Below the pieces are notes generated by a model, which did not search any database, had not been told where the DNA came from, and saw only the letters and a program-made list of their open reading frames with translations. The position numbers were made by a program, and so were the translations under genes. From the UHGV virus genome UHGV-0848487: a DNA stretch of 40,883 nucleotides. One strand, given 5' to 3'. This document shows, one piece after another, positions 1 through 40,883 of this stretch. How positions within the stretch are numbered: position 1 is the stretch's first letter; each line of letters begins with the position of its first letter. This DNA is from a virus.

Positions 1-496
1 GACAGGTCAGGGTGTGTTGGATGCCCGCACCAGTAACAACCGTATCCGTTACTGCAGTAACAATAAATGGTTTTGCGTTATCGCCTGTTAAATCGGTAAA
101 TGCAATCAGGTCGCCTACCCCAACTCCGTCAGTGATAAAACTGCCGGTAGCGCGTGTGAACGTCTTGCCCGCGGGTGCGACGGTAATCGACAGACTGGAC
201 AGGGAAACACCGGATCGCCACGTAGAGCCTAAAGCACCAGCCAGCCAGTCATCCTGGCTTTTCGAGCTAAGCTCGATCGCGTATTCACCGCTAACCTGTT
301 TGTTACCGGTGCGGATGGATGTAGTTTCACGGCTGCCGTCCAGTTCGTTGGAGGTCAGCGTGTCGCGGGTGATAGCAGGAACGCCACCTGTGTTACGCAA
401 TGGCGACCAGACCGGGTTAGTCGGTGTTACGCCAGGGGTAGTTTCTGCCACATAGAATTGCGCAGTATTCGCGCCCTTAAAAGGAGTTGTAGCCAT
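1..496 (-). CDS. major tail protein, N-terminal part (partial; ORF runs off window start)
   Basis: Minus-strand frame opens at ATG 494-496 (MATTPFKGANTAQFYVAETTPG...) with no stop before position 1; lies downstream of neck genes; frame is continuous with the partial minus ORF at the window end if the ends are joined. Confidence 0.5.
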   Translation of the reverse strand, partial: MATTPFKGANTAQFYVAETTPGVTPTNPVWSPLRNTGGVPAITRDTLTSNELDGSRETTSIRTGNKQVSGEYAIELSSKSQDDWLAGALGSTWRSGVSLSSLSITVAPAGKTFTRATGSFITDGVGVGDLIAFTDLTGDNAKPFIVTAVTDTVVTGAGIQHTLTC

Positions 497-498
497 AT

Positions 499-915
499 TC
501 ACAGCCTCTTGGTGAATGCAATAAAGTTAATTGACAATGGTCGTTTGGCCCATCCGTTTTCTACAATCAGCGGCCCCAGGCTAACCGATTGAACCTCGGC
601 GCAGATGTCGTTACGAGAAAATGACTTACCTGCTTTGAATGCCGTGTTAAGTAAGTCTGCCATTTTATTGATTGGCGCGCTACCTTTCACCGATGCGTAG
701 TTAATGTCGACCTGATAAACACCCGCGCGTTGTTCCGTGAAGAACAAATCTGCTTGCTCGGTATCCGCCAGTAACATGTAACTTGCCAGATATGGCGTAT
801 CGGTTGACGTCGGCGCGTCGATGTTTTCAAGCGCGACCTTGATGCCGTTGGCGGTTCCGAAGGCTACCAGCGGAACATCGAACGCTTTTGTTAAGTCCTC
901 AAAGTAGCCCATCAT
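499..915 (-). CDS. tail completion / tail terminator-like neck protein (putative)
   Basis: 138 aa ORF immediately upstream of major tail protein in late operon; ATG at 913-915; function by position only. Confidence 0.35.
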   Translation of the reverse strand: MMGYFEDLTKAFDVPLVAFGTANGIKVALENIDAPTSTDTPYLASYMLLADTEQADLFFTEQRAGVYQVDINYASVKGSAPINKMADLLNTAFKAGKSFSRNDICAEVQSVSLGPLIVENGWAKRPLSINFIAFTKRL

Positions 916-1307
916 TTCACCTTGTTGGCTTCTTCGTTAATGAGTTGCTGGAAGCGAGACACATTAGTCCTGACAACCCCGGCTGGCGCCTGTTGCGACC
1001 AACCATACTCCAGCCGTTGCGCATACGGCAGATTATTTGTCAGCGTGAACTCATGCCAGTCAGCGGCTTTCAGCACGAAACTCGTAGCGTTTCCGGTTGC
1101 TGTGTTTCCTGATTTATCCGTAGCGTCCGTAATCCCGGAAGCAGGAGTACCGCCAGATGCCATCCAGTTCATACGAAAGCGGCCCGTGTCTACCGGACTC
1201 GCCTTTATAATAGCGGAAAACAGCTTGATAGACACCTGACGCATCACCTTCTCAGGGTTCTTCTTCGCCTTTTCCACGAACTTAGAGACATCGAGCGCGA
1301 AACTCAT
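912..1307 (-). CDS. head-tail joining / neck protein (putative, HK97 gp10-like by position)
   Basis: 131 aa ORF, 4-nt overlap with neighbours typical of coupled neck genes. Confidence 0.35.
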   Translation of the reverse strand: MSFALDVSKFVEKAKKNPEKVMRQVSIKLFSAIIKASPVDTGRFRMNWMASGGTPASGITDATDKSGNTATGNATSFVLKAADWHEFTLTNNLPYAQRLEYGWSQQAPAGVVRTNVSRFQQLINEEANKVK

Positions 1308-1663
1308 TTTCTCACCTGAATAAAGTACGCCACGACGTCATCGTTAACCATCTTCTTCTCAATAGCTACGATGGACCATTGCTCGCCGCCGAATTGCACC
1401 TTGTCTTCCATCTTCGGAACGACGCTGTAATCGGCTTTAACAATCATGTCGCCAGCCTGAATCGTCGCACCGTTTACCAGTCCCGCGTTTACCGGAACCG
1501 GAACGGCCTTCAACGGCAACACTTCATCCGCAGACCAGACGTACTCACCGAGAACTTCATCCCATACTTTTGAACCAGCGCGAATCAGAGATACCGTGCT
1601 ACCGAATTTGGTTAGCAGGCGCGTACCCACGCCTTGCATACGTTTACTGAAAGCGGTGCTCAT
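1304..1663 (-). CDS. head-tail adaptor / neck protein (putative)
   Basis: ORF track 1304..1744; preferred start ATG 1663 (MSTAFSKRMQ...) preceded by GAGGTG Shine-Dalgarno. Confidence 0.35.
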   Translation of the reverse strand: MSTAFSKRMQGVGTRLLTKFGSTVSLIRAGSKVWDEVLGEYVWSADEVLPLKAVPVPVNAGLVNGATIQAGDMIVKADYSVVPKMEDKVQFGGEQWSIVAIEKKMVNDDVVAYFIQVRK

Positions 1664-1758
1664 TTTAGCACCTCTTGCAGCGTCAAAAGAACACCGTAAC
1701 TGTGCAAGACTACCGCGGTAAGAAAACCAAAAACTACACCACATGTGAACTTATTCAT
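1660..1758 (-). CDS. small hydrophobic peptide (32 aa), hypothetical
   Basis: ATG at 1756-1758 preceded by GGAGG; translates MNKFTCGVVFGFLTAVVLHSYGVLLTLQEVLK; stop overlaps next ATG (ATGA); below the 60-aa ORF-track cutoff. Confidence 0.3.
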   Translation of the reverse strand: MNKFTCGVVFGFLTAVVLHSYGVLLTLQEVLK

Positions 1759-1808
1759 CAAGCGGCCTCCAGTCTCGAAATAACCAGTAGCGCAGAAGGC
1801 GCTGTGCC

Positions 1809-2372
1809 TCATGCGGTTACGGTAGCCGCTTGAGGGTATACGCCACCAAAGTTAGCCCCGGAGCTATCCCGCATAATCTGAACGGCAAACGTCTGGCCTG
1901 CGGTTGGGCTAATAACAACGCGGGACTCGATAGGAATTGTTATGTCGGCGCTTACCAGCTTAGTTGCTGCGGGAGAGCCGTACTGAGCACCGTTTACTAA
2001 AATACGTGATAGCAGGATTGATGTCCCACTAGCGCCAGTACGCCCCGCCTGTAACTTGATGCGAACGGCGTAGTTACCCGCGGTGTTGAATGTAACAAGC
2101 CCTGCGGCATTAATCATTACCGGGTTAGACGCGCCTCCCTGCGCAGCCCCGAAAGTTAACTGTAACGCTGTATCTACTGCGGTAGGCGCTTGCGCCACGG
2201 TTGACGTGGCACGGAGAACTTCTACCTCTTTAACACCGGATGCAGCGTAAAGCATGGAGTCCGCTAACTGGGTATTTACCTCGCGCAACAACTCAGGGGT
2301 TATAGCGCCAGTTGTATTATCGGCGAGATTTGTCCCGATAAGGGTGAACATCTCTGTTTTAGTCTTCGCCAT
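1809..2372 (-). CDS. structural protein, hypothetical (head/neck region)
   Basis: 187 aa ORF, A/G/T-rich, within late operon. Confidence 0.3.
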   Translation of the reverse strand: MAKTKTEMFTLIGTNLADNTTGAITPELLREVNTQLADSMLYAASGVKEVEVLRATSTVAQAPTAVDTALQLTFGAAQGGASNPVMINAAGLVTFNTAGNYAVRIKLQAGRTGASGTSILLSRILVNGAQYGSPAATKLVSADITIPIESRVVISPTAGQTFAVQIMRDSSGANFGGVYPQAATVTA

Positions 2373-2374
2373 TT

Positions 2375-2887
2375 TTAACCCCGGTACACGTTAAACGAGA
2401 AGCCATTGTTAAGACCACCACACAGTAACGGGCGTAATGCGTCGTCCGCAGCGGTAATAGCGGTTGTGGCGCCACTGTTGCCGTTGTTGAAGTATGTCAC
2501 TGTCACAGCACCCTCAACACGCTCAGTCTGCACGGAACGCCCATCTGAGTTAGCCCGAACATCAGTACCCGCACCATACGTAACCGCAGCGATTACTTGT
2601 GCCCGGATTAACTGCGACGGGATAACATTATCCGCTACGGTGAAGCCGTTTAGTGTTGTTCCTGTACGTGGGTACGCCAGAGACTGTTCAGCGGATACGC
2701 GACGCCCGCACATCTGAGGTTCTGCAAGCCCGACATAAGTAGCGCCGTTGCGCAAGGCCACCTCTGCTGCGGTATCGTCTTCTGGTAGCTCAAGACCATA
2801 ATTAGCCGCTAACGCGCGGGCGTCGGCCAGACTAACGTAACTGTCGGCATCAGGTACTATCGACCCATCTTCCACGATTAGCGGCAT
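2375..2887 (-). CDS. head-tail connector / head completion protein (gp6-like, putative)
   Basis: 170 aa; N-terminal SYVSLADARALAANYGLELPEDD resembles head-tail connector family N-termini; position after capsid gene. Confidence 0.4.
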   Translation of the reverse strand: MPLIVEDGSIVPDADSYVSLADARALAANYGLELPEDDTAAEVALRNGATYVGLAEPQMCGRRVSAEQSLAYPRTGTTLNGFTVADNVIPSQLIRAQVIAAVTYGAGTDVRANSDGRSVQTERVEGAVTVTYFNNGNSGATTAITAADDALRPLLCGGLNNGFSFNVYRG

Positions 2888-2890
2888 AAA

Positions 2891-3058
2891 TTATTCCTCT
2901 GATTTCGCCCGGCGCTGGCGGCGTGGTGTCTCTTCTTTAGCCGATTCTACCACGGTGCCTTCTGGTGCGAAACGAGCATCTACCACACGGAACCCCTGAC
3001 GGTTATACTCGCGCTTCTGCTCGATGGTAATTGGCATTGGTACGTATTTAATTTCCAC
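2891..3058 (-). CDS. small hypothetical protein (55 aa)
   Basis: GTG start at 3056-3058 preceded by GGAGA; stop TAA overlaps RBS of next gene; not in ORF track (under 60 aa). Confidence 0.3.
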   Translation of the reverse strand: MEIKYVPMPITIEQKREYNRQGFRVVDARFAPEGTVVESAKEETPRRQRRAKSEE

Positions 3059-3074
3059 TTTAATTTCTCCTAGT

Positions 3075-3100
3075 AAAAAAGGGCCGAAGCCCCTTTGTTT
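3075..3100 (-). terminator. intrinsic terminator-like hairpin after major capsid gene
   Basis: Minus strand reads GGGGC-ttcg-GCCC followed by TTTTTT directly after capsid stop codon. Confidence 0.4.
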
Positions 3101-3115
3101 TTACTACTAACCGTG

Positions 3116-4120
3116 TTACCGGTCTGCGTCGGCGATTGCCAGAGTACCGAGGGTGTGCTTGTTCTCGGCAACAGCTTTGCCCCAGTTAGTCGCGGTGAAC
3201 AGTTCTGCGTCCAGCGGAGATTTACCGCCGTTGGTAACGTCCCAGCTGTAGCCTTTCAGTTTCAGGCCGAAGCTGTAGTCCGCCTGCCAGGTGGTCTGGA
3301 TGCGGGTGTTACCGTTGCTGGTGTCAATGTTGCTGATAATGTCAGAAGCATTATCAACGATGATGCCGTTCGCAACTACGGACAGAACCTTAGTCTTGTT
3401 CGGGCTGCCAGCTTCGTACGGAACCTTAGTCTTGTTCGGGCTGCCAGCTTCGTACAGCGCAGGGATGTCGGAAATTACGTAACGCTTGCCGAGAACATCG
3501 ACAACCATAACGTTGCCAGCAACGAACAACTGGTTTGCGTTGGTCAGCGCTTTGTCCACCAGAGTGTGGTAGGCCGCGCCGGTCATGATGTCAGTGACCA
3601 ACAACTGAGACTGGTCGCCGAATTTAGCGTGGCTGTTGTTCAGCACGTTCAGGGACAAGCCAGCGGTCGCGGATACATCGTTAACCAGTGCAGTCTGACC
3701 GGATACCGCGGCAACGGCGGCACCAACAGCGGTGTTAAGCTGGTCAGCTAACAGTGCGTCAGAGAACCCTTCGGAGATAGCACGAATCGCGCTCGCCGGG
3801 TCTTCGTTCAGCCAGGTCATTTGCGCAGGCTCGAACAGTACCGGTCCGAAGCCGCCAGCGACTTTAACGCCTACATGCTCGCCCTGAGTCAGCGCGGTAG
3901 CTGCCTGAGACGCGATAGTGGCGTAACGGTCAACGCGGCGTTTAGCGGAGGCAATCTGGTTAAAGAAAGACTCACGGGAGAAGTCACCGCGCCATGAAGC
4001 GGTAGACAGTACAATTGCGCCACCGGAGGCTGCGTTAAACTGGTCAGTTTTCTGGCCAAGCAGTTCGATAGTGGTACCGACGATATCGTCGTTATAAACC
4101 TTCATATCTGACAGAGACAT
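3116..4120 (-). CDS. major capsid protein
   Basis: 334 aa ORF following scaffold-like gene; followed by terminator; position in head module; contains 36-bp in-frame tandem duplication. Confidence 0.6.
   Translation of the reverse strand: MSLSDMKVYNDDIVGTTIELLGQKTDQFNAASGGAIVLSTASWRGDFSRESFFNQIASAKRRVDRYATIASQAATALTQGEHVGVKVAGGFGPVLFEPAQMTWLNEDPASAIRAISEGFSDALLADQLNTAVGAAVAAVSGQTALVNDVSATAGLSLNVLNNSHAKFGDQSQLLVTDIMTGAAYHTLVDKALTNANQLFVAGNVMVVDVLGKRYVISDIPALYEAGSPNKTKVPYEAGSPNKTKVLSVVANGIIVDNASDIISNIDTSNGNTRIQTTWQADYSFGLKLKGYSWDVTNGGKSPLDAELFTATNWGKAVAENKHTLGTLAIADADR
3384..3455. repeat. 36-bp tandem direct duplication (2 copies, 35/36 identical) inside capsid gene
   Basis: gaaccttagtcttgttcgggctgccagcttcgtacg repeated head-to-tail; encodes duplicated peptide YEAGSPNKTKVP. 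Confidence 0.9.
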
Positions 4121-4126
4121 ATTCTG

Positions 4127-4753
4127 TTATCCTCGTTTGCCGTATTTGGCGTTAAGTTTTTGCTGGATTACGTCCGCACCACCGGCCCCGCCAGTAGAAT
4201 TTTTGTTACCGGAAGCCCCGCCGCCGGTTGCTGCATCTGCTTTAATCAGATGCGAAAATGCTTTGTGCTCACGCAGATACTTTTTAAATTGCTCTGCGTC
4301 GGTGGTGATGACATTACCATCTGCACCTGTGAACTTGGTCACAACGTCATCGCCGTCAAATTCGGTCTTGACCATCATAGCGATAATATCCGCTGCGCTC
4401 TCATCAATCAACATTCCAGACAACTGGCTGATAACTGATTTACGTTCCGCGCCGAGGATACGCTCAGCCATTTTGCTAATCTTACCGTCTTTCTCGGCGA
4501 GTACTGGCTCATACTGACTGCGCAACGTTTTCTCGAATGCCTCAAGTTCGCCGTTCTGTTTTGCGCGTTCCTGTTCGGCTTTCAGCTTCGCATCTGCGGC
4601 TTCTTTCGCGGCAGCGGCGGCAGCTTTCTTTTCAGACAAGAGCTTCTCGTTGTTAGCTTTAAGACCGGATACCAGCGCGTCAACTTCTTCTTTGGTAAAC
4701 GTGGTCTTAGTCTCTTGTTGTTCGATAGTTTCGTCTTTCACTTCTTCGCTCAT
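4127..4753 (-). CDS. capsid scaffolding protein
   Basis: Acidic, Ala/Lys/Glu-rich coiled-coil protein directly upstream of capsid gene; preferred start ATG 4753 (MSEEVKDET) after GGGGA. Confidence 0.55.
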   Translation of the reverse strand: MSEEVKDETIEQQETKTTFTKEEVDALVSGLKANNEKLLSEKKAAAAAAKEAADAKLKAEQERAKQNGELEAFEKTLRSQYEPVLAEKDGKISKMAERILGAERKSVISQLSGMLIDESAADIIAMMVKTEFDGDDVVTKFTGADGNVITTDAEQFKKYLREHKAFSHLIKADAATGGGASGNKNSTGGAGGADVIQQKLNAKYGKRG

Positions 4754-4775
4754 CAGTATGTCCCCTGGACGTTGG

Positions 4776-4794
4776 AATCCGGGCCACCCGGATT
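4776..4794 (-). promoter_or_regulatory. perfect 8-bp stem / 3-nt loop hairpin in scaffold 5' leader
   Basis: AATCCGGG-cca-CCCGGATT about 20 nt upstream of scaffold ATG; no U-tract. Confidence 0.35.
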
Positions 4795-4832
4795 TACATG
4801 TCAAGAATAAATTATTCCAACATACAAGGCAA

Positions 4833-5096
4833 CTATTCCAGAATATTCCTCACGTAATCCTGCAACATGAACACTTTAAGTCTCAGTTGCCGTACACATT
4901 CTGCGTTCTGGACGTCAATAGCTAAATCCTCGTCCGCGTCGTTACTTGGCAGTGCCAGTTTGCACGGCGGCTGCATCATCGTCGTATCCGGGGATGGAAT
5001 TGGCGTTTGCGACGGCGCGGGACTTGAGTTGCACGCGCTCAGGGTCAAAAGTGCACACGCTGCGGCCAGGCGTTTTAATGTACTTAACGACTTCAC
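4833..5096 (-). CDS. Rz1: o-spanin (Rz1-like outer membrane lipoprotein)
   Basis: GTG start inside Rz in another frame; signal peptide with lipobox LSAC (MKSLSTLKRLAAACALLTLSAC); Pro-rich mature region; overlaps and extends beyond Rz 3' end. Confidence 0.7.
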   Translation of the reverse strand: MKSLSTLKRLAAACALLTLSACNSSPAPSQTPIPSPDTTMMQPPCKLALPSNDADEDLAIDVQNAECVRQLRLKVFMLQDYVRNILE

Positions 5097-5328
5097 GGGT
5101 GATTACCTCTGATTTCGTCTTGCCTTCGTTATCAGCGGCGGCGGCCTTCGATTCATCCTGCTGCTGCCGTTGTGTTTTCTTAGCTAACTCAGCCTGTGCT
5201 TTCTGCTGTTGCTGCGAAACGAGATTCTCCCGGCCTCCGTTCCAGCCGCTGCGATACTGGTAGATGCCGTGTGCGTAAGCCAGGATGATGAAACATGCCC
5301 CCGCTACGACAGTTGCTTTAAGATTCAT
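4942..5328 (-). CDS. Rz: i-spanin (Rz-like)
   Basis: 128 aa; N-terminal transmembrane segment, Gln/Ala/Lys-rich coiled-coil, overlapping lipoprotein gene in alternate frame; AAAGGGGAAAC RBS. Confidence 0.7.
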   Translation of the reverse strand: MNLKATVVAGACFIILAYAHGIYQYRSGWNGGRENLVSQQQQKAQAELAKKTQRQQQDESKAAAADNEGKTKSEVITREVVKYIKTPGRSVCTFDPERVQLKSRAVANANSIPGYDDDAAAVQTGTAK

Positions 5329-5352
5329 GTTTCCCCTTTCTCGATAAGTAAA

Positions 5353-5372
5353 GCCCCGCCTTAAAGCGGGGC
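5353..5372 (-). terminator. hairpin GCCCCGC-loop-GCGGGGC followed by TTTAC, upstream of Rz
   Basis: Stem-loop read on minus strand; near-identical element in opposite orientation at 16780..16802. Confidence 0.4.
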
Positions 5373-5648
5373 GCTAGTCCTTATCATTTAAACATAGAAA
5401 CGGCGTAATCTCAGTAAACCAGTTACTTTTTACACAAGCAATAGAGTATGGCCCTTCCGAACGCGTCAGCGTAACTACACTCAGGACTTACGTCCCGCTC
5501 CGTTACCTGCCCGCGCCGCGGTCGCTTGTTCATACTTCACAAGCTCAGGTGGAGCTTAGCACATTTTTGGTGAAAAGTCAACTATTCGAATAGTTTATTC
5601 CAACATTTACAATTGAGTGGAATGACTGGAATAATCACAGGCACTAAA

Positions 5649-5666
5649 AAGCCCCTTTCGGGGCTT
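5649..5666. terminator. intrinsic terminator hairpin (bidirectional-looking)
   Basis: AAGCCCC-tttc-GGGGCTT flanked by A5 on plus side (U-tract on minus strand) just downstream of the 153-aa gene. Confidence 0.6.
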
Positions 5667-5670
5667 CAGT

Positions 5671-6132
5671 TTATTCTTGCTTAGTAACCTTCGCTGCTTT
5701 ACTTACGGCCTCTATACCATCGGCATCAGTGACTTTAACGAAGTATTCACCAACTGCGTTAACCGTCAGAGACAGAGCCTCTTCCGGGGCGTTTACCACT
5801 TCCTTCCCGTCTTTGTACCAGGTCAGCGCATATGGTGCTTTGCCCGCCTTAACTTCGACAGCGATATTTGCGCTGCCGTCTGCCAGTTCAGCGTCCTGCG
5901 GTTGTACGGAGAAATACACATCACCAGCATCCGCCAGGTACTGAATCTCATAAAGCATACCTGCCGCTGGCAGCGCAATACCGGTCTTGTCCGCAAACGG
6001 CATATCGTCCACTGGTGTTCCGAGTACACTTTCGTCTTCAATAAACACCACGTTCTCGCCAGAGCCAGACACGCGGGCGTACTGGACTACGCGACGAGAC
6101 GGTACGTCAGTTACTTTGAAAAAGCCCATCAT
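5671..6132 (-). CDS. Ig-like domain head protein (decoration-like, putative)
   Basis: 153 aa; C-terminal segment YALTWYKDGKEV...GEYFVKVTDADG resembles Ig-like fold signature; ATGA overlap with upstream MuF-like gene. Confidence 0.3.
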   Translation of the reverse strand: MMGFFKVTDVPSRRVVQYARVSGSGENVVFIEDESVLGTPVDDMPFADKTGIALPAAGMLYEIQYLADAGDVYFSVQPQDAELADGSANIAVEVKAGKAPYALTWYKDGKEVVNAPEEALSLTVNAVGEYFVKVTDADGIEAVSKAAKVTKQE

Positions 6133-7208
6133 TATTCCCCTTTCAGATAATCAGCAACACGTTTATCGAGTTCCGCCATCTGCTTAAGCGTGAGCGGATT
6201 CCCGAAACCATCTACAGATATTACGCGAAACTCTTCCGGCGATATACCGCTGTTACGGAAAATCTTACCTCGCACCGGGCCGAGCGCCTGGTCCTGAAAC
6301 CACGCCGGTTGTTGTTTAAGGAACTCGTAGTAAGTGGTGTCTACGCTTACCTGAGTGCCACCTTCCGCGCCTTTAGCCGCGCGTTTTGCGCCTTTATCGA
6401 GGAAGTCGAACTCGGAACTGATTACCGGAGCCGTGCACGACCGGCAGTTCGGATGGGCAGGGGGCATCGGCCCCTTACCAATTTCCCACGTCATCCCGTC
6501 TCTGACCCTGCAAATCGTACTGGTGCGGCTGTCAAGCGTTGACACCCACTCGTACTTCTCGATGATGTCGTCGTTCTGGCGGTACGTCTCGTTACGGGCT
6601 TCGTTGGACACGTGAGACAGCGCGGTGCGGATGACGGTAGCGGCGTTACGCTCAGAGATGTCAGCCAGCCCACCGGCGCCTACTACATTCTTAACAATCT
6701 GCCGTGTTGTTTGACCTTGTACAAAGCCCATCTTAACGCCGGTTACAAGACGTGCTACTTCCGTTTCACCCCAACCTGACATCAGTTTAGTGAAATCAAC
6801 TGGCTTGCCACTCAATGATAATGGCTGAAACTCAGCAGCGGCCCACACCTGTTCGGCGGTGGGCGTAACAAATTCCGCATCTACGTTGGCGGTCAGGGTC
6901 TTTACGTTCCACTCAGCTTCATACACCGCCAGTTCCTTGAGGTCTTCTGCCAGCTTTGTTTGCCAGTCACCAGTAAGTCCTGTCAGTACTTCTTCAAGGT
7001 CACGTAACAGTTTATTCAGTCGCGCAGTGCTGCGACCGTCGTCGCCGAATAGCAGCACCTGCCGTTTGATTTCGTCCCGCATCTCCTTAATGAACGGCGC
7101 GAGGTCTTTCACCTCACCGGATGCGGTGCGTTGCAGCCATATTTGGTGGCTGATTAGTGATGTAAGTAAGCTCATAGATAAACCCTGTGGCGCTAAAGTT
7201 AATAGCAT
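6132..7208 (-). CDS. head morphogenesis protein (Mu F-like / SPP1 gp7-like minor head protein)
   Basis: 358 aa located directly after portal; conserved-looking C-terminal region with HPNCRSCTAPV motif. Confidence 0.65.
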   Translation of the reverse strand: MLLTLAPQGLSMSLLTSLISHQIWLQRTASGEVKDLAPFIKEMRDEIKRQVLLFGDDGRSTARLNKLLRDLEEVLTGLTGDWQTKLAEDLKELAVYEAEWNVKTLTANVDAEFVTPTAEQVWAAAEFQPLSLSGKPVDFTKLMSGWGETEVARLVTGVKMGFVQGQTTRQIVKNVVGAGGLADISERNAATVIRTALSHVSNEARNETYRQNDDIIEKYEWVSTLDSRTSTICRVRDGMTWEIGKGPMPPAHPNCRSCTAPVISSEFDFLDKGAKRAAKGAEGGTQVSVDTTYYEFLKQQPAWFQDQALGPVRGKIFRNSGISPEEFRVISVDGFGNPLTLKQMAELDKRVADYLKGE

Positions 7209-7218
7209 ACTATAAGAA

Positions 7219-7234
7219 AGCCCCTTTCGGGGCT
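7219..7234 (-). terminator. hairpin AGCCCC-tttc-GGGGCT between portal and MuF-like genes
   Basis: Same GCCCC-TTTC-GGGGC core as 5649..5666; weak U-tract on minus strand (TTCTT). Confidence 0.35.
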
Positions 7235-7244
7235 ATATGTGAAC

Positions 7245-8738
7245 TTACTGCTGGGTGGGGTCTTTTTGCTGCGCCGACTGCGGAATCTCCCCAGCCACCT
7301 GAGCAACAGCACCTAATGGCAGAGGCGCATCCTCGATAGCGTTCTGAATGTCCTCGTCTGTCCAGTCAGTTACCCCCGCCTTACGCAACGCAGCATAGTA
7401 AGCGGTAGCCGGTAACAGGCCCGCGTTAATATCCGCCATCCACTGCGCGCGGTCCTGAGCGGTCATTGGTTGCAGGAAGAACTCCATGTTCAGTTTGAAC
7501 TCAATTTCAGTGCTGTCGCTAATCCCAAGCATACCCGCGACCCAGCGCAACGCATCGGTATACGCCATGCTTACGTTACGTGCGATTGTTGCCATAACGG
7601 ACGTATCAGCGCCGCGTTGCAGGCGTGCCGATTCCGCGGTGATTTGCTGCGTCGGGGTAATAAGCTGTGCACCAATCTGGATTGCCTGGTTCTCTTTATC
7701 CAACATGTTCTGCTTGGCTAGGTTGTTCTCACCGGCCTGGACCAGAAACGCATTGCCGCCGTAACCGATGTTATGGCCGGAACGTGACCCCATACGCACT
7801 CCGTGAGGGTTGGCTTCTTTCCATTGCCCCATGCTCATGTTCTCACCGGGGGCGATGAACAGAGTAGGCTGGCCTACGACGAAGCTGGACTCCTCATTGT
7901 CCGCGCTGTTGCGGAAGTGCCCGATATTAAGTTCAGCCAACGGCAGCAAAGGTGCATCGTCAGGGGTTGAGTCGTTATTCCCTGCACCAATGAATGTGAA
8001 CGGAATCACCCCGACCGGAATATTACCGAGTTTCGGGAATATTTCGATATAGCCACCTTCCATCAGTGCACCTTTCTGGTTAAAGCGGTACAGACGCTGG
8101 CGATACTGGCCTTCGAAAATATCAAGGACGCGGTATTGCTCGCCGTAGTTGGGGCTGAACTCATCCGCGCCATCGGTGTACTCGTATTCCTCACGCAATA
8201 CAACCATAACCACACGATTAACAGACCCGACGCGCTGGAGACGCCAGTTGATGATATTCTCTGCGGTGTAGAAAGCGATTGTTGGGTTTAGTAAACCCTC
8301 GTTTTGCTCTGCCATGGTAGCTACTTCTACCGCGGGGGCGTCAACCAGCAACCCACCGCGACCAACAGCATCAATCTCATACAGAGTATCCTGTGCGTGC
8401 TGCCACAGGCCAACGCCCGACCCGTCACAGTTAGTGGTCAGGTATTCCATCTGAGACGGAATAATCATCTCGGGGTCTTTGCGCATTACGCTGCCGACCA
8501 TGCCTGAAAGCGTTCGCTTGGTGAAGTTGTAGCAAATTGCCCCTGCTTCGTATTCAGCCTGACGCTGGCGACCGTAAACCGGGTCCGGCTCATTCTTACC
8601 GACGTCACGTAGATACGATGTCAGGTCGCCAGAAAGCGCATGTCGCACCTTCTGCCACTTAGGGAAATACTCTTCGTACTGGCGGTGGTGGGTTTTAACG
8701 TTCTGCCCTTGCCCTGCGTTAATGTTTGCGGAAACCAT
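7245..8738 (-). CDS. portal protein
   Basis: 497 aa ORF immediately downstream of terminase large subunit and upstream of MuF-like gene. Confidence 0.65.
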   Translation of the reverse strand: MVSANINAGQGQNVKTHHRQYEEYFPKWQKVRHALSGDLTSYLRDVGKNEPDPVYGRQRQAEYEAGAICYNFTKRTLSGMVGSVMRKDPEMIIPSQMEYLTTNCDGSGVGLWQHAQDTLYEIDAVGRGGLLVDAPAVEVATMAEQNEGLLNPTIAFYTAENIINWRLQRVGSVNRVVMVVLREEYEYTDGADEFSPNYGEQYRVLDIFEGQYRQRLYRFNQKGALMEGGYIEIFPKLGNIPVGVIPFTFIGAGNNDSTPDDAPLLPLAELNIGHFRNSADNEESSFVVGQPTLFIAPGENMSMGQWKEANPHGVRMGSRSGHNIGYGGNAFLVQAGENNLAKQNMLDKENQAIQIGAQLITPTQQITAESARLQRGADTSVMATIARNVSMAYTDALRWVAGMLGISDSTEIEFKLNMEFFLQPMTAQDRAQWMADINAGLLPATAYYAALRKAGVTDWTDEDIQNAIEDAPLPLGAVAQVAGEIPQSAQQKDPTQQ

Positions 8739-8749
8739 TTGTTGTCCTC

Positions 8750-10000
8750 TTAAAGTGCGAAAGTCACCGGGATGTTGATTACTGGTTTAACCACCGGCAT
8801 CTCGTAAACTACAGGATAGCCGAGAGCATCCGCCATATGGTCAATGACGCCGTCTTTAGCTGGCTCTCCGTTATCATCGTATGCCTGCTGCTCCAGCGTC
8901 TTCGCTATCTCGGGGCATAAGTGGTCATTAACCCACAGCTTACCTTTTTCCAGTGCGGTATTCACGGCTAAAACACGGTCTTTAACCGGAGGGTTGGCGG
9001 ATTTAGCGCGAACATCGAAACCGGCCTGCTGGAGTAACGCAATATCTGAGATTGACGCCGAGTTGGTCTTGCGGTTCTTGCCGCTGGCGTCCGGGTAAAC
9101 GACTATGCGGTGGCCCTGCGACTTCCACTTCTCAGTAATTACACGCACGGTGTCCGGCGTATCAAACAGACCTTTCAGTTCTGCCACCGCGTGCCAGCCG
9201 TCTTTACGTTGCACATACACGGCGCTGGCGTTCTTCGTAACGTTGAAGTCCTGCCCGATGTACAGTGTATCGCCCGGTTGAATTGTCTCTTTGCTGCGGT
9301 GCTTGCGACGGTCATACGCATAATACACGCTGCCGGATGTCAGGTTAACGAACTCACCGTTCAGGTACGCGTTAATCAGTTGCGCGGGGTAAGTCTCGGT
9401 CAGTGAGCTAATGTAGTCAGGCGGCAGGAATCGCGCGTTCTCGTGTGTAGAAGCCTGCACCATCGAGTAACTCGGCGTCGGGTTCTCTTTGAACTTGGCG
9501 TAGACGAACTTGAACCCTTCCGGTGTCGTGGTGACAGAGATGTGGTTAGTTACGCCGGGGATAACCAGACGCATACGGGCGACTATTTTGTTCCACGCCA
9601 GCTCAGCTTTCTCACGGCTCAATACATCAAGCTCATCCACGACCGCAGCAGCGATTTTGAAGCCGACTATCGAGCCTGGGTTATCCATAGAACGGCAGAT
9701 AACTGTACCTAGCACCGTCTTACCGCGAGTAACCACGACTTCTTTGTCGCCAGATTTAACCAGCACATCGAGGCCGAGCAGGTTAGCGGCTTCCTCAAAT
9801 GTCGGGTAGAAGATGTCACGGATAGCCGGGTATGTCGGGCCGAAGTAACCCAGGCGCGTACCTGGATGCTTGAGCATAAACGTAAGCAGGTCAAGGCAGC
9901 CAACAAATGTCTTTCCGCTGCCGAAGCCGCCGACATAGGCTTTGTATTTGTTATCGCAATTCAGGAACAGTGCCTGCGGTGCGGATAGCTGAATACTCAT
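8750..10000 (-). CDS. terminase large subunit
   Basis: Walker A GGFGSGKT, Walker B-like AAAVVDE, C-terminal nuclease-like acidic motifs; 416 aa. Confidence 0.9.
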   Translation of the reverse strand: MSIQLSAPQALFLNCDNKYKAYVGGFGSGKTFVGCLDLLTFMLKHPGTRLGYFGPTYPAIRDIFYPTFEEAANLLGLDVLVKSGDKEVVVTRGKTVLGTVICRSMDNPGSIVGFKIAAAVVDELDVLSREKAELAWNKIVARMRLVIPGVTNHISVTTTPEGFKFVYAKFKENPTPSYSMVQASTHENARFLPPDYISSLTETYPAQLINAYLNGEFVNLTSGSVYYAYDRRKHRSKETIQPGDTLYIGQDFNVTKNASAVYVQRKDGWHAVAELKGLFDTPDTVRVITEKWKSQGHRIVVYPDASGKNRKTNSASISDIALLQQAGFDVRAKSANPPVKDRVLAVNTALEKGKLWVNDHLCPEIAKTLEQQAYDDNGEPAKDGVIDHMADALGYPVVYEMPVVKPVINIPVTFAL

Positions 10001-10542
10001 TCCTCTACCTCACCCATATTCGTTGTTACAATTTTACCTACAGGCTCTGCAACACTAAAAATAATCTCAGTCGGTGCTGTTTCTTCTGTGGACTCAACCG
10101 GTTTCTCTTTGCTGAGGCCCAGTTTAGCTGCGGCGAACGTAGCAGAGATGCCCGCGGCCCCTGTCTCAGTGAAATATGCCTCTTCCAGCGCCTGTGCTGT
10201 TTCATAGGCTTCTGCAAATGCGGGAATCTCACACAGCCACAGCTTAATAATCGGGATAGTTACGCCGATGTGTAAGGCGAAGCGGGCCAGTGACGGGGGT
10301 TTATCCTGAATCAGCGGGCGTTCGTCACCCTTAGACGTAGGCACGAGTTCCCACGACGTGCGGTCGAAGAACTCGATTAGCGCGTCGCAATAATCCGGGT
10401 CCCACAGCGCGGCGGAATTACGGGATGATTGATAAAGGCTCTGTTTACCGCGCGGTCGTTTACGGCGGCGGTTTGCACTAACAGCTTCTTCATGTGCAGC
10501 TTGCACCACCTCTGGCGATGGCTGCTTGAGTTTCAGCTTCAT
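9997..10542 (-). CDS. terminase small subunit (putative)
   Basis: ATGA overlap with terminase large subunit; preferred start ATG 10542 (MKLKLKQ) after AAGGGGA; basic N-terminal region. Confidence 0.45.
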   Translation of the reverse strand: MKLKLKQPSPEVVQAAHEEAVSANRRRKRPRGKQSLYQSSRNSAALWDPDYCDALIEFFDRTSWELVPTSKGDERPLIQDKPPSLARFALHIGVTIPIIKLWLCEIPAFAEAYETAQALEEAYFTETGAAGISATFAAAKLGLSKEKPVESTEETAPTEIIFSVAEPVGKIVTTNMGEVEE

Positions 10543-10564
10543 AGAATCCCCTTGCATATGCGTC

Positions 10565-10600
10565 TAAAGGGATTATATAAGGTGATTGGGCAGGATGTAC
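10565..10600 (-). promoter_or_regulatory. candidate late promoter (TATAAT -10, poor -35) upstream of terminase small subunit
   Basis: Minus strand reads caccTTATATAATccc about 30 nt upstream of the terminase small subunit ATG, immediately after a terminator. Confidence 0.3.
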
Positions 10601-10624
10601 AGAAAAGCCCTCGGTAGAGGGCTT
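10601..10624 (-). terminator. intrinsic terminator separating early small-gene block from late operon
   Basis: AAGCCCTC-ggta-GAGGGCTT with U-tract on minus strand. Confidence 0.55.
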
Positions 10625-10726
10625 GTATCAGTTGTATAGGCCGTGGCGTGGTGCTCTTTTACCGTCGCCGCCGTAATGGTCGTTAGCTACGGGAATGGCC
10701 CGGGCGTTAGGGATGATTAGTAGTCT

Positions 10727-10883
10727 CATTTGAAGAAACCATCCTTGACAAGCTGACGGTATAGTTTAGCTGCGTAACGCTCTGCCTGGCCTTTGCGCCG
10801 AAATATTTTCCCATTAACTGAATACTTATTTAACTCTGGCTCGTACCAAACTTGGTTGTCGATGAACTCCAGAATACTAATCA
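10727..10883 (-). CDS. hypothetical protein (52 aa)
   Basis: ATG at 10881-10883 overlapping upstream stop (ATGA); MISILEFIDNQVWYEPELNKYSVNGKIFRRKGQAERYAAKLYRQLVKDGFFK. Confidence 0.35.
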
Positions 10884-11117
10884 TTCCCCGCTCTCCTCTT
10901 TAGCAATACGTTGCTCAGTTTTAGTGATACCCCGGCGCGTGAATAACACCGGGCTTGTCTTAACGTGCGTCATCAGACGGTTGTTATAAATTACATGGCG
11001 CTCGCAGTTAACGTCTTTGCTGTACTTGGCAATCGTCATTTCGTTGATGCCGGTTTGTCGGCATGTCTCGGCCATCGTGCCGTATTCTTTAATCAGGTTT
11101 GGAATGCTGGTAATCAT
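10881..11117 (-). CDS. hypothetical protein with HTH-like segment
   Basis: Track ORF 10881..11141; preferred start ATG 11117 overlapping upstream stop; segment ETCRQTGINEMTIAKYSK resembles helix-turn-helix. Confidence 0.4.
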   Translation of the reverse strand: MITSIPNLIKEYGTMAETCRQTGINEMTIAKYSKDVNCERHVIYNNRLMTHVKTSPVLFTRRGITKTEQRIAKEESGE

Positions 11118-11284
11118 CCTAAGAAATTCCTCGTTGTCCACATCGCATTCGGATATTTGTTATCGCGGTCCTGCACTACGGCAACCATGTTACCGCGTTG
11201 CACCAGGCAAAAGTGCCGTTGTTGCTCGCCGTTGTAACGACGCCAGATTGCTTCTTCGATTGCCGCGTTAATGTCACTGAACAT
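11114..11284 (-). CDS. hypothetical protein (56 aa)
   Basis: ATG 11282-11284; stop overlaps next start; under ORF-track cutoff. Confidence 0.3.
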   Translation of the reverse strand: MFSDINAAIEEAIWRRYNGEQQRHFCLVQRGNMVAVVQDRDNKYPNAMWTTRNFLG

Positions 11285-11286
11285 AA

Positions 11287-11469
11287 TCACCCCACTATCT
11301 CATCACCAAGCCACGCCGTTTCTCGTATATCGTCGACCACACAGGCGGCGTGCTCACGGCTAATTGCAAAAATGTAGAAACTAAACTTCTTCCCGTCGGC
11401 GTCGATATGGTTAACCGAGTAGGGTTTCCACAGGACACCATCAATTACTACTGGTTTAGGCGACTCCAT
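11287..11469 (-). CDS. hypothetical protein (60 aa)
   Basis: ORF track; part of tightly packed early operon. Confidence 0.35.
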   Translation of the reverse strand: MESPKPVVIDGVLWKPYSVNHIDADGKKFSFYIFAISREHAACVVDDIRETAWLGDEIVG

Positions 11470-11713
11470 ACGCTTTACCGCATTTTAAGCATGTGACTCG
11501 ATGCACCCCATCAACTAAATGCAGGCGGTAATCATGCTCGCAGGCGTTCATCTTTTCCTCTTCTCCTCTCAACAACATGAGAAGAACCTTAAATGCGGCT
11601 AACTGGTACTCACCGTTAATTGACAGTTGCCCGCCTAACGTCTGTTTCTCCGACTCAAGCACCAGAATACGGCGCTCGAGCGATGCGATTGTGATTTTAG
11701 GCATTGGTGTCAC
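11456..11713 (-). CDS. hypothetical coiled-coil / zinc-ribbon protein (85 aa)
   Basis: N-terminal heptad-like region, C-terminal CEHDY...CLKCGK Cys pairs. Confidence 0.4.
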   Translation of the reverse strand: MTPMPKITIASLERRILVLESEKQTLGGQLSINGEYQLAAFKVLLMLLRGEEEKMNACEHDYRLHLVDGVHRVTCLKCGKAYGVA

Positions 11714-11882
11714 CTTTGTTCAGGTTGAAGCGGTTAATCAGTTCACGGCGTGTCTCGTATAGCGACTCAACCATTTGCTCGGCTACCGCGATTTTAGTAT
11801 TCAGGACGTACATCACGTGCCCGATGTCTACGCCGCCGTCAACGGCCTCTACCATCATCTTTTCATATTCGCGGTCAGTCAT
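11697..11882 (-). CDS. hypothetical protein
   Basis: Track ORF 11697..11897; preferred ATG 11882 (MTDREYEK) overlapping upstream stop. Confidence 0.35.
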   Translation of the reverse strand: MTDREYEKMMVEAVDGGVDIGHVMYVLNTKIAVAEQMVESLYETRRELINRFNLNKGDTNA

Positions 11883-12034
11883 TTCTTCTCTCCCCACATG
11901 CGATTGAGATACTTGTTCTTGTCCGGCCCAGGGAAACTGTTACGTTTCATCAGTTCCTCGCGTGTCGGGAACGGAGTGTGACTTACTTTACGACCTACGC
12001 GTAACGGTTGGCTTATCTGACCTTGTTCGCTCAT
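11879..12034 (-). CDS. hypothetical protein (51 aa)
   Basis: ATG 12032-12034 after GGAGAG; ends ...GEKK with ATGA overlap; under track cutoff. Confidence 0.3.
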   Translation of the reverse strand: MSEQGQISQPLRVGRKVSHTPFPTREELMKRNSFPGPDKNKYLNRMWGEKK

Positions 12035-12180
12035 TTCTTCTCTCCTGCATAAGCTGCTTTCAGTGTCTGCATCGCGGCGAACCAGAACGCGTCCGCAGGA
12101 ATGCTGTTGCTCAGGTTACTAACGGCGATGCGTGCCATCAGTTGCGCATCTTTGAATGCTTCGGTATCTGTGATTTTCAT
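12031..12180 (-). CDS. hypothetical protein (49 aa)
   Basis: ATG 12178-12180 after GGAG; ends ...GEKK; shares 15-nt junction repeat with neighbour. Confidence 0.3.
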   Translation of the reverse strand: MKITDTEAFKDAQLMARIAVSNLSNSIPADAFWFAAMQTLKAAYAGEKK

Positions 12181-12213
12181 CTTCTCTACTCCGTTCTCGT
12201 TGTCGATGGAGTA

Positions 12214-12242
12214 AATATAATTGGTGTGAGAGTAATAGTCAA
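12214..12242 (-). promoter_or_regulatory. sigma70-like promoter TTGACT-N17-TATATT (minus strand)
   Basis: Read on minus strand upstream of the 12180 gene block. Confidence 0.4.
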
Positions 12243-12271
12243 CTAGTCATTGCGGAAGATAGATAAAAAAA

Positions 12272-12296
12272 ATCCCGGCTGGGTCAGGGCCGGGAT
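12272..12296 (-). terminator. strong intrinsic terminator
   Basis: ATCCCGGC-9 nt loop-GCCGGGAT followed by 7-8 U on minus strand. Confidence 0.7.
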
Positions 12297-12375
12297 AAAA
12301 CTGGAGAGCAGAGGGATGGAACAGGAGGTGATTTAAGTATCGTCGGATTAGTCTCAGGTGTCAATTGGTAAAATA

Positions 12376-12400
12376 AAACCCGAATTCGCGGTCCGGGTTT
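12376..12400 (-). terminator. intrinsic terminator downstream of endolysin
   Basis: AAACCCG-11 nt loop-CGGGTTT followed by TATTTTA on minus strand. Confidence 0.45.
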
Positions 12401-12529
12401 CGGTCATAAGCCCCTGAACCCTACGCAGTCTCCACCGCTTGGGCTGCTGCTTCAGGTTTACCAGGGCTTAGTATGCAAATACGAAAAACTTGGCCTGACC
12501 ATAATACTAAACGCCTTCGTATTCGTCCA

Positions 12530-13033
12530 TCATTTAACTGCCCTCCCGATAGCTTCAGCCTCTCGCCACGGTTTACCGTCGAACAGCGCCAGACGTCCGG
12601 CAACACGTCGACGTAGACCAAGCACAGGCTCGAGTTTACCTGTTTTCGGGTTGCGCTGGTTAATAAACTGACTCATCTTGTGCCGTAAGGTAGGGATGTC
12701 ACCCTGCCGTAGTGCCTTACCGGTTCCGGTATTAGCTGCGATAACACCAGTTCCTGCGTTGAACACCAGGTCAACAACAGCATCAAACTGAGCCTGGGTA
12801 AGTGACGGATGTGCCACCTCGTCGACCGCTTTCACCGCCCACTGCATATCGCGGTTCAGTAACAGCAGCCCCTGGCCCTCAGTAATCTTCTGTCCTTCGT
12901 ACACATCCGGCCCGGTATGGCCCCAGCCGATAGTCCAGTATTTTTCGTTCTTTGTTGCTTTGTATGCAGTTCCGCGGAACCCTTCGAACGCTGCGGTAAA
13001 ATGCGATCCATTATCTGAAATGTTTCGAGACAC
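12530..13033 (-). CDS. endolysin, glycoside hydrolase family 24 (T4/P22-type lysozyme)
   Basis: Motifs FEGFRGTAY ... TIGWGHTG ... LTQAQFDAVVDLVFNAG match phage lysozyme catalytic Glu/Asp/Thr region and helical core. Confidence 0.9.
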   Translation of the reverse strand: MSRNISDNGSHFTAAFEGFRGTAYKATKNEKYWTIGWGHTGPDVYEGQKITEGQGLLLLNRDMQWAVKAVDEVAHPSLTQAQFDAVVDLVFNAGTGVIAANTGTGKALRQGDIPTLRHKMSQFINQRNPKTGKLEPVLGLRRRVAGRLALFDGKPWREAEAIGRAVK

Positions 13034-13283
13034 GCTTGTGCCCTCCGTACGATAGCCACGCCTGACGAATCTGACGCAGCGCGACTAATGTGATTAATGT
13101 CTCGGGCAGCGTTGGCGACATGCTGCCCTGTAACAGGTGGATACTCCCGGCGGCGCAGACGATAGCGGTCAGGATATAGAGCACCCGACCGAATAATCCG
13201 TCATCAACGCTGGGGTGGTATACATTAAACAGCGATGTGCCCCCGATTGCCAGCATACCGCCGAACCAGAATAGCTCATTCAT
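13011..13283 (-). CDS. membrane protein, holin/antiholin-like
   Basis: 90 aa with two hydrophobic segments, between holin and endolysin. Confidence 0.5.
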   Translation of the reverse strand: MNELFWFGGMLAIGGTSLFNVYHPSVDDGLFGRVLYILTAIVCAAGSIHLLQGSMSPTLPETLITLVALRQIRQAWLSYGGHKRVSKHFR

Positions 13284-13584
13284 CCGGGCCTCCTCGACGT
13301 GAGATGTATTCTCCGGCGACGATACCAGAGAGACGGGAATAGATAGGCATCCAGAGAATGGCGATGATGAATCCGAGGCCAGCTATCTCGCGCTCGCCGG
13401 TAATACCGAACCATTGGGCAGCGAGAGGTGCACCAAATACAGCGCAGGTGAAGCCGGTTGCGATAAAGCAGAAGCCGTCGATAGGGCCGGAAATAACGGA
13501 CTTATGTTGTCGTAGTCCGATAACCCCTCCGGCTAGTGCGGCAGCGAGAAGCCACCCCGTCACTGTTTCAGTAAATTTATCCAA
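13276..13584 (-). CDS. holin (putative, multi-TMD)
   Basis: 102 aa with three hydrophobic helices and charged C-terminus; TTG start preceded by GGAGGA; first gene of lysis cassette. Confidence 0.55.
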   Translation of the reverse strand: MDKFTETVTGWLLAAALAGGVIGLRQHKSVISGPIDGFCFIATGFTCAVFGAPLAAQWFGITGEREIAGLGFIIAILWMPIYSRLSGIVAGEYISRRGGPDE

Positions 13585-13589
13585 GATGA

Positions 13590-13629
13590 ATCCTCCAGGT
13601 GCGTATTAAGTATGCAGTAACTGGAGGAT
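13590..13629 (-). promoter_or_regulatory. 9-bp inverted repeat that can sequester the holin Shine-Dalgarno
   Basis: ATCCTCCAG ...22 nt... CTGGAGGAT; 3' arm contains the GGAGGA RBS 6 nt before holin start. Confidence 0.45.
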
Positions 13630-13659
13630 AGCACGGTTAGGAATTATCTTAATAACGGT

Positions 13660-13962
13660 TTATTTATGTCTCCAGATGTATTGTCGTCTCTGCGGCTTCG
13701 TCGGAATATCATTGTATCCCAGCGATTTCCAGTAATTAAATAACCGGTTAGCGATAGCTGCGCGTTCCTTTGTTTTAAACTCACCGAGATTCACGGCCTT
13801 CCCGTTCTGGAACCCACAGGCGCGGACAGCCTTGCGTCTGGCCTGAATCTCTGGGTACAGCGCGTTACGGCGGCGCTTGTATATCTGTGTTTTAGCTCTC
13901 GGTGACAGCGGCGCAAGGCCGCTTCGTTTCAGGATGCCAGGCTCATAGGTCGAGAATCTCAC
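13660..13962 (-). CDS. basic hypothetical protein (possible nucleic-acid binding)
   Basis: 100 aa, Arg/Lys-rich; directly upstream of lysis cassette. Confidence 0.35.
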   Translation of the reverse strand: MRFSTYEPGILKRSGLAPLSPRAKTQIYKRRRNALYPEIQARRKAVRACGFQNGKAVNLGEFKTKERAAIANRLFNYWKSLGYNDIPTKPQRRQYIWRHK

Positions 13963-14122
13963 GCGCTAATTCATCCGTCTTCCAGTCGCACGGGCTGTTT
14001 AACACCTGCTTAGCGAACCCTCGAAGTTTGCGCTCCAGCTCCACGTAATCTTCGTAGCGGACAAAATTACCTTCCAGGGCCTGAAACATATCGCCGTGGT
14101 CGTTTTCATATCTATGTACCAT
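13943..14122 (-). CDS. hypothetical protein (59 aa)
   Basis: Track ORF 13943..14167; preferred ATG 14122 overlapping upstream stop (TGATG). Confidence 0.3.
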   Translation of the reverse strand: MVHRYENDHGDMFQALEGNFVRYEDYVELERKLRGFAKQVLNSPCDWKTDELAREILDL

Positions 14123-14301
14123 CACTCCACCCCTTCCACACGTGTAATTGACCCGCAGTTCGCGCACTCGACATAATCCGGGAACTGGTCTTTGTATTTC
14201 TGCAACTCGGCTTCGAGTTTCACGTAAGCGCTATATAAGACCCAGTGTCCTTCATCATACGGGGCGACAAAACCGCCTTGTAATAAATATCTCTGTACCA
14301 T
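14122..14301 (-). CDS. hypothetical CxxC protein (59 aa)
   Basis: ATG 14299-14301 after AGGGGAAG; contains ECANCG motif; under track cutoff. Confidence 0.35.
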   Translation of the reverse strand: MVQRYLLQGGFVAPYDEGHWVLYSAYVKLEAELQKYKDQFPDYVECANCGSITRVEGVE

Positions 14302-14303
14302 AA

Positions 14304-14507
14304 TTACTTCCCCTGTTTACCAATGCGTTTAGGTGAGCAGATAGCGCGTATCTCTGAATCGTTAGGCTTGTCGCCCTGAAACAGAAAGTGCGCGTTCTCT
14401 GCGGCGCGTGCCGCGGACTGGCACGCCTCCATCGAATAAAACGTTTCTGATGCCGCTAGTTGCATCTGGCCCGCCGACAGTACCCAGATAAATAAGATGC
14501 TGGTCAT
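14304..14507 (-). CDS. small secreted/periplasmic protein (signal peptide), hypothetical
   Basis: Preferred ATG 14507 (MTSILFIWVLSAGQMQLAAS...) overlapping upstream stop; hydrophobic N-terminus then about 45 aa with two Cys. Confidence 0.4.
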   Translation of the reverse strand: MTSILFIWVLSAGQMQLAASETFYSMEACQSAARAAENAHFLFQGDKPNDSEIRAICSPKRIGKQGK

Positions 14508-15052
14508 CAGAAGTATTCCCCACACGTTTTACATACTTTCGTACCGAACGGCGCGGAGCCATCTGTTATTACATAATAGAAACTGTGTTTGCACTCCCGT
14601 GTACAGGCTGTTGGCTCATACTCAAGTCCGCCCCACTCACGCTTGCCGCATTCGCAGCAAAACCGGCTACCGGGCACGTTGTCCTTGTGGCCTTCGGCAA
14701 TAAACAATCCTGGAGCGATAATCCAATTGTGGTCACATTCCTGCGTATCTTCTTTTCGGCAACCAGATTGCTCCGAACCGTACGCACCTTTGCGGATAAG
14801 TTTGTATGCCTCCACGTCACCAGTAGCCTCAACCAATGCCAGATGCAACTCCTTAACTTGCCCTGTCAGGTGCGATATGTGCTCAGATTTCTTAATGTTG
14901 TCTTCCCGCAACTCCTTAATCTGCGCCGACGCATCACGTAACTGATTCTTAAGTGACTGCACCTCATGCGCCAGGTCTTCGCTCCGGCTGTTATTTACCT
15001 GCTGCCGTAGCTGGTCGATCAGGTACTCGAATATTTCGTTTTTGTTACTCAT
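14507..15052 (-). CDS. coiled-coil plus Cys-rich zinc-ribbon-like protein, hypothetical
   Basis: Preferred start MSNKNEIFEYL; N-terminal heptad region; C-terminal CDHNW...CCECGK...CTRECK...CKTCGEYF. Confidence 0.45.
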   Translation of the reverse strand: MSNKNEIFEYLIDQLRQQVNNSRSEDLAHEVQSLKNQLRDASAQIKELREDNIKKSEHISHLTGQVKELHLALVEATGDVEAYKLIRKGAYGSEQSGCRKEDTQECDHNWIIAPGLFIAEGHKDNVPGSRFCCECGKREWGGLEYEPTACTRECKHSFYYVITDGSAPFGTKVCKTCGEYF

Positions 15053-15212
15053 CAGCTTCACCCCTTTTCTCATCCACCCCGACTAGCAGCGATTTAGTGT
15101 CGCCGCCACACACCGAAGTGCTACTAATTATTTCGTAAGCGTCTACCAGTTCGCCTAAAGTCCAGCTACCGTACCAGCCCACCTCTGTCTCTCCTCTCGC
15201 TTGTGTAAATGA

Positions 15213-15241
15213 ATAGTAGCCTATTCTATCTTAGTGTGCAA
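15213..15241 (-). promoter_or_regulatory. sigma70-like promoter TTGCAC-N17-TACTAT (minus strand) overlapping GAATAG palindrome
   Basis: Minus strand TTGCACactaagatagaataggcTACTATtcattta; near-identical to promoters at 16507..16535 and 37733..37761. Confidence 0.5.
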
Positions 15242-15248
15242 GTAAATT

Positions 15249-15422
15249 TTATTGATGTGTTATGGAGTCGATGAATGCCAGTAACTCCCTTTCCGCTTCT
15301 GCCTCTCTTTCTTCAAGCGACCAGGTAGCGGATTCCTCTGTCGCCGTTGCTAAATCGGTTTTCGCATCAACCATCGTGTCGATTAACGTGATTAGTCGTT
15401 CAGCCTGTTCTTTAGTAATCAT
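15249..15422 (-). CDS. hypothetical protein (57 aa)
   Basis: ATG 15420-15422 after AGGAG; MITKEQAERLITLIDTMVDAKTDL...; the overlapping plus-strand Ser-rich ORF 15262..15483 is judged a shadow. Confidence 0.4.
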   Translation of the reverse strand: MITKEQAERLITLIDTMVDAKTDLATATEESATWSLEEREAEAERELLAFIDSITHQ

Positions 15423-15502
15423 TGTTGCATCTCCTGCAATAGTCGCTTCGATTGTTGCGTTTGATGAAAGTGTCGCCTTTTGACGACACTAAGTTAAAGT
15501 TG

Positions 15503-15524
15503 TACGCTGCTGTGTAGCAGCGTA
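15503..15524 (-). terminator. hairpin ACGCTGCT-gtgt-AGCAGCGT downstream of the 15557 gene
   Basis: Perfect 8-bp stem; modest U content after it on minus strand. Confidence 0.35.
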
Positions 15525-15556
15525 AGTCACTCAGTAAAATCCCAAACTATTGAACA

Positions 15557-15757
15557 TCACACTTCTGGCGGCTCGGGTAACGGCATCCAGTGCGTCACGT
15601 ACTTATCGTAGTGATTCCAGAAAGGCTTTCTCCCGTCATCAGGAACTATGTAATAATCGTGCTGAACTGCGTTATTTAACGTTTCATACACCAGGAACTC
15701 TTTATCCGTATACCCATTACCCGGCAGCATCTCACTACACTTAATCCACTCACCCAT
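15557..15757 (-). CDS. DUF551-like protein (66 aa)
   Basis: C-terminal THWMPLPEPP motif; paralog on the plus strand at 20925..21182 ends ITHWMYLPELPEG. Confidence 0.5.
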   Translation of the reverse strand: MGEWIKCSEMLPGNGYTDKEFLVYETLNNAVQHDYYIVPDDGRKPFWNHYDKYVTHWMPLPEPPEV

Positions 15758-15905
15758 ACCTCACACCTCTTTCAATCAAGGATTGCACACCAGCTTTCCA
15801 CGCCCGCCACGCGAGACGCGTCTTAACGTTCAGGTACTCTTTCTTTGAACCCTTGTTAACCGGCAGACCCTCGACCACAGCCCACCGTTCAAATGCTTCT
15901 CTCAT
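15750..15905 (-). CDS. hypothetical protein (51 aa)
   Basis: ATG 15903-15905 overlapping upstream stop (ATGA); under track cutoff. Confidence 0.3.
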   Translation of the reverse strand: MREAFERWAVVEGLPVNKGSKKEYLNVKTRLAWRAWKAGVQSLIERGVRYG

Positions 15906-16090
15906 ACCAGAACCTCACATTCATCCCGATACGCGAACAATAACGACCCTTTGTACTCAATCATAAAACCATAATGGTTGATGCTGAACGCCGGAAAAAC
16001 ATCACCTACCGAGATACCGAAATCTATAAGCCTGCGGTCAGTTATACGGACAAGCCTGCGGTCAGTTATACGGATTCGCATTAACGGCAA
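15902..16090 (-). CDS. hypothetical protein (62 aa) containing a 24-bp in-frame tandem duplication
   Basis: ORF track; peptide RITDRRLV duplicated. Confidence 0.4.
   Translation of the reverse strand: MPLMRIRITDRRLVRITDRRLIDFGISVGDVFPAFSINHYGFMIEYKGSLLFAYRDECEVLV
16028..16075. repeat. 24-bp tandem direct duplication (2 copies, 23/24 identical)
   Basis: aagcctgcggtcagttatacgga repeated head-to-tail. Confidence 0.9.
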
Positions 16091-16284
16091 CCTCCCTCAG
16101 AGTCGTCGGCACAAGCATCACGATTCGATGCCGTTTTGATTGCCTGTAAGCTATTTAGCATTTGCTGGCTATCCATCGTAATAATTGTAATCCCGTCCGA
16201 TAAATGCACCTCGTAGCGTTCAGCTACGAAATATATTTCCTCGAAATCATGATGTTTCAGTTCTTCAAATAATTCTTCCATCAC
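16081..16284 (-). CDS. acidic hypothetical protein (67 aa)
   Basis: ORF track; early leftward operon. Confidence 0.4.
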   Translation of the reverse strand: MMEELFEELKHHDFEEIYFVAERYEVHLSDGITIITMDSQQMLNSLQAIKTASNRDACADDSEGGCR

Positions 16285-16472
16285 TTCGCCCCTTTGAATT
16301 TAAAATTGTTGCCAATGAGTTTTAAGTTCTCCTCTTCTACGTATATTTGTGAATTTACCCCTCTCACCTTTTGCACGGTCACTACGTACTCACCGGGAAA
16401 TAAATTAGATTTTAATTCAATTATGCCGTGTTCACCGTCGGCGCATTTAACCAACTGACCATTCTTAAACAT
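16281..16472 (-). CDS. hypothetical protein, first gene of leftward early operon
   Basis: Preferred ATG 16472 (MFKNGQLVKC) after AGGAG about 10 nt upstream. Confidence 0.4.
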   Translation of the reverse strand: MFKNGQLVKCADGEHGIIELKSNLFPGEYVVTVQKVRGVNSQIYVEEENLKLIGNNFKFKGAK

Positions 16473-16506
16473 AACCCTCACTCCTCTGTCTCGTTCCGAT
16501 AAGTGA

Positions 16507-16535
16507 ATAGTATCCTATTATGTTGGGGCGTGCAA
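16507..16535 (-). promoter_or_regulatory. sigma70-like promoter TTGCAC-N17-TACTAT (minus strand) overlapping GAATAG palindrome
   Basis: Minus strand TTGCACgccccaacataataggaTACTATtcactta, about 25 nt upstream of the 16472 gene. Confidence 0.5.
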
Positions 16536-16594
16536 GAGATTAGTTACGTTGCCGTTGTGATTCTTTCGTTTCTTAAAGGAGTACGCAACGCAGT

Positions 16595-16614
16595 GGGTGG
16601 GCGTTAGCCCACCC
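16595..16614. promoter_or_regulatory. GC-rich 8-bp hairpin GGGTGGGC-gtta-GCCCACCC in early intergenic region
   Basis: Perfect stem, no U-tract on either strand. Confidence 0.3.
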
Positions 16615-16779
16615 CAGCGGAGTGAAGTACTCTCTACCTCACTCACGGCAACTATAGAAACTTTTAATTATCAGTGACTTATGAAGGAGGGTAAAATTTA
16701 AATAGACGGGGGCTTTCTTGCCACTTGCTGTTACTGGGATGAAACTTAGATACTAACGTTACCAAGAGTACTGTTTAGC

Positions 16780-16802
16780 GCCCCGCTTTAGGGCGGGGCT
16801 TT
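16780..16802 (+). terminator. hairpin GCCCCGC-loop-GCGGGGC followed by TTTA
   Basis: Near-identical to the element at 5353..5372 but in opposite orientation. Confidence 0.35.
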
Positions 16803-16956
16803 AAGTACCCGAGACTTAAGAATGATGTTTCTAAGTAATTCTGAATTAAGGTCCTTCGATACATTGATTTTACAGCTACATTTTATTTTGTCAATAGGTT
16901 GTGTTTGGCTATTGTAGGTGTTATAGTTGTTTCACTTGATAAAGAGGGCACGTAAA

Positions 16957-17136
16957 ATGACACAGAAAGAAGTAGCAGACTTAATCGGAGTTTCTCCTAT
17001 GACGCTTAATCGCTGGCTGCGGTCGGGTAAGTTCCCTGAGTGTTGCCGGGTTATTAACGGCTACCGTCAGCCGGGTACGTTTGACCGCGCTACTGTGGAG
17101 GCGTGGATTAAGGAGAACGTAAAAGATGCTAACTAA
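16957..17136 (+). CDS. AlpA-like HTH transcriptional regulator
   Basis: Preferred ATG 16957 after AGAGGG; sequence EVADLIGVSPMTLNRWLRSGKFPE ... TVEAWIKEN matches AlpA/excisionase-like family pattern. Confidence 0.65.
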   Translation: MTQKEVADLIGVSPMTLNRWLRSGKFPECCRVINGYRQPGTFDRATVEAWIKENVKDAN

Positions 17137-17401
17137 ATTCCAGAAACATATATTAATGTGTGCACGCAGACTGACCGAAGCGAACGGCGCTTTTACGGTA
17201 GACGGGCTTCGGAGATACCGGTTGGATAATTACGGTGTAAACCCGATTAAACATGCTTTAGATGTGCTCGAGCGACATGGTGAGATTCTTAATAAAGGAA
17301 AGTTTTATCGGGCAACAAGAGCAACGCCGATTACAGAGAAAGCGAGAAGTATTGGAAAAGTGTTGGTCCCCGAGGGTAATATCTCCCGCGACCTGGAATA
17401 A
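17126..17401 (+). CDS. hypothetical protein (91 aa)
   Basis: ORF track; start overlaps AlpA-like stop. Confidence 0.45.
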   Translation: MLTKFQKHILMCARRLTEANGAFTVDGLRRYRLDNYGVNPIKHALDVLERHGEILNKGKFYRATRATPITEKARSIGKVLVPEGNISRDLE

Positions 17402-17459
17402 AAGAAAGCCCCGACGCGGTGAACGCCGAGGCTAAATTACTTGCTGAAGGAAATACAAC

Positions 17460-19745
17460 ATGTCCGATGTAATTTTATCCTACTCGTGGTCCCGTCGCAA
17501 CGCGCGGGCGGAGAAAAAGGATATAAACGTCAGAACCACACATACGGCAACACTGGATGACCTGAAAGAGTTAATTCAGCCGCTTGATGCTGTTCGTGAC
17601 GGGATTAACCCTAAGACCGCGCCAGGTTATATCACTGCCGCGTGCGATTCTATACACAGCACCGTAAAAGACCCGGAAACAGGTGACTTTAAGCAGGCCC
17701 GTAAAGGCTTCTTTTATCGCTGTGACGCGTCTGTAAGCAAATCGTCGCTGGCGTATCTGGACTTCGACAGCGCAACGCCGGAAGAGTACCAGGAAGCGGT
17801 GCGCCTGGTTAAACGCAGCCGCCTGGCTATGTGCCTCTACACCACGGCATCCCATACCGATGGGTCACCGCGCTTTCGCGTCGTCATGCCGCTGGGCCGC
17901 CCGGTAGAAGGCGGTGACATCATCCGTGTTCGTCATGGATTGCTGGAGCACTTCTTCAAAGGTATGGGTGCGGACCGCAGCGGGTTCACTCTGTCTCAGC
18001 CGATGTACCTGCCGCCGGTTGGCTCTACTGTTATCTGGTCGCGCCGCAACGACCTGATTGACCCGGACGAGTTACTGGAAGGCATCCCCGCCGTTGACGT
18101 TAGCAGCGCATCGGATTACCAGATACCGAAAGAACTGCGAACAGCGTTTACCGATGCGTTTGAAGCACTGGCGTTCGAGTACGGCGGTATTATGACCCCG
18201 CGCGGCCTTAAGATGCCCGCTACGCCGGAACACGCCGAGAACTACAGCGACCCGACACCGCGCCCGGATGACTTCCTGCTGTGCTTCCCGCGCGAGGGAT
18301 ATGAAGCGCCTAACGTAACCATGATTCACGACACCGACATTACGGCGACCGAGGGCATGTCACCGAAAGAGGTGTGGAAGTATGCGTGCGATGCAACCGG
18401 GCTGCCGTTCAGTGAAGTCGCAGAGGCCATCGGTTGGGGTGCACGTGAATCTGTTTCTTGCAGCCTGGACGACCTTGAAGACGACGAGGACTCAGAGGAG
18501 GACGAGTTACCGGAACCGGTAAAGGCTGATTTCGTCGTTGAAGGGTACATGCCGTCGGATTGCATATGGGATATCGTCGGGGAGTCCGGTACGTATAAAT
18601 CCTTCTATACGCTGGGGATGATGTACCTGAGCGCCACCGGATACCGGTTTGCGGGTGCTGACACCCAGCGTTGCCACCATTTCTATATCGACGGTGAAGG
18701 CGGCGCAGCTACCCGCACCCGTATCGATGCGCTCGCGGCTAAATATGGCGAGGAAGGTAAAGATTATGTACATGTTATAGACATGGGTGAAATACTCGGT
18801 ATGCGAGAGGATAAAAAACTTACAGCACTCATCCGTATGATGCGTGAAACAGCAGGAGAGGAACCGATCGGTATGATTGCGTTCGATACCCTCAACCAGA
18901 CGCTGGCCCTGACGATTGATAAGTTTGATGAGAACAGTTCATCAACTGCAATCGGCATGGGTAAAGTCATCGCTATCCTTAAAAAAGCGCGTGACGCGAC
19001 TAAAGCTGCGGTAGGCGTTGTACACCATACACCGAAGGGCGGAAAGAAAGCCCGAGGTAGTGGTGCGCTGTACGCTGGCGTCGATGTGGAGCTGACAATC
19101 GAACGCGCGACAGACCGTCAGATAAATGTATACCACTCTAAATTTAAGCATGGGCCGCAACAGAAGACGGTTGGTATGGTGCTTGAGTCGGTACAGTTCC
19201 GCGAAGCCCCGCCACCGAAAGAATACCGCGCGGTTGAGTTCCTCGGTAGCACAGAGGAATACGGCACAACCGTTAACCTCGACCTGCCTGAGCCGCACAA
19301 AGCGCTTGTGCTTATGCCGTGGGGCTTCGAACCGTTCAAGACCGACGAGGAGAAAGAGCGGGAAGAAGGACTGACTAAGGAAGGTAAAGAAAACGTACGT
19401 AGGACCATGGAGAACGCCGTCAACAGTTCGGAAGCCACGATACTGGCGGCGTTTGAACTGGCGGAAGGAACCTACAACGGCAACGAAGGTATCACGGTAG
19501 CCGCGGCAAATAAGCTCGCACAGTCTGACCCCAACGCGAAGGCGTTCAACTCCAAAGAAGTCATAGAACGCGGAAAGATTAAGAAAATGGTTGAGGCGGG
19601 GTATCTTGTACCTGGTACGGACGAAAACAATCAGATAATCCCGGGCCGTTACAGATTGAATACCCGAATAACGGACAACAAGATTCCGAAGACAATATAC
19701 GAACCGAATGAAATGCTGACAGTGACAGAGGAGGATTTGGAATAG
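17460..19745 (+). CDS. replication protein: primase-like N-terminal region fused to RecA-like/AAA ATPase (helicase-type) domain
   Basis: 761 aa; LAYLDFD acidic motif in N-terminal half; deviant Walker A GESGTYKS, Walker B-like IGMIAFDTLNQ, HHTPKGG motif in C-terminal half. Confidence 0.55.
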   Translation: MSDVILSYSWSRRNARAEKKDINVRTTHTATLDDLKELIQPLDAVRDGINPKTAPGYITAACDSIHSTVKDPETGDFKQARKGFFYRCDASVSKSSLAYLDFDSATPEEYQEAVRLVKRSRLAMCLYTTASHTDGSPRFRVVMPLGRPVEGGDIIRVRHGLLEHFFKGMGADRSGFTLSQPMYLPPVGSTVIWSRRNDLIDPDELLEGIPAVDVSSASDYQIPKELRTAFTDAFEALAFEYGGIMTPRGLKMPATPEHAENYSDPTPRPDDFLLCFPREGYEAPNVTMIHDTDITATEGMSPKEVWKYACDATGLPFSEVAEAIGWGARESVSCSLDDLEDDEDSEEDELPEPVKADFVVEGYMPSDCIWDIVGESGTYKSFYTLGMMYLSATGYRFAGADTQRCHHFYIDGEGGAATRTRIDALAAKYGEEGKDYVHVIDMGEILGMREDKKLTALIRMMRETAGEEPIGMIAFDTLNQTLALTIDKFDENSSSTAIGMGKVIAILKKARDATKAAVGVVHHTPKGGKKARGSGALYAGVDVELTIERATDRQINVYHSKFKHGPQQKTVGMVLESVQFREAPPPKEYRAVEFLGSTEEYGTTVNLDLPEPHKALVLMPWGFEPFKTDEEKEREEGLTKEGKENVRRTMENAVNSSEATILAAFELAEGTYNGNEGITVAAANKLAQSDPNAKAFNSKEVIERGKIKKMVEAGYLVPGTDENNQIIPGRYRLNTRITDNKIPKTIYEPNEMLTVTEEDLE

Positions 19746-19754
19746 GTAAAAATA

Positions 19755-19773
19755 AAGGGGCGTTAAGCCCCTT
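19755..19773 (-). terminator. hairpin AAGGGGC-gttaa-GCCCCTT, U-tract on minus strand
   Basis: Stop codon of the XRE-like gene lies in the loop; located 10 nt after the replication gene stop on the plus strand. Confidence 0.5.
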
Positions 19774-19978
19774 CACCCAACGCCAGCCACTTGGCATCTA
19801 CTTGCAGCACTTCCGCCAGTTTAAACAGCGTCGCTGGGCGGACGTCCTGAGTTACCCCAAGTGCCAGCTGGTTAATCGCGCCTTGGGAAACACCGGCCAG
19901 GACAGCCAGATGGCGCTGGGAGATACCGAGTTCTTTACGGCGTTGCTCTACACGGATACCTAGTTCAGATGGTTGCAT
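19763..19978 (-). CDS. XRE-family (Cro/CI-type) HTH transcriptional regulator
   Basis: 71 aa; LGISQRHLAVLAGVSQGAINQL helix-turn-helix; AAGGAG RBS; antisense to the replication module. Confidence 0.8.
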   Translation of the reverse strand: MQPSELGIRVEQRRKELGISQRHLAVLAGVSQGAINQLALGVTQDVRPATLFKLAEVLQVDAKWLALGEGA

Positions 19979-19998
19979 GTCAATTACTCCTTAGTCAG

Positions 19999-20027
19999 TT
20001 GATATGTGAATAGTACCATATTAATTA
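19999..20027 (+). promoter_or_regulatory. candidate promoter TTGATA-N17-TAATTA overlapping the divergent XRE promoter (-10 TACTAT on minus strand at 20010..20015)
   Basis: Contains GTGAATAGTA operator-like motif; face-to-face overlapping promoters. Confidence 0.4.
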
Positions 20028-20042
20028 TTTTAGAAAAGCCCA

Positions 20043-20071
20043 TTGACAAGTGAATAGTTCGCTATTATAGT
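20043..20071 (+). promoter_or_regulatory. strong sigma70-like promoter TTGACA-N17-TATAGT
   Basis: Consensus -35, 17-nt spacer containing GTGAATAGTtcgCTATTA palindrome, -10 TATAGT; 30 nt upstream of the 20103 gene. Confidence 0.6.
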
Positions 20072-20102
20072 TAGCCCATACCAAACGAGAGGAGAATAAA
20101 TA

Positions 20103-20612
20103 ATGTTAGAGAAATTCTTAGTATTACTGGAACGTTTCGTAGTTGCGCATGAACTGATTGCTGCGAACAGCGCGAAACGACCGATGCCGTCAACTGAGTG
20201 TGTAGGTGAAATGCTTGTAGATGTATCGGTTACCGGAGAGGTGCTTGGAGTCGACCCAGGCACTGGCGTCGGGAAAGAAATCCCGGTCGAAGGCGAGGGC
20301 CTCGTTGACACTAAACCTGCGGAAGAAGAGAAGCCGAAACGCAAGCCGCGTAAAGCTAAAGTAGAGGAGCCAACGCCAGAGCCGGAAGAAGAGAAAGAAG
20401 AAGTCGATTACCAGTCTCTGCGCGACCAGATTCAGGCTATCGACGATGCGATTAACGAAGGCCCAAGCGATGCCGCGTGCGACGATTCTGACGAACTGCT
20501 GGAAGAGTTTACCGGTAAGAAGATGAAGATTGCAGCGATTAAAGACGAAGACCTGGCTGAGTATCTGGAGCGCCTGACAGCAATCAAGAACAAGTATTTC
20601 GAAGAAGAATAA
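20103..20612 (+). CDS. highly acidic hypothetical protein
   Basis: 169 aa, Glu/Asp-rich with short basic patch KPKRKPRKAK; GAGGAG RBS; first gene after strong promoter. Confidence 0.55.
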   Translation: MLEKFLVLLERFVVAHELIAANSAKRPMPSTECVGEMLVDVSVTGEVLGVDPGTGVGKEIPVEGEGLVDTKPAEEEKPKRKPRKAKVEEPTPEPEEEKEEVDYQSLRDQIQAIDDAINEGPSDAACDDSDELLEEFTGKKMKIAAIKDEDLAEYLERLTAIKNKYFEEE

Positions 20613-20619
20613 CTATCCC

Positions 20620-20638
20620 GCGGCCTTCGGGCCGCTTT
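20620..20638 (+). terminator. hairpin GCGGCC-ttcg-GGCCGC followed by TTT
   Basis: Directly after acidic protein gene. Confidence 0.45.
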
Positions 20639-20655
20639 AACTGAGGGTCGGGATT

Positions 20656-20928
20656 ATGATTTACCAACTATACCGCGCCGTTGACCGGCGGGATACCACA
20701 GAGGCGCTATGGTTATTGCGTGCGCCGTCCGGTGCGCACCAGATGGAAGAGATGGCGTACTTAGGCAAAGTACCGCTGTCTAAAGATATAGGCCGTCACG
20801 TGTCGCAGATTAAGCGCACGACATTCGCCAAGCCTGACTTTTATGTCTTTGAGTCGATGTACAGCTGGGCTATGCACTGCGACCATAAGACACGACATTT
20901 AATTGACCAGTGGGAGAGCAGGGTATGA
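20656..20928 (+). CDS. hypothetical protein (90 aa)
   Basis: ORF track; RBS GAGGG. Confidence 0.45.
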   Translation: MIYQLYRAVDRRDTTEALWLLRAPSGAHQMEEMAYLGKVPLSKDIGRHVSQIKRTTFAKPDFYVFESMYSWAMHCDHKTRHLIDQWESRV

Positions 20929-21182
20929 ATTGGGTTAGTGTAAACGAAGCATTGCCGGAGTCAAAAGATGATTCTGTTTTAGTTTGCTCAGTAGATGGTG
21001 GTAAATATGACGATAACGGGTTCCCGGAAGGTGGGATCGATTTTGTACATATACAGGACTATTTCGACGACATTACGGCTGGGCTGGATGAGAACGGAAA
21101 TCAGCTATATACGAAACGGTATATCGAGATGGGCATAACTCACTGGATGTATTTACCGGAACTGCCGGAGGGCACTAAATGA
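20925..21182 (+). CDS. DUF551-like protein
   Basis: Preferred ATG 20925 (MNWVSV) overlapping upstream stop; C-terminal ITHWMYLPELPEG. Confidence 0.5.
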   Translation: MNWVSVNEALPESKDDSVLVCSVDGGKYDDNGFPEGGIDFVHIQDYFDDITAGLDENGNQLYTKRYIEMGITHWMYLPELPEGTK

Positions 21183-22432
21183 TGATCCTAAAAGAGCGCG
21201 GCGGCAATAACGATGTACACGCCTTACTATCACCGTCAGGCGCTAAAAAGTGGCTAACCTGCCCGGCTTCTCTGGCCTGTGAAAAAGATATTCCTAACAC
21301 GTCCGGTAAAGCCGCGGTATTAGGCACAGCTATGCACACCATAGCCGAGATGCATCTTAACCAGTACATCAAAGGTGCTGCGCTGCCGTTAGAGCGTGAA
21401 GTCGGCGCTTACGTGCTGGATGAAGGTAAAGGCCAGATTAAGGCGCTAATCAGCCCAATGAAAGGCGCGGTACTGGTTACGGCGGACATGATTGAGCAGG
21501 TGCGCAAGTACACCGACTACTGCAAAGCGATTATCGACGTAGCGACTTACGACAAGCTGGAAATGCGAGTCAATCTTACTGAGGTATTGCATCCTGGGTA
21601 TGAAGGTGTCGAGACGTTCGGAACGGCTGACCTCGTTGCTGTCCAGGAACTGGCGAACACCGACGAGCACATGCTCATTATTGGCGACCTTAAAACTGGA
21701 CGGCATCGTGTTGAAGCGAAAGAAAACAAGCAGCTTATGCTTTACGCTCTCGGTGTTTATCGCCGACTCAAGAGACGTTATAACATCACAGTAGTGCGCC
21801 TGGTCATCTTCCAGCCGTACGCGGGGGGTGCGTCAGAGTGGGACATCTCGGTCGAAGGTCTGGAACTGTTCGCTAAGTTCGCACAGAAACGGGCACTGTT
21901 AGCGCTTGATGCTTATTTCCGTGGAAAGAAGAACCTGAAAGCGTCGGACTTTAAACCGTCGGTCGATGGTTGCCAGTGGTGCCGGTTCTCTGAACAGTGT
22001 GCCGCGCGTACAAAGACGGTTAATTCTGTACTGGCGGAAGAACTTGAAGACGACTTTGTGCTGGAACTGACGACGGAGCAACTCGTAGTTGAGTATGAGA
22101 AGTTGCCGCTGTTACGCCAGCACATCGACAAGGTTGAGAAAGCGATGTCCGCCGCATTGCATTCCGGTAAGAAAGTTCCTGGGTACAAGCTGGTTGAAGG
22201 TAAGATGGGCAACCGTGCGTGGAAAGATGCCGATGCGATTGAAGTGTCACACGGCGACATTCTCAAAAAAGAGGTATTGATGACCCCTACGGAGGCAGCA
22301 AAAGTTCTTTCGGCGGATGAGATGGCAGCGCTTGAGCCGTTTATTACCCGTAAGCCGGGCGCACCATGTGTCGCAACGGCAGACGACAAACGTCCTGAGT
22401 GGAATCAGGTTAGTGAAGAAGATTTGGAATAA
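21179..22432 (+). CDS. PD-(D/E)XK exonuclease, Cas4/RecB-like with Cys cluster
   Basis: GTADLVAV ... IIGDLKTG nuclease motifs; C-terminal CQWCRFSEQC; 417 aa. Confidence 0.6.
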   Translation: MMILKERGGNNDVHALLSPSGAKKWLTCPASLACEKDIPNTSGKAAVLGTAMHTIAEMHLNQYIKGAALPLEREVGAYVLDEGKGQIKALISPMKGAVLVTADMIEQVRKYTDYCKAIIDVATYDKLEMRVNLTEVLHPGYEGVETFGTADLVAVQELANTDEHMLIIGDLKTGRHRVEAKENKQLMLYALGVYRRLKRRYNITVVRLVIFQPYAGGASEWDISVEGLELFAKFAQKRALLALDAYFRGKKNLKASDFKPSVDGCQWCRFSEQCAARTKTVNSVLAEELEDDFVLELTTEQLVVEYEKLPLLRQHIDKVEKAMSAALHSGKKVPGYKLVEGKMGNRAWKDADAIEVSHGDILKKEVLMTPTEAAKVLSADEMAALEPFITRKPGAPCVATADDKRPEWNQVSEEDLE

Positions 22433-22436
22433 AGTG

Positions 22437-22465
22437 TTGACACCTGAATAGTTAGCTATTATAGT
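22437..22465 (+). promoter_or_regulatory. sigma70-like promoter TTGACA-N17-TATAGT
   Basis: Near-duplicate of promoter at 20043..20071 including TGAATAGTtagCTATTA palindrome. Confidence 0.6.
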
Positions 22466-22518
22466 TCTAATCACTGGCCGGGCAGTTCCCGGAGTAAACT
22501 GAAAAGCGAGAAATCACG

Positions 22519-23145
22519 ATGGGTATTAAACTGAATCTGCGTAAAGTAAACACTGCATGGGTTAACGTATTCGAACGCGAAAAAGACCGTGAAAACGATG
22601 ATGGCTCAATCACTAAAGGCCAGTACAGCGCGACTATCATCCTGCCGTCTGACCACGCACAAATCGACGCGCTCTACGACACCGTTTACGCTGTGGTTGA
22701 AGAAGCGTTGGGCGCAGCTGCCGCTGAGAAGTGGATGAAGTCCAACTACGGCGAAGGTAAGCACATGGATAAATGTGCGATTAAAGACATTGCCGAGCGC
22801 GACAATCCGTTTGAAGACTTCCCGGAAGGCTTCTACTTCAAGGCGAAGGCACAGAAACAGCCACTGATTGTAACCTCTAAAAAAGGCGAGACTCAGGTAG
22901 AACAGGACTTCAATGTAGACGGCGAACAGATTGAAGGTGAACAGGTTTACAGCGGCTGCGTCGCTAACGTAAGCGTTGAAATCTGGTTCAGTCAGAAATA
23001 TAAAGTCCTCGGCGTTAACCTGCTGGCGATTAAATACATTGGCGAAGGCAAAGCGTTTGGCGGTTCTAAAGTCGCTGCCAGCGTAAATGACCTGGAAGAC
23101 GACGAAGAAGATGAAGCACCGCGCCGCGAGCGTCGTCGTCGCTAA
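22519..23145 (+). CDS. ssDNA-binding protein-like (T7 gp2.5-type, putative)
   Basis: 208 aa with acidic C-terminal tail DLEDDEEDEA; position immediately upstream of DNA polymerase. Confidence 0.4.
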   Translation: MGIKLNLRKVNTAWVNVFEREKDRENDDGSITKGQYSATIILPSDHAQIDALYDTVYAVVEEALGAAAAEKWMKSNYGEGKHMDKCAIKDIAERDNPFEDFPEGFYFKAKAQKQPLIVTSKKGETQVEQDFNVDGEQIEGEQVYSGCVANVSVEIWFSQKYKVLGVNLLAIKYIGEGKAFGGSKVAASVNDLEDDEEDEAPRRERRRR

Positions 23146-23164
23146 TATCTGAATCAATTTAACT

Positions 23165-23187
23165 AAGGCCCTTCATTGGGCCTTTTT
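23165..23187 (+). terminator. hairpin AAGGCCC-ttcatt-GGGCCTT followed by TTT
   Basis: Between SSB-like gene and polymerase. Confidence 0.45.
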
Positions 23188-23204
23188 ACTAAGGGTCAAA
23201 AATA

Positions 23205-25385
23205 ATGAGTTACCTGTTCTTAGACTTTGAAACATTCTCCGAAGCCGATTTGAAGAAAGTCGGCTCCTACGCTTACGCCGAACATCCAACCACCGAAGTT
23301 CTAATCTGCACATATGCTTTTGACGACGAGCCTGTGCAGGTATGGGATTGCACCAACGGCAGCGACATACCGGGCGATTTGCACCGCGCGTTACGCCGTC
23401 TGGTGAAACCAAACAGCCGTATTAAGATGGTGTGGCACAACGGCTCAATGTTCGACAGGCCCATCATGAAGCACTGCTGGGGTTTTGATATTCCCGTAAG
23501 CAACACCATTGATACGATGATTTGGGCGTTTCGTCACGCGCTGCCGGGTTCACTCGACGCATTGTGCGAAGTGCTTGGCGTGTCTGCAGACAACGCGAAA
23601 GACAAACGAGGCAAAGCGCTTATTCAGCGTTTCTCTAAACCGACGCCGAAGAACTACAAAATTCGCCGCTACACTGCTGAAACGCACCCGGATGAGTGGG
23701 CGCTGTTCATCAAGTACGCCGTTAGCGACATCACCGCGATGCGTGAAGTGTTCCATAAGTTGCCGCGTTGGGGTAACTCCGAGTTCGAAGACCGTGTACT
23801 GGAACTGGACCAGTTAATTAACGACCGCGGGTTTAAGGTCGACGTTGCGCTGGCGGAAGCCGCAATTGAAGCTGTGGAGAAACACAAGGCACAGTTACAG
23901 GAAGAAGCCCAACGTAAATACGGCGGCTCGCTTACAGGTAAGGACTTCCTGCCGATTCTGCGTGAACTGGCGCCTGCGCATCGCATCCACAACGCGCAGA
24001 AGTCTACGCTTAACGACCTGCTTGCTGACGATGATTTACCGGACGACGCCCGCACGATTATAGAAATGCGCCTCGGGGCGGCATCCACTGCGTCAACGAA
24101 ATATAACCCGCTGCTGTTAGGCCGCTCGTCTGACGACCGCCGTCGCGGTTGCATCCAGTATGGTGGAGCTAAACGTACGTTACGATTTGCGGGTAAAGGC
24201 TTCCAGCCGCAGAACCTGGCGCGTGGGTACTATCACGATGATGAACTGGATAAAGGTATTTCAGCATTACTTAAGGGCCGAGCACATCGCCGTTTTGATG
24301 TAGCCAAGCTAACGGCATCTACGGTTCGCAGCTGCATTATCCCGGAAGCCGGACATAAGTTTGTCGTCGCCGACTACTCGAACGTTGAAGGCCGCGGTTT
24401 GGCGTGGCTGGCTGGCGAAGAAACCGCGCTTGATACGTTCCGTGCCGGGCTGGATATTTACTGCGTAACCGCAGGCAAGATGTTCGGCATGGAGCCGGAT
24501 TACATTAAGAAAGAACGTAAAGACTTACGCCAGATTGGTAAGGCATGCGAACTTGGACTTGGCTACGCGGGTGGTGTCGGCGCATTCGTACAGTTCGCCA
24601 AGAACCTCAGCCTTGACCTTGTTGATATGGCAAAAACAATGGACGGGACTTTCCCCGACCACATCTGGGCTGCTACCGCACGTGGATATGAGTGGGCGCG
24701 TATTCAGGAAGCCAAGCGACCACCACGTCCAGGTGAAAATGATGACCGACCATCTTATATTCTTGATAAGAAAGTGTGGCGTACCTGCGACGCTATCAAG
24801 CGTATGTGGCGTGAGTCACACCCGGAAACAGTAGCTTTCTGGCGGGATATTGAAGACGCAGCTATGGCAGCTATCCGCAATCCGGGCAAAGAGTTCACCG
24901 CAGGGCCGCGGGGAGTTAAGTTTTCGCGCAACGTAGAAACGGACAACAACGGCAACAAAGTCGCCGGTTGGTGGTTGCGGATGACGTTGCCGTCGGGCCG
25001 CGTTATGTCTTATCCGGGCGTCGGGTTGAGCGTGTCGAAAGAGACAGACGAAGATGGAAAGGTGTCCACTAACGTCCGCATCAAATACCAGGGGGAGAAC
25101 CAGTTAACCCGTCAGTGGGGCTTCCAGTACACCTACTCTGGTAAACTGGTGGAAAACTGCACTCAGGCTCTGTGCCGTGATTTGCTGGCTAATGCGCTGC
25201 TGAACGTAGAGGCAAACGGCTACCCGATTGTTCTTCACGTACACGATGAGATTATCTGCGAGACACCAGATTTACCGGAATACAATGTAGATGAACTGGA
25301 GAAATTAATGTGTGCGTTGCCTGAGTGGGCAGAAGGCTTCCCTCTTGTAGCAGAAGGTGCGGAGATGAAGCGTTATGCCAAGTAA
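23205..25385 (+). CDS. DNA polymerase, family A with 3'-5' exonuclease domain
   Basis: Exo I motif LFLDFETFS; motif A ADYSNVEGR; motif B RQIGKACELGLGYAGG; motif C HVHDEII. Confidence 0.85.
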   Translation: MSYLFLDFETFSEADLKKVGSYAYAEHPTTEVLICTYAFDDEPVQVWDCTNGSDIPGDLHRALRRLVKPNSRIKMVWHNGSMFDRPIMKHCWGFDIPVSNTIDTMIWAFRHALPGSLDALCEVLGVSADNAKDKRGKALIQRFSKPTPKNYKIRRYTAETHPDEWALFIKYAVSDITAMREVFHKLPRWGNSEFEDRVLELDQLINDRGFKVDVALAEAAIEAVEKHKAQLQEEAQRKYGGSLTGKDFLPILRELAPAHRIHNAQKSTLNDLLADDDLPDDARTIIEMRLGAASTASTKYNPLLLGRSSDDRRRGCIQYGGAKRTLRFAGKGFQPQNLARGYYHDDELDKGISALLKGRAHRRFDVAKLTASTVRSCIIPEAGHKFVVADYSNVEGRGLAWLAGEETALDTFRAGLDIYCVTAGKMFGMEPDYIKKERKDLRQIGKACELGLGYAGGVGAFVQFAKNLSLDLVDMAKTMDGTFPDHIWAATARGYEWARIQEAKRPPRPGENDDRPSYILDKKVWRTCDAIKRMWRESHPETVAFWRDIEDAAMAAIRNPGKEFTAGPRGVKFSRNVETDNNGNKVAGWWLRMTLPSGRVMSYPGVGLSVSKETDEDGKVSTNVRIKYQGENQLTRQWGFQYTYSGKLVENCTQALCRDLLANALLNVEANGYPIVLHVHDEIICETPDLPEYNVDELEKLMCALPEWAEGFPLVAEGAEMKRYAK

Positions 25386-25506
25386 ACTGATTATCGCGGT
25401 ACTGGCTGGATTCGCCGCCGGTGTTTACTGTCATGAGGGTCAGTACGGCATGATGGTTGCCGTATTGGGTATATTCATCGCAATTTATCTGTGGGTGCTG
25501 GAATGA
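25375..25506 (+). CDS. small membrane peptide (43 aa), hypothetical
   Basis: ATG overlapping polymerase 3' end; two hydrophobic segments; under track cutoff. Confidence 0.3.
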   Translation: MPSKLIIAVLAGFAAGVYCHEGQYGMMVAVLGIFIAIYLWVLE

Positions 25507-25598
25507 AAATTTACTGGTTATATGAAGAAGACTGTCGAATCTGCCCTCGCTGCGGTATCGCGCATACGAAACGGGAGGGGTGTATAGATGAGTACGCC
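25503..25598 (+). CDS. small Cys-rich peptide (31 aa), hypothetical
   Basis: ATGA overlap; CRICPRCG ... C motif. Confidence 0.25.
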
Positions 25599-25875
25599 TG
25601 AGGGGCGCGTGCAGAAATACGCAAAAGAGCGATTCGAGGCCCTGGGAGGCCTCGTACGCAAATTGTCGTACGAAAATAGAGCGGGCGCCCCCGACCTGCT
25701 GGTAATTCTCCCTGGTGGCATCATCTGGTTCGTCGAGGTTAAGAAAGACGAAAACACGAAGCCGGACCCGCACCAGTTACGAGAGCACGAGCGGATGCGT
25801 AAACGTGGTGCAAATGTTTTTGTCGTTGGTTCGTTTAAACAGGTTGACGACCTAATAGCGGGCTATTATAGTTAA
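25588..25875 (+). CDS. VRR-NUC domain nuclease
   Basis: GAPDLLVILPGGIIWFVEVKKDENTKPDPHQ matches VRR-NUC PD-(D/E)XK core; RBS GGGAGGGG. Confidence 0.7.
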   Translation: MSTPEGRVQKYAKERFEALGGLVRKLSYENRAGAPDLLVILPGGIIWFVEVKKDENTKPDPHQLREHERMRKRGANVFVVGSFKQVDDLIAGYYS

Positions 25876-25905
25876 TCACACACCAACAATATAAGGAATT
25901 GAGAA

Positions 25906-26100
25906 ATGAGACACGAATATGACCGCAAACCAGCACGTGACATCGTACCGGGTGACATGATTTTCAACGTTAAGACACGTCAACCTGTTGCCGTTGATAC
26001 GGTGTTCGTCGAGTCGAACGGTAAACTGGTTATCGAAGATGTAACGGGTAACGTTACGGCGTTCGGGCGTAAAGAGCTGGTACTCTACATTAAGGGTTGA
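25906..26100 (+). CDS. hypothetical protein (64 aa)
   Basis: ORF track; RBS AAGGAA. Confidence 0.45.
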   Translation: MRHEYDRKPARDIVPGDMIFNVKTRQPVAVDTVFVESNGKLVIEDVTGNVTAFGRKELVLYIKG

Positions 26101-26102
26101 TT

Positions 26103-27527
26103 ATGTCTAAATTTATCCGTCGAGAGTACCAAAAGCTCATGACTTCATTCATGCTGCGGCATCCGCGCTGTAATATTTGGGCTTCGATGGGCGCGGGCAA
26201 AAGTTCCGCAACGATGTGGGTGCTTAACCGACTGTTCCGCAACGGCCAACTTAATGATGATGACCGCGTGTTAATCCTCGCCCCTTTACGTGTTGCGTCC
26301 GGTACGTGGCCATCAGAACAAACTAAGTGGGGATTCCCGTGTCTGCGCGTCGTAGATGCGACCGGTTCAGAGAAGCGCCGCATCGCGGCGCTGGAGTCAG
26401 ATGCTAACGTGGTGTGCACTAACTACGAAGTTATCGAATGGCTGATTGACTACTACGGCAAAGACGACTGGCCTTTTACCGTTATCGTCGCCGACGAAAG
26501 CACGAAGCTGAAATCATTCCGCAGCCGTTCAGGTGGAAGCAAGAGGGCGAAGGCGCTAAGTAAAGTTGCGTTCGGTAAGGTTAAGCGTTTCATTAACCTG
26601 ACTGGTACGCCGTCGCCGAACGGCCTCAAGGACTTATGGGGCCAGAACTGGTTTATCGACGCGGGTGAGCGCCTCGGTTCTTCATACACAGCATTCACCG
26701 ACCGCTGGTTTAACTCGGTACAGAAAGGCAAGTCAGCTATGGCGCGTGAGTACCATGCGCGCCCGGGCGCAGATAACGAGATTCACCAGAAGATGAAAGA
26801 CATTAGTCTCACGATTGACGCCGCCGAGTGGTTTGGATGTGAAGCGCCGATTATTGTACCAGTGGAAATTGACCTGCCGAAGAAAGCACGTCAGGCGTAC
26901 ATCGATATGGAGGAAAAGTTATTCGCGGAACTGGAGAGCGGGGAAGTTGAAGCGGCTAACGCCGCGGCGAAGACCTCAAAATGCTTGCAGCTTGCATCTG
27001 GTGCCGTATATGTGACGGGCGAAGACGGGGAAGCAACGAAAGACTGGGAGAAAGTGCACGACACGAAACTGGATGCGCTGGAGTCAATTGTTGAGGAGCT
27101 ACAAGGTGCGCCGTTGCTTGTGGCTTATCAGTTTAAGCATGAACTGGAGCGCATCCTTAAGCGATTCCCGCAGGCGCAGGCGTTCGCCAAAGGTGCGAAG
27201 GGTAATAAGCAGATGGAAGCGTGGAACCGTGGCGAAATCGAAATCTTATGCGTGCACCCGGCGTCAGCCGGGCATGGTTTGAATTTACAGGACGGCGGGC
27301 ATCATCTGGCGTTTATTTCGCAAGGCTGGAATCTTGAGCACTATTTGCAGGTTGTCGAGCGTATAGGCCCGGTCCGCCAGAAACAGGCTGGCCACGAGCG
27401 CCCGGTGTTCCTTTATCACATAGTCGCTAAAGACACTCTTGACGAGGTTGTTGCCGCGCGTACAGACGAGAAGAAATCGGTCCAGGAAGAATTGCTTAAT
27501 TATATGAAGAGAAGAGGTAAGAAATGA
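26103..27527 (+). CDS. SNF2-family DNA helicase
   Basis: GAGKS Walker A, VIVADESTKLK motif II, NLTGTPSPNGLKDLW motif III; preferred ATG 26103. Confidence 0.7.
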   Translation: MSKFIRREYQKLMTSFMLRHPRCNIWASMGAGKSSATMWVLNRLFRNGQLNDDDRVLILAPLRVASGTWPSEQTKWGFPCLRVVDATGSEKRRIAALESDANVVCTNYEVIEWLIDYYGKDDWPFTVIVADESTKLKSFRSRSGGSKRAKALSKVAFGKVKRFINLTGTPSPNGLKDLWGQNWFIDAGERLGSSYTAFTDRWFNSVQKGKSAMAREYHARPGADNEIHQKMKDISLTIDAAEWFGCEAPIIVPVEIDLPKKARQAYIDMEEKLFAELESGEVEAANAAAKTSKCLQLASGAVYVTGEDGEATKDWEKVHDTKLDALESIVEELQGAPLLVAYQFKHELERILKRFPQAQAFAKGAKGNKQMEAWNRGEIEILCVHPASAGHGLNLQDGGHHLAFISQGWNLEHYLQVVERIGPVRQKQAGHERPVFLYHIVAKDTLDEVVAARTDEKKSVQEELLNYMKRRGKK

Positions 27528-27661
27528 ACATCATAGCCCCGATTCCCGCATTGCAAAAACGTATCAAGGAACTCGAAGAGGAGGTTCTACGACTACGACA
27601 ACAGAGGGATGCCGCTAATGCACAACTGGCGTTTGTACTGGAGAAGCTATCAGAAGAGTAG
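27524..27661 (+). CDS. small coiled-coil peptide (45 aa), hypothetical
   Basis: ATGA overlap with helicase stop; under track cutoff. Confidence 0.3.
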   Translation: MNIIAPIPALQKRIKELEEEVLRLRQQRDAANAQLAFVLEKLSEE

Positions 27662-27665
27662 AGAA

Positions 27666-27685
27666 AAGGCCCCGTTTGGGGCCTT
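27666..27685. terminator. bidirectional intrinsic terminator at convergent junction
   Basis: AAGGCCCC-gttt-GGGGCCTT flanked by A-run upstream and TTTTATTT downstream. Confidence 0.6.
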
Positions 27686-27689
27686 AGTT

Positions 27690-30644
27690 TTATTTATCTT
27701 CTAGTGCTGCCAGCCTCTTCTCGAACTCGCGCATCTTCTTACGCTGATAGGCAATCTCTATGAAGAACATCTGGTCCGCCCTAACCCCCCATCTGCCGCC
27801 GGGAGGGGATACTTGTACAGTCTGGCCATCTTCATCAATATCATACGCAGCTTCAATTGAGTCGTAGCACAAGAAAGCATATTTACAATCGGTAGAATCT
27901 TTCTCCATAAGCCCATGGTTGACCAAGATGTCTCGCACATCTTGGGCTATCACACCGAAGTGTATCCTTGCAGTGTCACCCTTGATTGCTAGGCTTTCAA
28001 GCCACTTAAAAGATATTACATGTATATCCTCCCATGCGGTAAGGAGTTGTCCCTCAATTTCCTCTTTGTTCGTCTTAAGTGTACCATCAGACGTGTTTAT
28101 CGTACCGGTGGCCGCGTACACCGTAGTCCACCTATTACTTGCCGAACCTAAAGACACTCGCGCGTCTAAGTAAGGAAGAAAATTGTTGTATGAGTAGAAG
28201 CCTCCTGACGCATACATAATAGCCCTGTTAGGCGTTGCATGGTTTGCCCCGTACAGTTGCAGCAACGCACCATCGGAACTGGATGCACCATCACCACCGC
28301 TAACTATCAGTCTTTGACCCGATGGGGTTTTAGTGGGGACTGTTTTTGAAATCAGCCCGTAATCACCATCAAACCGTGCACGCACGGCGGACTGTTGTGT
28401 ACCATCGTATTCCAGCCCCGTTACATGCAGGGAGTACACGCTTACATCATTGTCAAACGTTAAAGGTGCTTCTACATGGCGTACACCATCTACCCCCATG
28501 GCGACAGGTATTGTACGGTTAGGAGTTGCTCCGTATTTGAAATCACGTGATACGTACGGGTGGTCTTCAATCTTTATCCGGTAGCTATATAAGTCAGCCG
28601 GATGCCCATCATGTTTGTACCATAACCTCGCACTGTTATCCCCTATGCTCCAGGGAGAGAAGAAGTCTTCCCCACCAAAGATATAGTACAACCAGCCATC
28701 TTTAACACAGACCGAGCCGACGCCGACAGCAGAGTTAACGATATGACCCTGGTATATTTGGTCGGTAATATTAAACCACTGAACATCATCTAAAGATGAA
28801 GGCCAGGACGACACATTAACTTTGCACATAAAGGTCCTCGGATACGAACCTTCATAGCGGCTGTCCTGCTCGCCACCTTCCCACTCACCAAAGGCACGTT
28901 CTGTACCAAAGATATAGAGATAGTCACCTACTTTAGCGAACGGAAGATTGGAGTGATGTACATTGTTCGGAAATCGCAAGTAGCTCCAGTTTTGCCCAGA
29001 ATCGGTGCTCATCGCCAGTGTAGAGCCAGGGGAAGTAGGTAATGTGCCGCGTGTGGTAAGGTATAACACACCACCATAACTTTTCACGCACGGCTCAGAA
29101 GCGTTATCAGCGTATGCCTGAGCGACAGTGCGACGAACGAATACGCCTGGATTGTCATACACGTTACTAAAATACAAGACACCGAGACGCCGAGGGGACA
29201 CATCGCCGTTGTGATAGCCGACAGCGATAGTGTAGTTAACATCATCTATGACCGCAAAACTATGTGTCTCCGTGACACACAAATCAGCGTTAGTGGAGTA
29301 TGCTACCCCAGGCAATTCGGTAATTTCCCACGGGCTGTCCCAGAATCGCGTTGCGAAGTTCCAGGTAACACCCGCATTGTTTATGGTGGAACTCGCCGGG
29401 CTTGAGAGCGTAACAGTGAACGTATTTCGGTTAATTATAGACGAAACCGTCATATTACCCGATACGCCAGTTGCCGATGTATTAGAGAAGTTAACCGCAT
29501 CTCCTGCTTTTAGGCCATGATTTTCTATGACAATGGTAGCAGTAGTGGAGCCAGAACTAATAGTTATTCCGCCGGTTGGGTGTCTAAAATACGGCATTGG
29601 GCGTGACCAAAGTTCTGCCTTCTTCATCCGCATATTAGATAAGTAGCGGGTTTCTATAACTGCATATAATCGGTTGCCACACGTACCCATGCTCATGCAG
29701 TGGTAGTTAACTCTGTCCGTAGAAACACTAGCGTTATAGTCAGCATGGATTGGAGTCAACCACTCAGGCATTGACCAAGTCTGCCCGTCGTCACCAGAGC
29801 GAACCCAAGCTACATGTAAGTTTTGAACGCCATGTCGTTCGCCTGCCATAAACGGGGCGTAAATAACATGGTCGTAGACGAAAGTTTTATCCTGCGTCCA
29901 TGCGTTGTAGAACGGGGTATCCGTCACCTTAGTTAGTGAGCCGTTAAAGAAGCCATCAGCTACATAAGTAAGCGGTTGCCCGGCTACGCGCTCGTAAACG
30001 AATGCAGCATTCTTAAATTTACTAATGTCAGGTAATTGGGAAACTTTATAAGTCAAACCCCTGCCGTCTATAATCCAATTGTTGGGGGAAGCTGCTAATA
30101 CATTAAAAATAGATTGAGTATCATCAGTTACGCCGTCGCCCACGGCGCCCCATGCGCGCGGGTCGTATTCGTCCTTCCATCGCGCCACATGTAAATCTGG
30201 GTACAGAATTGCACCATTTACATCAGATATTTGCTGCCGCAGTATGACCGACCCGACAGGCTGCCACGCCCCATCTGCCACGCCACCGGTGGACTGCGGA
30301 GAAGATGACGCTGGGATAATTTTTGGTAGAGCACCCAACCAATAGTACCAATCCCCGTCACCGCCAGAGGACGACGGCCACAAAACTGCGGTGTTTCGGT
30401 CGTTAGCGGATAGTGTACCGCCTGACGTGAAATCAAAATCTGCCAGTTTAAAACCTGCGTCACGCAACACGGCGGGGAGTGTCTTCTGCGTCTGTCCAGT
30501 AACCTGATTTGTCGCGTAATCAATATCGGCACCACCGGCGACACCGCCGGATTTGCCAGTGATAACCTCGGCCTCGAAAATCTGATGTTTCTTGGCGGTT
30601 TGTAAATCCGCCAGGCTTAAAACGTCACCGCATCCGCTTGACAT
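27690..30644 (-). CDS. tailspike / tail fiber with sialidase-like beta-propeller (candidate endosialidase) and C-terminal intramolecular chaperone domain
   Basis: 984 aa; Asp-box motifs SGDDGQTW and STDSGQNW; C-terminal SDGTLK ... HFGVIAQDV region resembling autoproteolytic chaperone domains of endosialidases/tail fibers. Confidence 0.7.
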   Translation of the reverse strand: MSSGCGDVLSLADLQTAKKHQIFEAEVITGKSGGVAGGADIDYATNQVTGQTQKTLPAVLRDAGFKLADFDFTSGGTLSANDRNTAVLWPSSSGGDGDWYYWLGALPKIIPASSSPQSTGGVADGAWQPVGSVILRQQISDVNGAILYPDLHVARWKDEYDPRAWGAVGDGVTDDTQSIFNVLAASPNNWIIDGRGLTYKVSQLPDISKFKNAAFVYERVAGQPLTYVADGFFNGSLTKVTDTPFYNAWTQDKTFVYDHVIYAPFMAGERHGVQNLHVAWVRSGDDGQTWSMPEWLTPIHADYNASVSTDRVNYHCMSMGTCGNRLYAVIETRYLSNMRMKKAELWSRPMPYFRHPTGGITISSGSTTATIVIENHGLKAGDAVNFSNTSATGVSGNMTVSSIINRNTFTVTLSSPASSTINNAGVTWNFATRFWDSPWEITELPGVAYSTNADLCVTETHSFAVIDDVNYTIAVGYHNGDVSPRRLGVLYFSNVYDNPGVFVRRTVAQAYADNASEPCVKSYGGVLYLTTRGTLPTSPGSTLAMSTDSGQNWSYLRFPNNVHHSNLPFAKVGDYLYIFGTERAFGEWEGGEQDSRYEGSYPRTFMCKVNVSSWPSSLDDVQWFNITDQIYQGHIVNSAVGVGSVCVKDGWLYYIFGGEDFFSPWSIGDNSARLWYKHDGHPADLYSYRIKIEDHPYVSRDFKYGATPNRTIPVAMGVDGVRHVEAPLTFDNDVSVYSLHVTGLEYDGTQQSAVRARFDGDYGLISKTVPTKTPSGQRLIVSGGDGASSSDGALLQLYGANHATPNRAIMYASGGFYSYNNFLPYLDARVSLGSASNRWTTVYAATGTINTSDGTLKTNKEEIEGQLLTAWEDIHVISFKWLESLAIKGDTARIHFGVIAQDVRDILVNHGLMEKDSTDCKYAFLCYDSIEAAYDIDEDGQTVQVSPPGGRWGVRADQMFFIEIAYQRKKMREFEKRLAALEDK

Positions 30645-30656
30645 ATAGAGTCCTCT

Positions 30657-33212
30657 TTAATTAAAACCATTGCTGAATCCGTCGGAGAAACCGCTGCCGT
30701 ATGGCGCGACGCCGTCGTATTTGTAGAGGCCGTCGTCATAGTTGTAGCCAGTAATCTTGACCGTGCGGTCGTCGCCCGGGTCGATTGAAGAAACAACTAT
30801 CTTCTGAGCATTATGCCTTGCTTCGTTGCCGAATGAAAACTCAGTTTTTAGTGCGCTATTCCCCGTGTAGATTGCTTCTTCCGGCGCGGAGAGCATAATC
30901 ACTTCGCGGTCGTGGCTTCCTTTGATAACGGAGATACTCTGTACAGAGCCATCGCGCTTCTTGAGGATGATGGAGTGGTCATCACCCGGAGTAAACGTAA
31001 CCGGCTGTGACAGTGTCAGCGTAAGCCCATTAACGGCAGCAACATAGCCGTCCTGTGGCGCAATACGCGAGCCTTTAACTACGCTGATTACACCGCCTGG
31101 GGTAGCGAGCGCACCTTCTTCGGTAGCTTCAAACTCTACGACAACTTTACTTAACGCATTGCGCTGATAGCGACGCCACGCCAGCCAATACGCCTGCTGA
31201 TAGTTACGTACGCCCTTCGATTCGTATTCCTCTGTATTTGCCCCGAGTTCTTCCGGGATATAAATCGTTTCCTGTACATTAGTATCCGGGTCGATGTACG
31301 AGAACGACAGGCTATCGTAGGTTGTCGAATCGTTGAACGTGCGGGTCCATTTCTCTGTACCGGTAGTTTTGCTGCGGTGGGTGAACACCATTTCAGGCCC
31401 CGCAACCGGACGGTCGAATCGCAGCATAATATCCGCGCCTTTACGGTACGCAGTACAGAACACGGCTTCCGCTATAGTCTGAACGATGTCCTGCATAGTA
31501 GTGTCGTAGTCGTCGAACGTGTAGCAGAATTGTCCGGCTAATTCGCTGCCAAAATAGTACTCAATCTCTTCCTGTACGGCAAGCAACTTATTCATGTTTG
31601 CCGTTGTCAGTTCCAGATTACCCACTGCGGGGTCACGAGCCAGTCTGATTAGCGACTGCACGGCCTGGGTGTTCGGTGTCATTACGCTATCAAATACGCC
31701 GTTACCTAGATATTTGTAGCACATCTCGGTCGCAATCATGCGCAGTTCAGGGTTATCGATACTGGCGGCCCGCGGTGTCTGTTTACGAGCGCAATGCACC
31801 GTTGTCCTGTTGCCGTAGTGCGGGGTTGTGTCCAGCGATTGCCCGTACAGGTTGATAAATGTTATCTCGTCGCTTACGGTACCGTCGTAGTCCTTGTCGA
31901 AATTAGTTATACGGCGCATACGGGCGCGGAAACGCGATGCAGTAGGCAACTGCCCGTAGATAGAAGTACCGACGTAATCCGTATTGTTGCCTGTAATTGT
32001 AGCCTGTACCGTGTAAATATCGCTCAACGGGTTACGCTGAGAGTCAATCATCTGGTACTGGAGTTCTACGGTTACGCTGGTGCGGTTATAGCCGCCGTCG
32101 TATTTGTAGAGGCCGTTCTGCCCGGCTACGTTAGCGAGCACACGGTCGACTTCCCCACGCACCATGTAATACCAGTCTGTAAGGGATACGTCGTAGGTGT
32201 TGCTCGGGCCGATAAACGTATCTGAACGCTCTGTTAGGGTGTACGTCTGTCCGCTGGTCAACGCCGCCCAGTTAGACGCTCCGTTTACCGCTAATCTTAC
32301 TTCGAAGTCGTCAACGTATAAAACATTAAACGAGCCGTTCAGGTTAGTGACATCAGCAACGTCAAAGTTGCTAAGCACCGCCACATCACCAACGCTAAGA
32401 AACTCAGAAAAAGCAGAGTTGCCTGACGGGTCATAGATGTAGCCGGTGTTTGAAATGCGTTTAGCCGTGCCGTCGGCGCTTGGGTTAGCTCCGATGTCGT
32501 TTGGCGCTTTCAGTACAATACCGTCAACGTCGTCGTTGGAGTATGTCACATAGAGTTTCTGGTCGATGACGTCGCCGATTTGTAGTTGCGGCGATGTGGT
32601 GTTGTTCGGTGACGTATACGGCGCGTATACGGCAACAGAGGAACCTGTGATGTCGCTTATCAGGGTGTCGCCCTCTGTGACGCCATCAGCCTCAATATGC
32701 AGATGTCCGCGCCCTGCGTCATAGTACGAATACTCCAGCAAAGCACCAGTGGAGTTGAACGCCTTATACGTCTGCATCAGGTCGTTAGGGATTGTCTGCA
32801 CAGTCCCGCAGATGTCATAGGAGCGCTCGTAAGGGCGTGGTTTGTTTGAGCGGTCTGTGAGGCTGTTATTTGGTGATGTTGTCTGGTTGTTAGTCGCCGT
32901 ATAGTTGGCGTTTGCGGACCTGTTCAGACCAAACAACTTAGCGATTGGCTTAAGGATAAAACCGAACACCTTACTAACGGCACCAAGCGCCCCGCTACCA
33001 GCACCCTCTATAATGTGGTACACGGCGTCTTCGTCTTTGAGTGCGTCGAAGTCGTCAGTTACGTCGGTATCATCACCAATCTCGCCGAGGTAGACGCGCA
33101 CCGGCACGCCGTCAGGGATACGGTTAACGACAAACTCCATCGGCATCCCGACGTGTTTTGTACGGTCGAAAGCTCCATCAGCGTTTCGCGTGTAGTGCAG
33201 GATTATCGCCAA
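30657..33212 (-). CDS. central tail tip / host specificity protein (lambda J-like)
   Basis: 851 aa at the position of gpJ in lambda-like order; TTG start assumed. Confidence 0.5.
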   Translation of the reverse strand: MAIILHYTRNADGAFDRTKHVGMPMEFVVNRIPDGVPVRVYLGEIGDDTDVTDDFDALKDEDAVYHIIEGAGSGALGAVSKVFGFILKPIAKLFGLNRSANANYTATNNQTTSPNNSLTDRSNKPRPYERSYDICGTVQTIPNDLMQTYKAFNSTGALLEYSYYDAGRGHLHIEADGVTEGDTLISDITGSSVAVYAPYTSPNNTTSPQLQIGDVIDQKLYVTYSNDDVDGIVLKAPNDIGANPSADGTAKRISNTGYIYDPSGNSAFSEFLSVGDVAVLSNFDVADVTNLNGSFNVLYVDDFEVRLAVNGASNWAALTSGQTYTLTERSDTFIGPSNTYDVSLTDWYYMVRGEVDRVLANVAGQNGLYKYDGGYNRTSVTVELQYQMIDSQRNPLSDIYTVQATITGNNTDYVGTSIYGQLPTASRFRARMRRITNFDKDYDGTVSDEITFINLYGQSLDTTPHYGNRTTVHCARKQTPRAASIDNPELRMIATEMCYKYLGNGVFDSVMTPNTQAVQSLIRLARDPAVGNLELTTANMNKLLAVQEEIEYYFGSELAGQFCYTFDDYDTTMQDIVQTIAEAVFCTAYRKGADIMLRFDRPVAGPEMVFTHRSKTTGTEKWTRTFNDSTTYDSLSFSYIDPDTNVQETIYIPEELGANTEEYESKGVRNYQQAYWLAWRRYQRNALSKVVVEFEATEEGALATPGGVISVVKGSRIAPQDGYVAAVNGLTLTLSQPVTFTPGDDHSIILKKRDGSVQSISVIKGSHDREVIMLSAPEEAIYTGNSALKTEFSFGNEARHNAQKIVVSSIDPGDDRTVKITGYNYDDGLYKYDGVAPYGSGFSDGFSNGFN

Positions 33213-33568
33213 AATTCAATCTCCGTGTACGTGTCTCTGAGGTCCGCCAGCCTGTCAAGCCGTACCTGACGTGAGGCAAGCTCGCAATGGCTGACCATCC
33301 CGTCGAAGTAAACTCCTGCGTGCCACACGATACGACCCCCACGGTGATACCCCATAAGCACCGCACAGAAGTTTTCAGGCTTATCAATTTTCGTAAGCCC
33401 TTTTGTGTTGCGGTGGCCTTCGTCAAACGCTTCGTTAATTGCCGCCGGGCTTGTAACGTCGAACGCCGGAGTATCTAGCCCGGCATCCGCGCGGACAATG
33501 CGCACGTGATGCCAGCAATTGCGCTTGCGAAAGTCGTAAGGTATGCCCGTGTAGTCGTTAATATTCAT
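33203..33568 (-). CDS. tail assembly protein with NlpC/P60-like peptidase signature (lambda K-like)
   Basis: 121 aa; Cys-His-His arrangement NCWHH ... WHAGVY ... SHCE; position between L-like and J-like genes. Confidence 0.5.
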   Translation of the reverse strand: MNINDYTGIPYDFRKRNCWHHVRIVRADAGLDTPAFDVTSPAAINEAFDEGHRNTKGLTKIDKPENFCAVLMGYHRGGRIVWHAGVYFDGMVSHCELASRQVRLDRLADLRDTYTEIEFWR

Positions 33569-34080
33569 GTGGTCAACAGGCCGCGTAATAACGGTATCTC
33601 TTTAGGTGTCATCAGTATACCAGTGCTTCGTTGGTTCAGCATAGGCGTACCAACATCCGCAGAAAACTCGCCTTTCTCCTGGTTGATGGCCTGTAACTCG
33701 TACACGACGGGGCCGTCAGCCGGGTAAGACAGGTCGGTGCTGACGTAACGGCGAAATACGAACTTCGGCAACTCGGTGTTACTCATCGGGATTTTATCCA
33801 TCTCATCATCAAGTTGATTGAGGATATCCGGTAGAGTAAACGTCGTCGTCTGGTCCATGTCACTGTTGTTAGCCGCGCCCGACGCCTCCATCGGGGTTGG
33901 CTCGAATGTGATTGTTTCACCCGTCTCCAGTGTTGCTGTAAGTTCCTGTAGCCCGCGCACAAGATAATACGTCTTTGACAGCAACGGGTGGCTGATTTGC
34001 AACGTGATGTAGTCCATCTCACCGTCGGGATTTGAGGCCAGCTTACGGCGATAGGCGGCTTCTACTGATTCCTGGCTCAT
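33565..34080 (-). CDS. minor tail protein (lambda L-like)
   Basis: Preferred ATG 34080 overlapping upstream stop; position. Confidence 0.45.
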   Translation of the reverse strand: MSQESVEAAYRRKLASNPDGEMDYITLQISHPLLSKTYYLVRGLQELTATLETGETITFEPTPMEASGAANNSDMDQTTTFTLPDILNQLDDEMDKIPMSNTELPKFVFRRYVSTDLSYPADGPVVYELQAINQEKGEFSADVGTPMLNQRSTGILMTPKEIPLLRGLLTT

Positions 34081-34577
34081 TGCATCGGGTCCCAAATTCG
34101 TGGAAACGTTGATTGTGCAGTTCCGTAGGCTTTAAGGAAACACCCCAGCCCGTCACCATAGCAACCGTACAAATCTGGCAGATTGTTAATCAGGCACTGG
34201 TTCTCAAGGTTCTGGAACGGCGATTTCTCAGCGGTTGCCGTGAAAGTAATCGTCCAGTTAATGCCGTCTTCGGTGGACTCGGCGATGGTGGACGTAATTG
34301 TTACCTGATAATCCTCAATACCCATGCCGAAGTCGTGCGCCATCCAGAAACTTGACGCACCGCCGTCGACTTTTTCGAGGAACGACAGAAACGCCTGCCG
34401 TCCCAGCGCGGATGTAATCAGGGTTACGCTTATTGGGAACACGTCGTAATATGTGTCACGACCCTGGCGCACCCCGCCACCGGCTAAATCTACACTCCAG
34501 ACGTTGTTACGTCTGGTCATTGAGTAGCCTTTCGATACAATTGGCTTAAGGCTACGTGGGAAATATAAGTCGCTCAT
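34077..34577 (-). CDS. minor tail protein (lambda M-like)
   Basis: 166 aa directly downstream of tape measure gene. Confidence 0.45.
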   Translation of the reverse strand: MSDLYFPRSLKPIVSKGYSMTRRNNVWSVDLAGGGVRQGRDTYYDVFPISVTLITSALGRQAFLSFLEKVDGGASSFWMAHDFGMGIEDYQVTITSTIAESTEDGINWTITFTATAEKSPFQNLENQCLINNLPDLYGCYGDGLGCFLKAYGTAQSTFPRIWDPMQ

Positions 34578-36850
34578 TACTTGAACCCCGGCGCGTTTCT
34601 TGTGGCCTTGCGGGCCTTGCTAATCTTACTGTTGCTGTTCTGCAAAGAGGCCGCCACTTGCTCTTCAATGATGATACGCAAACGGCCTTCATCATCTTGT
34701 TCAGTGGATACGTTGCCAATCTGAGAACTCGTGTTGTTTACGATGGTAACATTAGACGGTCCGGAAGAAGACCCGTTTTGCCCCATAATTTCTTTCATCT
34801 GCTGCGCGGTGCGAACACGCGATGCCCCCGCGGGCATGATAACCTCAGGTTTACCACGTTCGGCGATGGTGGAAGCCTGCCCCGCGGATAACTGACCGCC
34901 CTGTTCACGCGCAGATCTGATAGCGGAAATCTGCGCCATACCCGCCCCAACGGCAGCGGCGGCGGCTACAGGTGCCAGGAACGGACCGACTACAGGGATA
35001 GCTGCCGTGGACTTGTACGCCTCAATAGCTGCGGTGTATGTGGCTATAGTGGCCTGTACGATAGCGAATGCCTTATACGCACCAGAAGCCTCGCCCAAAG
35101 CCGAACCGATGTTTGAGGCCATGTTACCAAAGGCGGTTGCCGTCGCGTCGGCGCGTTTCGTGGCGTACTGCTCGTTGATGGCGTTAAGAGCGGCCTGATA
35201 CTGCTTCTCGCTAATCAAACCCTGCTCGCGGTACTTATCCGCTACCGCCAGTTTCTGCTGTTCCTGGATGTCGAGAAGCTCAAGCTCAGTAGCGTTCTGA
35301 CCCATAATCTGAGCCATGAAGTCGTCACCTTTCTGCTGCTTTTCCTGGGCTTCTTTCTGGCGTTTATCCAGTTCATCTTGTCGTTTTTTCCCGGCTTCGA
35401 GGACGATAGCTGTTTTAGCTTGTTCATATTCTTTCAGGGACAACGCGCCCTGGCTGTAGAACTCTTTTGCCTTAGCCAGTTTCTGCTGTTCCTGCGCGTC
35501 GATAGCCTTTAACTCGTCGTTGTTCTGACGGGCCAAAGTGTCGAGGTAATCTTGCGCCTGATTCCGCAATTGCTCTGCTTTCTTGGCGGCGGCTTTTGCT
35601 GCTTTATCGTCGGTTGTCCCCACCCCACCAGTTCCGCCCTTTTTATTAACAAGGCTGGCTAAGTCTATTTCTTGCTTCTTACGCTCGTTGTACTGCTTGC
35701 GCTGTTCCTCAATTTCTTTCTTACGCTGCTTAGACCTGTTGGTGATGGCCTGTGATTCGGCCTCGGCGCGTTTTATGCTGGCGGCGTATGCGGCGTCAGC
35801 TTCTGCGGTCAGGTTTTTAAATGTGAGTGCTGCCGTTTTGCTCGGATCAAACACGTCTGCGAGGGTCTGACCTAACGCTACGGCGTAATCGTCAATGCGC
35901 TGGAACCACGCAATAACCTCGTGAAACGTCTGCTGGATGTCAGGCAACCATTCACGGATAGCATCCGGTATAGTACCCAGCGAGTCTGACATATCCGCGG
36001 ATTTGTCCTCGGTATCGTATGCCAGGTCGTTTAAGGCATCAGAAATAAACTTGAATGATTCATTGAACAGTGTCACCCAATCCTGGAGCGTGGCGGCTAT
36101 CTCATTAGACGCAATGGCGTCGGTGAGTGCCGAAATAGCGTCTTCTGCCTTCGCGGCTTGCTCACCTACGGCGTCGCCGAAACCGGATTGCGCCACCGCA
36201 AGTACAAGGCCATCAAAGGAGTCCGCCAGGCTCGACAACTGACCGTCTAACGTCTTAGAGCGCGTCTCCATCGCCCCGGCGAAATCGGTGTTGCCGATGT
36301 TTAGCAGGTATTTCTGAATCTCTTCGGAGTTCTTTTTAACCGTGGTGGTGACGCCGCGGAACGTGAACGAAACGGTATCTGCCTGTTGGGAAGACTTGAT
36401 ACCGAACTCTTTCAGTCGCTCAAACTCAAAGGTACTGGCGTCGGCAACCGCCTCAATCATCTGATTAAGGTCTTTACCCATAGCCGCCGCGGTGTTGCCG
36501 TAGGAGATTAACGCCTCTTTGCTTGGGTTCAGGCCGAGGGCCACCAGCTTAGTAAAGCCTTCCACCGCCTGGTTAAGACCATATGGGGTTTCTTTTGCGA
36601 ACTGTTGCAGGACGCTGAAAGCCTTAGCCGCGTTCTCAGCGCTCCCGGTCATTGTGATGAGGCCGGAGTTCAGCTTATCGAAGTTGCGCTGGGAGTCCAC
36701 CAGCGCACTGAACACCTGTTTGGCAGTTTCCAGACTGACAACGGCAGCGGCGGCGGCCCCCGCGGCTTTGGTAAGCCCGTTCAGTTGTGATGTGGTTTTA
36801 TCGACGCCGGTCGATGATACTCGTACGATCAAGCTAGCGGTATCAGCCAT
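34577..36850 (-). CDS. tail tape measure protein
   Basis: About 757 aa, Ala/Gln/Lys/Glu-rich coiled-coil with Gly-rich C-terminal region; preferred ATG 36850. Confidence 0.8.
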   Translation of the reverse strand: MADTASLIVRVSSTGVDKTTSQLNGLTKAAGAAAAAVVSLETAKQVFSALVDSQRNFDKLNSGLITMTGSAENAAKAFSVLQQFAKETPYGLNQAVEGFTKLVALGLNPSKEALISYGNTAAAMGKDLNQMIEAVADASTFEFERLKEFGIKSSQQADTVSFTFRGVTTTVKKNSEEIQKYLLNIGNTDFAGAMETRSKTLDGQLSSLADSFDGLVLAVAQSGFGDAVGEQAAKAEDAISALTDAIASNEIAATLQDWVTLFNESFKFISDALNDLAYDTEDKSADMSDSLGTIPDAIREWLPDIQQTFHEVIAWFQRIDDYAVALGQTLADVFDPSKTAALTFKNLTAEADAAYAASIKRAEAESQAITNRSKQRKKEIEEQRKQYNERKKQEIDLASLVNKKGGTGGVGTTDDKAAKAAAKKAEQLRNQAQDYLDTLARQNNDELKAIDAQEQQKLAKAKEFYSQGALSLKEYEQAKTAIVLEAGKKRQDELDKRQKEAQEKQQKGDDFMAQIMGQNATELELLDIQEQQKLAVADKYREQGLISEKQYQAALNAINEQYATKRADATATAFGNMASNIGSALGEASGAYKAFAIVQATIATYTAAIEAYKSTAAIPVVGPFLAPVAAAAAVGAGMAQISAIRSAREQGGQLSAGQASTIAERGKPEVIMPAGASRVRTAQQMKEIMGQNGSSSGPSNVTIVNNTSSQIGNVSTEQDDEGRLRIIIEEQVAASLQNSNSKISKARKATRNAPGFK

Positions 36851-37232
36851 GATTTCTACCTTCAAAGATTGCTTCTAAGCCCATGATAATGTCTATCTCG
36901 AACAGGCTAAGCTGTTTTTGCGTAACATCGAGATAGGCTTTCAGGTCTTGCCACGTAACGGATTCTCTTGCGAACAATACTACAGCGTCCTCGCGCACGT
37001 GTCGCGTAAACTTAATGTCGCAGTACGTCTCGAAGGTGGATATAAAAAGGGGCGGGCATTCTGGCCCACCCCGTCGCGCTGCACGTTTTTTCTTATCGAT
37101 TACACCCATCGCGATAAGCGCCTGTTCGTGTCCGTCGGCTATAGAATCAAACTCTCTGATTTTATGCTTATCCACAAACTCATAGGTGGCGAACCTGTAC
37201 AGCGCGTCTACTTTTCCTGTAATGCTTTGCGC
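36843..37232 (-). CDS. tail assembly chaperone T-like ORF (candidate -1 frameshift extension of G)
   Basis: Frame is open from 37232, overlaps last 8 codons of the G-like gene in the -1 frame; ends 8 nt into the tape measure gene. Confidence 0.35.
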   Translation of the reverse strand, partial: AQSITGKVDALYRFATYEFVDKHKIREFDSIADGHEQALIAMGVIDKKKRAARRGGPECPPLFISTFETYCDIKFTRHVREDAVVLFARESVTWQDLKAYLDVTQKQLSLFEIDIIMGLEAIFEGRNHG

Positions 37233-37624
37233 TCAGCGTTATGGAACGCTGCTACCTGTGTGCCTAATGCCTTGAACTGGTCCAGCAATTTGTTAAATGC
37301 TTCTTTAGAGAAAGGCTCATCAAAGCTCCAGCCGTTTACGACTTCTGCCGCGAGTTGCCGGTTGAGGTCTTCCGCCAGTTCGTTAATAGCCAGGTTATAT
37401 TCAGTATAGTCGCCGGATTCTTTGGCGGCTTTTTCCAGTTCTTCGAAACGCGCCAACCCGCGACGGTACGAAATAATGAAAGCACGCCCCGCTTTAACGG
37501 CGACATCCGCATCGGGACTTACAACGTTAAGCCATTCACCGGAGTCTTCGCCGTTTGGCAGCAGAATGGGCATCTTCTTGCCTACCAGTGCTTTCTCTTC
37601 GAAATAAAAATCAGAAAGTTTCAT
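37208..37624 (-). CDS. tail assembly chaperone (lambda G-like)
   Basis: 138 aa acidic protein immediately upstream of T-like ORF and tape measure gene. Confidence 0.45.
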   Translation of the reverse strand: MKLSDFYFEEKALVGKKMPILLPNGEDSGEWLNVVSPDADVAVKAGRAFIISYRRGLARFEELEKAAKESGDYTEYNLAINELAEDLNRQLAAEVVNGWSFDEPFSKEAFNKLLDQFKALGTQVAAFHNAERKALQEK

Positions 37625-37732
37625 TCTTTAATCCTTTGGTTAAGAGGTTACAGGTTAACGATAAATGCGCCAGACGGGAACCACCCGCTTTTCGTGTGCG
37701 ACACTAGGCGCAAAATTATTCTACCACAATAC

Positions 37733-37761
37733 TTGCACACCCCAATATAATAGGGTACTAT
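37733..37761 (+). promoter_or_regulatory. sigma70-like promoter TTGCAC-N17-TACTAT driving plus-strand accessory island
   Basis: TTGCACaccccaatataatagggTACTATtcactta; near-identical to the minus-strand early promoters at 15213..15241 and 16507..16535. Confidence 0.55.
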
Positions 37762-37791
37762 TCACTTACACCAACAATGAAGGGGTTTAAA

Positions 37792-37983
37792 ATGTCCAGT
37801 TTACCAGTTTCCTTAATTCTGTTTGCACTGCTCGCTTATTTCGCGCCTTTCCTGGTTGCGTACTTCCGTAACCATAAAGCGAAGTTAGCGATATTCATGG
37901 CTAATCTGTTTCTTGGTTGGGTTCTGCTGCCGTGGGTATTTATCTTAATCTGGGCGTGCAACTCGAATGTCAAAGAGAAGTGA
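37792..37983 (+). CDS. superinfection-immunity-like small membrane protein
   Basis: Preferred ATG 37792 after AAGGGG; AYFAPFLVAYFRNHKAKLAIFMANLFLGWVLLPWVFILIWA resembles the small superinfection immunity protein family pattern. Confidence 0.55.
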   Translation: MSSLPVSLILFALLAYFAPFLVAYFRNHKAKLAIFMANLFLGWVLLPWVFILIWACNSNVKEK

Positions 37984-38020
37984 GCTAGTATAGGACAAAT
38001 CCTAAACACGAGGAATAAGC

Positions 38021-39151
38021 ATGGCCAGGAAGAAAATAACCGACGAACAGTTACAGGAAGAATTGAACGCCGGTATGAAGAATATCGACATCGCCCGTAA
38101 ATACGGCATCTCCGACCGCGTTATTCGTATCCGTAAAGCGAAGCTGGCTAAGAAAGGTGTAGGCCACGGGCGTGACGTTAGTTACCTTGTACCGGACGGC
38201 TACAAGATTAAAGGAACGTCATCACTGGTGGATGAGTTTGGCAACACCAAGTTGCAATGGGTTAAGACCGACACCGATGCCGAACGTCAGGTTGAATTGA
38301 TGAAAGCCGTAATCGAAGGCATGAAGTCGGAGATTACACCAGTTGCACCTGTTAAAGCCGTTCGCGCCAAACGAGACGACAAGCTACTCAACCTTTACAC
38401 TGTGTCTGATTTCCATCTCGGTATGCTGGCCTGGGCTGACGAGAGCGGCGACGACTGGGACATGAAGATTGCGGAAGACCTGTTCTCCCGCTGGTTCGAC
38501 GCAGCGTTCCAGAAAGCACCGGATGCCGGAACAGGAGTTATTAATCTGCTGGGCGACCTTGCGCATTTCGATAGTCTGGACGCCGTTACACCTGCCAGTG
38601 GTCATGTTCTTGACGCTGACACCCGCTATCAGAAACTTGTACGCTACATGATTCGTATGGTCCGCCGTGTCATTGATATGGCTCTCGTTAAACATAAAAA
38701 TGTTCGCTTGCTTATCGTGCAAGGTAACCACGACGAAAGCGGAATGATTTGGTTAGCTGAGATGTTTAGTACGCTGTACGACAATGAGCCGCGTGTGTTC
38801 GTCGATACGTCGCCGGATGTTTACAAGATGGTGCAACACGGCAAAACGACGCTGTTCTTCCATCATGGGCATAAAGCACGATTCGACGCTATCGAACCGG
38901 TTATGATCGCCAAGTTCCGCAAAGCGTTCGGCGAGAGTGTTTACAGCTACGCCCACGTGGGTCACCTGCACCACCAAAAGATTGTAGAAAGCCGTAACAT
39001 GATTGTTGAGCAACACCGCACTCTCGCGGCTAAAGATGCATATGCCTCCCGCGGTGGGTGGATGTCGGGCCGCAGTGCAAACGTAATTACTTATAGCGCC
39101 GAATATGGCGAGGTCGCACGTTTAACTATTTCACCGGAGATGCTTGGATGA
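38021..39151 (+). CDS. HTH domain fused to calcineurin-like metallophosphoesterase
   Basis: N-terminal GMKNIDIARKYGISDRVIRIRK HTH-like; phosphoesterase motifs DFH, LLGDLAHFD, GNHDE, FHHGH, GHLHH in order. Confidence 0.7.
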   Translation: MARKKITDEQLQEELNAGMKNIDIARKYGISDRVIRIRKAKLAKKGVGHGRDVSYLVPDGYKIKGTSSLVDEFGNTKLQWVKTDTDAERQVELMKAVIEGMKSEITPVAPVKAVRAKRDDKLLNLYTVSDFHLGMLAWADESGDDWDMKIAEDLFSRWFDAAFQKAPDAGTGVINLLGDLAHFDSLDAVTPASGHVLDADTRYQKLVRYMIRMVRRVIDMALVKHKNVRLLIVQGNHDESGMIWLAEMFSTLYDNEPRVFVDTSPDVYKMVQHGKTTLFFHHGHKARFDAIEPVMIAKFRKAFGESVYSYAHVGHLHHQKIVESRNMIVEQHRTLAAKDAYASRGGWMSGRSANVITYSAEYGEVARLTISPEMLG

Positions 39152-39633
39152 AAGATATTGTGATTTTCGATTTAGACGGGACATTGGCAGATGGTACTCA
39201 TCGTTTACACCTGCTGCCGAAAGATAACTACGGCGAAACCTGTGCGTGGAAACCATTTAACATGGCGTGCAAAGACGATGCACCCATTAAAGATAACATC
39301 GAACTGTGTAACGCCCTTAATCGTCGCTATGCCGTTATTATCTTAACAGGCCGTAGTGATGACGCGGAAAAAGAAACCAGAATGTGGTTGCAGCGCCACC
39401 GCGTCGAATTTTATCAGTTAATCATGCGCAGCAAACACGACAACAGAAAAGACATCGTAATTAAAGAAGAGGTGTTGCGTGCTATTGGGCCGGAGAGAAT
39501 CTTGTGTGCATTCGACGACTCTCCAGCGGTAATAAAGCATTTCCGCGAACTCGGCATAACCACTCACGCAGTTACTGAATACGACTGTAACGGGAACTCT
39601 ACGCACTTAAAACCACATGGGAGTGATAAATAA
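39148..39633 (+). CDS. HAD-superfamily phosphatase
   Basis: Motif I FDLDGTL, motif II ILTGRS, motif IV FDDS; 161 aa. Confidence 0.7.
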   Translation: MKDIVIFDLDGTLADGTHRLHLLPKDNYGETCAWKPFNMACKDDAPIKDNIELCNALNRRYAVIILTGRSDDAEKETRMWLQRHRVEFYQLIMRSKHDNRKDIVIKEEVLRAIGPERILCAFDDSPAVIKHFRELGITTHAVTEYDCNGNSTHLKPHGSDK

Positions 39634-40187
39634 TGGCTAAGGTAATTATTCTTAATGGTCCTGCGGGCTGCGGGAAAGACACACTTGCTAGGGCGCTGGT
39701 AGAAATGGGCTTTGCGAAGGGTGTCGCCAGTTTCAAGAATCCGATGTTCAATATTGCTATGGCTGCGTTAGGCCAGGATGCTTACCGCGAGTTTCTCGAC
39801 GGCTACGACGACCGGGCGCGGAAAGAAAAGCCAGAGGGTTTCCTTAACGGGTTGTCTCGGCGTCAGTTCATGATTGCCATTTCCGAGCAATTCATTAAAC
39901 CGGTATTCGGTGATGATTATTTCGGTAAGTATCTTGCCGGAAACTTGCCCGACGGCGACGAAGTTTTTGTGGTGTCTGATGGCGGGTTCGCCAGCGAAGT
40001 AGCCCCTATCGTTGCCGCGGGGCATGATGTGAGAATCGTCCGCTTGCACAGAGACGGCCATACGTTTGAAGGGGACAGCCGCGGTTACCTGTACGATATT
40101 GATGGTGTAAAAGATTATGACACCTACATCATACCGGGTTACGTTAAATCGAACGCTATAGGCATTGCTTTAAGATTAGGCTTGTAA
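39633..40187 (+). CDS. P-loop nucleotide kinase (dNMP kinase-like; polynucleotide kinase not excluded)
   Basis: Walker A GPAGCGKDT resembling T4 gp1-type GKDT P-loop; 184 aa. Confidence 0.55.
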   Translation: MAKVIILNGPAGCGKDTLARALVEMGFAKGVASFKNPMFNIAMAALGQDAYREFLDGYDDRARKEKPEGFLNGLSRRQFMIAISEQFIKPVFGDDYFGKYLAGNLPDGDEVFVVSDGGFASEVAPIVAAGHDVRIVRLHRDGHTFEGDSRGYLYDIDGVKDYDTYIIPGYVKSNAIGIALRLGL

Positions 40188-40191
40188 GAAA

Positions 40192-40211
40192 AAGGCCCCA
40201 AACGGGGCCTT
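40192..40211. terminator. bidirectional intrinsic terminator at convergent junction
   Basis: AAGGCCCC-aaac-GGGGCCTT then agTTTTAT; same stem as 27666..27685 with complementary loop. Confidence 0.6.
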
Positions 40212-40215
40212 AGTT

Positions 40216-40883
40216 TTATGCGTATGTGATACGCTGAATAACAATAGACGACTGGTACTGGTTGCCAGTAGCCTGGCCTTCAATAGACTGAGTGATTGAC
40301 TCAGGTCCTCCAATCTCAGGTGTAGCCGCCGTAAGTTCTGCACGTTTCAAACTGAAAGACATAGCCCCGTTTACCCCAGCCAGAATAGAGTTAATCTCCA
40401 CCTGCTGCTCGTTGATAAACTTCTGAATCATCGCCATGTCGTACAGCTTACCGGAGATGGAGAAGGTGTTAGCTGCTCGGCTACGCTCCACAAACGCTAC
40501 GTTAGTGTTGCCGAGTTCGAACTGTGCGGACGCGCTGTTGTCGTTGGTGATGGTCAGGCTGTCGCAACGCAACGGCGTAGAACCGTCGAACACAGAAACA
40601 TCGACCGAGGAGAATGGCTCATCACCAAAAGTAACAGATGAGAAGTTGGAACCGGTCGGCGGCGTAGTGAGAATCTCCTGTCTGCGACCGATGAATGGGA
40701 AGCTGCCAGTTACCATCGCGTTAACAGCCTGTTCGATGGTAAAACCAGAAACTTCCACGCCTTTGGTTAACGTGTACGCGTCAGTACCGCCGCACTGGCC
40801 TTTGTACCAGGTAAGGATAGAGAACGTCTTACACGTGTTACCGGTTTCCAGCGTGTCGCCGGTTTTAGCCTTACTAGTTTTTG
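40216..40883 (-). CDS. major tail protein, C-terminal part (partial; ORF enters from window end)
   Basis: Minus-strand frame open from 40881 to stop at 40216 (ORF track gives 40216..40758 from an internal GTG); upstream codons translate without stop to the window edge. Confidence 0.5.
   Translation of the reverse strand, partial: KTSKAKTGDTLETGNTCKTFSILTWYKGQCGGTDAYTLTKGVEVSGFTIEQAVNAMVTGSFPFIGRRQEILTTPPTGSNFSSVTFGDEPFSSVDVSVFDGSTPLRCDSLTITNDNSASAQFELGNTNVAFVERSRAANTFSISGKLYDMAMIQKFINEQQVEINSILAGVNGAMSFSLKRAELTAATPEIGGPESITQSIEGQATGNQYQSSIVIQRITYA

Follow-up and report, generated by a model that had tools for sequence, protein, structure and literature searches.

Three kinds of regulator lie close to the one considered here. 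In phage lambda, cro heads the PR operon, and the operators of phage 434 are 14 bp long. P1 C1, gp71 of mycobacteriophage L5 with its stoperators and phiC31 c with its inverted repeats are each a case of one repressor with many dispersed operators; these are larger proteins, and they maintain lysogeny in temperate phages. The C proteins of R-M systems have paired operators at their own promoter and form a concentration-dependent timing device outside lysogeny, in which the protein activates and then represses one local promoter.

The locus compared with these systems lies in a window of 40,883 nucleotides (UHGV-0848487), which is the complete, circularly permuted genome of a Kagunavirus (Guernseyvirinae), an E. 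coli K1 phage. ORF calling and translation gave an XRE/Cro-like gene at 19763-19978 on the minus strand, with a product of 71 aa. As an earlier note on this DNA had stated, it is the only minus-strand gene within the plus-strand block 16957-27527 and it encodes an HTH protein: residues 11-65 match Pfam HTH_3 (PF01381) at 45.2 bits (E 9.7e-12), above the gathering cut-off of 23 bits. The protein is an HTH domain alone, with no C-terminal oligomerisation or peptidase/cleavage domain. Its best match among solved proteins is 434 Cro (E 1.8e-6, ∼40% identity), and it has an invariant Gln at the position of Gln28 of 434 Cro, where the recognition helix begins. An AF2 model built with an alignment of database homologues (pLDDT 79) has five helices (5-17, 21-28, 32-39, 48-57 and 62-66). 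The top Foldseek matches of the model were the DNA-binding domain of 434 repressor, SinR-N and 434 Cro (TM ∼0.7-0.75), with P22 C2 and R-M controller proteins (C.AhdI) as further neighbours. The phage protein and 434 Cro thus share a single-domain, five-helix HTH_3 fold and the same length of 71 aa.

The XRE gene was found in >500 phage records, is labelled ‘repressor/Cro/XRE’ in hundreds of related phages, and its ORF is unbroken in 40/40 related loci examined. The median dN/dS was 0.056 for the Kagunavirus type and 0.032 for the Jerseyvirus type, and purifying selection of this strength (about 0.03-0.06) shows that the gene is not a decaying relic. The genome also carries NinH-like, DUF2737 and DUF551 genes, which together with an RDF-like gene make descent from a temperate, lambdoid-like stock plausible, and a temperate origin with loss of the integrase has been proposed for Jerseyvirus (PMC9409062). 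These genes, found with no integrase, could be taken to mean that XRE is a functionless remnant of a temperate ancestor's immunity region. We find this hardly credible, given the intact ORFs, the low dN/dS, the number of records, and the conservation of the Shine-Dalgarno, -10, terminator and candidate operators between two genera that share only 51% identity in XRE.

The following signals were located around the gene.

19748-19778, minus strand: intrinsic terminator of the XRE gene from a terminator scan, a GC hairpin then UUUAUUUUU
19987-19992, minus strand: XRE Shine-Dalgarno AAGGAG, 8 nt 5' of the ATG, invariant in Kagunavirus and Jerseyvirus
20009-20022, no strand assigned: O_xre, a candidate operator that includes the XRE -10, an imperfect copy (AATAGTACCATATT, 1 mismatch) of the palindrome AATAG-N4-CTATT
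20043-20071, plus strand: P20043, class A promoter TTGACA-17-TATAGT (score 11/12), driving orf169, the DUF551 gene and the exonuclease
20053-20066: O_R, a perfect candidate operator (AATAGTTCGCTATT) that fills the P20043 spacer and overlaps the first -10 base
20103-20612, plus strand: orf169 (phrog_3127, 169 aa), first gene of the rightward operon, no HTH

The XRE gene is monocistronic, with its own Shine-Dalgarno, promoter and terminator, and its neighbours are the helicase-primase gene and phrog_3127. With both strands folded as RNA, the terminator gave −24.7 kcal/mol (z −3.0) on the minus strand, and the Schulenburg annotation has a terminator at the orthologous position. Since the hairpin has no U-tract on the plus strand, helicase-primase transcripts may run on antisense to XRE. 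An Rfam search of the window gave no match. The -10 of the XRE promoter is TACTAT (20010-20015, minus strand); a TGG before it makes an extended -10, and the -35 is poor. This -10, the poor -35 and the consensus promoter at 20043-20071 had been read correctly before. AATAGTAC at O_xre is invariant between Kagunavirus and Jerseyvirus, as are the P20043 -10 and both O_R half-sites, and TACTAT recurs, each time inside a perfect palindrome, as the -10 of three further promoters. The promoter scan also gave an alternative for XRE, TTCACT-16-TAAAAT (20054-20027), which is less well supported than TACTAT.

Other parts of the earlier description had to be changed. The XRE and consensus promoters, described as face-to-face, are back-to-back and divergent, with their -35 regions ∼5 bp apart. 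A further promoter proposed there, TTGATA-N17-TAATTA, has a poor -10, and Jerseyvirus does not share its -35; most likely it arose with the 25-nt duplication. Both palindromes near XRE lie within this 25-nt direct repeat (19999-20023 and 20043-20067). Kagunavirus has 44 bp between these palindromes and Jerseyvirus 55 bp, an 11-bp indel equal to one helical turn, so that their phasing is preserved. The description of the region as the architecture of a genetic switch was too strong, because no second repressor lies beyond the divergent promoter: the gene there, phrog_3127 (20103-20612), has no HTH and is not one. A bistable CI/Cro switch is therefore not supported.

The two palindromes themselves, perfect at 20053-20066 and imperfect at 20009-20022, had been noticed as a local feature. 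They are present but not local, since the element occurs at six promoters genome-wide. The sites away from XRE, and the first gene of the helicase-primase operon, are as follows (L010 positions are those of the Jersey orthologues).

22437-22465, plus strand: P22437, class A promoter TTGACA-17-TATAGT with operator AATAGTTAGCTATT at 22447-22460, upstream of SSB (DUF2815) and DNA polymerase; orthologue at L010 32930, a perfect palindrome within an annotated promoter
25844-25872, plus strand: P25844, class A promoter TTGACG-17-TATAGT with operator AATAGCGGGCTATT at 25854-25867, upstream of orf64 and the SNF2 helicase; orthologue at L010 29243, half-sites the same, spacer different
37733-37762, plus strand: class B promoter TTGCAC-17-TACTAT with operator 37749-37762 over the -10, upstream of a superinfection-immunity-like gene, a repair exonuclease and PNK; orthologous site at L010 16957
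16506-16535, minus strand: class B promoter (P16506) with operator 16506-16519 over the -10 TACTAT, for leftward small early genes from 16481; orthologue at L010 39910, within an annotated promoter
15212-15241, minus strand: class B promoter (P15212) with operator 15212-15225 over the -10 TACTAT, driving leftward genes from ∼15182, the phrog_6094 gene first, towards the lysis genes
12234-12247, no strand assigned: operator-like site with one mismatch, minus-strand sequence ACTAGTTGACTATT, conserved in Jersey; it shares bases with the -35 TTGACT of a promoter following the terminator after the lysis genes, and its counterpart at L010 42338 adjoins an annotated promoter (42343-42371)
16957-17136, plus strand: HTH_17 gene, Xis/RDF-like (phrog_66), first gene of the helicase-primase operon

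No other palindrome in the genome is as over-represented as AATAG-N4-CTATT: 6 perfect sites were observed against 0.05 expected from shuffles (12 matches against 0.27 when both strands are counted). It is the top 5-Nx-5 palindrome here (6 sites), in K1ind2 (6) and in Jersey (4), and the remaining top palindromes of these genomes are terminator stems. All copies, 6 perfect and at least 2 near-perfect, are at promoters, as they are in K1ind2, Jersey and CP088689. Each perfect copy (6/6) overlaps the -10 of a sigma-70-like promoter, and the degenerate copies are those at XRE's own promoter and at 12234. The leaders from the six operator promoters to the start codon are 9-47 nt, if the GTG at 15182 is counted for P15212; that leader becomes 133 nt if this GTG is not the start. 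The helicase-primase promoter (-10 TATAGT at 16922-16927, an extended -10) is without the N4 palindrome. An AATAG-N11-CTATT sequence at this promoter (16893-16913) was considered as an operator and rejected, since its right half is not conserved in Jersey.

In 55 distinct class A contexts, picked by their -35 and -10 hexamers alone, the spacer bases AATAG and CTAT carried 1.6-2.0 bits, equal to the hexamers, compared with 0.4-1.1 bits for N4 and the rest of the spacer. At the orthologous Jerseyvirus sites the half-sites are likewise kept and the N4 changed. Because the palindrome partly coincides with the -10 hexamer, some of this conservation is conservation of the promoter, and the left half-site alone counts as independent evidence.

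The 5-N4-5 form implies a dimeric binder, and XRE alone among the proteins recognised in the genome is a classical dimeric HTH protein; the other recognisable DNA-binding proteins are just the Xis-like HTH_17 protein and a sub-threshold NinH match. Two copies flank XRE's divergent promoter region, a pattern typical of repressors that control their own gene. We infer that XRE binds the palindrome and that binding represses, and XRE probably silences about seven phage promoters through this one 14-bp element. The explanation we favour, with moderate confidence, is that XRE is a Cro-type repressor that times early and middle transcription in a strictly virulent siphovirus. The gene and the repeat were each known before; the proposed link between them, drawn here from sequence, is new.

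The same repeat has been listed by PHIRE as seven phage promoters, with the consensus tgAATAGTa-ccTATTat-T (fBC-Eco01, PMC9825357), and was read in the same way for Golestan (PMC7203180). In those papers the repeat was credited to a phage-encoded RNA polymerase and was not connected to the HTH gene, whereas here it is a candidate operator in host-type promoters. The complete genome has no RNA polymerase gene, with all ORFs ≥300 aa accounted for, and the published reading is therefore untenable. In addition, each element is embedded in a sigma-70 promoter with a canonical -35/-10 pair; three of these promoters are consensus-grade, and no activator is needed for them. More broadly, the palindrome could be a phage-specific promoter element or the site of another factor, with XRE acting locally or elsewhere. 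Other factors that can be named for it are the HTH_17 protein, an unrecognised small phage protein and a host regulator.

Apart from the published listing, this broader view draws on the many small early ORFs that have no recognisable domain, and on the comparison of recognition helix with operator over four lineages (Kagunavirus, Jerseyvirus, TO17 and Smarc3), in which co-variation was not demonstrable. The helix is SQGAINQL in Kagunavirus and SQSLITHL in Jerseyvirus, with an identical half-site in both genera. The TO17 protein has a Jersey-like helix, TQSAISHL, yet the dispersed palindrome is missing there, and Serratia phage Smarc3 has only 1-mismatch copies. We nevertheless consider a palindrome unconnected with XRE unlikely, in view of the dimeric form of the site and the two copies that bracket the XRE promoter region. 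To our knowledge HTH_17/Xis-type proteins are not typical palindrome binders, which also argues against the HTH_17 protein.

The target of XRE might instead be the host or its resident prophages, XRE being a DicA/Rac-type mimic, an antitoxin-like protein or an anti-defence factor. Some records label the protein ‘DicA’, tblastn gave 42% identity to the Rac dicA repressor, and its structural neighbours include the antitoxins HipB and HigA as well as CapH. A DicA/Rac-type mimic could keep defence-carrying prophages silent. However, there is no adjacent partner gene, no toxin gene is co-operonic with XRE in the HigA/HipB style, the monocistronic gene ends at its own terminator, and the cognate-looking palindrome is massively enriched at the phage's own promoters. 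An action mainly outside the phage is, on this evidence, highly improbable.

If XRE is the repressor of these promoters, infection would begin with host sigma-70 RNA polymerase acting on strong phage promoters. The three class A promoters (TTGACA-17-TATAGT) would serve the replication module, and the three class B promoters (TTGCAC-17-TACTAT) the small early genes, the lysis-adjacent gene block and the repair/immunity genes, each promoter having one 14-bp AATAG-N4-CTATT on or against its -10 hexamer. XRE, expressed from a weak promoter of its own (with an extended -10 and a poor -35), would accumulate, and XRE dimers on the perfect palindromes would block RNA polymerase and turn the operons down. 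Since only a degenerate copy is present at the XRE promoter, we propose that XRE itself is repressed last, by negative autoregulation, and that the helicase-primase operon, lacking the palindrome, escapes XRE control. The net result would be a one-repressor circuit for the timing and dosage of early and middle transcription rather than a lysis-lysogeny switch; with no CI partner, it is not a bistable switch.

Such a circuit resembles the lambdoid Cro systems in having 14-bp palindromes, here candidate operators, over early promoters, and in the presumed role of XRE, by analogy, in turning down early transcription during lytic growth. It differs in that this phage has no CI partner, tripartite OR/OL, integrase or lysogeny. 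The XRE region has only two palindromes, one of them degenerate, and the gene across from XRE is phrog_3127 and not a divergent CI. The 434 operator is ACAA-N6-TTGT, compared with AATAG-N4-CTATT here, and single candidate operators are placed over six to eight promoters genome-wide. With P1 C1, L5 gp71 and phiC31 c the phage shares one short element copied at promoters across its genome, but it is virulent, its protein is Cro-sized and the palindromes are on -10 hexamers. C.AhdI and C.BclI are, like the phage protein, small and of the XRE fold, and are structural neighbours of it. In contrast to the C-protein arrangement, many distant promoters carry the site, all of them strong enough without activation, and no R-M genes are found beside the XRE gene.

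The earlier note had recognised no integrase, and a search of the complete genome for one was also negative. Pfam gave no integrase/recombinase domain in those ORFs ≥170 aa that lay outside the stretches syntenic with annotated genes of K1ind2 (87-96% at the nucleotide level), and no integrase is annotated in K1ind2, K1H, Jersey or CP088689. The note's further statement that an excisionase partner is missing does not hold at the sequence level, since the gene at 16957-17136 is Xis/RDF-like; by sequence match it falls in phrog_66, labelled ‘excisionase and transcriptional regulator’, and has no integrase partner. An HTH_17 gene has been described as a Jerseyvirus marker (PMC9409062). Megablast gave no match, and so no prophage copy, among 5,426 complete E. 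coli genomes and their plasmids, and the XRE protein has no close homologue in the GTDB species genomes, where only generic XRE matches of ≤45% identity were found, in Bacteroidales, Firmicutes and other unrelated bacteria. All homologous XRE protein clusters are on contigs ≤45 kb, and papers on isolates call these phages lytic (PMC7203180, PMC9825357, PMC9787291 and the BASEL preprint, doi:10.1101/2024.09.12.612763). Of the two possibilities raised in the earlier note, a remnant of temperate ancestry fails if a decaying relic is meant. A timing switch in a virulent phage fits, because integrase and prophage copies were not found, XRE is intact in 40 loci, and the candidate operator is on seven -10s.

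A prophage form maintained by XRE was thus not found in E. coli or GTDB genomes; one record, CP088689.1, is episome-like. It is a complete circular Kagunavirus genome of 44,086 bp, deposited as ‘plasmid pC16EC0033-2’ from a clinical E. coli blood isolate, and contains the XRE gene and 8 perfect palindromes. XRE could be an immunity repressor that silences nearly all sigma-70 promoters and in this way maintains a reversible dormant, carrier or pseudolysogenic episome without an integrase, a possibility to which the candidate operators on most recognisable early promoters and the presence of superinfection-immunity-like and RDF-like genes also lend themselves. However, CP088689.1 is 1 record among 72,556 plasmids and is equally explained by contamination or by ongoing lytic infection of the sequenced culture, and the genome has no partition, plasmid-replication-control, protelomerase or integrase genes. 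The absence of a C-terminal oligomerisation/cleavage domain, the helicase-primase operon without an operator, the 0 matches in complete E. coli genomes and the lytic isolates point the same way, and an episomal state held by XRE is quite improbable. If true, it would mean that Guernseyvirinae proposed for therapy or food biocontrol are not strictly lytic.

Few phages are isolated as often as Kagunavirus and Jerseyvirus, or as often put forward for therapy and for biocontrol of Salmonella and E. coli. Genome papers conflict over a ‘repressor’ in Guernseyvirinae, a repressor being a temperate marker that disqualifies candidates. A conserved Cro-type regulator of the lytic programme, in a lineage with no integrase and no detectable prophages, would resolve this conflict of annotation. 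The analysis also yields a transcription map of seven or eight predicted operator-bearing sigma-70 promoters and one escaping operon, and corrects the published assignment of the repeat to a phage RNA polymerase. The Cro-type model predicts that XRE supplied in trans blocks infection and that there is cross-immunity between Kagunavirus and Jerseyvirus, which would be useful for the engineering and containment of small phages popular in synthetic biology. The advance is incremental, not conceptual.

In the one Kagunavirus transcriptome, that of K1B4 (PMC12645636), the probable XRE orthologue, _004, identified by gene order only, is classed as ‘middle’ and not ‘early’, which counts against the Cro-type reading. 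The ‘early’ HTH gene, _008, is by gene order more likely the HTH_17 gene than XRE. In the present genome the XRE and helicase-primase genes converge, and the block that holds the latter is inverted relative to the distant relatives TO17 and Smarc3. In these two phages XRE leads the helicase-primase operon and is divergent from the exonuclease/SSB/polymerase operon. As the first gene of its operon it has a Cro-like position there, comparable to that of cro in the lambda PR operon.

A megablast search with window positions 17000-23000 matched 448 phage records, the best being the E. coli K1 phages K1G, K1H and K1ind2/3 (92-95% identity; Kagunavirus, Guernseyvirinae), with hundreds of Jerseyvirus phages of Salmonella ranking next. 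On alignment with the complete K1ind2 genome (NC_041898.1), window base 5 corresponds to K1ind2 10677 and base 40883 to K1ind2 10685. The two ends therefore meet, and the 40.9-kb window holds a whole Kagunavirus genome, circularly permuted, so that a feature found nowhere in it is absent from the genome. The major tail protein gene spans the ends (minus strand, ∼496 via the junction 40883/1 to ∼40216). The tailspike gene (27690-30644, minus strand) shares 97% identity with LF7074P1, and nothing in K1ind2 corresponds to this segment. Its product is a complete endosialidase (N-terminal extension, beta-propeller, beta-barrel, tail-spike and S74 chaperone domains), which makes the K1 polysialic-acid capsule the target of this phage. 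There is no RNA polymerase gene in the genome, all ORFs of at least 300 aa being accounted for.

The Cro/CI-type HTH gene (XRE) singled out in the earlier note is, as claimed there, the sole minus-strand gene of the replication block, here 16957-27527. Its features are as follows.

19763-19978, minus strand: XRE ORF, 71 aa; Pfam HTH_3 at 45 bits, cut-off 23
8 nt upstream of the XRE ATG, minus strand: Shine-Dalgarno AAGGAG, read from the sequence
∼19748-19778, minus strand: XRE terminator, hairpin plus U-run

Among solved structures XRE comes nearest to 434 Cro, likewise of 71 aa (E = 1.8e-6, residues 6-68 against 4-64), and then to the DNA-binding domain of 434 repressor, P22 C2, HipB and HigA. 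The AlphaFold2 model (pLDDT 79) has five helices in a lambda-repressor-like fold, and Foldseek matched it to 434 repressor/Cro, SinR-N, the restriction-modification controllers C.AhdI and C.BclI, P22 C2 and CapH. As XRE has no C-terminal domain, it cannot be a RecA-cleavable, CI-type repressor.

The protein was found by tblastn in 544 phage records, nearly all Guernseyvirinae, under labels as varied as 'transcriptional repressor', 'Cro', 'DicA', 'XRE family' and 'hypothetical', and only 20 clusters in a collection of 5.8 billion proteins match it (74-97% identity, all on contigs of at most 45 kb). The K1ind2 RefSeq record has no annotation for XRE and leaves 358 bp empty between ORF33 and the helicase-primase gene (32537-32895), a region that aligns at ∼95% with the window; the annotation is likewise missing from RP180 (MK737937.1). 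The ORF was unbroken in 40 of 40 related loci, and the median pairwise dN/dS was 0.056 for 28 distinct 71-aa alleles and 0.032 for seven distinct Jerseyvirus alleles. The gene is therefore kept by selection; the suggestion that it is a decaying relic of temperate ancestry is scarcely credible.

In the more distant Salmonella phage vB_SenTO17 (39-41% identity between XRE proteins) and Serratia phage Smarc3 (42%), XRE leads the helicase-primase operon, which diverges from the exonuclease/SSB/polymerase operon, much as cro leads the PR operon of lambda. An inversion of the helicase-primase block in Kagunavirus and Jerseyvirus leaves XRE alone on the minus strand and convergent with the helicase-primase gene. 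The hairpin that the two genes share is a terminator for the minus strand only, so that plus-strand transcripts could run antisense into XRE.

Upstream of XRE, the promoter with -10 TACTAT (20010-20015, minus strand) and a poor -35 can be read in the sequence as described previously; Kagunavirus has no usable -35, and TGG directly upstream of TACTAT makes an extended -10, while in Jerseyvirus an extra 11 bp gives TTGCGT-17-TACTAT. The consensus promoter at 20043-20071 (TTGACA-17-TATAGT) was also borne out, scoring 11/12. These two promoters are, however, divergent and back-to-back rather than face-to-face, and the additional plus-strand promoter proposed, TTGATA-N17-TAATTA, has a poor -10 and a -35 that is not conserved in Jerseyvirus. 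Both operator-like palindromes are present, the perfect AATAGTTCGCTATT at 20053-20066 (at 32574 in K1ind2) and the imperfect AATAGTACCATATT at 20009-20022, one in each copy of a 25-nt direct repeat (19999-20023 and 20043-20067, 80% identity). Kagunavirus and Jerseyvirus, whose XRE proteins are 51% identical, were aligned over this region; invariant between them are the Shine-Dalgarno sequence, AATAGTAC (with TACTAT on the minus strand), TATAGTT on the plus strand and the right-hand palindrome's half-sites, AATAG and C.ATT. The 11-bp indel sets the distance between the palindromes at 44 bp in Kagunavirus and 55 bp in Jerseyvirus. It amounts to one turn of the helix and so leaves their phasing relative to each other unchanged, which would fit cooperative occupancy of both.

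The perfect palindrome AATAG-N4-CTATT recurs across the genome. With both strands counted there are 12 matches against 0.27 expected; by site there are 6 against 0.05 in shuffles. In an unbiased census of 5-Nx-5 palindromes it ranks first in the window (6), K1ind2 (6) and Jersey (4, extended to TAATAG-N4-CTATTA), the next-ranked palindromes being terminator stems. Of the six perfect sites, at 15212, 16506, 20053, 22447, 25854 and 37749, five are intergenic and one overlaps the end of the VRR-NUC coding sequence by its final codons. Every one overlaps the -10 of a sigma-70-like promoter, with 9-47 nt from predicted start to gene, a range that for the promoter at 15212 assumes the GTG at 15182 (otherwise 133 nt). 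Class A promoters have the layout TTGAC(A/G)-N4-AATAGnnnnCTAT and then TATAGT; class B promoters read TTGCAC-N10-AATAGGnTACTATT, with the -10 TACTAT within the palindrome.

20043: class A promoter, serves orf169, DUF551 and exonuclease
22437: class A promoter, serves SSB and DNA polymerase
25844: class A promoter, serves orf64 and SNF2 helicase
16506, minus strand: class B promoter, serves small early genes
15212, minus strand: class B promoter, phrog_6094, towards the lysis genes
37749, plus strand: class B promoter, superinfection-immunity-like gene, repair exonuclease and PNK
12234: one-mismatch copy on the -35 of the promoter after the lysis genes, conserved in Jersey

The XRE promoter belongs to class B, with a left half-site that is degenerate here and in Jerseyvirus. 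The GTG at 15182 (15180-15182, minus strand) opens a probable, unlisted short ORF of ∼35 aa between the 15212 promoter and the phrog_6094 gene, with the Shine-Dalgarno sequence GAGGAG 7 nt upstream. The superinfection-immunity-like gene (37777-37983, plus strand; Pfam Imm_superinfect, phrog_1039) is the first behind its operator-bearing promoter.

XRE is probably a Cro-type dimeric repressor, predicted to recognise AATAG-N4-CTATT. Four points favour XRE as the binder: its own promoter is flanked by two sites, no other classical dimeric HTH protein was found, the 14-bp operators match those of 434 in geometry, and the Gln aligned with Gln28 of 434 Cro is invariant. The further candidates are an HTH_17 protein of Xis type and a NinH-like match below threshold. 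Part of each copy of the palindrome doubles as the -10 hexamer. Kagunavirus and Jerseyvirus share the half-site with different recognition helices (SQGAINQL against SQSLITHL), and TO17, whose helix is Jersey-like (TQSAISHL), has no dispersed palindrome. Alternatively, the palindrome might be the site of another factor or a promoter element, which we consider unlikely; that XRE targets the host or prophages seems highly improbable. When class A promoters were picked from all related loci by their -35 and -10 hexamers only (55 distinct contexts), the spacer AATAG and CTAT carried 1.6-2.0 bits, equal to the hexamers, against 0.4-1.1 bits for the central N4 and the remaining spacer positions. Orthologous sites keep the half-sites and change the N4 (e.g. 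CGGG to TGTT, GGTA to GCCA). The composite TTGAC-N5-AATAG-N4-CTATTATAGT occurs in only ∼40 IMG/VR contigs, often in several copies; almost all of these contigs measure 24-45 kb, a few being fragments of 5-8 kb. Perfect palindromes number 137 over the 538 kb of these loci.

With XRE as the palindrome-binding repressor, host-type strong promoters would be active on phage entry and the weak extended -10 promoter would supply rising XRE, which on the perfect sites at -10 hexamers would turn down the early and middle operons; the degenerate site would let XRE limit its own promoter last. The helicase-primase operon would escape this control: at its promoter (-10 at 16922-16927, extended -10) no N4 palindrome was found. 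An AATAG-N11-CTATT there was rejected as an operator, not being conserved. A probable XRE orthologue is classed 'middle' in the coarse transcriptome of Kagunavirus K1B4 (PMC12645636).

The earlier note's absence of an integrase stands: in this complete genome, domain scans of the ORFs of at least 170 aa outside the stretches of 87-96% nucleotide synteny with annotated K1ind2 genes gave no integrase or recombinase, and the annotations of K1ind2, K1H, Jersey and CP088689 list none. Its genetic-switch architecture does not, since the CI partner and tripartite operator of a lambdoid switch are both missing around XRE. The lysogeny module, integrase and prophages, was likewise not found: megablast with the replication module found nothing in 5,426 complete E. 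coli genomes, and GTDB species genomes gave only unrelated XRE proteins (at most 45% identity). The one PLSDB match is CP088689.1 (1-44086), deposited as 'plasmid pC16EC0033-2' of a clinical E. coli isolate from blood (Korea). Its 44,086 bp form a whole circular Kagunavirus genome with eight perfect palindromes and no partition, integrase or plasmid maintenance genes. The record may represent contamination, a carrier state or an infection under way in the culture that was sequenced; that XRE serves as immunity repressor for an episomal carrier state is improbable.

P1 C1, L5 gp71 and phiC31 c are dispersed-operator repressors, which the XRE layout resembles; in fold and proposed timing logic XRE also resembles restriction-modification controllers. 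XRE, an XRE/HTH_3 family member, is proposed to act as lambdoid Cro does. Seven PHIRE elements (consensus tgAATAGTa-ccTATTat-T) were described in Kagunavirus fBC-Eco01 (PMC9825357) and seven PHIRE promoters in the Golestan paper (PMC7203180), neither tying the HTH gene to the repeated element. The published reading of the element as a promoter for a phage-encoded RNA polymerase is untenable, as the genome has no gene for one. Other genome papers state 'no repressor', yet list 'transcriptional repressor DicA' (PMC9787291). It has been suggested that the strictly virulent Jerseyviruses may have lost an integrase (PMC9409062). The gene, the absence of integrase and the repeated element are already known singly, from literature or database annotations; the proposal that they make one circuit is new.

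Contrary to the earlier note, an excisionase-like gene is present: an Xis/RDF-like gene (16957-17136, plus strand; HTH_17; phrog_66, 'excisionase and transcriptional regulator') heads the helicase-primase operon of this integrase-less genome. The phrog_66 gene has been named a Jerseyvirus marker (PMC9409062), and an HTH-domain gene, by gene order probably this one, is among the four earliest in K1B4 (PMC12645636). Between the leftward early genes and this operon lie 445 non-coding bp (16482-16926) with two GC-rich hairpins (∼16597-16616 and 16780-16801), a minus-strand promoter close to consensus (TTGACA-16-TAAAAT, 16894-16867) that no obvious gene follows, and no Rfam match; the stretch could be a replication origin or an unclassified RNA.

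In the late region, a second conserved palindrome, ATGTTGGAATAAnnTATTC (4805-4817 and 5588-5600, read on the minus strand), sits directly upstream of TTGACA/TTGACT -35 hexamers and may be a late-promoter regulatory site; TO17 has three GGAATAA-N-TTATTCC copies in its late region (394, 647 and 1277). At 5582-5593 two XRE half-sites stand in everted order (CTATTCGAATAG). Lambdoid nin-region-type genes, comprising a NinH-like gene (below the Pfam threshold), DUF2737 and two DUF551 paralogues, occur at 10881-11141, 11879-12034 and 15557-15757 (minus strand) and 20910-21182 (plus strand), and suggest that genes were exchanged with temperate lambdoid phages or inherited from them.

Follow-up and report, generated by a model that had tools for sequence, protein, structure and literature searches.

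A small, strongly acidic protein encoded in the replication region of a Kagunavirus (Guernseyvirinae) is read here, tentatively and with a probability of about 40%, as an abundant, non-enzymatic accessory factor of a T7-like replication and recombination machinery, acting by electrostatic contacts. The window (the whole 40,883-nt stretch of DNA that was analyzed, UHGV virus genome UHGV-0848487) is 94–98% identical in this region to E. coli Kagunavirus phages such as vB_EcoS_fTaEco01/03 and LF7074P1. A preliminary description of the window had proposed a DNA mimic or anti-restriction factor and had named a replication accessory factor as the outcome that would speak against this proposal. Because the gene is a core gene of a replication and recombination cassette, we consider an accessory factor likelier than an anti-restriction DNA mimic, and the evidence of a core, syntenic gene leans toward the outcome so named without proving it; core status by itself is no proof of a replication role.

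The features of the locus are collected in Table 1. The acidic protein contains 30 Glu and 13 Asp residues (43/169, 25.4%) and 22 Lys/Arg, with a pI of 4.42 and a net charge of −21. Its Asp plus Glu fraction was the highest among the 61 non-overlapping ORFs of the window, in which the DUF551 ORF and one 67-aa ORF have a similar charge density. The sole basic cluster, KPKRKPRKAK, occupies residues 77–86 (nt 20331–20360), so that ORF and composition bear out the original picture of a 169-aa, Glu/Asp-dominated protein with one short basic patch. At the N-terminus, third codon positions vary among relatives with the peptide fixed, and the codon for Ser23 alternates between AGC and TCC. Because synonymous sites drift while the peptide is unchanged, we take the coding frame at 20103–20612 to be real, and the conservation of the N-terminus is, judged by these codons, at the protein level rather than the DNA level. 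A replication origin or other DNA element inside the gene was considered and rejected, given that a repeat search of the window found no iterons within this ORF and that the N-terminal constraint falls on the peptide, not on the DNA.

Table 1. Coordinates of the acidic-protein gene, its domains, the neighboring genes and the expression signals in the window.
Feature	Position	Strand	Details
Replicative helicase-primase	17460..19745	+	761 aa, C-terminus ...TEEDLE
Cro/CI-type HTH regulator	19763..19978	-	71 aa, divergently transcribed
Second GAATAGT-N3-(C/A)TATTA palindrome copy	20008..20023	+	divergent intergenic region; repeat search
Sigma-70-type promoter TTGACA-N17-TATAGT	20043..20071	+	11/12 consensus positions
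Palindrome GAATAGTTCGCTATTA	20052-20067	+	in promoter spacer
Shine-Dalgarno AGGAG	20090..20094	+	8 nt 5' of ATG; direct sequence reading
Acidic-protein gene	20103..20612	+	169 aa, PHROG 3127 member; ATG start, stop 20610-20612
N-terminal hydrophobic helix MLEKFLVLLERFVVAHELIAANSAK	20103..20177	+	residues 1-25; alignments, AlphaFold
Variable Pro/Glu/Lys-rich linker	20178..20399	+	residues 26-99, predicted disordered, holds KPKRKPRKAK
Acidic three-helix C-terminal domain	20400..20609	+	residues 100-169
GC hairpin GCGGCC-TTCG-GGCCGC (20620-20635), then TTTAAC	20620..20641	+	
90-aa ORF	20656..20928	+	PHROG 4965, HK578 gp43 homologue (30% identity)
DUF551 protein	20910-21182	+	
DUF2800 PD-(D/E)XK nuclease	21179..22432	+	417 aa, C-terminus ...SEEDLE
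gp2.5/Enc34-type SSB and annealing protein	22519..23145	+	tail ...NDLEDDEEDEAPRRERRRR; own twin promoter 22437
Family A DNA polymerase (PolA)	23205-25385	+	

AlphaFold2, run twice on different alignments, returned one architecture both times: a helix at residues 2–23/25 (pLDDT about 80–88), disorder from about residue 27 to 98 (pLDDT < 50) and C-terminal helices at residues 103–119, 123–137, and 148–166 (pLDDT 86–95). The N-terminal helix spans 23 residues, nearly all of them hydrophobic. The predicted ordered part thus amounts to ∼90 of the 169 residues (2–25 and 100–169). The C-terminal domain has a net charge of −13 over its 70 residues (−0.19 per residue), which falls in the range of known DNA mimics; such a bulk charge density is compatible with DNA mimicry but is not diagnostic of it.

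Conservation follows the same three-part division. The N-terminal peptide, MLxKFLxLLERFVVAHELIAANS, is almost invariant in Jerseyvirus, Cornellvirus, Serratia phage Tsm2, Klebsiella phage 37P2, and the metagenome relatives. The linker is hypervariable across relatives in its Pro/Glu/Lys-rich sequence, with the basic cluster nearly always present. A 43-sequence alignment spanning several lineages showed L8, R11, V13, E17, and R107 to be invariant and A15, I110, D123, L158, and Y165 nearly so, with position-specific acidic residues at 121, 123, 124, 127, 131, 148, 150, and 167. Full-length family members carry net charges of −9 to −23, mostly in the last ∼65 residues, and because this acidity is conserved family-wide, a DNA-competitive electrostatic mode of action remains reasonable. 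Between Kagunavirus and Jerseyvirus, identity is about 88–100% in the N-terminal helix and about 90% in the C-terminal domain; the corresponding values are 57% for the helicase-primase, 73% for the nuclease, 77% for the SSB, and 85% for PolA. Some relatives (P0204, P0209, and P0210) have two tandem C-terminal domains.

The protein matches the PHROG 3127 profile over its full length (E = 6.6e-67, residues 1–169 on profile positions 1–177 of 178), a family without an assigned function, and near-identical copies occur in hundreds of Kagunavirus and Jerseyvirus genomes. We found no match in Pfam, only a sub-threshold TonB-linker match in NCBIfam, and no relative in sequence and profile searches of the PDB; a Foldseek search of the PDB with the predicted model returned nothing with E < 3, and 22 distant members scanned against Pfam produced only noise. 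The predicted fold is a generic helical bundle without an informative match. In BFVD only family members were recovered, the top match being UniProt Q9T1Z8 of Salmonella phage MB78 (72% identical). Only 95 clusters emerged when 1.84 billion representatives were searched exhaustively with a profile, all of short phage proteins and none (0/95) fused to a known domain. More distant relatives of the C-terminal domain belong to other PHROGs, also of no known function, and a locus search for P0238 found nothing. The members of PHROG 3127 and Q9T1Z8 are true homologues, none with an established function. Although catalogued and abundant in sequence collections, the family is uncharacterized, distinctive in architecture and without a link to any characterized family. 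The protein is best described as one of the small acidic, non-enzymatic phage factors.

The distribution and position of the gene support the accessory-factor reading. Phage records matching the window protein numbered 486, and its Dhillonvirus homologue (P0368) matched 155 more (∼640 together); the helicase-primase matched 651 and the SSB 644. Given these counts, the acidic-protein gene tracks the module approximately one-to-one, and we conclude that it is a core member of the replication and recombination cassette in several phage lineages. The loci inspected by name were those of Schulenburg, Tsm2, 37P2, SP-038, vB_STM-ZS, 5sent1, TheodorHerzl, and HK578. In every locus that extends far enough, the gene lies 0–3 small ORFs upstream of the DUF2800 nuclease gene, and this position upstream of the nuclease and PolA is shared by Kagunavirus, Jerseyvirus, Tsm2, 37P2, and Dhillonvirus, and by Cornellvirus as far as the partial record reaches. 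Two divergent metagenomic contigs also keep the gene upstream of the DUF2800 nuclease, and a third stops at it. An uncultured ∼40-kb lineage whose tailspike is P22-like (L007 and L010) has the gene behind a methylase gene and directly ahead of the DUF2800 nuclease and PolA genes, and in Kosakonia phage Kc259 a 180-aa protein matching the C-terminal domain (hhalign probability 83%) occupies the same position. In the loci that reach far enough, a gp2.5-like annealase/SSB follows the nuclease except in the L007/L010 lineage, whose SSB is unrelated and encoded elsewhere. The DUF2800 family consists of AdnA/RecB-like nucleases, and the one in Bas14 is dispensable (bioRxiv 10.64898/2026.07.14.737667).

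The window gene forms a monocistronic unit of promoter, Shine-Dalgarno sequence, gene, and weak terminator. The exact TTGACA-N17-TATAGT pattern occurs twice in the 40.9-kb window, at 20043 and 22437, and in none of 100 shuffles; the copy at 22437, ahead of the SSB gene, is a promoter near-identical to that of the acidic-protein gene. The palindrome copy at 20008–20023 is probably an operator for the HTH regulator. Folding of the hairpin at 20620–20635 has a free energy of −13.5 kcal/mol. A simple terminator scan did not call it, because its T-run is only TTT (TTTAAC). A GC hairpin with a U-run stands at the same place in Jerseyvirus, Tsm2, 37P2, HK578/TheodorHerzl, and loci L017, L018, L007, and L010, with stems that differ in sequence and mostly 5–6 U (Tsm2, HK578, L018, L007, and L010). 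In all, 9 of the 10 phages or contigs inspected pair the gene with a 3′ hairpin terminator, the exception being vB_STM-ZS. Given these counterparts at the equivalent place, the element at 20620–20641 is a conserved intrinsic terminator or attenuator, and probably a leaky one; comparison with relatives thus upholds the preliminary description in giving the gene a terminator of its own.

The accompanying claim that this is the first gene after the promoter at 20043 is true of the window but does not extend to a general rule. A small ORF intervenes between promoter and gene in Schulenburg, Tsm2, vB_STM-ZS, L016, and L018, and in L007 and L010 the gene lies mid-operon. A promoter scan found no other consensus promoter between 20640 and the nuclease gene. 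Taken together, promoter, Shine-Dalgarno sequence, and terminator would predict that the acidic protein is made in larger amounts than the downstream enzymes, and it is from such signals that we infer its "early" and "strongly expressed" status. The only transcriptome paper for Kagunavirus, on phage K1B4, does not give the temporal class of the homologue.

Charged tails on the proteins encoded around the gene hint at an interaction network. Among the ORFs of the window, only the helicase-primase and the DUF2800 nuclease end in the pattern [DE][DE]DL.. (stop), both with EEDLE, and the two tails co-vary by lineage (TDDDLKD and TDEDLKN in HK578, YDDLE and DVDLA in Tsm2). The acidic protein ends in KYFEEE, without EEDLE, and has an internal DEDL motif. 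In the SSB tail an acidic block is followed by an Arg-rich end (APRRERRRR), and such a combination of acidic block and basic end recurs in the unrelated PHROG 9002 SSB of the ∼40-kb lineage and in Kc259, there as a Lys-rich variant. The acidic tails of T7 gp2.5 are implicated in polymerase and primase-helicase interactions, where they compete with ssDNA (summarized in PMC5686142). T7 gp2.5, T7 gp4, and the Enc34 SSB carry acidic C-terminal tails, and the likeness to these would lie in electrostatic, DNA-competitive docking within a T7-like replisome; the difference is that here a long spacer bears a folded three-helix domain as the acidic element, in place of the short tail of an enzyme.

A parallel in organization is offered by the Casjensviridae ORF3/gp04 proteins (Enc34 ORF3 and gp04 of the Chi-like phage Siskin). 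Their gene fills the same slot, as the first rightward gene between the regulator and the DUF2800 nuclease, and their layout likewise comprises an N-terminal helix, a basic Lys-rich linker, and a small acidic helical domain, followed by a terminator, which in Siskin was marked by the annotators of that genome. In Enc34 and Siskin the [DE]4-V tail of these proteins is also found on the primase, nuclease, and SSB. Homology between the two families was unsupported (hhalign probability 6–11%), and because it is undetectable the comparison is one of analogy only. Some records name the Casjensviridae ORF3 product "RecT protein," without evidence.

If the protein is an accessory factor of the replication and recombination machinery, it would be made in stoichiometric amounts, in excess of the downstream enzymes. 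The invariant N-terminal helix would serve as its anchor, through self-association or through binding to a conserved partner, and the acidic head could then engage basic, DNA-binding or Arg-rich surfaces of replication proteins; candidate partners are the polymerase, the nuclease, and the SSB with its Arg-rich tail end. Such contacts would be DNA-competitive, akin to those of acidic tails in the T7 replisome, and the protein might serve as an adaptor or buffer among the replication and recombination proteins. Abundance, timing, partners, and mechanism are all things that we infer.

The strongest competing explanation, which we nonetheless consider unlikely, is that the protein is acidic and DNA-mimic-like, with a new fold, and inhibits a host DNA-processing protein, most plausibly RecBCD, which would make it a functional analogue of Gam and gp5.9. 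Such an inhibitor would shield linear phage DNA, with recombination left to the phage nuclease and annealase. The charge density of the C-terminal domain and the family-wide acidity would suit this role, as would an expression design that favors abundance. The gene heads an exonuclease and annealase unit, as λ gam stands beside bet and exo, and T7 gene 5.9 adjoins the gene 6 exonuclease; since Gam and gp5.9 are themselves found in recombination modules, synteny is compatible with a host-directed inhibitor as well. Our examination of parts of the module revealed no known RecBCD inhibitor. Like the acidic protein, lambda Gam and T7 gp5.9 are small, helical, and acidic, and sensitivity to OLD is seen in phages that carry the family: Dhillonviruses are restricted by P2 OLD, a system set off by Gam and gp5.9 (bioRxiv 10.64898/2026.07.10.737580), and Kagunaviruses are variably Old-sensitive.

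Several observations count against RecBCD inhibition. No detectable resemblance in sequence or structure links the protein to Gam, gp5.9, Abc2, or any solved mimic, and nearly half of it is disordered and includes a basic cluster. HK578 provides a genetic argument, in that its three OLD-escape mutants hit gp43, the helicase-primase gp46, and the promoter of gp45, all neighbors of gp44, the homologue of the acidic protein, which was spared; gp43, frameshifted in one of these mutants, corresponds to the window ORF at 20656–20928. Moreover, a dispensable inhibitor would not usually be retained throughout, and the family is never lost.

A bolder proposal, which we hold to be rather doubtful, is that the protein is either the hub of a "charge-reversed" SSB network or a new-fold RecBCD inhibitor that lies behind the OLD sensitivity of small siphoviruses. 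In the hub version, the Arg-rich SSB tail would face the acidic DL tails of the helicase-primase and nuclease, and the acidic protein, abundant and with its invariant helix for docking, would tether or buffer these partners.

There is little likelihood that the protein is instead a transcription factor coupled to its own terminator, i.e., an antiterminator or timing device for read-through into the nuclease genes. The pairing of gene and hairpin in 9/10 phages or contigs, kept even where the gene lies mid-operon, would fit such a device, as would the lack of a consensus promoter between 20640 and the nuclease gene, and the basic cluster, lying in a disordered segment, could be an RNA-binding site. 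Against this stand the strong overall acidity of the protein, a trait not shared by N-type antiterminators, and its lack of a nucleic-acid-binding domain; a transcription-unit boundary is also a simpler account of the hairpin.

The anti-restriction role raised in the preliminary description, in which an Ocr/ArdA-type DNA mimic would block type I or other restriction-modification (RM) enzymes, is very improbable. T7 Ocr (gp0.3) and ArdA are likewise small, acidic, and promoter-proximal proteins with a plausibly stoichiometric role, and the composition and the promoter-proximal, probably early, position of the gene are what suggested the idea. In contrast to them, the acidic protein is only about half folded, has a basic cluster, and is encoded in a core replication cassette rather than an accessory region, by phages that are restriction-sensitive. 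Small siphoviruses, including Dhillonvirus, are mostly RM-sensitive, and Kagunavirus isolates are reported to be highly so (PMC11990801). Because these include Bas74, which carries a 79%-identical copy of the gene, an Ocr/ArdA-like role is disfavored. Sequence, profile, and Foldseek searches gave no similarity to Ocr or ArdA, and none of the solved DNA mimics Ocr, ArdA, Gam, gp5.9, and Arn was among the matches listed in the sequence and fold searches; in addition, one relative has a separate Lar-type restriction-alleviation gene. What survives of the mimic idea is the conserved acidity and the reasonableness of electrostatic, DNA-competitive action; it is weakened by the missing similarity to any mimic, the ∼90/169 ordered residues, the core status of the gene, and the RM sensitivity of its carriers.

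Least probable of all is a late or virion-associated protein, as in the propagated GenBank label "13.88 kDa late protein," which traces to the Q9T1Z8 entry of Salmonella phage MB78 (hence the odd product name in many records) and for which we found no experimental basis in the accessible literature; one genome paper does place the protein among structural proteins (PMC9787291), but the gene belongs to a replication module, its promoter is of the host consensus type, and the morphogenesis genes lie far away.

The accessory-factor reading concerns a core gene of hundreds of siphoviruses of Salmonella, Escherichia, Klebsiella, and Serratia, and many of the phages that carry it are therapy candidates or models (BASEL Bas14 and Bas70–76, HK578). 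The retron type IX and OLD defenses are triggered by the operon region in which the gene lies, and knowing whether the protein serves the replisome or disarms RecBCD would account for part of these phenotypes. Depending on the answer, the protein would be a replisome accessory factor not described before or a DNA-competitive inhibitor with a new fold. The protein is a well-defined experimental target, and one with little in it to surprise a specialist.

As a minor observation on the variable linker, the feature annotated as "repeat_region" in the Dhillonvirus jat is a short 47-nt repeat located in the part of the gene that encodes this segment.

The palindrome GAATAGT-N3-CTATTA occurs 14 times in the window when up to two mismatches are allowed, against an expectation of 0.43. 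At three of these sites it fills the spacer of a promoter of the form TTGAC(A/G)-N17-TATAGT, and each of these promoters heads one of three units of the replication module; at a second set of sites, no −35 element is present. The HTH regulator of this module probably uses the palindrome as its operator. One record labels the Dhillonvirus HTH gene that adjoins the helicase-primase "DNA recombination nuclease inhibitor gamma", and a second calls it "transposase". Pfam detects no more than weak signals for HTH and for sigma-70 region 4, so both labels look like annotation drift.

Several replication proteins carry distinctive C-terminal tails. The sequence EEDLE stands at the C-terminus of both the helicase-primase and the DUF2800 nuclease; an ending of this kind has no counterpart among the other ORFs of the window, and the two tails change together from one phage lineage to another. 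This co-variation suggests a docking site common to both proteins. In the Casjensviridae phages Enc34 and Siskin, a terminal [DE]4-V is shared by the primase, ORF3/gp04, the DUF2800 nuclease and the SSB. ORF3/gp04 occupies a slot identical to that of the acidic 169-aa protein, with a terminator after it, and is labeled "RecT protein" in some GenBank records without visible basis. In two unrelated SSB families that occur together with the family of the acidic protein, the tail is the reverse of the usual, purely acidic SSB tail: after an acidic block, it ends in a stretch rich in Arg or Lys (APRRERRRR, RQRRQRRAR, or KKKAPARK).

Coordinates of features in the window and in the compared loci.
Feature	Locus	Position	Strand
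Palindrome-spacer promoters	Window	20043, 22437, 25844	
Palindrome copies (others also present)	Window	20052-20067, 22446-22461, 25853-25868, 16505-16520, 20008-20023	
Palindrome copy	Window	37748-37763	−
HTH regulator	Window	19763-19978	−
HTH gene	L015 (Dhillonvirus jat)	770-1099	
HTH gene	L014 (Dhillonvirus HK578)	4169-4597	
EEDLE, helicase-primase	Window	19728-19745	
EEDLE, DUF2800 nuclease	Window	22415-22432	
Compared region	L021 (Enc34)	568-6420	
Compared region	L022 (Siskin)	1002-6885	
SSB tail	Window	23080-23145	
SSB	L007 (uncultured contig)	3295-3849	
SSB	L010 (uncultured contig)	1389-1976	
SSB	L020 (Kosakonia phage Kc259)	4749-5456	
90-aa ORF	Window	20656-20928	
DUF551 protein	Window	20910-21182	

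The product of the neighboring 90-aa ORF (PHROG 4965) may be a recombination or RecBCD-related factor of the operon, given that its homologue HK578 gp43 (30% identity) is frameshifted in one mutant escaping P2 OLD defense. With a pI of 4.05 and a net charge of −13 across its 90 aa, the DUF551 protein matches the 169-aa protein in acidity; judged on composition alone, it would qualify just as well as a candidate "acidic early protein".

Domain arrangement varied among five metagenomic relatives of the 169-aa protein (P0204, P0209, P0210, P0250, and P0260). Some members carry two C-domains in tandem, and in others the conserved N-helix is fused to an unrelated C-terminal part, arrangements that suggest modularity, or else assembly or frameshift artefacts.

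Follow-up and report, generated by a model that had tools for sequence, protein, structure and literature searches.

Sequence evidence for two overlapping microprotein genes between the DNA polymerase and VRR-NUC genes of a Kagunavirus genome

Between the DNA polymerase gene and the nuclease gene that follows it in virus genome UHGV-0848487 (40,883 nucleotides, the whole of which is called the window here) lie two very short overlapping ORFs, which raise the question of whether they are genuine genes and, if so, what their products might do. The DNA is a Kagunavirus (Guernseyvirinae) genome, with 96% DNA identity to Kagunavirus LF7074P1 (accession no. OZ035752) over the 801 bases compared, and sequence comparison identified 334 records related to this E. 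coli phage window. The order of genes in the operon is exonuclease, gp2.5-like SSB, polymerase, ORF1, ORF2, VRR-NUC, a 64-aa ORF, and SNF2 helicase. Conservation among related phages indicates that ORF1 and ORF2 are genuine protein-coding micro-genes within this replication/recombination operon; both are already catalogued, being the same genes as hypothetical proteins of related phages. The explanation as a whole, namely two genuine coupled micro-genes of which ORF1 would encode a hairpin and ORF2 a metal-knuckle protein, with the roles proposed below included, is considered likely. The features of the locus are as follows.

23205..25385, + strand: family A DNA polymerase gene, 726 aa (from the ORF list; annotated as DNA polymerase I in relatives)
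25361..25364, + strand: GGAG, Shine-Dalgarno-like element, 10 nt 5′ of the ORF1 ATG, within the polymerase coding sequence
25375..25506, + strand: ORF1, putative 43-aa hydrophobic helical-hairpin microprotein, accessory (phrog_10404)
25493..25497, + strand: GGGTG, partial Shine-Dalgarno, 5 nt 5′ of the ORF2 ATG
25503..25601, + strand: ORF2, 32-aa Cys-rich microprotein, core gene of Jerseyvirus and Kagunavirus (phrog_38225)
25542..25556, + strand: CPxCG, putative metal-binding knuckle, codons C14-P-R-C17-G of ORF2, with C14 invariant
25573..25582, + strand: GGGAGGGGTG, strong Shine-Dalgarno for the downstream gene, inside ORF2 codons R24-E25-G26-C27
25588..25875, + strand: VRR-NUC-type nuclease / Holliday-junction-resolvase-like gene, 95 aa (phrog_93, phrog_5702)

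The ORF1 sequence, MPSKLIIAVLAGFAAGVYCHEGQYGMMVAVLGIFIAIYLWVLE, runs from the ATG at 25375 to the TGA at 25504-25506, and the last 11 nt of the polymerase gene, including its TAA stop at 25383-25385, overlap it. ORF2 runs from the ATG at 25503 to the TGA at 25599-25601. Predicted tryptic peptides are LIIAVLAGFAAGVYCHEGQYGMMVAVLGIFIAIYLWVLE for ORF1 and IYWLYEEDCR for ORF2. A preliminary description of this DNA, made from the letters alone, had a 43-aa two-helix hydrophobic peptide starting in the last polymerase codons, which agrees with the coordinates above and with the structural model given below, followed by a 31-aa peptide with a CRICPRCG motif; the motif is present at residues 11-18 of ORF2, and the length is corrected to 32 aa. 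The same description linked each peptide to the next gene by an ATGA overlap. This holds for ORF1 and ORF2, which share the ATGA at 25503-25506 as stop and start, but the junction between ORF2 and VRR-NUC is a 14-nt overlap: ORF2 does not end at the ATGA of 25588-25591, whose TGA is not in its frame, but reads through to 25601, so that the first 14 nt of the VRR-NUC gene lie within ORF2 and its ATG stands 11 nt 5′ of the ORF2 stop. A true ATGA junction at this point, with ORF2 ending in ...CVL*, is found in many relatives.

The series of overlaps from polymerase through ORF1 and ORF2 to VRR-NUC is consistent with translational coupling. With its ATG placed behind GGAG and 8 nt 5′ of the polymerase stop, ORF1 would be coupled in translation to the polymerase. 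GGAG or GAGG precedes ORF1 in nearly all loci; the GGAG carries an RBS annotation in phage Shashou, and in Bas72 an AAGGAG for ORF1 comes from an inserted endonuclease gene. ORF2, starting on the ATGA that ends ORF1, is preceded by TGGGTG in 50 of 51 loci, and the combination of GGGTG and the stop/start overlap would allow coupled reinitiation. The VRR-NUC gene would be started from GGGAGGGGTG in ORF2 codons 24-27. Within this element, GAGGGGTG is near-invariant across loci (one has GAGGGATG) and does not depend on the next gene, which is VRR-NUC in some loci and an HNH endonuclease or an unrelated 64-aa ORF in others. The 3′ end of ORF2 may be a fixed ribosome landing pad into which different cargo genes or homing endonucleases plug, and would then show how one fixed ribosome-binding site can receive mobile cargo genes.

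The assignment of the downstream gene as a nuclease was based on phrog_93 (endonuclease, E = 8.5e-33) and phrog_5702 (E = 5.6e-21), and relatives carry the annotation VRR-NUC; the match to Pfam VRR_NUC (PF08774) scored 18.9 bits against a gathering cut-off of 23.8.

Coding evidence for the two frames

ATG-initiated ORFs of these lengths are expected by chance, and this is what favors reading both frames as chance ORFs or as a non-coding spacer conserved through overlapping signals or RNA structure. In shuffled sequence, about 112 ORFs of at least 32 codons were counted per strand versus 103 in the window, and about 67 of at least 43 codons versus 72. As such ORFs are equally frequent in shuffled sequence, the ORFs alone prove nothing, and it is the pattern of conservation that constitutes the evidence. 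The pN/pS ratio was 0.234 for ORF1 and 0.143 for ORF2, compared with 0.177 for the polymerase C-terminus and 0.183 for VRR-NUC in the same loci, while shifted frames gave 1.1-2.1 (1.1 and 1.9 for ORF1). Purifying selection on both frames is as strong as on the adjoining enzymes. Summed entropy was 18.8 (ORF1) and 17.6 (ORF2) at third codon positions, compared with 3.3-7.9 at the first and second, so the substitutions are frame-specific. A search of positions 25000-26200 against Rfam generated no match at E up to 1, and RNA stability was not unusual. Together these observations make the spacer reading highly improbable, even though ORF2 is often skipped by gene callers. An RNA element in place of the genes was likewise rejected, as the region had no Rfam match and folded no better than shuffled sequences (z = 0.24 and -0.33).

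The reading frames are also conserved in their boundaries. ORF1 length, its TGA stop and a valid start codon are almost always kept: all 50 ORF1 loci measured were 132 nt with a TGA stop, a further copy in ER11 carrying an 18-nt deletion and a stop. ORF2 starts with ATG in 48 loci and with GTG in three, the other eight being of a deletion-fusion type that uses the ATG of ORF1. ORF1 matched phrog_10404 (E = 1.7e-31) with residues 1-43 on profile positions 1-43 of 43, and ORF2 matched phrog_38225 (E = 6.3e-25) with residues 1-32 on positions 5-36 of 36; the four extra profile positions correspond to an alternative GTG start at 25491. Two other origins for ORF2 were considered and rejected. A programmed -1 frameshift from ORF1 into ORF2 is blocked in the window by a TGA at 25434-25436 in the ORF2 frame, though in some relatives this frame is open across ORF1. 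To see whether ORF2 is a fragment of a neighboring gene, it was compared by blastp-short with every ORF of 45 aa or more from 89 loci, and it matched only itself.

The preliminary description had named conservation in related phages as a check on the two frames, and the ratios above bear it out; selection on both frames and the observed overlaps likewise support its view of two genuine small genes, translationally linked between polymerase and VRR-NUC. It had also suggested that they may be missed in annotations, which is true in part. ORF2, near-universal in Jerseyvirus and Kagunavirus at 29-36 aa, is without its own CDS in about half of the genomes sampled (18 of 33 annotated records in an even sample, sidste, buks, and ER11 among them), and a few genomes mislabel it '3-hydroxyanthranilate 3,4-dioxygenase'. 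Both ORFs, however, are annotated in many relatives, as CDSs for hypothetical proteins in Ivi, Golestan, Shashou, Bas72, and CKT1, for instance, and PHROG families exist for both. A time-course transcriptome of a Kagunavirus annotates 57 genes only and does not resolve ORF1 or ORF2 (PMC12645636).

ORF1, a putative membrane hairpin, and its repeated loss

ORF1 contains two hydrophobic segments (GRAVY 1.40) and models as a hydrophobic transmembrane helical hairpin, with helices at residues 2-20 and 22-42 in an AlphaFold2 model of pLDDT 86. Small-xxx-small motifs occur in both helices (G12xxxG16 and G32xxxA36), and the turn Y18-C-H-E-G-Q-Y24 is highly conserved; the window has I33 where most copies have M. 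The best geometric fits in a fold search were generic transmembrane hairpins with TM-scores of 0.71-0.73, which were not significant, nothing having an E value below 4.9. The peptide would lie in the inner membrane with the K4 end facing the cytoplasm.

Phage records with a close VRR-NUC (60% identity or more) number 454, compared with 445 that have ORF2 and 224 that have ORF1. ORF2 is present in about 98% of the Jerseyvirus and Kagunavirus records with a close VRR-NUC and is retained even after deletion of ORF1, and most copies of either ORF have 81-100% protein identity to those of the window. ORF1 has been lost repeatedly; it is kept in all E. coli-type members and absent from about two thirds of Salmonella Jerseyvirus records, and much of the loss may go back to a single deletion in a densely sampled clade of Salmonella phages. 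In the sidste type, a 116-nt deletion between TGATTAT repeats joins the ORF1 start to ORF2, giving MLSKLII-YYFHEEDC.... ORF1 was also lost with ORF2 spared in ER11, by the 18-nt deletion plus stop, in SETP3, where the start ATG became ACG, and through frameshift fusions in P0075, P0077, P0079, and P0081, the P0075 fusion being present on three contigs of 20-50 kb. These sequences indicate that ORF1 is under purifying selection where present yet conditionally dispensable, and ORF1 may be a host-specific accessory factor outside the lysis cassette, making it a candidate host-specific membrane microprotein.

T4 Imm and pinholin S21 are small phage proteins that span the inner membrane with two helices, and ORF1 might accordingly be suspected of being a lysis or exclusion factor, that is, a holin or pinholin, a type-I-toxin-like pore former, or a superinfection-exclusion protein like Imm. 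Its strong hydrophobicity, its two helices with the G12xxxG16 and G32xxxA36 packing motifs, and its dispensability in many relatives, as is often the case for accessory exclusion genes, would suit such a function. With respect to the features of holins and pinholins, at least one transmembrane helix is predicted, but the charged C-terminal tail is missing, the sequence ending in ...YLWVLE, where just one acidic residue follows helix 2, and no endolysin or spanin gene is adjacent. The gene is located inside the replication operon; in Bas72 the holins and endolysin are at 40.6-41.7 kb on the other strand, about 13 kb away from ORF1 at 27.3 kb. No homology to known holin, Imm or Sie families was detected in PHROGs, Pfam or NCBIfam. 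A lysis or exclusion function is thus regarded as rather unlikely, and an accessory membrane hairpin is the preferred description of ORF1.

ORF2 and its candidate metal knuckle

The ORF2 family consists of soluble proteins of 29-36 aa with a conserved core at residues 3-27 and a variable C-terminal tail (CIDEYA, CVL or CNR); the window has A20 where most copies have E. The candidate metal ligands are C11, C14, C17, H21, and C27. Among 59 loci, C14 is invariant, C17 is altered in one (C17Y in L013), and C11 is replaced by R in six, including the isolated phage Golestan, and by F in one; further variants are H21Y in L046, H21Q in L060, and C27R in P0086. Every single-ligand variant seen retains four of the five candidates. 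ORF2 would fold round a metal ion, with C14 and C17 of the CPxCG knuckle as two ligands, C27 as a third, and either H21 or C11 as the fourth. The AlphaFold2 model was poor (pLDDT 57), with a low-confidence beta-hairpin at residues 11-13 and 20-22 around the knuckle, and the matches to the zinc-ribbon knuckles of COX5B, S27ae, and Nop10 were weak and non-significant (E at least 0.1). Profile searching of 1.84 billion proteins yielded the ORF2 family plus two repetitive CxxC proteins and no function-bearing homologue, and a word-indexed search gave five matches, all from the same family. ORF2 probably binds one metal ion, most likely Zn, and this is predicted from the motif, as searches of Pfam, NCBIfam, and PDB sequences gave no significant match, to a zinc-finger family or otherwise.

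CxxCxxC...C is the ligand pattern of 4Fe-4S proteins, and C11-x2-C14-x2-C17 followed by C27 resembles it, so that an iron-sulfur cluster in place of zinc might be imagined. The ferredoxin-type pattern requires an invariant CxxCxxC with a distal Cys, whereas in 7 of 59 loci R or F replaces C11, and C17Y and C27R variants occur as well. C14-P-x-C17-G is moreover the classic rubredoxin or zinc-ribbon knuckle, and the best, though weak, sequence matches are to zinc-ribbon knuckles. The iron-sulfur reading therefore seems very unlikely beside a zinc knuckle.

The position of ORF2 suggests two further readings in which its main effect would be on the next gene. In one, ORF2 is mainly a coupling or leader ORF whose translation delivers ribosomes and unmasks the downstream Shine-Dalgarno, the peptide itself being functionless. 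The overlap with both neighbors, the freely varying C-terminal tail, and the near-invariance of GAGGGGTG in codons 24-27 whatever gene comes next are as this reading would have it. Codons 1-23, outside the Shine-Dalgarno, nevertheless have a pN/pS of 0.136, as low as for the polymerase and the nuclease; the Cys/His residues and the aromatic-acidic N-terminus are conserved as amino acids while third positions vary freely, and the ORF2 frame is rescued in-frame when ORF1 is deleted. A functionless leader peptide is unlikely on these grounds. The other reading takes phage Mu Com as its model, a small zinc-finger protein that activates translation of the overlapping mom gene: ORF2 would bind mRNA as a zinc-finger protein and control translation of VRR-NUC or of the inserted endonuclease. 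In favor of this, ORF2 encodes a short Cys-rich protein and extends 14 nt into the next gene, and in both MFE and centroid folds a local hairpin pairs GGGGUGUAU of the Shine-Dalgarno region with GUACGCCU, placing the AUG in the loop. In stability the fold does not exceed shuffled sequence (z = 0.24), and the hairpin does not behave as a conserved inhibitory hairpin: its 3′ arm is VRR-NUC coding sequence, which, as we read the junction variants, is wholly replaced when the HNH endonuclease or the 64-aa ORF comes next, and one stem position commonly has C in place of T, leaving an uncompensated C-A mismatch. There was also no match at threshold to the Com-type zinc-ribbon or any other zinc-finger family in Pfam, and control of this kind is judged as unlikely as the leader function.

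A metal-binding peptide acting as a small adaptor or regulator of the replication-recombination module would be our preferred description of ORF2. The nuclease encoded directly after it is the most plausible partner, but only tentatively so. ORF2 and VRR-NUC are both near-universal in the clade, which makes their co-occurrence uninformative on partnership; more distant VRR-NUC phages are without ORF2, and a literature search turned up no report of a small zinc partner of VRR-NUC. In unrelated phages the slot between polymerase and VRR-NUC holds fused TM and Cys-rich ORFs (L077 and L081) and zinc-ribbon ORFs and fusions (L067, L074, L082, and L075/L078), the ORF upstream of VRR-NUC in L074 being a true zf-CCHC (21.8 bits). 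An enrichment of Cys-rich or TM micro-ORFs beside VRR-NUC in distant phages was considered and rejected as anecdotal, the cases lying on both sides of the gene across 20-odd lineages.

It is also conceivable, if improbable, that ORF1 and ORF2 are two halves of one machine, in which the Y-C-H-E-G-Q-Y turn of ORF1 recruits the ORF2 knuckle or shares a metal with it; if so, part of the replication/recombination module, such as the VRR-NUC resolvase, would be tethered to the inner membrane. Hints in this direction are that no ORF1 occurs without ORF2 among the loci examined, that natural fusions of TM1 to ORF2 exist (P0075), and that unrelated TM and Cys-rich fusions occupy the same slot. Against it, ORF2 stands alone in most Salmonella phages, the fusions may be mere ORF1 knock-outs, and Cys-rich ORFs occur downstream of VRR-NUC as well.

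Comparison with known systems

Genes such as these two are ordinary for phage genomes. Jerseyvirus and Kagunavirus are widely used for phage therapy and biocontrol, and ORF2 is a candidate, inexpensive to test, for a minimal metal-knuckle protein with a role in phage replication or recombination. Like T4 Imm and pinholin S21, ORF1 is predicted to be a two-helix membrane protein, in its case an accessory hairpin with glycine-zipper-like motifs; unlike them, it is about half the size, has no charged tail and no homology to either, and sits in a replication operon, not in a lysis or immunity locus. ORF2 and Mu Com are both small, Cys-rich, and encoded directly upstream of the next operon gene, which they overlap, but they have no sequence relationship, no conserved target RNA structure accompanies ORF2, and its downstream gene differs between relatives.

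Among metal-binding folds, the knuckles of COX5B, S27ae, and Nop10 share C-P-x-C-G with ORF2, in which the knuckle follows an aromatic stretch, and the weak local alignments sit exactly there. Zinc ribbons of the Cys4 type have two CxxC knuckles, each on a beta-hairpin, whereas ORF2 has one CPxCG, with C11, H21, and C27 as single residues, and no Pfam zinc-ribbon match at threshold. The zf-CCHC spacing (PF00098, C-x2-C-x4-H-x4-C) also differs from the C-x2-C-x3-H-x5-C of ORF2, which had no PF00098 match. As short, lineage-restricted, and often under-annotated proteins, ORF1 and ORF2 resemble the class of phage small proteins of <100 aa, of which a review treats members with known mechanisms (PMC11323111). 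The closest counterparts are the phrog_10404 and phrog_38225 proteins, which are the same genes (Golestan gp38/gp37, Bas72_0040/0039, Shashou 042/041, and Ivi 61/60): the copies of the window match them over the full length of the HMMs, at identical positions and with identical overlaps, and differ from most Kagunavirus and Jerseyvirus copies in nothing substantial, the residues I33 and A20 being the departures noted.

Coding evidence for the two micro-genes

The region 25100-25900 showed 96.3% nucleotide identity to two 'Kagunavirus LF7074P1' genomes, 85-92% identity to many E. coli Kagunavirus genomes (K1G, K1H, Golestan, Bas72-75), and approximately 76-82% identity to Salmonella Jerseyvirus genomes. 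The local gene order is as follows.

Genes surrounding the two micro-ORFs (coordinates, strand, product)
21179-22432, + strand, exonuclease
22519-23145, + strand, gp2.5-like SSB
23205-25385, + strand, family A DNA polymerase
25375-25506, + strand, ORF1 (43 aa)
25503-25601, + strand, ORF2 (32 aa)
25588-25875, + strand, VRR-NUC-type nuclease
25906-26100, + strand, 64-aa ORF (phrog_4879, E=3.5e-45)
26097-27527, + strand, SNF2 helicase

Two strong sigma-70-like promoter matches were located on the + strand, one within 22437-22465 (TTGACA-17-TATAGT, 11/12), 5' of the SSB gene, and the other within 25844-25872 (TTGACG-17-TATAGT, 10/12), inside the VRR-NUC 3' end and 5' of the 64-aa ORF. If both are real, SSB, polymerase, ORF1, ORF2 and VRR-NUC would form a single transcription unit. 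The 64-aa ORF had a pN/pS of 0.06 (five sequences only); a DNA methyltransferase gene separates it from the helicase gene in phages Ivi, Golestan and Bas72, and is absent there from the window, phage sidste and the locus L089.

The positions of ORF1 and ORF2 in the preliminary description were borne out by the sequence, as was the start of ORF1 within the end of the polymerase gene, its ATG lying 8 nt ahead of the polymerase stop codon (11-nt overlap). ORF2 encodes 32 aa, not the 31 aa claimed. Of the two ATGA junctions described, the one at 25503-25506 (ORF1 TGA, ORF2 ATG) is present, whereas that proposed between ORF2 and VRR-NUC uses an out-of-frame TGA; the true stop codon of ORF2 is the TGA at 25599-25601, generating a 14-nt overlap with VRR-NUC.

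As ORFs of these sizes were equally frequent in shuffled sequence and in the real window, the mere existence of ORF1 and ORF2 carries no weight. Conservation in related phages, the check named beforehand, was investigated in 87 loci (8 annotated phage records and 79 IMG/VR contigs collected via the VRR-NUC protein), in which ORF1 was recognisable in 50 and ORF2 in 58, the window not counted. ORF1 was 132 nt long with a TGA stop codon in 50/50 measured copies, a count that includes the window and leaves out the disrupted copy of phage ER11. Pairwise Nei-Gojobori comparison on the locus alignments gave pN/pS values of 0.234 for ORF1 and 0.143 for ORF2, against 0.177 for the last 100 polymerase codons and 0.183 for VRR-NUC in the same loci, and 1.1-2.1 for the two shifted frames of the ORF1 and ORF2 alignments. 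Thus protein-level constraint on both frames matches that on the adjacent enzymes. ORF1 and ORF2 are bona fide phage micro-genes, and both are coding.

The start signal of ORF1, GGAG 10 nt upstream, is maintained across loci; those with an endonuclease gene between polymerase and ORF1, such as Bas72, take AAGGAG from the insert in its place. ORF2 is preceded by GGGTG 5 nt upstream in addition to the ATGA overlap; 48 loci start ORF2 with ATG and 3 with GTG, and in a further 8 its start is replaced by an ORF1-ORF2 fusion. An Rfam search of the micro-gene region returned no matching family, and its folding showed no more structure than shuffled sequence.

Annotation, distribution and loss of ORF1

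Both genes were already catalogued before this analysis. ORF1 matched phrog_10404 over its full length (E=1.7e-31), ORF2 matched phrog_38225 (E=6.3e-25), and the annotations of Ivi, Golestan, Shashou, Bas72 and CKT1 list the two as hypothetical proteins. Searches of Pfam, NCBIfam and PDB sequences generated no significant hits, and a profile search against 1.84 billion representative proteins found no match beyond the family itself. A 5.8-billion-protein set contained 80 ORF1 homologues, almost all of them of precisely 43 aa and with identities of 74% or more. The two families are orphans restricted to Jerseyvirus and Kagunavirus.

The suspicion that the peptides may be missed in annotations is justified for ORF2, since 18 of 33 annotated records in an evenly spaced sample, including sidste, buks and ER11, have no CDS under the ORF2 match; it applies much less to ORF1. 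A few records, among them GenBank PV040721 (BUCT825) and OQ442786 (JSSK01) and nr entry P0083, label ORF2 '3-hydroxyanthranilate 3,4-dioxygenase'. No peptide of 29-32 residues can be that enzyme, and the label is almost certainly an annotation artefact, carried over, we guess, from the enzyme's Cys-rich metal site.

Records matched by tblastn among 50,697 phage records
ORF2: 445 records (Salmonella 324, Escherichia 103, 'Kagunavirus' 11)
ORF1: 224 records (Salmonella 106, Escherichia 103, 'Kagunavirus' 11)
VRR-NUC, at least 60% identity: 454 records

ORF2 thus occurs at ~98% of the frequency of close VRR-NUC records, and is essentially a core gene of the Jerseyvirus/Kagunavirus clade. ORF1 equals ORF2 in number among Escherichia-named and 'Kagunavirus'-named records and is absent from about two-thirds of Salmonella-phage records. 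Sidste-type Jerseyviruses have lost ORF1 beyond codon 7 to a 116-nt deletion between two TGATTAT repeats, which leaves codons 1-7 reading in frame into ORF2; the resulting 36-aa product, MLSKLII-YYFHEEDCRICPRCGIEHTKREGCIDEYA, would be translated from the ORF1 start site. This ORF (sidste, NC_073219; locus L005 876-986, beginning MLSKLIIYYFHEEDC) has no CDS in the sidste RefSeq record, and seven IMG/VR loci are similar. In ER11-type phages, ORF1 is broken by an 18-nt deletion and by a stop codon, and ORF2 is intact. SETP3 has ACG at the ORF1 start codon, and metagenomic relatives show four distinct frameshifts, each linking the first helix of ORF1 to ORF2; one of these (protein entry P0075) occurs on three 20-50 kb contigs. 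Among the loci examined, ORF2 was never found disrupted; therefore, ORF1 is conditionally dispensable and ORF2 is not.

Insertion sites flanking the micro-genes

At the nucleotide level, ORF2 codons 24-27 (R-E-G-C) read GAGGGGTG, which hardly varies across loci (GAGGGATG in one). The start codon that follows at 5-7 nt belongs to VRR-NUC in the window and many others (14-nt or ATGA overlap), to an HNH homing endonuclease gene in Shashou (L003 1089-1580) and many IMG/VR contigs, and to an unrelated 64-aa ORF in buks and ER11. The ORF2 3' end thus looks like a fixed landing pad for varying downstream genes. A rival reading takes ORF2 as a pure coupling ORF; codons 1-23, outside the downstream ribosome-binding site, gave a pN/pS of 0.136.

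The polymerase/ORF1 junction contains an EndoVII gene in Bas72 (L004 964-1659) and an HNH_3 gene in L089 (202-699). Free-standing homing-endonuclease genes therefore insert at both micro-gene junctions (window equivalents 25375-25385 and 25588-25601), neither of which is occupied in the window, and the micro-genes lie between two insertion hot spots, surviving every insertion. Inteins occur in the polymerase of related Salmonella phages and in the helicase of Shashou.

In distant phages, the polymerase-to-VRR-NUC slot is filled by unrelated small genes, among them a true zf-CCHC ORF, zinc-ribbon ORFs, TM plus Cys-rich ORFs and a 35-aa TM peptide (L074 1268-1471, L067 1349-1504, L082 1308-1526, L077 1000-1260, L081 1256-1495, L069 69-176). 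VRR-NUC itself carries a C-terminal CxxC...CxxC extension in L075 (1495-1908) and L078 (1495-1908). HExxH-like motifs (HEAVH, EEAHGVYGH) in ORFs immediately 5' of VRR-NUC in distant L058 (1125-1514) and L072 (1049-1495) suggest small metallopeptidase-like cargo genes.

Predicted products and their possible roles

ORF1 (GRAVY 1.40) was modelled by AlphaFold2 from 24 sequences with a pLDDT of 86 as helices 2-20 and 22-42, and its top structural fits, though non-significant, were transmembrane hairpins. G12 and Y18 are invariant, conservation is highest in the A11-G-F-A-A-G16 motif and the turn Y18-C-H-E-G-Q-Y24, and helix 2 tolerates conservative changes. As K4 is the sole basic residue, both termini are predicted under the positive-inside rule to face the cytoplasm. 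A lysis or exclusion factor was considered, but the lack of a charged tail and the distance from the holin/endolysin genes argue against a holin. ORF1 is most likely an accessory inner-membrane hairpin.

ORF2 is a hydrophilic peptide whose N-terminus is aromatic and acidic (IYW[LF]YEED), and its low-confidence model (pLDDT 57) places a beta-hairpin around the C14-P-R-C17-G knuckle. Each single-ligand variant seen, namely C11R (six loci, the isolated phage Golestan among them), C11F (one locus), C17Y, H21Y, H21Q and C27R (protein entry P0086), retains four of the five candidate ligands C11, C14, C17, H21 and C27, which is consistent with a single tetrahedral Zn site plus one ligand to spare. 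An Fe-S protein was the rival reading, but the C11R/C11F, C17Y and C27R variants argue against a strict ferredoxin-like CxxCxxC site. A Mu Com-like translational activator failed its one test, as a conserved RNA target was not found. ORF2 would most likely be a Zn-stabilised mini-adaptor or regulator within the replication-recombination module. Our best single guess, a doubtful one, is that ORF2 specifically partners the VRR-NUC nuclease, as suggested by the constant upstream position of ORF2 and by zinc-ribbon/CCHC ORFs adjoining or fused to VRR-NUC in unrelated phages (L067, L074, L082, L075/L078); such evidence is anecdotal, since the downstream side of VRR-NUC has Cys-rich ORFs as well.

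Taken together, the micro-gene finding is real but ordinary. It adds to what was known quantitative proof of coding for both ORFs, the corrected ORF2/VRR-NUC junction, the distinction between core ORF2 and accessory ORF1, the deletion-fusion form, and the under-annotation and mis-annotation of ORF2. C-P-x-C-G is the classic rubredoxin or zinc-ribbon knuckle, and the sole sequence matches of ORF2 to known proteins, all weak (COX5B, S27ae and Nop10), aligned exactly on it.

Follow-up and report, generated by a model that had tools for sequence, protein, structure and literature searches.

Tailspike endosialidases form a well-studied family. Descriptions of these enzymes, of their structure and self-cleaving chaperone, and of the sequence type considered here have been available since 2000-2015, and near-identical proteins have been tested in experiments. 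The enzyme of phage 63D is counted in a review among the characterised endo-N-acetylneuraminidases. According to the same review it was described as a homotetramer, which disagrees both with the trimeric depolymerases that the review presents and with the trimer to be expected of a protein with such a chaperone domain; the classification of the enzyme is unchanged by this. For another close relative, JSSK01 ORF40, immunogold labelling was seen at the tail tips, and the recombinant protein removed the K1 capsule and agglutinated only K1 strains. Phage ULINTec2 was found to be K1-dependent, and some K1 strains were not plated by it. In phage phi92, the product of gene 143 (endoN92) is reported to degrade polysialic acid of the alpha-2,8 as well as the alpha-2,9 type (Schwarzer 2015, as summarised in a paper that cites it). 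The residues most important for the function of the K1F tailspike (endoNF) have been defined by a deep mutational scan (PMC12632334): H350, R549, E581, R596 and R647 are the key catalytic or substrate-binding residues, and Q330, D331, H527, S528, K585 and N699 are conserved in a second shell. It is also known that the self-cleavage of endosialidases is carried out, after folding of the trimer, by a Ser-Lys dyad located at the beginning of the chaperone domain (PMC3742443).

The window analysed here, i.e. the whole stretch of 40,883 nucleotides, is a 40.9-kb Kagunavirus genome (Guernseyvirinae, K1G-like siphovirus). Outside the tailspike gene it is 93-96% identical at the nucleotide level to the best-matching Kagunavirus genomes, and its gene order, in which the tape measure is followed by minor tail proteins, an 851-aa J-like tip protein, the tailspike and then a terminator, is collinear with that of K1G. 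The tailspike operon is convergent with the genes for a helicase and a DNA polymerase. The tailspike itself occupies the slot after the J-like tail protein and carries an N-terminal anchor that is 67-100% identical to those of Kagunavirus tailspikes. It is encoded by a single uninterrupted open reading frame with an ATG start (Table 1), with which K1G ORF27 and the coding sequence of 63D endo-N agree in length and start. The ribosome binding site adjoins the end of the upstream tail-tip gene (stop codon 30657-30659); in the 63D record a ribosome binding site is annotated at the equivalent place. Beyond the tailspike stop codon lies a hairpin with an 8-bp GC-rich stem (-15.5 and -16.0 kcal/mol) and a T-rich tract on either strand; the annotation of phage Schulenburg has a bidirectional terminator in this place. 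Antisense reading frames of 60-108 aa lie within the tailspike gene; nothing in the K1G annotation corresponds to them, and they were treated as spurious. Scans of the whole window for tRNAs and Rfam families gave no matches.

Table 1. Features of the tailspike locus, in coordinates of the window.
Feature	Position	Strand	Basis and remarks
Complete tailspike endosialidase precursor gene	27690..30644	-	984 codons plus stop (27690-27692); list of open reading frames
Ribosome binding site AGAGGA	30651..30656	-	6 nt before the tailspike ATG; upstream sequence read directly
N-terminal virion-anchor module, aa 1-131	30252..30644	-	includes Tail_spike_N (PF18668), aa 97-131, E = 1e-13
Endosialidase N-terminal extension, aa 167-233	29946..30146	-	PF12218 End_N_terminal, E = 7e-38; aligned to 4hiz and 1v0e
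Catalytic six-bladed beta-propeller, aa 234-693	28566..29945	-	PF12217 End_beta_propel, E = 8e-223; carries H271, R485, E517, R532 and R583
Asp-box 1, SGDDGQTW, aa 283-290	29775..29798	-	identical in endoNF and endoN92
Beta-barrel inserted in the propeller, aa 351-433	29346..29594	-	PF12195 End_beta_barrel, E = 6e-41
Asp-box 2, STDSGQNW, aa 546-553	28986..29009	-	aligns to SRDIGQTW in endoNF and SADLGENW in endoN92
Stalk domain, predicted trimeric, aa 694-851	28092..28565	-	PF12219 End_tail_spike, E = 2e-74
C-terminal intramolecular chaperone, predicted self-cleaving, aa 852-984	27693..28091	-	Peptidase_S74 (PF13884); 3gw6
Bidirectional intrinsic terminator hairpin	27666..27685	.	pattern scan; 5 nt 3' of the tailspike stop, between convergent operons

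The domain architecture was determined by a Pfam scan, scored against curated cut-offs. The endosialidase-specific models and Peptidase_S74 were all found far above cut-off and in the canonical endosialidase order: End_N_terminal, End_beta_propel, End_beta_barrel, End_tail_spike and Peptidase_S74. The N-terminal extension scores 128.5 bits against a cut-off of 26.3 and the propeller 739 bits against a cut-off of 24. The inserted barrel is matched over the full length of its model (138.8 bits), and the stalk model follows the propeller with 249.5 bits, trimer formation being predicted by homology. Peptidase_S74 covers aa 852-912, directly after the stalk, with 48.9 bits against a cut-off of 22. 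In PHROGs the whole length of the protein matches "tail spike protein" with E = 2e-291. The generic BNR/Asp-box models of Pfam stay below threshold (BNR_2 and BNR, with E = 0.018 and 0.46), which is to be expected of models for short repeats and was not counted against the assignment, since the family-specific model overrides them.

The closest sequences point in the same direction. At the DNA level the gene shares 99.2% identity with that of phage vB_EcoS-UTI89UKE1, and the protein shares 99.3% of its amino acids with K1G ORF27, "tailspike 63D sialidase" (ADA82273.1), 98.3% with the ULINTec2 spike, 97.8% with the 63D endo-N-acetylneuraminidase (BAA32990.1, AB015437) and 97.3% with JSSK01 ORF40. 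The exact 984-aa sequence is already present in public assemblies. In an annotated collection of phages, records with at least 95% amino acid identity number 22, and the phages of those that name a host serotype had been isolated on E. coli O18:K1. The 90%-identity cluster to which the protein belongs has 208 members, the named ones being annotated as tailspike endosialidases. From these results we can conclude that the gene almost certainly codes for the endo-N-acetylneuraminidase (endosialidase) tailspike of a K1G-like siphovirus, which would cut the polysialic acid of the K1 capsule. A K1 capsule depolymerase had been proposed from the sequence, and this proposal is well supported by the 97-99% identity to tailspikes of O18:K1 phages and by the capsule removal described for the recombinant JSSK01 protein. 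The endosialidase is at the same time an already described, ordinary member of its family, and no new biology is involved.

Solved structures give the same picture in greater detail. The best match in the PDB is 4hiz, a chain corresponding to phi92 gp143 (E = 0, aa 166-851), and the next matches are the K1F endoNF structures 1v0e, 3gvl, 3gvj and 3gvk (about E = 1e-230). The C-terminal domain matches the endoNF chaperone 3gw6 (E = 7e-57) and 3gud (E = 1.5e-10). The sialidase-type beta-propeller proposed earlier is borne out by the End_beta_propel match and by the approximately 79% identity to the crystal structure 4hiz over aa 166-851, and this match excludes a non-sialidase propeller without the need for a predicted model.

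The linkage specificity of the propeller deserves separate consideration. The K92 capsule consists of alternating alpha-2,8/alpha-2,9 polysialic acid, and it is possible, although we consider it rather doubtful, that the tailspike is bifunctional like endoN92, cutting both linkages, with E. coli K92 as another possible host. The propeller is 82.7% identical to that of endoN92 and 57.8% identical to that of endoNF, the alpha-2,8-specific K1F enzyme, and gp143, the closest crystallised relative, is the protein for which cleavage of both polymers is reported in the secondary source mentioned above; in that source's account the dual activity belongs to phi92 only. At endoNF K410 and Q853, presumably polysialic-acid binding-site residues, the window protein carries instead the phi92 residues, N337 and L794. 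However, its close relatives have all been reported on K1 hosts only, and no test of a K1G/63D-type enzyme or phage on K92 turned up in a literature search. Such bifunctionality would refine the identification as a K1 endosialidase and not replace it, and the classification is unaffected. If it were true, the widespread K1G/63D-type spike could allow infection of K92-capsulated E. coli, and the 208-member cluster would be a natural panel for mapping the determinants of linkage specificity in endosialidases.

Much less probable is that the tailspike is catalytically dead and only binds polysialic acid, which would serve as its receptor and stay intact. Inactive endosialidase mutants do bind polysialic acid, but in the alignment all five key residues of endoNF (H350, R549, E581, R596 and R647) are kept in the tailspike as H271, R485, E517, R532 and R583, and all six second-shell residues (Q330, D331, H527, S528, K585 and N699) as Q251, D252, H461, S462, K521 and N637, which argues strongly for an active enzyme, as does the stripping of the capsule by the 97.3% identical JSSK01 protein.

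The two Asp-boxes on which the proposal of a sialidase fold was originally based are present in the propeller (Table 1). The pattern S.D.G..W occurs exactly twice in all six frames of the window, both times in the tailspike, and the chance expectation for a protein of the same size and composition is approximately 0.015 matches. Both Asp-boxes lie at positions that are conserved in the alignments with endoNF and endoN92. Short motifs can arise by chance and the generic sialidase propeller model BNR_2 is below threshold, but the excess and family conservation of the two boxes, endosialidase-specific scores of 128-739 bits and the matches to solved structures and near-identical proteins refute the reading of the Asp-boxes and SDxxxK as coincidental motifs of an unrelated tail fibre, or of the protein as an ordinary bacterial-type exo-sialidase, to which we give practically no credence.

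The C-terminal domain, for which autoproteolysis and a chaperone-like function had been suggested, is identified as an intramolecular chaperone, predicted to be self-cleaving, by Peptidase_S74 and by the endoNF chaperone structure, together with a complete Ser-Lys dyad. The motif SDGTLK occupies aa 852-857, and the Peptidase_S74 model begins at aa 852. Ser852 (codon 28089-28091) and Lys857 (codon 28074-28076, both on the minus strand) align with S911/K916 of endoNF and S757/K762 of phi92. In the GenBank record of phi92 the boundary between mature endoN92 and the released C-terminal domain is T756|S757, which aligns to T851|S852, and cleavage of the tailspike is therefore expected between T851 and S852, on the strength of this homology. 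The signature S-D-x-x-x-K given in the original prediction marks the right site, but its Asp does not belong to it: K1F has Asn at this place (SNGERK versus SDGTLK in the window), and the signature is rather Ser...Lys at i and i+5.

A plausible course of events can be proposed by homology. The 984-aa precursor would fold with the help of its C-terminal 133-aa chaperone, which would drive trimerisation and folding of the stalk, and the chaperone domain would then cut itself off at Thr851|Ser852 by means of the Ser852/Lys857 pair. The mature spike would have approximately 851 aa, with the first approximately 131 residues attaching it to the tail tip. The six-bladed propeller, with H271, R485, E517, R532 and R583, would cut the alpha-2,8-linked polysialic acid of which the K1 capsule is made, and by depolymerising the capsule the phage could tunnel to the outer membrane and the cell surface. 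As the way to the cell would be opened by the propeller, infection probably depends on the polysialic-acid capsule. The expectation that the host range is limited to polysialic-acid hosts thus holds in one part, namely that the capsule is required; it is not sufficient, because the relative ULINTec2 misses some K1 strains, so the capsule does not guarantee infection. The window can be marked as a K1-capsule-dependent Kagunavirus with a predicted host range, which helps in annotation and in selecting phages or depolymerases for use against the E. coli K1 of neonatal meningitis and of the urinary tract.

In comparison with known systems, the tailspike is most similar to K1G ORF27 and the 63D enzyme, with which it shares the length of 984 aa, the start, the domain order and the position after the J-like tail protein. 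From K1G ORF27 it differs in seven residues (given as window residue, position and K1G residue): R673K, G776A, A828S, R829Q, S836G, A845T and D919S. The stalk accounts for five of these and the propeller and the chaperone for one each; the catalytic and cleavage residues are untouched. With phi92 endoN92 the cassette of extension, propeller, barrel, stalk and chaperone is common from approximately aa 133 of the window protein. Besides the propeller, for which the value was given above, the N-terminal extension is 75% identical, the stalk 70.9% and the chaperone 71.4%. Phi92, however, is a myovirus, its protein has 918 aa and another N-terminal anchor, and its chaperone domain contains two insertions that the window protein does not have. 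K1F endoNF (gp17; 1v0e, 3gvl, 3gw6) shares the architecture, the catalytic residues and the cleavage dyad, and is homologous also before the catalytic cassette, where aa 6-165 of the window protein are 41% identical to it. Overall identity to endoNF is nevertheless only 48%. The alignment begins at aa 6 of the window protein, and K1F carries approximately 85 additional N-terminal aa, which we take to be T7 gp17-like, with no counterpart in the window protein.

A different kind of relationship is seen with the non-sialidase tailspikes of the Kagunaviruses vB_Eco_K-01 and Schulenburg, which are of the K1-independent type. They have the anchor of approximately 131 aa in common with the window protein (67-74% identity), the first 46 aa being nearly identical and the similarity fading past about aa 131, and they occupy the same genomic place, followed by the bidirectional terminator. 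Their receptor-destroying C-terminal parts, in proteins of 711 and 790 aa, are on the contrary wholly different, and no endosialidase domains were aligned in them. DNA matches to other Kagunaviruses with different spikes likewise end at nt 236-393 of the gene, and the phi92-type myovirus endosialidases and the enzyme of phage P64441 align only from aa 133-135 on. These limits of alignment indicate that the tailspike is a Kagunavirus anchor fused to the endosialidase cassette, which is exchanged among sipho-, myo- and podoviruses: it occurs in phi92-like myoviruses too and, as a more remote relative, in K1F-like podoviruses. The modular pattern is in accordance with that already documented in K1-dependent and K1-independent K1G-like phages (PMC11641727).

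The endosialidase of phage 63D, 97.8% identical to the tailspike encoded here (a 984-aa endosialidase precursor, 27690-30644), is characterised as a homotetramer according to a review which also states that depolymerases in general are homotrimers. The report of a 63D homotetramer and the homotrimer rule for depolymerases form a discrepancy that still stands in the literature. The C-terminal chaperone domain carried by our tailspike is a trimerisation device. In megablast the tailspike gene of Shashou (MK931440.1) has only its first 236 nt, i.e. the N-terminal anchor module, in common with the tailspike gene of the window, while its record reads "tailspike endosialidase". Judging from this sequence comparison, the label may have been transferred from the N-terminal module alone.

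The features neighboring the tailspike gene are listed together with those of the helicase side. The tail-tip protein has strong PHROG "tail protein" matches and no Pfam match, and its homologue in Schulenburg, a Kagunavirus with a non-sialidase tailspike, is annotated as a lambda J-like tip attachment protein. The hairpin, with calculated energies of -15.5 and -16.0 kcal/mol and tracts rich in T on both strands, is a bidirectional terminator that separates the convergent tailspike and helicase-side operons; in Schulenburg a bidirectional terminator is annotated at the equivalent slot.

Features flanking the tailspike gene and on the helicase side
Feature	Position	Strand	Remarks
DNA polymerase, 726 aa	23205-25385	+	Pfam DNA_pol_A and PHROG matches
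95-aa ORF	25588-25875	+	between DNA polymerase and helicase
45-aa ORF	27524-27661	+	overlaps helicase stop codon (ATGA)
Hairpin	27666-27685	both	AAGGCCCC-GTTT-GGGGCCTT; perfect GC-rich 8-bp stem
Tail-tip protein, 851 aa	30657-33212	-	immediately upstream of tailspike

In the DNA polymerase the Pfam DNA_pol_A model spans only aa 371-468, and the PHROG "endonuclease" family phrog_93 matches aa 445-538 (E = 3e-13). The polymerase domain of this protein may be divergent or interrupted. The 95-aa ORF gave a sub-threshold match to the VRR-NUC nuclease domain (18.9 bits, cut-off 23.8). Scans of the whole window turned up neither a tRNA gene nor any Rfam family that reaches the gathering threshold, and comparison of the window ends revealed no terminal direct repeat.

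The 45-aa ORF that follows the helicase is rich in charged residues arranged in a heptad-like pattern, and all of its matches to Pfam coiled-coil families are sub-threshold. Its position is taken in the related phage K1G by the hypothetical protein ORF28. On the other side of the helicase the two genomes differ: in K1G the C-specific DNA methylase genes ORF30/31 separate the helicase from the 64-aa ORF, whereas the window is devoid of both and the 64-aa ORF (25906-26100) directly adjoins the helicase start (26097).

What the first reader, a model, noticed from the sequence alone, without database searches (positions are those of the whole stretch)
37200..37235. Geometry consistent with programmed -1 frameshift producing a G-T chaperone fusion
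The T-like frame is open from 37232 and overlaps the last 8 codons of the G-like gene in the -1 frame; the G gene ends ...CAG GAA AAG TAG, so a -1 slip on GAAAAG adjacent to the stop codon would continue into ...VDALYRF.... This matches the conserved G/GT arrangement upstream of tape measure genes in lambda-like tails.
Basis: partly seen in the sequence, partly recalled or inferred. Interest (0 to 1): 0.4.

Follow-up and report, generated by a model that had tools for sequence, protein, structure and literature searches.

The report
Tail chaperone G-T programmed frameshift site
This is the standard -1 ribosomal frameshift that phages with long tails use to make a small amount of a fused G-T tail-assembly chaperone; it is already annotated in the near-identical phage K1G, so the finding is correct but ordinary.

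Summary
The window is a Kagunavirus 99.9% identical to Escherichia phage K1G.

On the minus strand, gene G (37624..37208, 138 aa) ends CAG GAA AAG TAG. The -1 frame is open from 37232 to 36843 and encodes a T domain (Pfam Phage_TAC_18). Its stop overlaps the tape-measure start.

In 40 distinct relatives (48-99% protein identity), the only invariant bases before the stop are G.AAAG. The stop follows directly in 39 of 40, and the overlap can be as short as 7 nt. The GTG at 37175 is not conserved. Some lineages have no start codon for 108 of 121 T codons, and substitutions just after the G stop are synonymous in the -1 frame.

No stimulatory RNA structure was found. The likely mechanism is a tRNA-Lys slip on A_AAG next to the stop codon.

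A side observation may be more interesting. A strong terminator-like hairpin with a U-tract lies inside T (37072..37039), is conserved with covariation, and is not annotated in the records examined.

The parts
37208..37624 (-). G-like tail assembly chaperone gene (138 aa plus TAG). The ATG is at 37624 and an AAGGA Shine-Dalgarno lies at 37636..37632.
   Evidence: ORF list and translation. Pfam PF08748 Phage_TAC_4 at 26.4 bits, above its cutoff of 21.1. PHROG 15027 and PHROG 313 tail assembly chaperone. Annotated as ORF22A in K1G.
37211..37217 (-). Shift site G_GAA_AAG, a non-canonical heptamer. The conserved core is the tetranucleotide A_AAG at 37214..37211.
   Evidence: G.AAAG are the only invariant bases in the 27 nt before the stop across 13 lineage representatives. 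In-frame A_AAG is present in 40 of 40 distinct relatives, preceded by GAA (29), GCA (10) or GGA (1). It is the only codon in the overlap whose tRNA can fully re-pair in the -1 frame.
37208..37210 (-). The G stop codon TAG lies immediately 3' of the shift site and probably acts as the slowly decoded A-site codon (a 'shifty stop').
   Evidence: The stop directly follows A_AAG in 39 of 40 relatives (TAG 32, TAA 8, never TGA). L046 is the one exception, with TTG and then TAG.
37211..37232 (-). Overlap in which both the G frame and the -1 (T) frame are open. The shift must happen within it.
   Evidence: In relatives the overlap ranges from 7 to 205 nt and always contains A_AAG. At 7 nt (L026, L027) only CGCAAAG remains.
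36843..37211 (-). T segment: 122 codons in the -1 frame from GTA (Val) to TGA. It has no conserved start codon and is expressed only as the C-terminal part of the 260-aa GT fusion, join(37624..37211, 37211..36843).
   Evidence: Pfam PF23812 Phage_TAC_18 at 67.5 bits, E 1e-18. PHROG 15027 positions 135-259. The first start-type codon lies +101 to +323 nt downstream in many relatives. Variable columns by codon position in the first 34 codons are 0, 1 and 9.
37039..37072 (-). Terminator-like element inside T. The stem is 37072..37064 paired with 37057..37049 (GGGGTGGGC/GCCCGCCCC), the loop is CAGAAT, and the tail is TTTTTATATC (37048..37039). It is a side finding and is not needed for the frameshift.
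   Evidence: Scan. It has the most G-C pairs of any such site in the window and is the only strong one inside a gene on its sense strand. It recurs with different stem sequences in about 6 lineages. It is more stable than 95-99% of synonymous recodings. Five of 9 pairs are compensated, and 0 of 500 shuffles reach the observed score.
34577..36850 (-). Tape measure protein gene. Its ATG (36850) overlaps the T stop in the sequence ATGGCTGA.
   Evidence: PHROG 1538 at E 7.5e-193 and Pfam TMP_3. K1G annotation. The ATGGC-TGA overlap is kept in Shashou, Jersey, Shemara and 37P2.

Best explanation
[quoted passage not shown] Most ribosomes read ...CAG GAA AAG, meet UAG and release the 138-aa G protein. 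A minority slip back one base while tRNA-Lys (anticodon UUU) sits on AAG. The tRNA re-pairs with the overlapping AAA, GUA (Val) enters the A site, and translation continues for 122 codons in the -1 frame to yield the 260-aa fusion ...ALQEK-VDALYRF...NHG. By analogy with lambda gpG and gpGT, the G part binds the tape measure protein and the T part recruits the tail tube protein. The low shift rate therefore fixes a high G:GT ratio.

Shown here: the geometry, the homology, the invariance of A_AAG, the lack of any conserved start codon for T, coding selection in the -1 frame beginning at the G stop, and the absence of a stimulatory RNA structure.

Inferred: the slip is a single-tRNA event in the P site, favoured by slow decoding of the adjacent stop codon and possibly by the wobble-prone tRNA reading the preceding GNA codon. 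The efficiency (expected to be a few percent) and the protein-binding roles are also inferred.
For: Frames and junction were read directly from the sequence. The window is 99.9% identical to K1G. K1G, fKuEco01 and Shemara annotate a two-piece joined CDS. The deposited fusion proteins have the junctions ...QEK|VDALY... and ...MEK|VKALY.... G and T match chaperone families, and PHROG 15027 models the fusion.

Across 40 distinct relatives, in-frame A_AAG is invariant, the -1 frame is always open for about 121-122 codons past the slip, and the overlap shrinks to 7 nt in two of them. The only invariant bases upstream of the stop are G.AAAG, even though the encoded residue changes between Glu, Gly and Ala.

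The GTG at 37175 is not conserved. The first ATG, GTG or TTG in the T frame is 101-323 nt downstream in many lineages. In the Kagunavirus clade, 9 of the 10 variable columns in the 34 codons after the G stop fall on the third position of the -1 frame, and 9 of the 10 changes are synonymous.

The phage encodes no tRNA, so the host's single tRNA-Lys decodes the site. The review PMC5009743 documents A_AAG and NNA_AAG as -1 shift sites in E. coli and G_GGA_AAG as highly shift-prone. PMC10861913 describes single-tRNA slippage on tetramers next to slowly decoded codons.
Against: I found no experimental detection of GT for any Guernseyvirinae phage. All database annotations are predictions. G_GAA_AAG is not a canonical X_XXY_YYZ heptamer, and the Shashou genome paper states that there is 'no canonical slippery sequence' at the identical site. 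No downstream stimulatory structure exists: single-sequence z-scores are -0.09 and +0.24, and the consensus fold is -0.85 kcal/mol with no covariation. No conserved upstream Shine-Dalgarno-like element exists, so efficiency may be low. One relative (L046) has a sense codon (TTG) between A_AAG and the stop, so the adjacent stop is not strictly required.
Confidence: 0.85

Rival explanations
1. The frameshift and its product are the same, but the mechanism differs. The slip happens while tRNA-Lys is in the A site. It is either a tandem slip with tRNA-Glu on G_GAA_AAG, with a G:U pair at the middle position after the shift, or the 'hexanucleotide' NNA_AAG route, in which a wobble-prone P-site tRNA helps. 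In this version the adjacent stop codon plays no kinetic role and is there only because G ends at that point.
For: G at position -6 and A at position -4 are invariant (GNA AAG), which points to a role for the 5' codon. RP180 has the canonical G_GGA_AAG. The review and PMC10861913 describe A-site slippage at A_AAG helped by a wobble-prone tRNA on the preceding codon. L046 keeps A_AAG without an adjacent stop. PRFect lists an XXYYYY 'twofour' motif class, which GGAAAA would fit by my reading of the name.
Against: In 10 of the 40 relatives the 5' codon is GCA, and its tRNA cannot re-pair with the -1 codon (CGC, AGC or GGC), so a tandem slip cannot be general. The stop is directly adjacent in 39 of 40 relatives across about 50% protein divergence. 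That would be hard to explain if it were irrelevant.
Confidence: 0.3
2. T is a separate protein. It would be translated independently from the GTG at 37175, or by re-initiation after termination at the G stop, and no fusion would be made.
For: Several GenBank records annotate two separate genes: RP180, Bas74, Jersey and Shashou. Gene callers produce stand-alone T products of 87-137 aa.
Against: The GTG is replaced by non-start codons even within Kagunavirus, and only a weak GAG lies 3 nt upstream of it. L036 and L037 have no start-type codon for 108 of 121 T codons. The peptide V-x-A-L-Y-x-[FY]-A upstream of the GTG is conserved. The start positions chosen by annotators differ from record to record.
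Confidence: 0.04
3. The frame change comes from transcriptional slippage by RNA polymerase on the A-run, not from ribosomal slippage.
For: The site contains a short A-run (AAAA).
Against: The run is only 4 A here and 3 A in the GCA AAG lineages. From my own knowledge, that is much shorter than the homopolymer runs known to cause productive transcriptional slippage. What is conserved is the reading-frame register of A_AAG, not the length of the run.
Confidence: 0.02
4. The -1 frame ORF is a decaying remnant and is not expressed.
For: None beyond the lack of a start codon.
Against: There is a strong Pfam match (E 1e-18). The frame is open in all 40 relatives at a constant length of about 121-122 codons. 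The substitution pattern shows purifying selection: 0, 1, 9 for codons 1-34 and 1, 2, 16 for codons 35-121.
Confidence: 0.01

Closest known systems
Phage lambda gpG / gpGT (Levin, Hendrix and Casjens 1993; Xu, Hendrix and Duda 2004, 2013, 2014, as cited in review PMC5009743)
   Same: Two overlapping ORFs lie just upstream of the tape measure gene. The second is in the -1 frame and has no start codon of its own. The shift site lies near the 3' end of G and ends in A_AAG. From my own knowledge, lambda does not need an RNA structure to stimulate the shift, which matches the absence of one here. The expected outcome is abundant G and rare GT.
   Different: Lambda uses the canonical heptamer G_GGA_AAG. 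Here the site is G_GAA_AAG, or only GCA_AAG in relatives, so the conserved core is just the tetranucleotide. The shift codon is the very last sense codon, directly against the stop. The protein families differ from lambda's (Phage_TAC_4 and Phage_TAC_18). An opposite-strand island of 4 genes separates the tail tube gene from G.
Escherichia phage K1G ORF22A/ORF22B (GU196277, NC_027993), and Salmonella phage Shemara CPT_Shemara_024/025
   Same: K1G is essentially the same locus at 99.9% identity. Both phages have a joined CDS with the junction at ...EK|V.
   Different: The window's G differs from K1G's by one residue, Ser instead of Ala at position 52. These annotations are predictions with no experimental support that I could find.
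A_AAG / NNA_AAG -1 shift sites in E. coli, such as IS1222 G_CGA_AAG (review PMC5009743)
   Same: A single tRNA-Lys slips from AAG to AAA. Efficiency depends on the 5' codon. The host has a single tRNA-Lys.
   Different: No stimulatory structure was found here. Instead, a stop codon directly follows the shift codon.
Transcription termination site mapped after the tail assembly chaperone gene in Listeria phage CKA15 (PMC12282133). This is relevant to the side finding only.
   Same: A terminator is placed right after the chaperone gene in the tail module.
   Different: In CKA15 the site was mapped experimentally in a myovirus. Here it is predicted only, and it lies embedded in the T coding frame.

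Membership tests
Lambda-type G/GT tail assembly chaperone pair made by programmed frameshift | Two ORFs lie immediately upstream of the tape measure gene and downstream of the tail tube gene, on the same strand as the tape measure gene. | tested here: met
   The gene order is G 37624..37208, T ..36843, TMP 36850..34577, all on the minus strand. The tube gene (Phage_tube_2) starts beyond 40758 on the same strand. It is separated from G by a plus-strand island at 37777..40187.
Lambda-type G/GT tail assembly chaperone pair made by programmed frameshift | The second ORF overlaps the 3' end of the first in the -1 frame. | tested here: met
   There is a 22-nt overlap, with the -1 frame open from 37232. 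The same holds in all 40 relatives.
Lambda-type G/GT tail assembly chaperone pair made by programmed frameshift | The second ORF has no start codon or ribosome-binding site of its own. | tested here: met
   The GTG at 37175 is not conserved. The first start-type codon lies up to 323 nt downstream in relatives. Coding selection begins at the G stop.
Lambda-type G/GT tail assembly chaperone pair made by programmed frameshift | A canonical X_XXY_YYZ slippery heptamer lies in the overlap. | tested here: not met
   The window has G_GAA_AAG. Only RP180 has G_GGA_AAG, and 10 of the 40 relatives have NGCA_AAG. A slippery tetranucleotide, A_AAG, is present in all of them.
Lambda-type G/GT tail assembly chaperone pair made by programmed frameshift | The proteins belong to tail assembly chaperone families. 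| tested here: met
   PF08748 and PF23812 both score above their cutoffs, and PHROG 15027 models the fusion. The structure check failed for lack of depth: mean pLDDT was 59.8. There were no PDB or NCBIfam matches.
Lambda-type G/GT tail assembly chaperone pair made by programmed frameshift | The fusion protein is actually made at a low fixed ratio and is needed for tail assembly. | not testable with these tools
   This needs proteomics of infected cells, reporters and phage genetics.
A_AAG / NNA_AAG single-tRNA -1 shift sites of E. coli | In-frame A_AAG is decoded by the host's single tRNA-Lys(UUU). | tested here: met
   In-frame A_AAG lies at 37214..37211. The phage encodes no tRNA. That E. 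coli has a single tRNA-Lys comes from review PMC5009743.
A_AAG / NNA_AAG single-tRNA -1 shift sites of E. coli | The 5' codon is read by a wobble-prone tRNA. | tested here: inconclusive
   The 5' codon is always GNA (GAA, GGA or GCA). From my own knowledge, all three are read by tRNAs with a modified U34. The effect on shifting was not measured.
'Shifty stop' frameshift sites | A stop codon lies immediately 3' of the shift codon. | tested here: met
   TAG at 37210..37208. The stop is adjacent in 39 of 40 relatives. L046 is the exception. The kinetic role of the stop was not tested.
Intrinsic (Rho-independent) terminators (side finding at 37072..37039) | A G+C-rich hairpin is followed by a U-tract on the transcribed strand. 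| tested here: met
   The stem has 9 pairs, 8 of them G-C, followed by TTTTT. It is the strongest such site in the window. It is conserved with covariation.
Intrinsic (Rho-independent) terminators (side finding at 37072..37039) | It causes transcript 3' ends in vivo or in vitro. | not testable with these tools
   This needs Term-seq, ONT-cappable-seq or in vitro transcription.

The most novel reading that the evidence does not exclude
The conserved hairpin and U-tract inside the T frame (37072..37039) may be a partial intrinsic terminator. It sits in the only RNA between the G stop and the tape-measure start, a stretch that is free of ribosomes on most passes. It could therefore step expression down from the abundant G protein to the low-copy tape measure and distal tail proteins. 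A lead ribosome that has frameshifted into T would melt the hairpin, so read-through into the tape measure gene could be partly coupled to GT synthesis. The -1 slip would then influence transcription as well as the G:GT ratio.
Probability: 0.12. Interest if true: 0.6.

Novelty: already known. Interest (0 to 1): 0.2.

Why it matters
For the frameshift itself, the value is mainly in annotation quality. GenBank records of this phage subfamily disagree: some have a joined CDS, others have two separate genes with arbitrary starts, and one paper states that no slippery sequence exists. The comparative evidence here settles the matter. The site is A_AAG followed by a stop, which is non-canonical but invariant, so all Guernseyvirinae records could be annotated consistently. 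It is also a clean natural example of a tetranucleotide next to a stop codon serving as a programmed -1 site without any RNA structure. The terminator-like hairpin inside T, if functional, would add a transcriptional layer to the control of tail-protein stoichiometry.

Tried and rejected
1. An exact look-up of six window-derived fusion variants found nothing, because the window's G differs from K1G's by one residue. Repeating it with K1G and Shemara sequences succeeded.
2. A homology search with the fusion returned only 4 hits and no fusion proteins, so I switched to DNA-level loci.
3. A downstream stimulatory RNA structure was tested by single-sequence folding and consensus folding. All were negative, so it is rejected.
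4. An upstream Shine-Dalgarno-like stimulator is rejected. AGGA overlaps the site only in Kagunavirus, and nothing upstream of G.AAAG is conserved.
5. Other slip sites in the overlap, such as CGC AAA G, are rejected. They re-pair poorly and fall outside the open overlap in relatives with 16-nt or 7-nt overlaps.
6. Counting variable columns by codon position across deep lineages was uninformative because of saturation. The Kagunavirus clade was used instead.
7. The structure prediction for G gave a mean pLDDT of 59.8 from 4 sequences. That is too poor for a fold search, so none was run.
8. PDB sequence search and NCBIfam gave no hits.
9. The Jerseyvirinae taxonomy paper (PMID 25663216) is not held. 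Searches for Kagunavirus plus frameshift and for the tetra-/hepta-nucleotide motif paper found nothing.
10. The hairpin in T was considered as a frameshift stimulator and rejected, because it lies 136 nt downstream of the slip site.

Full report
WHAT IS THERE. The genes in this part of the window lie on the minus strand. A 138-aa ORF runs from the ATG at 37624, preceded by an AAGGA Shine-Dalgarno at 37636..37632, to a TAG at 37210..37208. It ends ...GCA TTA CAG GAA AAG TAG. In the -1 frame there is a TGA at 37235..37233. That frame is then open from 37232 to a TGA at 36845..36843 and reads AQSITGK VDALYRFATYEFVDKHK.... The T stop overlaps the ATG of the next gene (ATGGCTGA, ATG at 36850), which is the tape measure protein gene (PHROG 1538, E 7.5e-193). 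The only nuance is that the overlap is 22 nt, which is seven codons plus one base.

IDENTITY. The 901 bases around the site are 99.9% identical to Escherichia phage K1G (Kagunavirus, Guernseyvirinae), and 104 phage records match. The upstream protein matches Pfam Phage_TAC_4 above its cutoff, and the -1 frame product matches Phage_TAC_18 (67.5 bits, E 1e-18). PHROG 15027 is a 259-position 'tail assembly chaperone' family. The G protein matches its positions 1-138 and the T frame matches positions 135-259, so the family models the fusion. The tail tube gene (Phage_tube_2) lies further upstream on the same strand, but a plus-strand island of four genes (37777..40187) separates it from G.

IT IS ALREADY ANNOTATED. 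The original K1G GenBank record (GU196277), its RefSeq copy and phage fKuEco01 all carry a two-piece joined CDS ('ORF22B') of 782 nt spanning both frames. The Cornellvirus Shemara has a 'tail assembly chaperone frameshift product'. Exact look-up shows where the depositors put the junction. ADA82267.1 / YP_009168804.1 / QNO11738.1 read ...ALQEK|VDALYRF..., and Shemara QEA10354.1 reads ...SLMEK|VKALY.... Junctions placed one to five codons earlier are not in the database. Annotation is inconsistent, however. RP180, Bas74, Jersey and Shashou list two separate genes whose T starts differ. [quoted passage not shown]

COMPARATIVE TEST OF THE SITE. I collected 32 IMG/VR loci, 8 GenBank regions and 3 Logan contigs encoding relatives of G at 48-99% identity. 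This gave 40 distinct sequences of the Guernseyvirinae type. In all 40 there is an in-frame A_AAG at the end of G, and it lies inside the open -1 window. The preceding codon is GAA (29), GCA (10) or GGA (1). In RP180 this makes G_GGA_AAG, which is lambda's heptamer. The stop follows immediately in 39 of 40 (TAG 32, TAA 8, never TGA). Across 13 lineage representatives, the only invariant bases in the 27 nt before the stop are G.AAAG. Everything else varies, including the amino acid encoded by GNA, so the constraint acts on the nucleotides. The length of the overlap ranges from 205 nt down to 7 nt. In L026 and L027 a -1 frame TAA leaves only CGCAAAG, which pins the shift to A_AAG. Within the window's own overlap, AAG-to-AAA is the only codon allowing full re-pairing. 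As background, in-frame A_AAG makes up 0.28% of codons, AAG is 44% of Lys codons, A is 19% of third positions, and only this gene among 39 long ORFs ends in A AAG followed by a stop. More distant homologues (Vibrio, Pamexvirus, Serratia and Stenotrophomonas phages) keep the two-ORF layout but have different 3' ends.

IS T TRANSLATED ON ITS OWN? No. The GTG at 37175 is GTC or GTT in 6 of the 16 Kagunavirus sequences and GTC, GTA, ATT or ATA in most of the other lineages. The first ATG, GTG or TTG in the T frame is 101 nt past the G stop in many lineages, 149-170 nt in some, and 323 nt (codon 108 of 121) in L036 and L037. The peptide immediately after the slip, K-V-x-A-L-[YC]-x-[FY]-A-x-[WY], is conserved in nearly all lineages (Shashou has Leu at the Y/C position). 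Within the Kagunavirus clade, the 34 codons between the G stop and the first conserved ATG have variable columns at -1 frame codon positions 1, 2 and 3 of 0, 1 and 9. Nine of the ten changes are synonymous. Read in the other two frames, the same changes would hit positions 1 or 2. The T frame is thus under protein-coding selection from the G stop onward and has no start codon. A fusion to G explains that.

STIMULATORS. The 58 and 98 nt downstream of the stop fold no better than shuffles (z = +0.24 and -0.09). The consensus fold of 16 lineages is -0.85 kcal/mol with three invariant pairs and no covariation. Nothing upstream of G.AAAG is conserved. From my own knowledge, lambda's G-T site also works without a stimulatory structure.

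MECHANISM. The review PMC5009743 makes several relevant points. The minimal -1 site is a Z_ZZN tetranucleotide. A_AAG is the best-studied case in E. coli, and its efficiency depends on the two 5' bases and on the wobble propensity of the tRNA reading the 5' codon. G_CGA_AAG is used by IS1222, G_GGA_AAG is highly shift-prone, and E. coli has a single tRNA-Lys for both AAA and AAG. PMC10861913 distinguishes two routes: P-site slippage on a tetramer next to a slowly decoded A-site codon, and A-site slippage at A_AAG aided by a wobble-prone upstream tRNA. The phage encodes no tRNA. My preferred model is that peptidyl-tRNA-Lys in the P site on AAG, facing UAG in the A site, slips to AAA, after which GUA (Val) is decoded. 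The near-universal adjacent stop favours this. The invariant GNA and the L046 exception (GCA AAG TTG TAG, with the -1 frame still reading K-V-V-A-L-Y) leave room for the A-site or tandem variant. Tandem slippage cannot be general, because tRNA-Ala on GCA cannot re-pair with the -1 codon. The product is the same in either case. The function of G and GT is inferred from lambda: G binds the tape measure protein, T binds the tube protein, the ratio is about 30:1, and neither protein is in virions.

SIDE FINDING. A scan for terminators around the site found GGGGTGGGC-CAGAAT-GCCCGCCCC followed by TTTTTATATC on the sense strand inside T at 37072..37039. This is 136 nt after the G stop and about 190 nt before the tape-measure ATG. 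It has more G-C pairs (8) than any other terminator-like site in the 40-kb window. Six of the eight strongest sites are intergenic, and this is the only strong one inside a gene on its sense strand. The central GGGCC...TGCCC is forced by the peptide G-P-E-C-P, but the stem extends beyond that. It differs between lineages while staying paired: AAAGGGGC/GCCCCTTT in L023 and L048, GAGGGGC/GCCCCTC in L022, a longer A/T-extended stem in L025, and a two-part stem in L046. Each is followed by a T-run. The real sequence is more stable than 95-99% of synonymous recodings in 8 of 16 sequences tested, which represent about 6 independent lineages. Five of nine pairs show changes on both sides, there are 20 compensated cells against 8.3 +/- 2.1 in shuffles (0 of 500), and the true register beats all slid registers. 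It is weak or absent in Shashou, 37P2 and L047, and in the Jersey and Cornellvirus lineages that lack the Cys codon. No annotated record I examined marks it. A transcription termination site after the tail assembly chaperone gene has been mapped experimentally in Listeria phage CKA15 (PMC12282133). My working idea is that it acts as a partial terminator or a 3' stabiliser in RNA that most ribosomes never enter. That would lower expression of the tape measure and distal tail genes relative to G. This idea is untested. Caveats are that the structure was derived from one of the aligned sequences and that the lineages are related, so the shuffle control overstates significance.

VERDICT. It is already known, being annotated in the near-identical K1G since its deposition, and it follows the lambda G/GT paradigm. 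What this analysis adds is the comparative evidence that the site is the non-canonical A_AAG plus stop, which resolves the conflicting annotations. It also adds the conserved terminator-like hairpin inside T as a lead worth an experiment.

Noticed in passing
window 37039..37072, minus strand (inside the T frame): A strong terminator-like hairpin (9 bp, 8 of them G-C) with a TTTTT tail lies on the sense strand, 136 nt after the G stop. It is the strongest such site in the window. It is conserved with compensatory changes in about 6 lineages and is more stable than 95-99% of synonymous recodings. None of the annotated records I examined marks it. It may be a partial terminator that lowers tape measure and distal tail gene expression relative to G.
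   Followed up: partly
window 37777..40187, plus strand: An opposite-strand island of four genes splits the tail module between the tube gene and G. The genes are a superinfection-immunity-like protein (68 aa), a DNA repair exonuclease/phosphatase, a polynucleotide kinase-like protein and an ATP-binding protein. Its content differs between genera: there are one or two genes in Shemara, Jersey and 37P2, and other genes in Shashou. This suggests a hot spot for cargo insertion, and it means that G-T-TMP needs its own promoter. The simple sigma-70 scan found none on the minus strand in 37625..37776.
   Followed up: partly
L046:1900-1960 (Logan SRR27755633 contig): This is a natural variant in which the G stop is displaced by one codon (GCA AAG TTG TAG) while the -1 frame still reads K-V-V-A-L-Y. 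It is the only one of 40 relatives without a stop directly after A_AAG, and it offers a natural test of whether the adjacent stop is needed.
   Followed up: partly
window 36843..36850, and the same position in L038-L041: The T stop and the tape measure start overlap as ATGGCTGA in every genus checked. Few ribosomes translate T, so the tape measure gene presumably relies on its own ribosome-binding site (GAAGG, 9 nt upstream) rather than on translational coupling.
   Followed up: no
L044:1690-1735 (Serratia phage Tlacuache) and L042:1650-1695 (Vibrio phage 1.207.B): Distant homologues of G keep the G / -1 ORF / tape measure layout but have different candidate shift sites: an in-frame CGA AAG (as in IS1222) 9 nt before the stop in Tlacuache, and GCT TTT TTC in the Vibrio phage. 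Neither record annotates a frameshift.
   Followed up: no
GenBank records RP180, Bas74, Jersey and Shashou; database proteins P0011, P0022 and P0029: The T frame is annotated as a stand-alone gene with starts that differ from record to record (5, 32 or more nt after the G stop, or even inside G). This is a sign of gene-caller artefacts. The Shashou paper denies a slippery sequence at a site identical to the window's.
   Followed up: yes
window 37469..37471 (G codon 52): The window's G protein has Ser at residue 52 where K1G has Ala (AFIISYRRG versus AFIIAYRRG). This is why the exact look-up of window-derived fusions failed.
   Followed up: yes

What the first reader, a model, noticed from the sequence alone, without database searches (positions are those of the whole stretch)
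37792..37983. Superinfection-immunity-like membrane protein as first gene of the island
The 63-aa product matches the pattern of small two-helix superinfection immunity proteins (hydrophobic helix, RNHK turn, LGW ... W ... IWA). It is placed directly after an early promoter, suggesting early exclusion of competing phages.
Basis: partly seen in the sequence, partly recalled or inferred. Interest (0 to 1): 0.45.

Follow-up and report, generated by a model that had tools for sequence, protein, structure and literature searches.

The report
T4 Imm-like superinfection immunity gene
This is a real, conserved 63-residue two-helix membrane protein of a K1G-like coliphage. It belongs to the same family as the phage T4 Imm superinfection-immunity protein and is already annotated that way in public phage genomes, so the finding is correct but ordinary.

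Summary
The ORF at 37792-37983 (+) is real. It encodes a 63-aa two-helix hairpin protein that scores above threshold on Pfam PF14373 (48.6 bits, cutoff 27.9) and on PHROG 1039. T4 Imm hits the same model and aligns directly with it (28% identity, no gaps). It carries 12 of 13 family signature residues and is under purifying selection (dN/dS about 0.1).

The window is a Kagunavirus, 99.5% identical to vB_EcoS_fTaEco03. GenBank already labels this gene "superinfection immunity protein".

It is the promoter-proximal gene of a four-gene plus-strand unit inverted inside the tail operon. A conserved sigma-70-like promoter (TTGCAC-17-TACTAT, 37733-37761) precedes it, and a hairpin at 40192-40211 ends the unit. 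"Early" timing is not shown. The only RNA-seq study of a relative puts the gene in its late-peaking class.

New context: across 50 related contigs this position is a swappable cassette. It holds an Imm variant, an unknown exported protein, or a YebO-like protein resembling HK97 gp15. The occupant tracks the tape-measure type. In unrelated siphophages, Imm homologues sit between the chaperone and tape-measure genes, where HK97 gene 15 lies.

The most likely function is blocking DNA entry at the inner membrane. This is untested.

The parts
37792..37983 (+). imm-like CDS, 63 aa plus stop. It is a PF14373 / PHROG 1039 two-helix membrane protein.
37801..37866 (+). Codons 4-25, first hydrophobic helix (TM1). 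This is the allelic part: the Imm-A and Imm-B alleles differ here.
   Evidence: Hydropathy, AF2 helix 4-25, allele comparison
37867..37884 (+). Codons 26-31, basic loop RNHKAK. It is predicted to be cytoplasmic by the positive-inside rule. R26 and H28 are family-conserved.
   Evidence: the topology is an inference
37885..37962 (+). Codons 32-57, second hydrophobic helix (TM2), carrying the N38-L39, G42-W43, W48 and W54 signature. It is identical in Imm-A and Imm-B kagunaviruses.
37780..37785 (+). Shine-Dalgarno sequence AAGGGG, 6 nt upstream of the ATG
   Evidence: sequence
37733..37761 (+). Conserved sigma-70-like promoter TTGCAC-17 nt-TACTAT. It drives the slot gene in all Guernseyvirinae loci examined, and the same 29-nt motif occurs three times in the window.
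38021..39151 (+). Second gene of the unit: metallophosphoesterase / 'DNA repair exonuclease' with an N-terminal HTH-like region
39148..39633 (+). Third gene: HAD-type polynucleotide kinase/phosphatase-like protein
39633..40187 (+). Fourth gene: deoxynucleoside monophosphate kinase-like P-loop protein
40192..40211 (.). Bidirectional G+C-rich hairpin AAGGCCCC-AAAC-GGGGCCTT. It ends the plus-strand unit and the converging tail-tube transcript.
37208..37624 (-). Tail assembly chaperone (G-like), divergent neighbour. Its allele co-varies with the slot-gene type.
34577..36865 (-). Tape measure protein, the proposed target of the exclusion protein. Its allele co-varies with the slot-gene type.
   Evidence: the target role is inferred

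Best explanation
The gene encodes a small inner-membrane helical hairpin of the T4 Imm family. After infection, host RNA polymerase transcribes it from the conserved TTGCAC-17-TACTAT promoter as the first gene of a four-gene unit. The protein inserts into the cytoplasmic membrane, with the basic RNHKAK loop facing the cytoplasm and both short ends facing the periplasm. From there it prevents later-arriving phages of the same or related tail type from moving their DNA across the inner membrane. The most likely route is interference with the channel formed by the incoming tape measure protein or its membrane partner.

Shown here: family membership, hairpin architecture, purifying selection, promoter conservation and position in the transcription unit.

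Inferred: membrane topology, time of expression, the exclusion activity, and the tape measure protein as target.
For: 1. Homology to the one characterised member:
- PF14373 scores 48.6 bits against a cutoff of 27.9.
- phrog_1039 'immunity to superinfection' gives E 1.4e-22.
- T4 Imm scores 58.2 bits on the same model and aligns with this protein over 54 residues without gaps (28% identity, E 2e-10).
- The T4 record notes that Imm leaves superinfecting DNA in the periplasm. Imm and Spackle together confer superinfection exclusion (PMC7677548). Imm is a plasma-membrane protein (PMC6832632).

2. The protein has 12 of 13 family signature residues and a two-helix hairpin.

3. It is more conserved between Kagunavirus and Jerseyvirus than its neighbours: 69.5% against 50-55%. 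dN/dS is 0.10-0.14.

4. Positional replacement. In 50 distinct Guernseyvirinae contigs, the same promoter-proximal cassette holds:
- Imm variants in 35 contigs;
- a signal-peptide protein of unknown function (phrog_14165) in 11;
- a single-pass membrane protein in 2, hitting PF13974 YebO at 24.3 and 20.1 bits (below the cutoff of 27). One of the two aligns with HK97 gp15 (29% over 52 aa, E 2e-4).
HK97 gp15 is an experimentally shown inner-membrane exclusion protein of the YebO family (PMC3594210). All alternative occupants are envelope-targeted.

5. Link to the tail module:
- The cassette type tracks the chaperone/tape-measure type in 40 of 44 contigs, but not the exonuclease type.
- In unrelated viral contigs, Imm homologues lie between the chaperone and tape measure genes. 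That is where HK97 gene 15 lies.
- Exclusion by gp15 and by Ltp depends on the incoming tail or tape measure protein (PMC3594210, PMC10883804).
Against: - No experiment exists on any Guernseyvirinae Imm homologue; none was found.
- Identity to T4 Imm is only 28%, and T4 is a myovirus with a different injection apparatus.
- PF14373 is a very large family. There are 12,263 cluster representatives at E <= 0.001, including fusions to zinc ribbons, SHOCT and DnaJ domains. Not all members can be exclusion proteins.
- The only transcriptome of a relative puts the gene in a late-peaking class. That would be odd for a protein needed within minutes.
- The association with tape-measure type has exceptions (L012, L123, L131). 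It could reflect physical linkage and shared ancestry of the sampled contigs rather than function.
- There is no PADLOC or NCBIfam match.
Confidence: 0.6

Rival explanations
1. It is a membrane protein that modulates envelope integrity or lysis timing of the infected cell, rather than blocking DNA entry. Possible roles are holin- or antiholin-like activity, or protection against lysis from without and secondary trauma.
For: [quoted passage not shown] Imm has also been said to resemble a holin (PMC6832632).
- The K1B4 transcriptome paper groups the homologue with late genes and calls it lysis-related.
- A two-helix hairpin with short ends superficially resembles class II holins.
Against: - The lysis cassette (two holin-like genes plus endolysin) and the spanin gene lie elsewhere in the genome of the 99.5%-identical relative.
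- No holin family is hit; the only significant Pfam match is PF14373.
- The slot is alternatively filled by a gp15/YebO-like protein and by an exported soluble protein. That fits an exclusion cassette better than a lysis function.
Confidence: 0.15
2. It is a generic PF14373 membrane module with another role. It might tether or regulate the adjacent metallophosphoesterase at the membrane, or counter a membrane-bound host defence that senses DNA injection.
For: - imm and the metallophosphoesterase gene are adjacent in both Kagunavirus and Jerseyvirus.
- PF14373 occurs widely in bacteria, fused to unrelated domains.
- Membrane-bound defences that act at the injection site exist (SNIPE, PMC13190303).
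Against: - The exonuclease stays 93-99% identical while the slot gene is swapped for unrelated proteins.
- Imm homologues in other phages lack this exonuclease as a neighbour.
- A defence acting at injection would already have acted before this gene is expressed.
Confidence: 0.12
3. The ORF is conserved but dispensable, with no measurable function under laboratory conditions, or it is poorly expressed.
For: - About a quarter of related contigs lack an Imm-family gene at this position.
- RP180's RefSeq record does not annotate it.
Against: - dN/dS is 0.10-0.14.
- There is a good Shine-Dalgarno sequence and a conserved promoter.
- A transcript was detected in K1B4 RNA-seq.
- Where Imm is absent, another envelope protein fills the slot.
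Confidence: 0.05

Closest known systems
Phage T4 Imm (gp imm, NP_049660, 83 aa)
   Same: - Same Pfam family PF14373 (58.2 and 48.6 bits).
- Direct ungapped alignment at 28% identity.
- Same two-hydrophobic-helix layout with a basic connecting loop.
- Same signature Y..P...A..R.H.....IF..NL..GW....W.....W.
- Encoded by a virulent phage.

   Different: - 20 residues shorter: it lacks the polar C-terminal tail (KKSAQPNQVIIIREKE) and seven N-terminal residues.
- It has P47 where the family has G.
- The host phage is a siphovirus whose DNA channel is built by a tape measure protein, not a contractile-tail myovirus.
- No Spackle homologue was identified.
- Timing and function are untested.
Phage HK97 gp15 (YebO-like moron, 62 aa)
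   Same: - Small inner-membrane protein encoded next to the tail assembly chaperone and tape measure genes with its own promoter.
- Proven to block DNA entry in a manner that depends on the incoming tail (PMC3594210; position).
- Two Guernseyvirinae contigs carry a YebO-like protein in exactly the slot that imm occupies here.
- Imm homologues in other siphophages sit between chaperone and tape measure, as gene 15 does.
   Different: - Unrelated sequence family (PF13974).
- One transmembrane helix instead of two.
- Expressed from a prophage, whereas this phage is virulent.
- The window protein itself has no PF13974 match.
P22 SieA, Tuc2009 Sie2009 and TP-J34 Ltp
   Same: Phage-encoded membrane or membrane-anchored proteins that block DNA injection after adsorption. 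For Ltp the target is the tape measure protein (PMC10883804).
   Different: No sequence relationship. They are prophage-expressed, and Ltp is a lipoprotein.
T5 Llp and Cor (phi80, N15, T1)
   Same: Exclusion proteins made by siphophages, including the virulent T5.
   Different: They are lipoproteins or outer-membrane-directed proteins that inactivate the FhuA receptor (PMC9586334 listed; PMC3594210). They act at adsorption, not at the inner membrane, and have no sequence similarity.

Membership tests
Pfam PF14373 Imm_superinfect / T4 Imm family | Profile HMM score above the curated gathering threshold | tested here: met
   48.6 bits against a cutoff of 27.9, E 7.5e-13, residues 16-56 covering model positions 2-42 of 42. 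phrog_1039 gives E 1.4e-22.
Pfam PF14373 Imm_superinfect / T4 Imm family | Detectable similarity to the experimentally characterised founder, T4 Imm | tested here: met
   T4 Imm hits PF14373 at 58.2 bits. BLASTP gives 28% identity over 54 aa with no gaps, E 2e-10.
Pfam PF14373 Imm_superinfect / T4 Imm family | Signature residues Y, P, A, R, H, I, N-L, G-W, G-W, W | tested here: met
   12 of 13 are present. The exception is P47, where 140 of 150 representatives have G.
Pfam PF14373 Imm_superinfect / T4 Imm family | Two hydrophobic helices forming a hairpin | tested here: met
   Hydropathy peaks at residues 4-25 and 32-57. AF2 gives helices 4-25 and 29-62, pLDDT 80.
Pfam PF14373 Imm_superinfect / T4 Imm family | Location in the cytoplasmic membrane | not testable with these tools
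   Only predicted from hydrophobicity. The cytoplasmic loop is inferred from the three basic residues R26, K29 and K31.
T4 Imm-type superinfection exclusion (function) | Expression within the first minutes of infection | tested here: inconclusive
   The conserved sigma-70-like promoter is shared with two small-ORF clusters. However, the K1B4 RNA-seq places the homologue in the late-peaking class.
T4 Imm-type superinfection exclusion (function) | The protein alone blocks DNA entry of homologous phages without blocking adsorption | not testable with these tools
   No published test for any Guernseyvirinae homologue was found.
HK97 gp15 / YebO-like exclusion proteins (PF13974) | PF13974 profile match | tested here: not met
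   The window protein has no PF13974 hit, while gp15 scores 35.4 bits. Only the alternative slot occupants in L100 and L108 hit it, below threshold.
HK97 gp15 / YebO-like exclusion proteins (PF13974) | Small membrane protein gene next to the tail chaperone and tape measure genes with its own promoter | tested here: met
   The gene is divergent from the chaperone gene, 167 bp away, with its own promoter. This is a positional analogy only.
Holins (class II) | Gene in the lysis cassette next to the endolysin, with a holin family match | tested here: not met
   Holin-like genes and the endolysin lie elsewhere in the near-identical genome. There is no holin Pfam hit.
Moron (independent transcription unit added to a phage genome) | Own promoter and terminator flanking the gene, with deviant base composition | tested here: inconclusive
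   It has its own promoter and a GC content of 44% against 51% for the window. However, the terminator follows only after three more genes. In contig L100 the slot gene stands alone and is followed by a hairpin.

The most novel reading that the evidence does not exclude
The promoter-proximal position next to the chaperone and tape measure genes is a hot-swappable exclusion cassette. Its occupant is one of four types: Imm-A, Imm-B/J, an exported phrog_14165 protein, or a YebO/gp15-like protein. In this reading, the occupant is matched to the phage's own tape-measure type, and T4-Imm-family proteins exclude siphophages by recognising the incoming tape measure protein in the inner membrane. That would give the Imm family its first molecular target. 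It would also identify phrog_14165 as a new periplasmic exclusion protein.
Probability: 0.3. Interest if true: 0.55.

Novelty: already known. Interest (0 to 1): 0.3.

Why it matters
As an annotation, this adds nothing new. Identical proteins are already labelled 'superinfection immunity protein' in GenBank and PHROGs.

It matters modestly for two reasons.

1. Kagunaviruses are used as therapeutic K1-capsule phages. An exclusion gene would affect cocktail design and co-infection.

2. The mechanism of the Imm family is still unknown more than 30 years after its discovery. These small siphophages offer a simple system to address it:
- natural allelic series (Imm-A, Imm-B, Imm-J, non-Imm occupants);
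- natural recombinants between cassette type and tape-measure type;
- a direct way to test whether the tape measure protein is the target.

Tried and rejected
- **PADLOC and NCBIfam scans** of the protein gave no hits.
- **PDB sequence search** with the family profile found no solved relative.
- **Word-indexed protein searches** reached only close relatives and T4-like Imm proteins. The exhaustive profile search was needed to see the size of the family.
- **Literature searches** for PF14373 or Imm_superinfect found only incidental mentions. The original T4 Imm papers and Cumby 2012 are not held.
- **The perfect TATAAT at 37746-37751** is not the -10 element. It is not conserved in Jerseyvirus and lacks a -35 at the right distance.
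- **The alternative start at 37777** has no Shine-Dalgarno sequence and is absent in several relatives.
- **The 41-aa ORF at 37665-37790**, annotated in fTaEco03 as 'similar to N-terminus of superinfection immunity protein of phage Sciku', overlaps the promoter and the conserved RNA-like element. It is most likely not a gene.
- **Holin hypothesis** was rejected on location.
- **Strict one-to-one match between the Imm TM1 allele and tape-measure type** was rejected. Recombinants L012, L123 and L131 exist, and Imm-B and Imm-J share one tape-measure type.
- **Transcriptome details.** The supplements of PMC12645636 hold no per-gene expression values.
- **A further literature search** for Guernseyvirinae transcriptomics returned nothing relevant.

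Full report
**What the window is.** A 2.2-kb stretch around the finding is 99.5% identical to Escherichia phage vB_EcoS_fTaEco03 and 97.9% identical to phage K1G (Guernseyvirinae, Kagunavirus). 199 phage records match it. In those records the gene under study is already called 'superinfection immunity protein', 'immunity to superinfection' or 'putative immunity protein'.

**The observation.**
- The ORF runs from the ATG at 37792 to the stop ending at 37983 and encodes 63 residues.
- A Shine-Dalgarno sequence AAGGGG (37780-37785) lies 6 nt upstream.
- An in-frame ATG at 37777 has no ribosome-binding site and is missing in several relatives, so 37792 is the start.
- Hydropathy shows two hydrophobic segments, about residues 4-25 and 32-57. 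They are separated by RNHKAK, which holds three of the five basic residues, Lys or Arg.
- AlphaFold2 on a 26-sequence alignment gives helices 4-25 and 29-62, with mean pLDDT 80.
- By the positive-inside rule the loop should face the cytoplasm and both short ends the periplasm. This is an inference.

**Family membership.**
- Pfam PF14373 (Imm_superinfect) is hit at 48.6 bits against a gathering score of 27.9.
- PHROG 1039, 'immunity to superinfection', is hit at E 1.4e-22.
- To check that the family name rests on real homology, I fetched the T4 imm gene. Its product scores 58.2 bits on the same model. It aligns with the window protein over 54 residues without a gap (28% identity, pairwise E 2e-10).
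- An exhaustive profile search finds 12,263 cluster representatives at E <= 0.001.
- Across the 149 best of these plus the window protein (150 sequences), the near-invariant positions are Y16, P19, A23, R26, H28, I34, N38, L39, G42, W43, G47, W48 and W54. The window protein has all of them except position 47, which is P.
- No member has a solved structure.
- Longer members are fused to zinc ribbons, SHOCT or DnaJ domains. The domain is thus a widespread two-helix membrane module, and only T4 Imm has been characterised.

**Is it a functional gene?**
- Between this phage and Jerseyvirus SP-101 the protein is 69.5% identical. The flanking exonuclease, chaperones and tape measure are 50-55% identical.
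- For codons 16-63, dN/dS is 0.10 (against fEg-Eco19) and 0.14 (against S528). Synonymous sites are saturated against SP-101.

**Transcription unit.**
- The gene is the first of four plus-strand genes:
  1. imm (37792-37983);
  2. a metallophosphoesterase with an HTH-like N terminus (38021-39151);
  3. a HAD-type polynucleotide kinase/phosphatase-like protein (39148-39633);
  4. a dNMP-kinase-like protein (39633-40187).
- These four genes lie inverted between the minus-strand tail tube gene and the minus-strand chaperone/tape-measure genes.
- A G+C-rich hairpin at 40192-40211 can terminate transcripts from both directions.
- The 167-bp divergent spacer is better conserved between Kagunavirus and Jerseyvirus than the coding DNA on either side.
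- The conserved plus-strand elements are TTGCAC (37733-37738), a 17-nt spacer, and TACTAT (37756-37761). Jerseyvirus has TTGCAT-17-TATTAT.
- The perfect TATAAT at 37746-37751 is not conserved.
- The same 29-nt motif occurs twice more in the window, at 16507-16535 and 15213-15241 on the minus strand. Each copy heads a run of small ORFs. That makes three matches against 0.21 expected by chance.
- The promoter is thus one of a class, is sigma-70-like, and is probably co-regulated with the other copies.

**Is it 'early'?** This is not shown. The one transcriptome of a close relative is vB_Eco_K1B4 (91% identical; PMC12645636).
- It places the homologue (gene 045, next to chaperone gene 046) among 11 genes peaking at 110-120 min, together with DNA polymerase and two methylases.
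- Tail genes fall in its 'middle' class.
- Only four genes are called early.
- The sampling is coarse and the authors' stated optimal MOI was 100. I read this only as evidence that imm is regulated differently from the adjacent tail genes, and as a caution against calling it early.

**The slot is a cassette.** I collected 50 distinct Guernseyvirinae contigs from IMG/VR through the protein and through an invariant 19-mer of the spacer. The first gene after the promoter is:
- the window-type Imm (Imm-A) in 14 contigs;
- Imm-B in 9, with a replaced 5' UTR and TM1 but an identical C-terminal 38 residues;
- the 59-aa Jerseyvirus form (Imm-J) in 12;
- a roughly 108-aa protein with a signal peptide in 11 (phrog_14165, no Pfam match; also gp25 of phage Jersey);
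- a single-pass membrane protein in 2;
- undetermined in 2, because the locus is cut.

The two single-pass proteins hit PF13974 (YebO-like) at 24.3 and 20.1 bits, below the cutoff of 27. One of them aligns with HK97 gp15 (29% over 52 aa, E 2e-4), and gp15 itself scores 35.4 bits.

The cassette has clear boundaries:
- The left boundary is directly after the -10/+1 region (TACTATTCAC).
- The right boundary is about 30 nt before the exonuclease start (ATAGGACAAATCCTAAACACGAGGAA).
- The exonuclease stays 93-99% identical whatever the occupant.

HK97 gp15 is an inner-membrane protein of the YebO family. It excludes HK97 and HK75 at DNA entry, depending on features of the incoming tail. Its gene lies between the chaperone and tape measure genes (PMC3594210; position confirmed). 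Two of the three kinds of occupant are therefore homologues of proven DNA-entry exclusion proteins, and all are envelope-targeted. This is the strongest contextual argument for an exclusion function.

**Link to the tape measure.** Clustering the chaperone and tape measure proteins gave these pairings:

| Slot type | Chaperone / tape-measure type (contigs) |
|---|---|
| Imm-A | window type (11), one exception |
| Imm-B | Jersey-like type (8; chaperone 93% and tape measure about 80% identical to Jerseyvirus), one exception |
| Imm-J | Jersey-like type (9), one exception |
| Exported protein | two further, related tape-measure types (11) |
| YebO-like proteins | other types (2) |

- The cassette type does not track the exonuclease type.
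- The pattern fits exclusion proteins that act on the tape measure, as shown for Ltp and suggested for gp15 (PMC10883804).
- The same pattern is also what close linkage and shared ancestry would give. The recombinants show that any match is not obligatory.
- Independently, in unrelated viral contigs, Imm homologues (41-59% identical) lie between a chaperone gene and a tape measure gene on the same strand. Examples are L045, L049, L054, L060, L067, L076, L082 and L084-L086. At least 10 of 58 non-Guernseyvirinae loci show this, detected with only three tape-measure queries.

**Rivals.**
- A lysis or holin role is unlikely, because the holin-endolysin cassette is elsewhere and no holin family is hit.
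- A role tied to the neighbouring metallophosphoesterase is unlikely, because that gene is indifferent to the slot's content.
- A non-functional ORF is excluded by the selection signal.

**Verdict.** The identification as a T4-Imm-like protein at the head of the inverted unit is correct and already in the databases. The 'early' label and the exclusion activity remain inferences. I put about 0.6 on exclusion at the inner membrane. I put about 0.3 on the more specific idea that the cassette is matched to the tape-measure type.

Noticed in passing
window 37650-37714 (-): The conserved core of the divergent spacer matches Rfam RF02996 (int-alpA RNA) on the minus strand at 31.8 bits (gathering score 35.8, E 1.5e-4). 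It also matches in RP180 (33.8 bits), fEg-Eco19 (32.3) and SP-101 (28.8). It would lie in the 5' leader of the chaperone/tape-measure mRNA. The three-helix structure is 96% paired in 7 sequences, with compensatory changes at 4 pairs (for example GUGU/ACAC against CGGU/ACCG). The folding energy is not unusual (z -0.53)..
   Followed up: partly
window 37718-37726 (-): Minus-strand extended -10 element TGGTAGAAT for the chaperone/tape-measure operon. Across 7 relatives the TG and TA are invariant, while the base between them takes all four values. It overlaps back-to-back with the plus-strand imm promoter, so the two may compete for RNA polymerase.
   Followed up: partly
window 16507-16535 (-) and 15213-15241 (-): Two further copies of the 29-nt promoter motif CTTGCAC-N17-TACTATTCAyTTA. 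Each heads a run of small ORFs, and the spacer is also similar among the copies. This hints at a shared regulator site.
   Followed up: partly
L092, L094, L099, L102, L104, L110, L117, L119, L124, L125, L135 (same slot as window 37792-37983); also Salmonella phage Jersey gp25: A roughly 108-aa protein with a signal peptide and two conserved cysteines (phrog_14165, no Pfam match) replaces imm in 11 of 50 related contigs. The AF2 model is all-helical (pLDDT 77, pTM 0.70) with no convincing structural neighbour. It is a candidate new periplasmic exclusion protein.
   Followed up: partly
L100 and L108 (same slot): Single-pass membrane proteins with sub-threshold PF13974 (YebO-like) matches. One of them resembles HK97 gp15. 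In L100 the gene stands alone, is followed by a hairpin terminator, and no exonuclease gene follows.
   Followed up: partly
L022-L028, L133 versus window 34577-37624: Kagunaviruses with the Imm-B allele carry a Jerseyvirus-like chaperone (93% identity) and tape measure (about 80%). Their spacer, the 3' part of imm and the exonuclease remain Kagunavirus-like. This is a patchwork with a joint inside imm, near the loop codons.
   Followed up: partly
window 37665-37790 (+): A 41-aa ORF is annotated in fTaEco03 (TE3_021) as similar to the N terminus of the Imm of phage Sciku. It overlaps the promoter and the int-alpA-like element, so it is probably an annotation artefact.
   Followed up: no
window about 16775-16894 (-): In the 450-bp non-coding region upstream of the small-ORF cluster there is a near-consensus TTGACA-16-TAAAAT promoter. 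It is followed about 70 nt later by a G+C-rich hairpin (AGCCCCGCCCTAAAGCGGGGCGCT). This could be a short leader or a small RNA.
   Followed up: no
window 36843-37624 (-): The tail assembly chaperone pair has the usual overlapping G and G-T arrangement. Relatives annotate it as a joined, frameshifted product.
   Followed up: no
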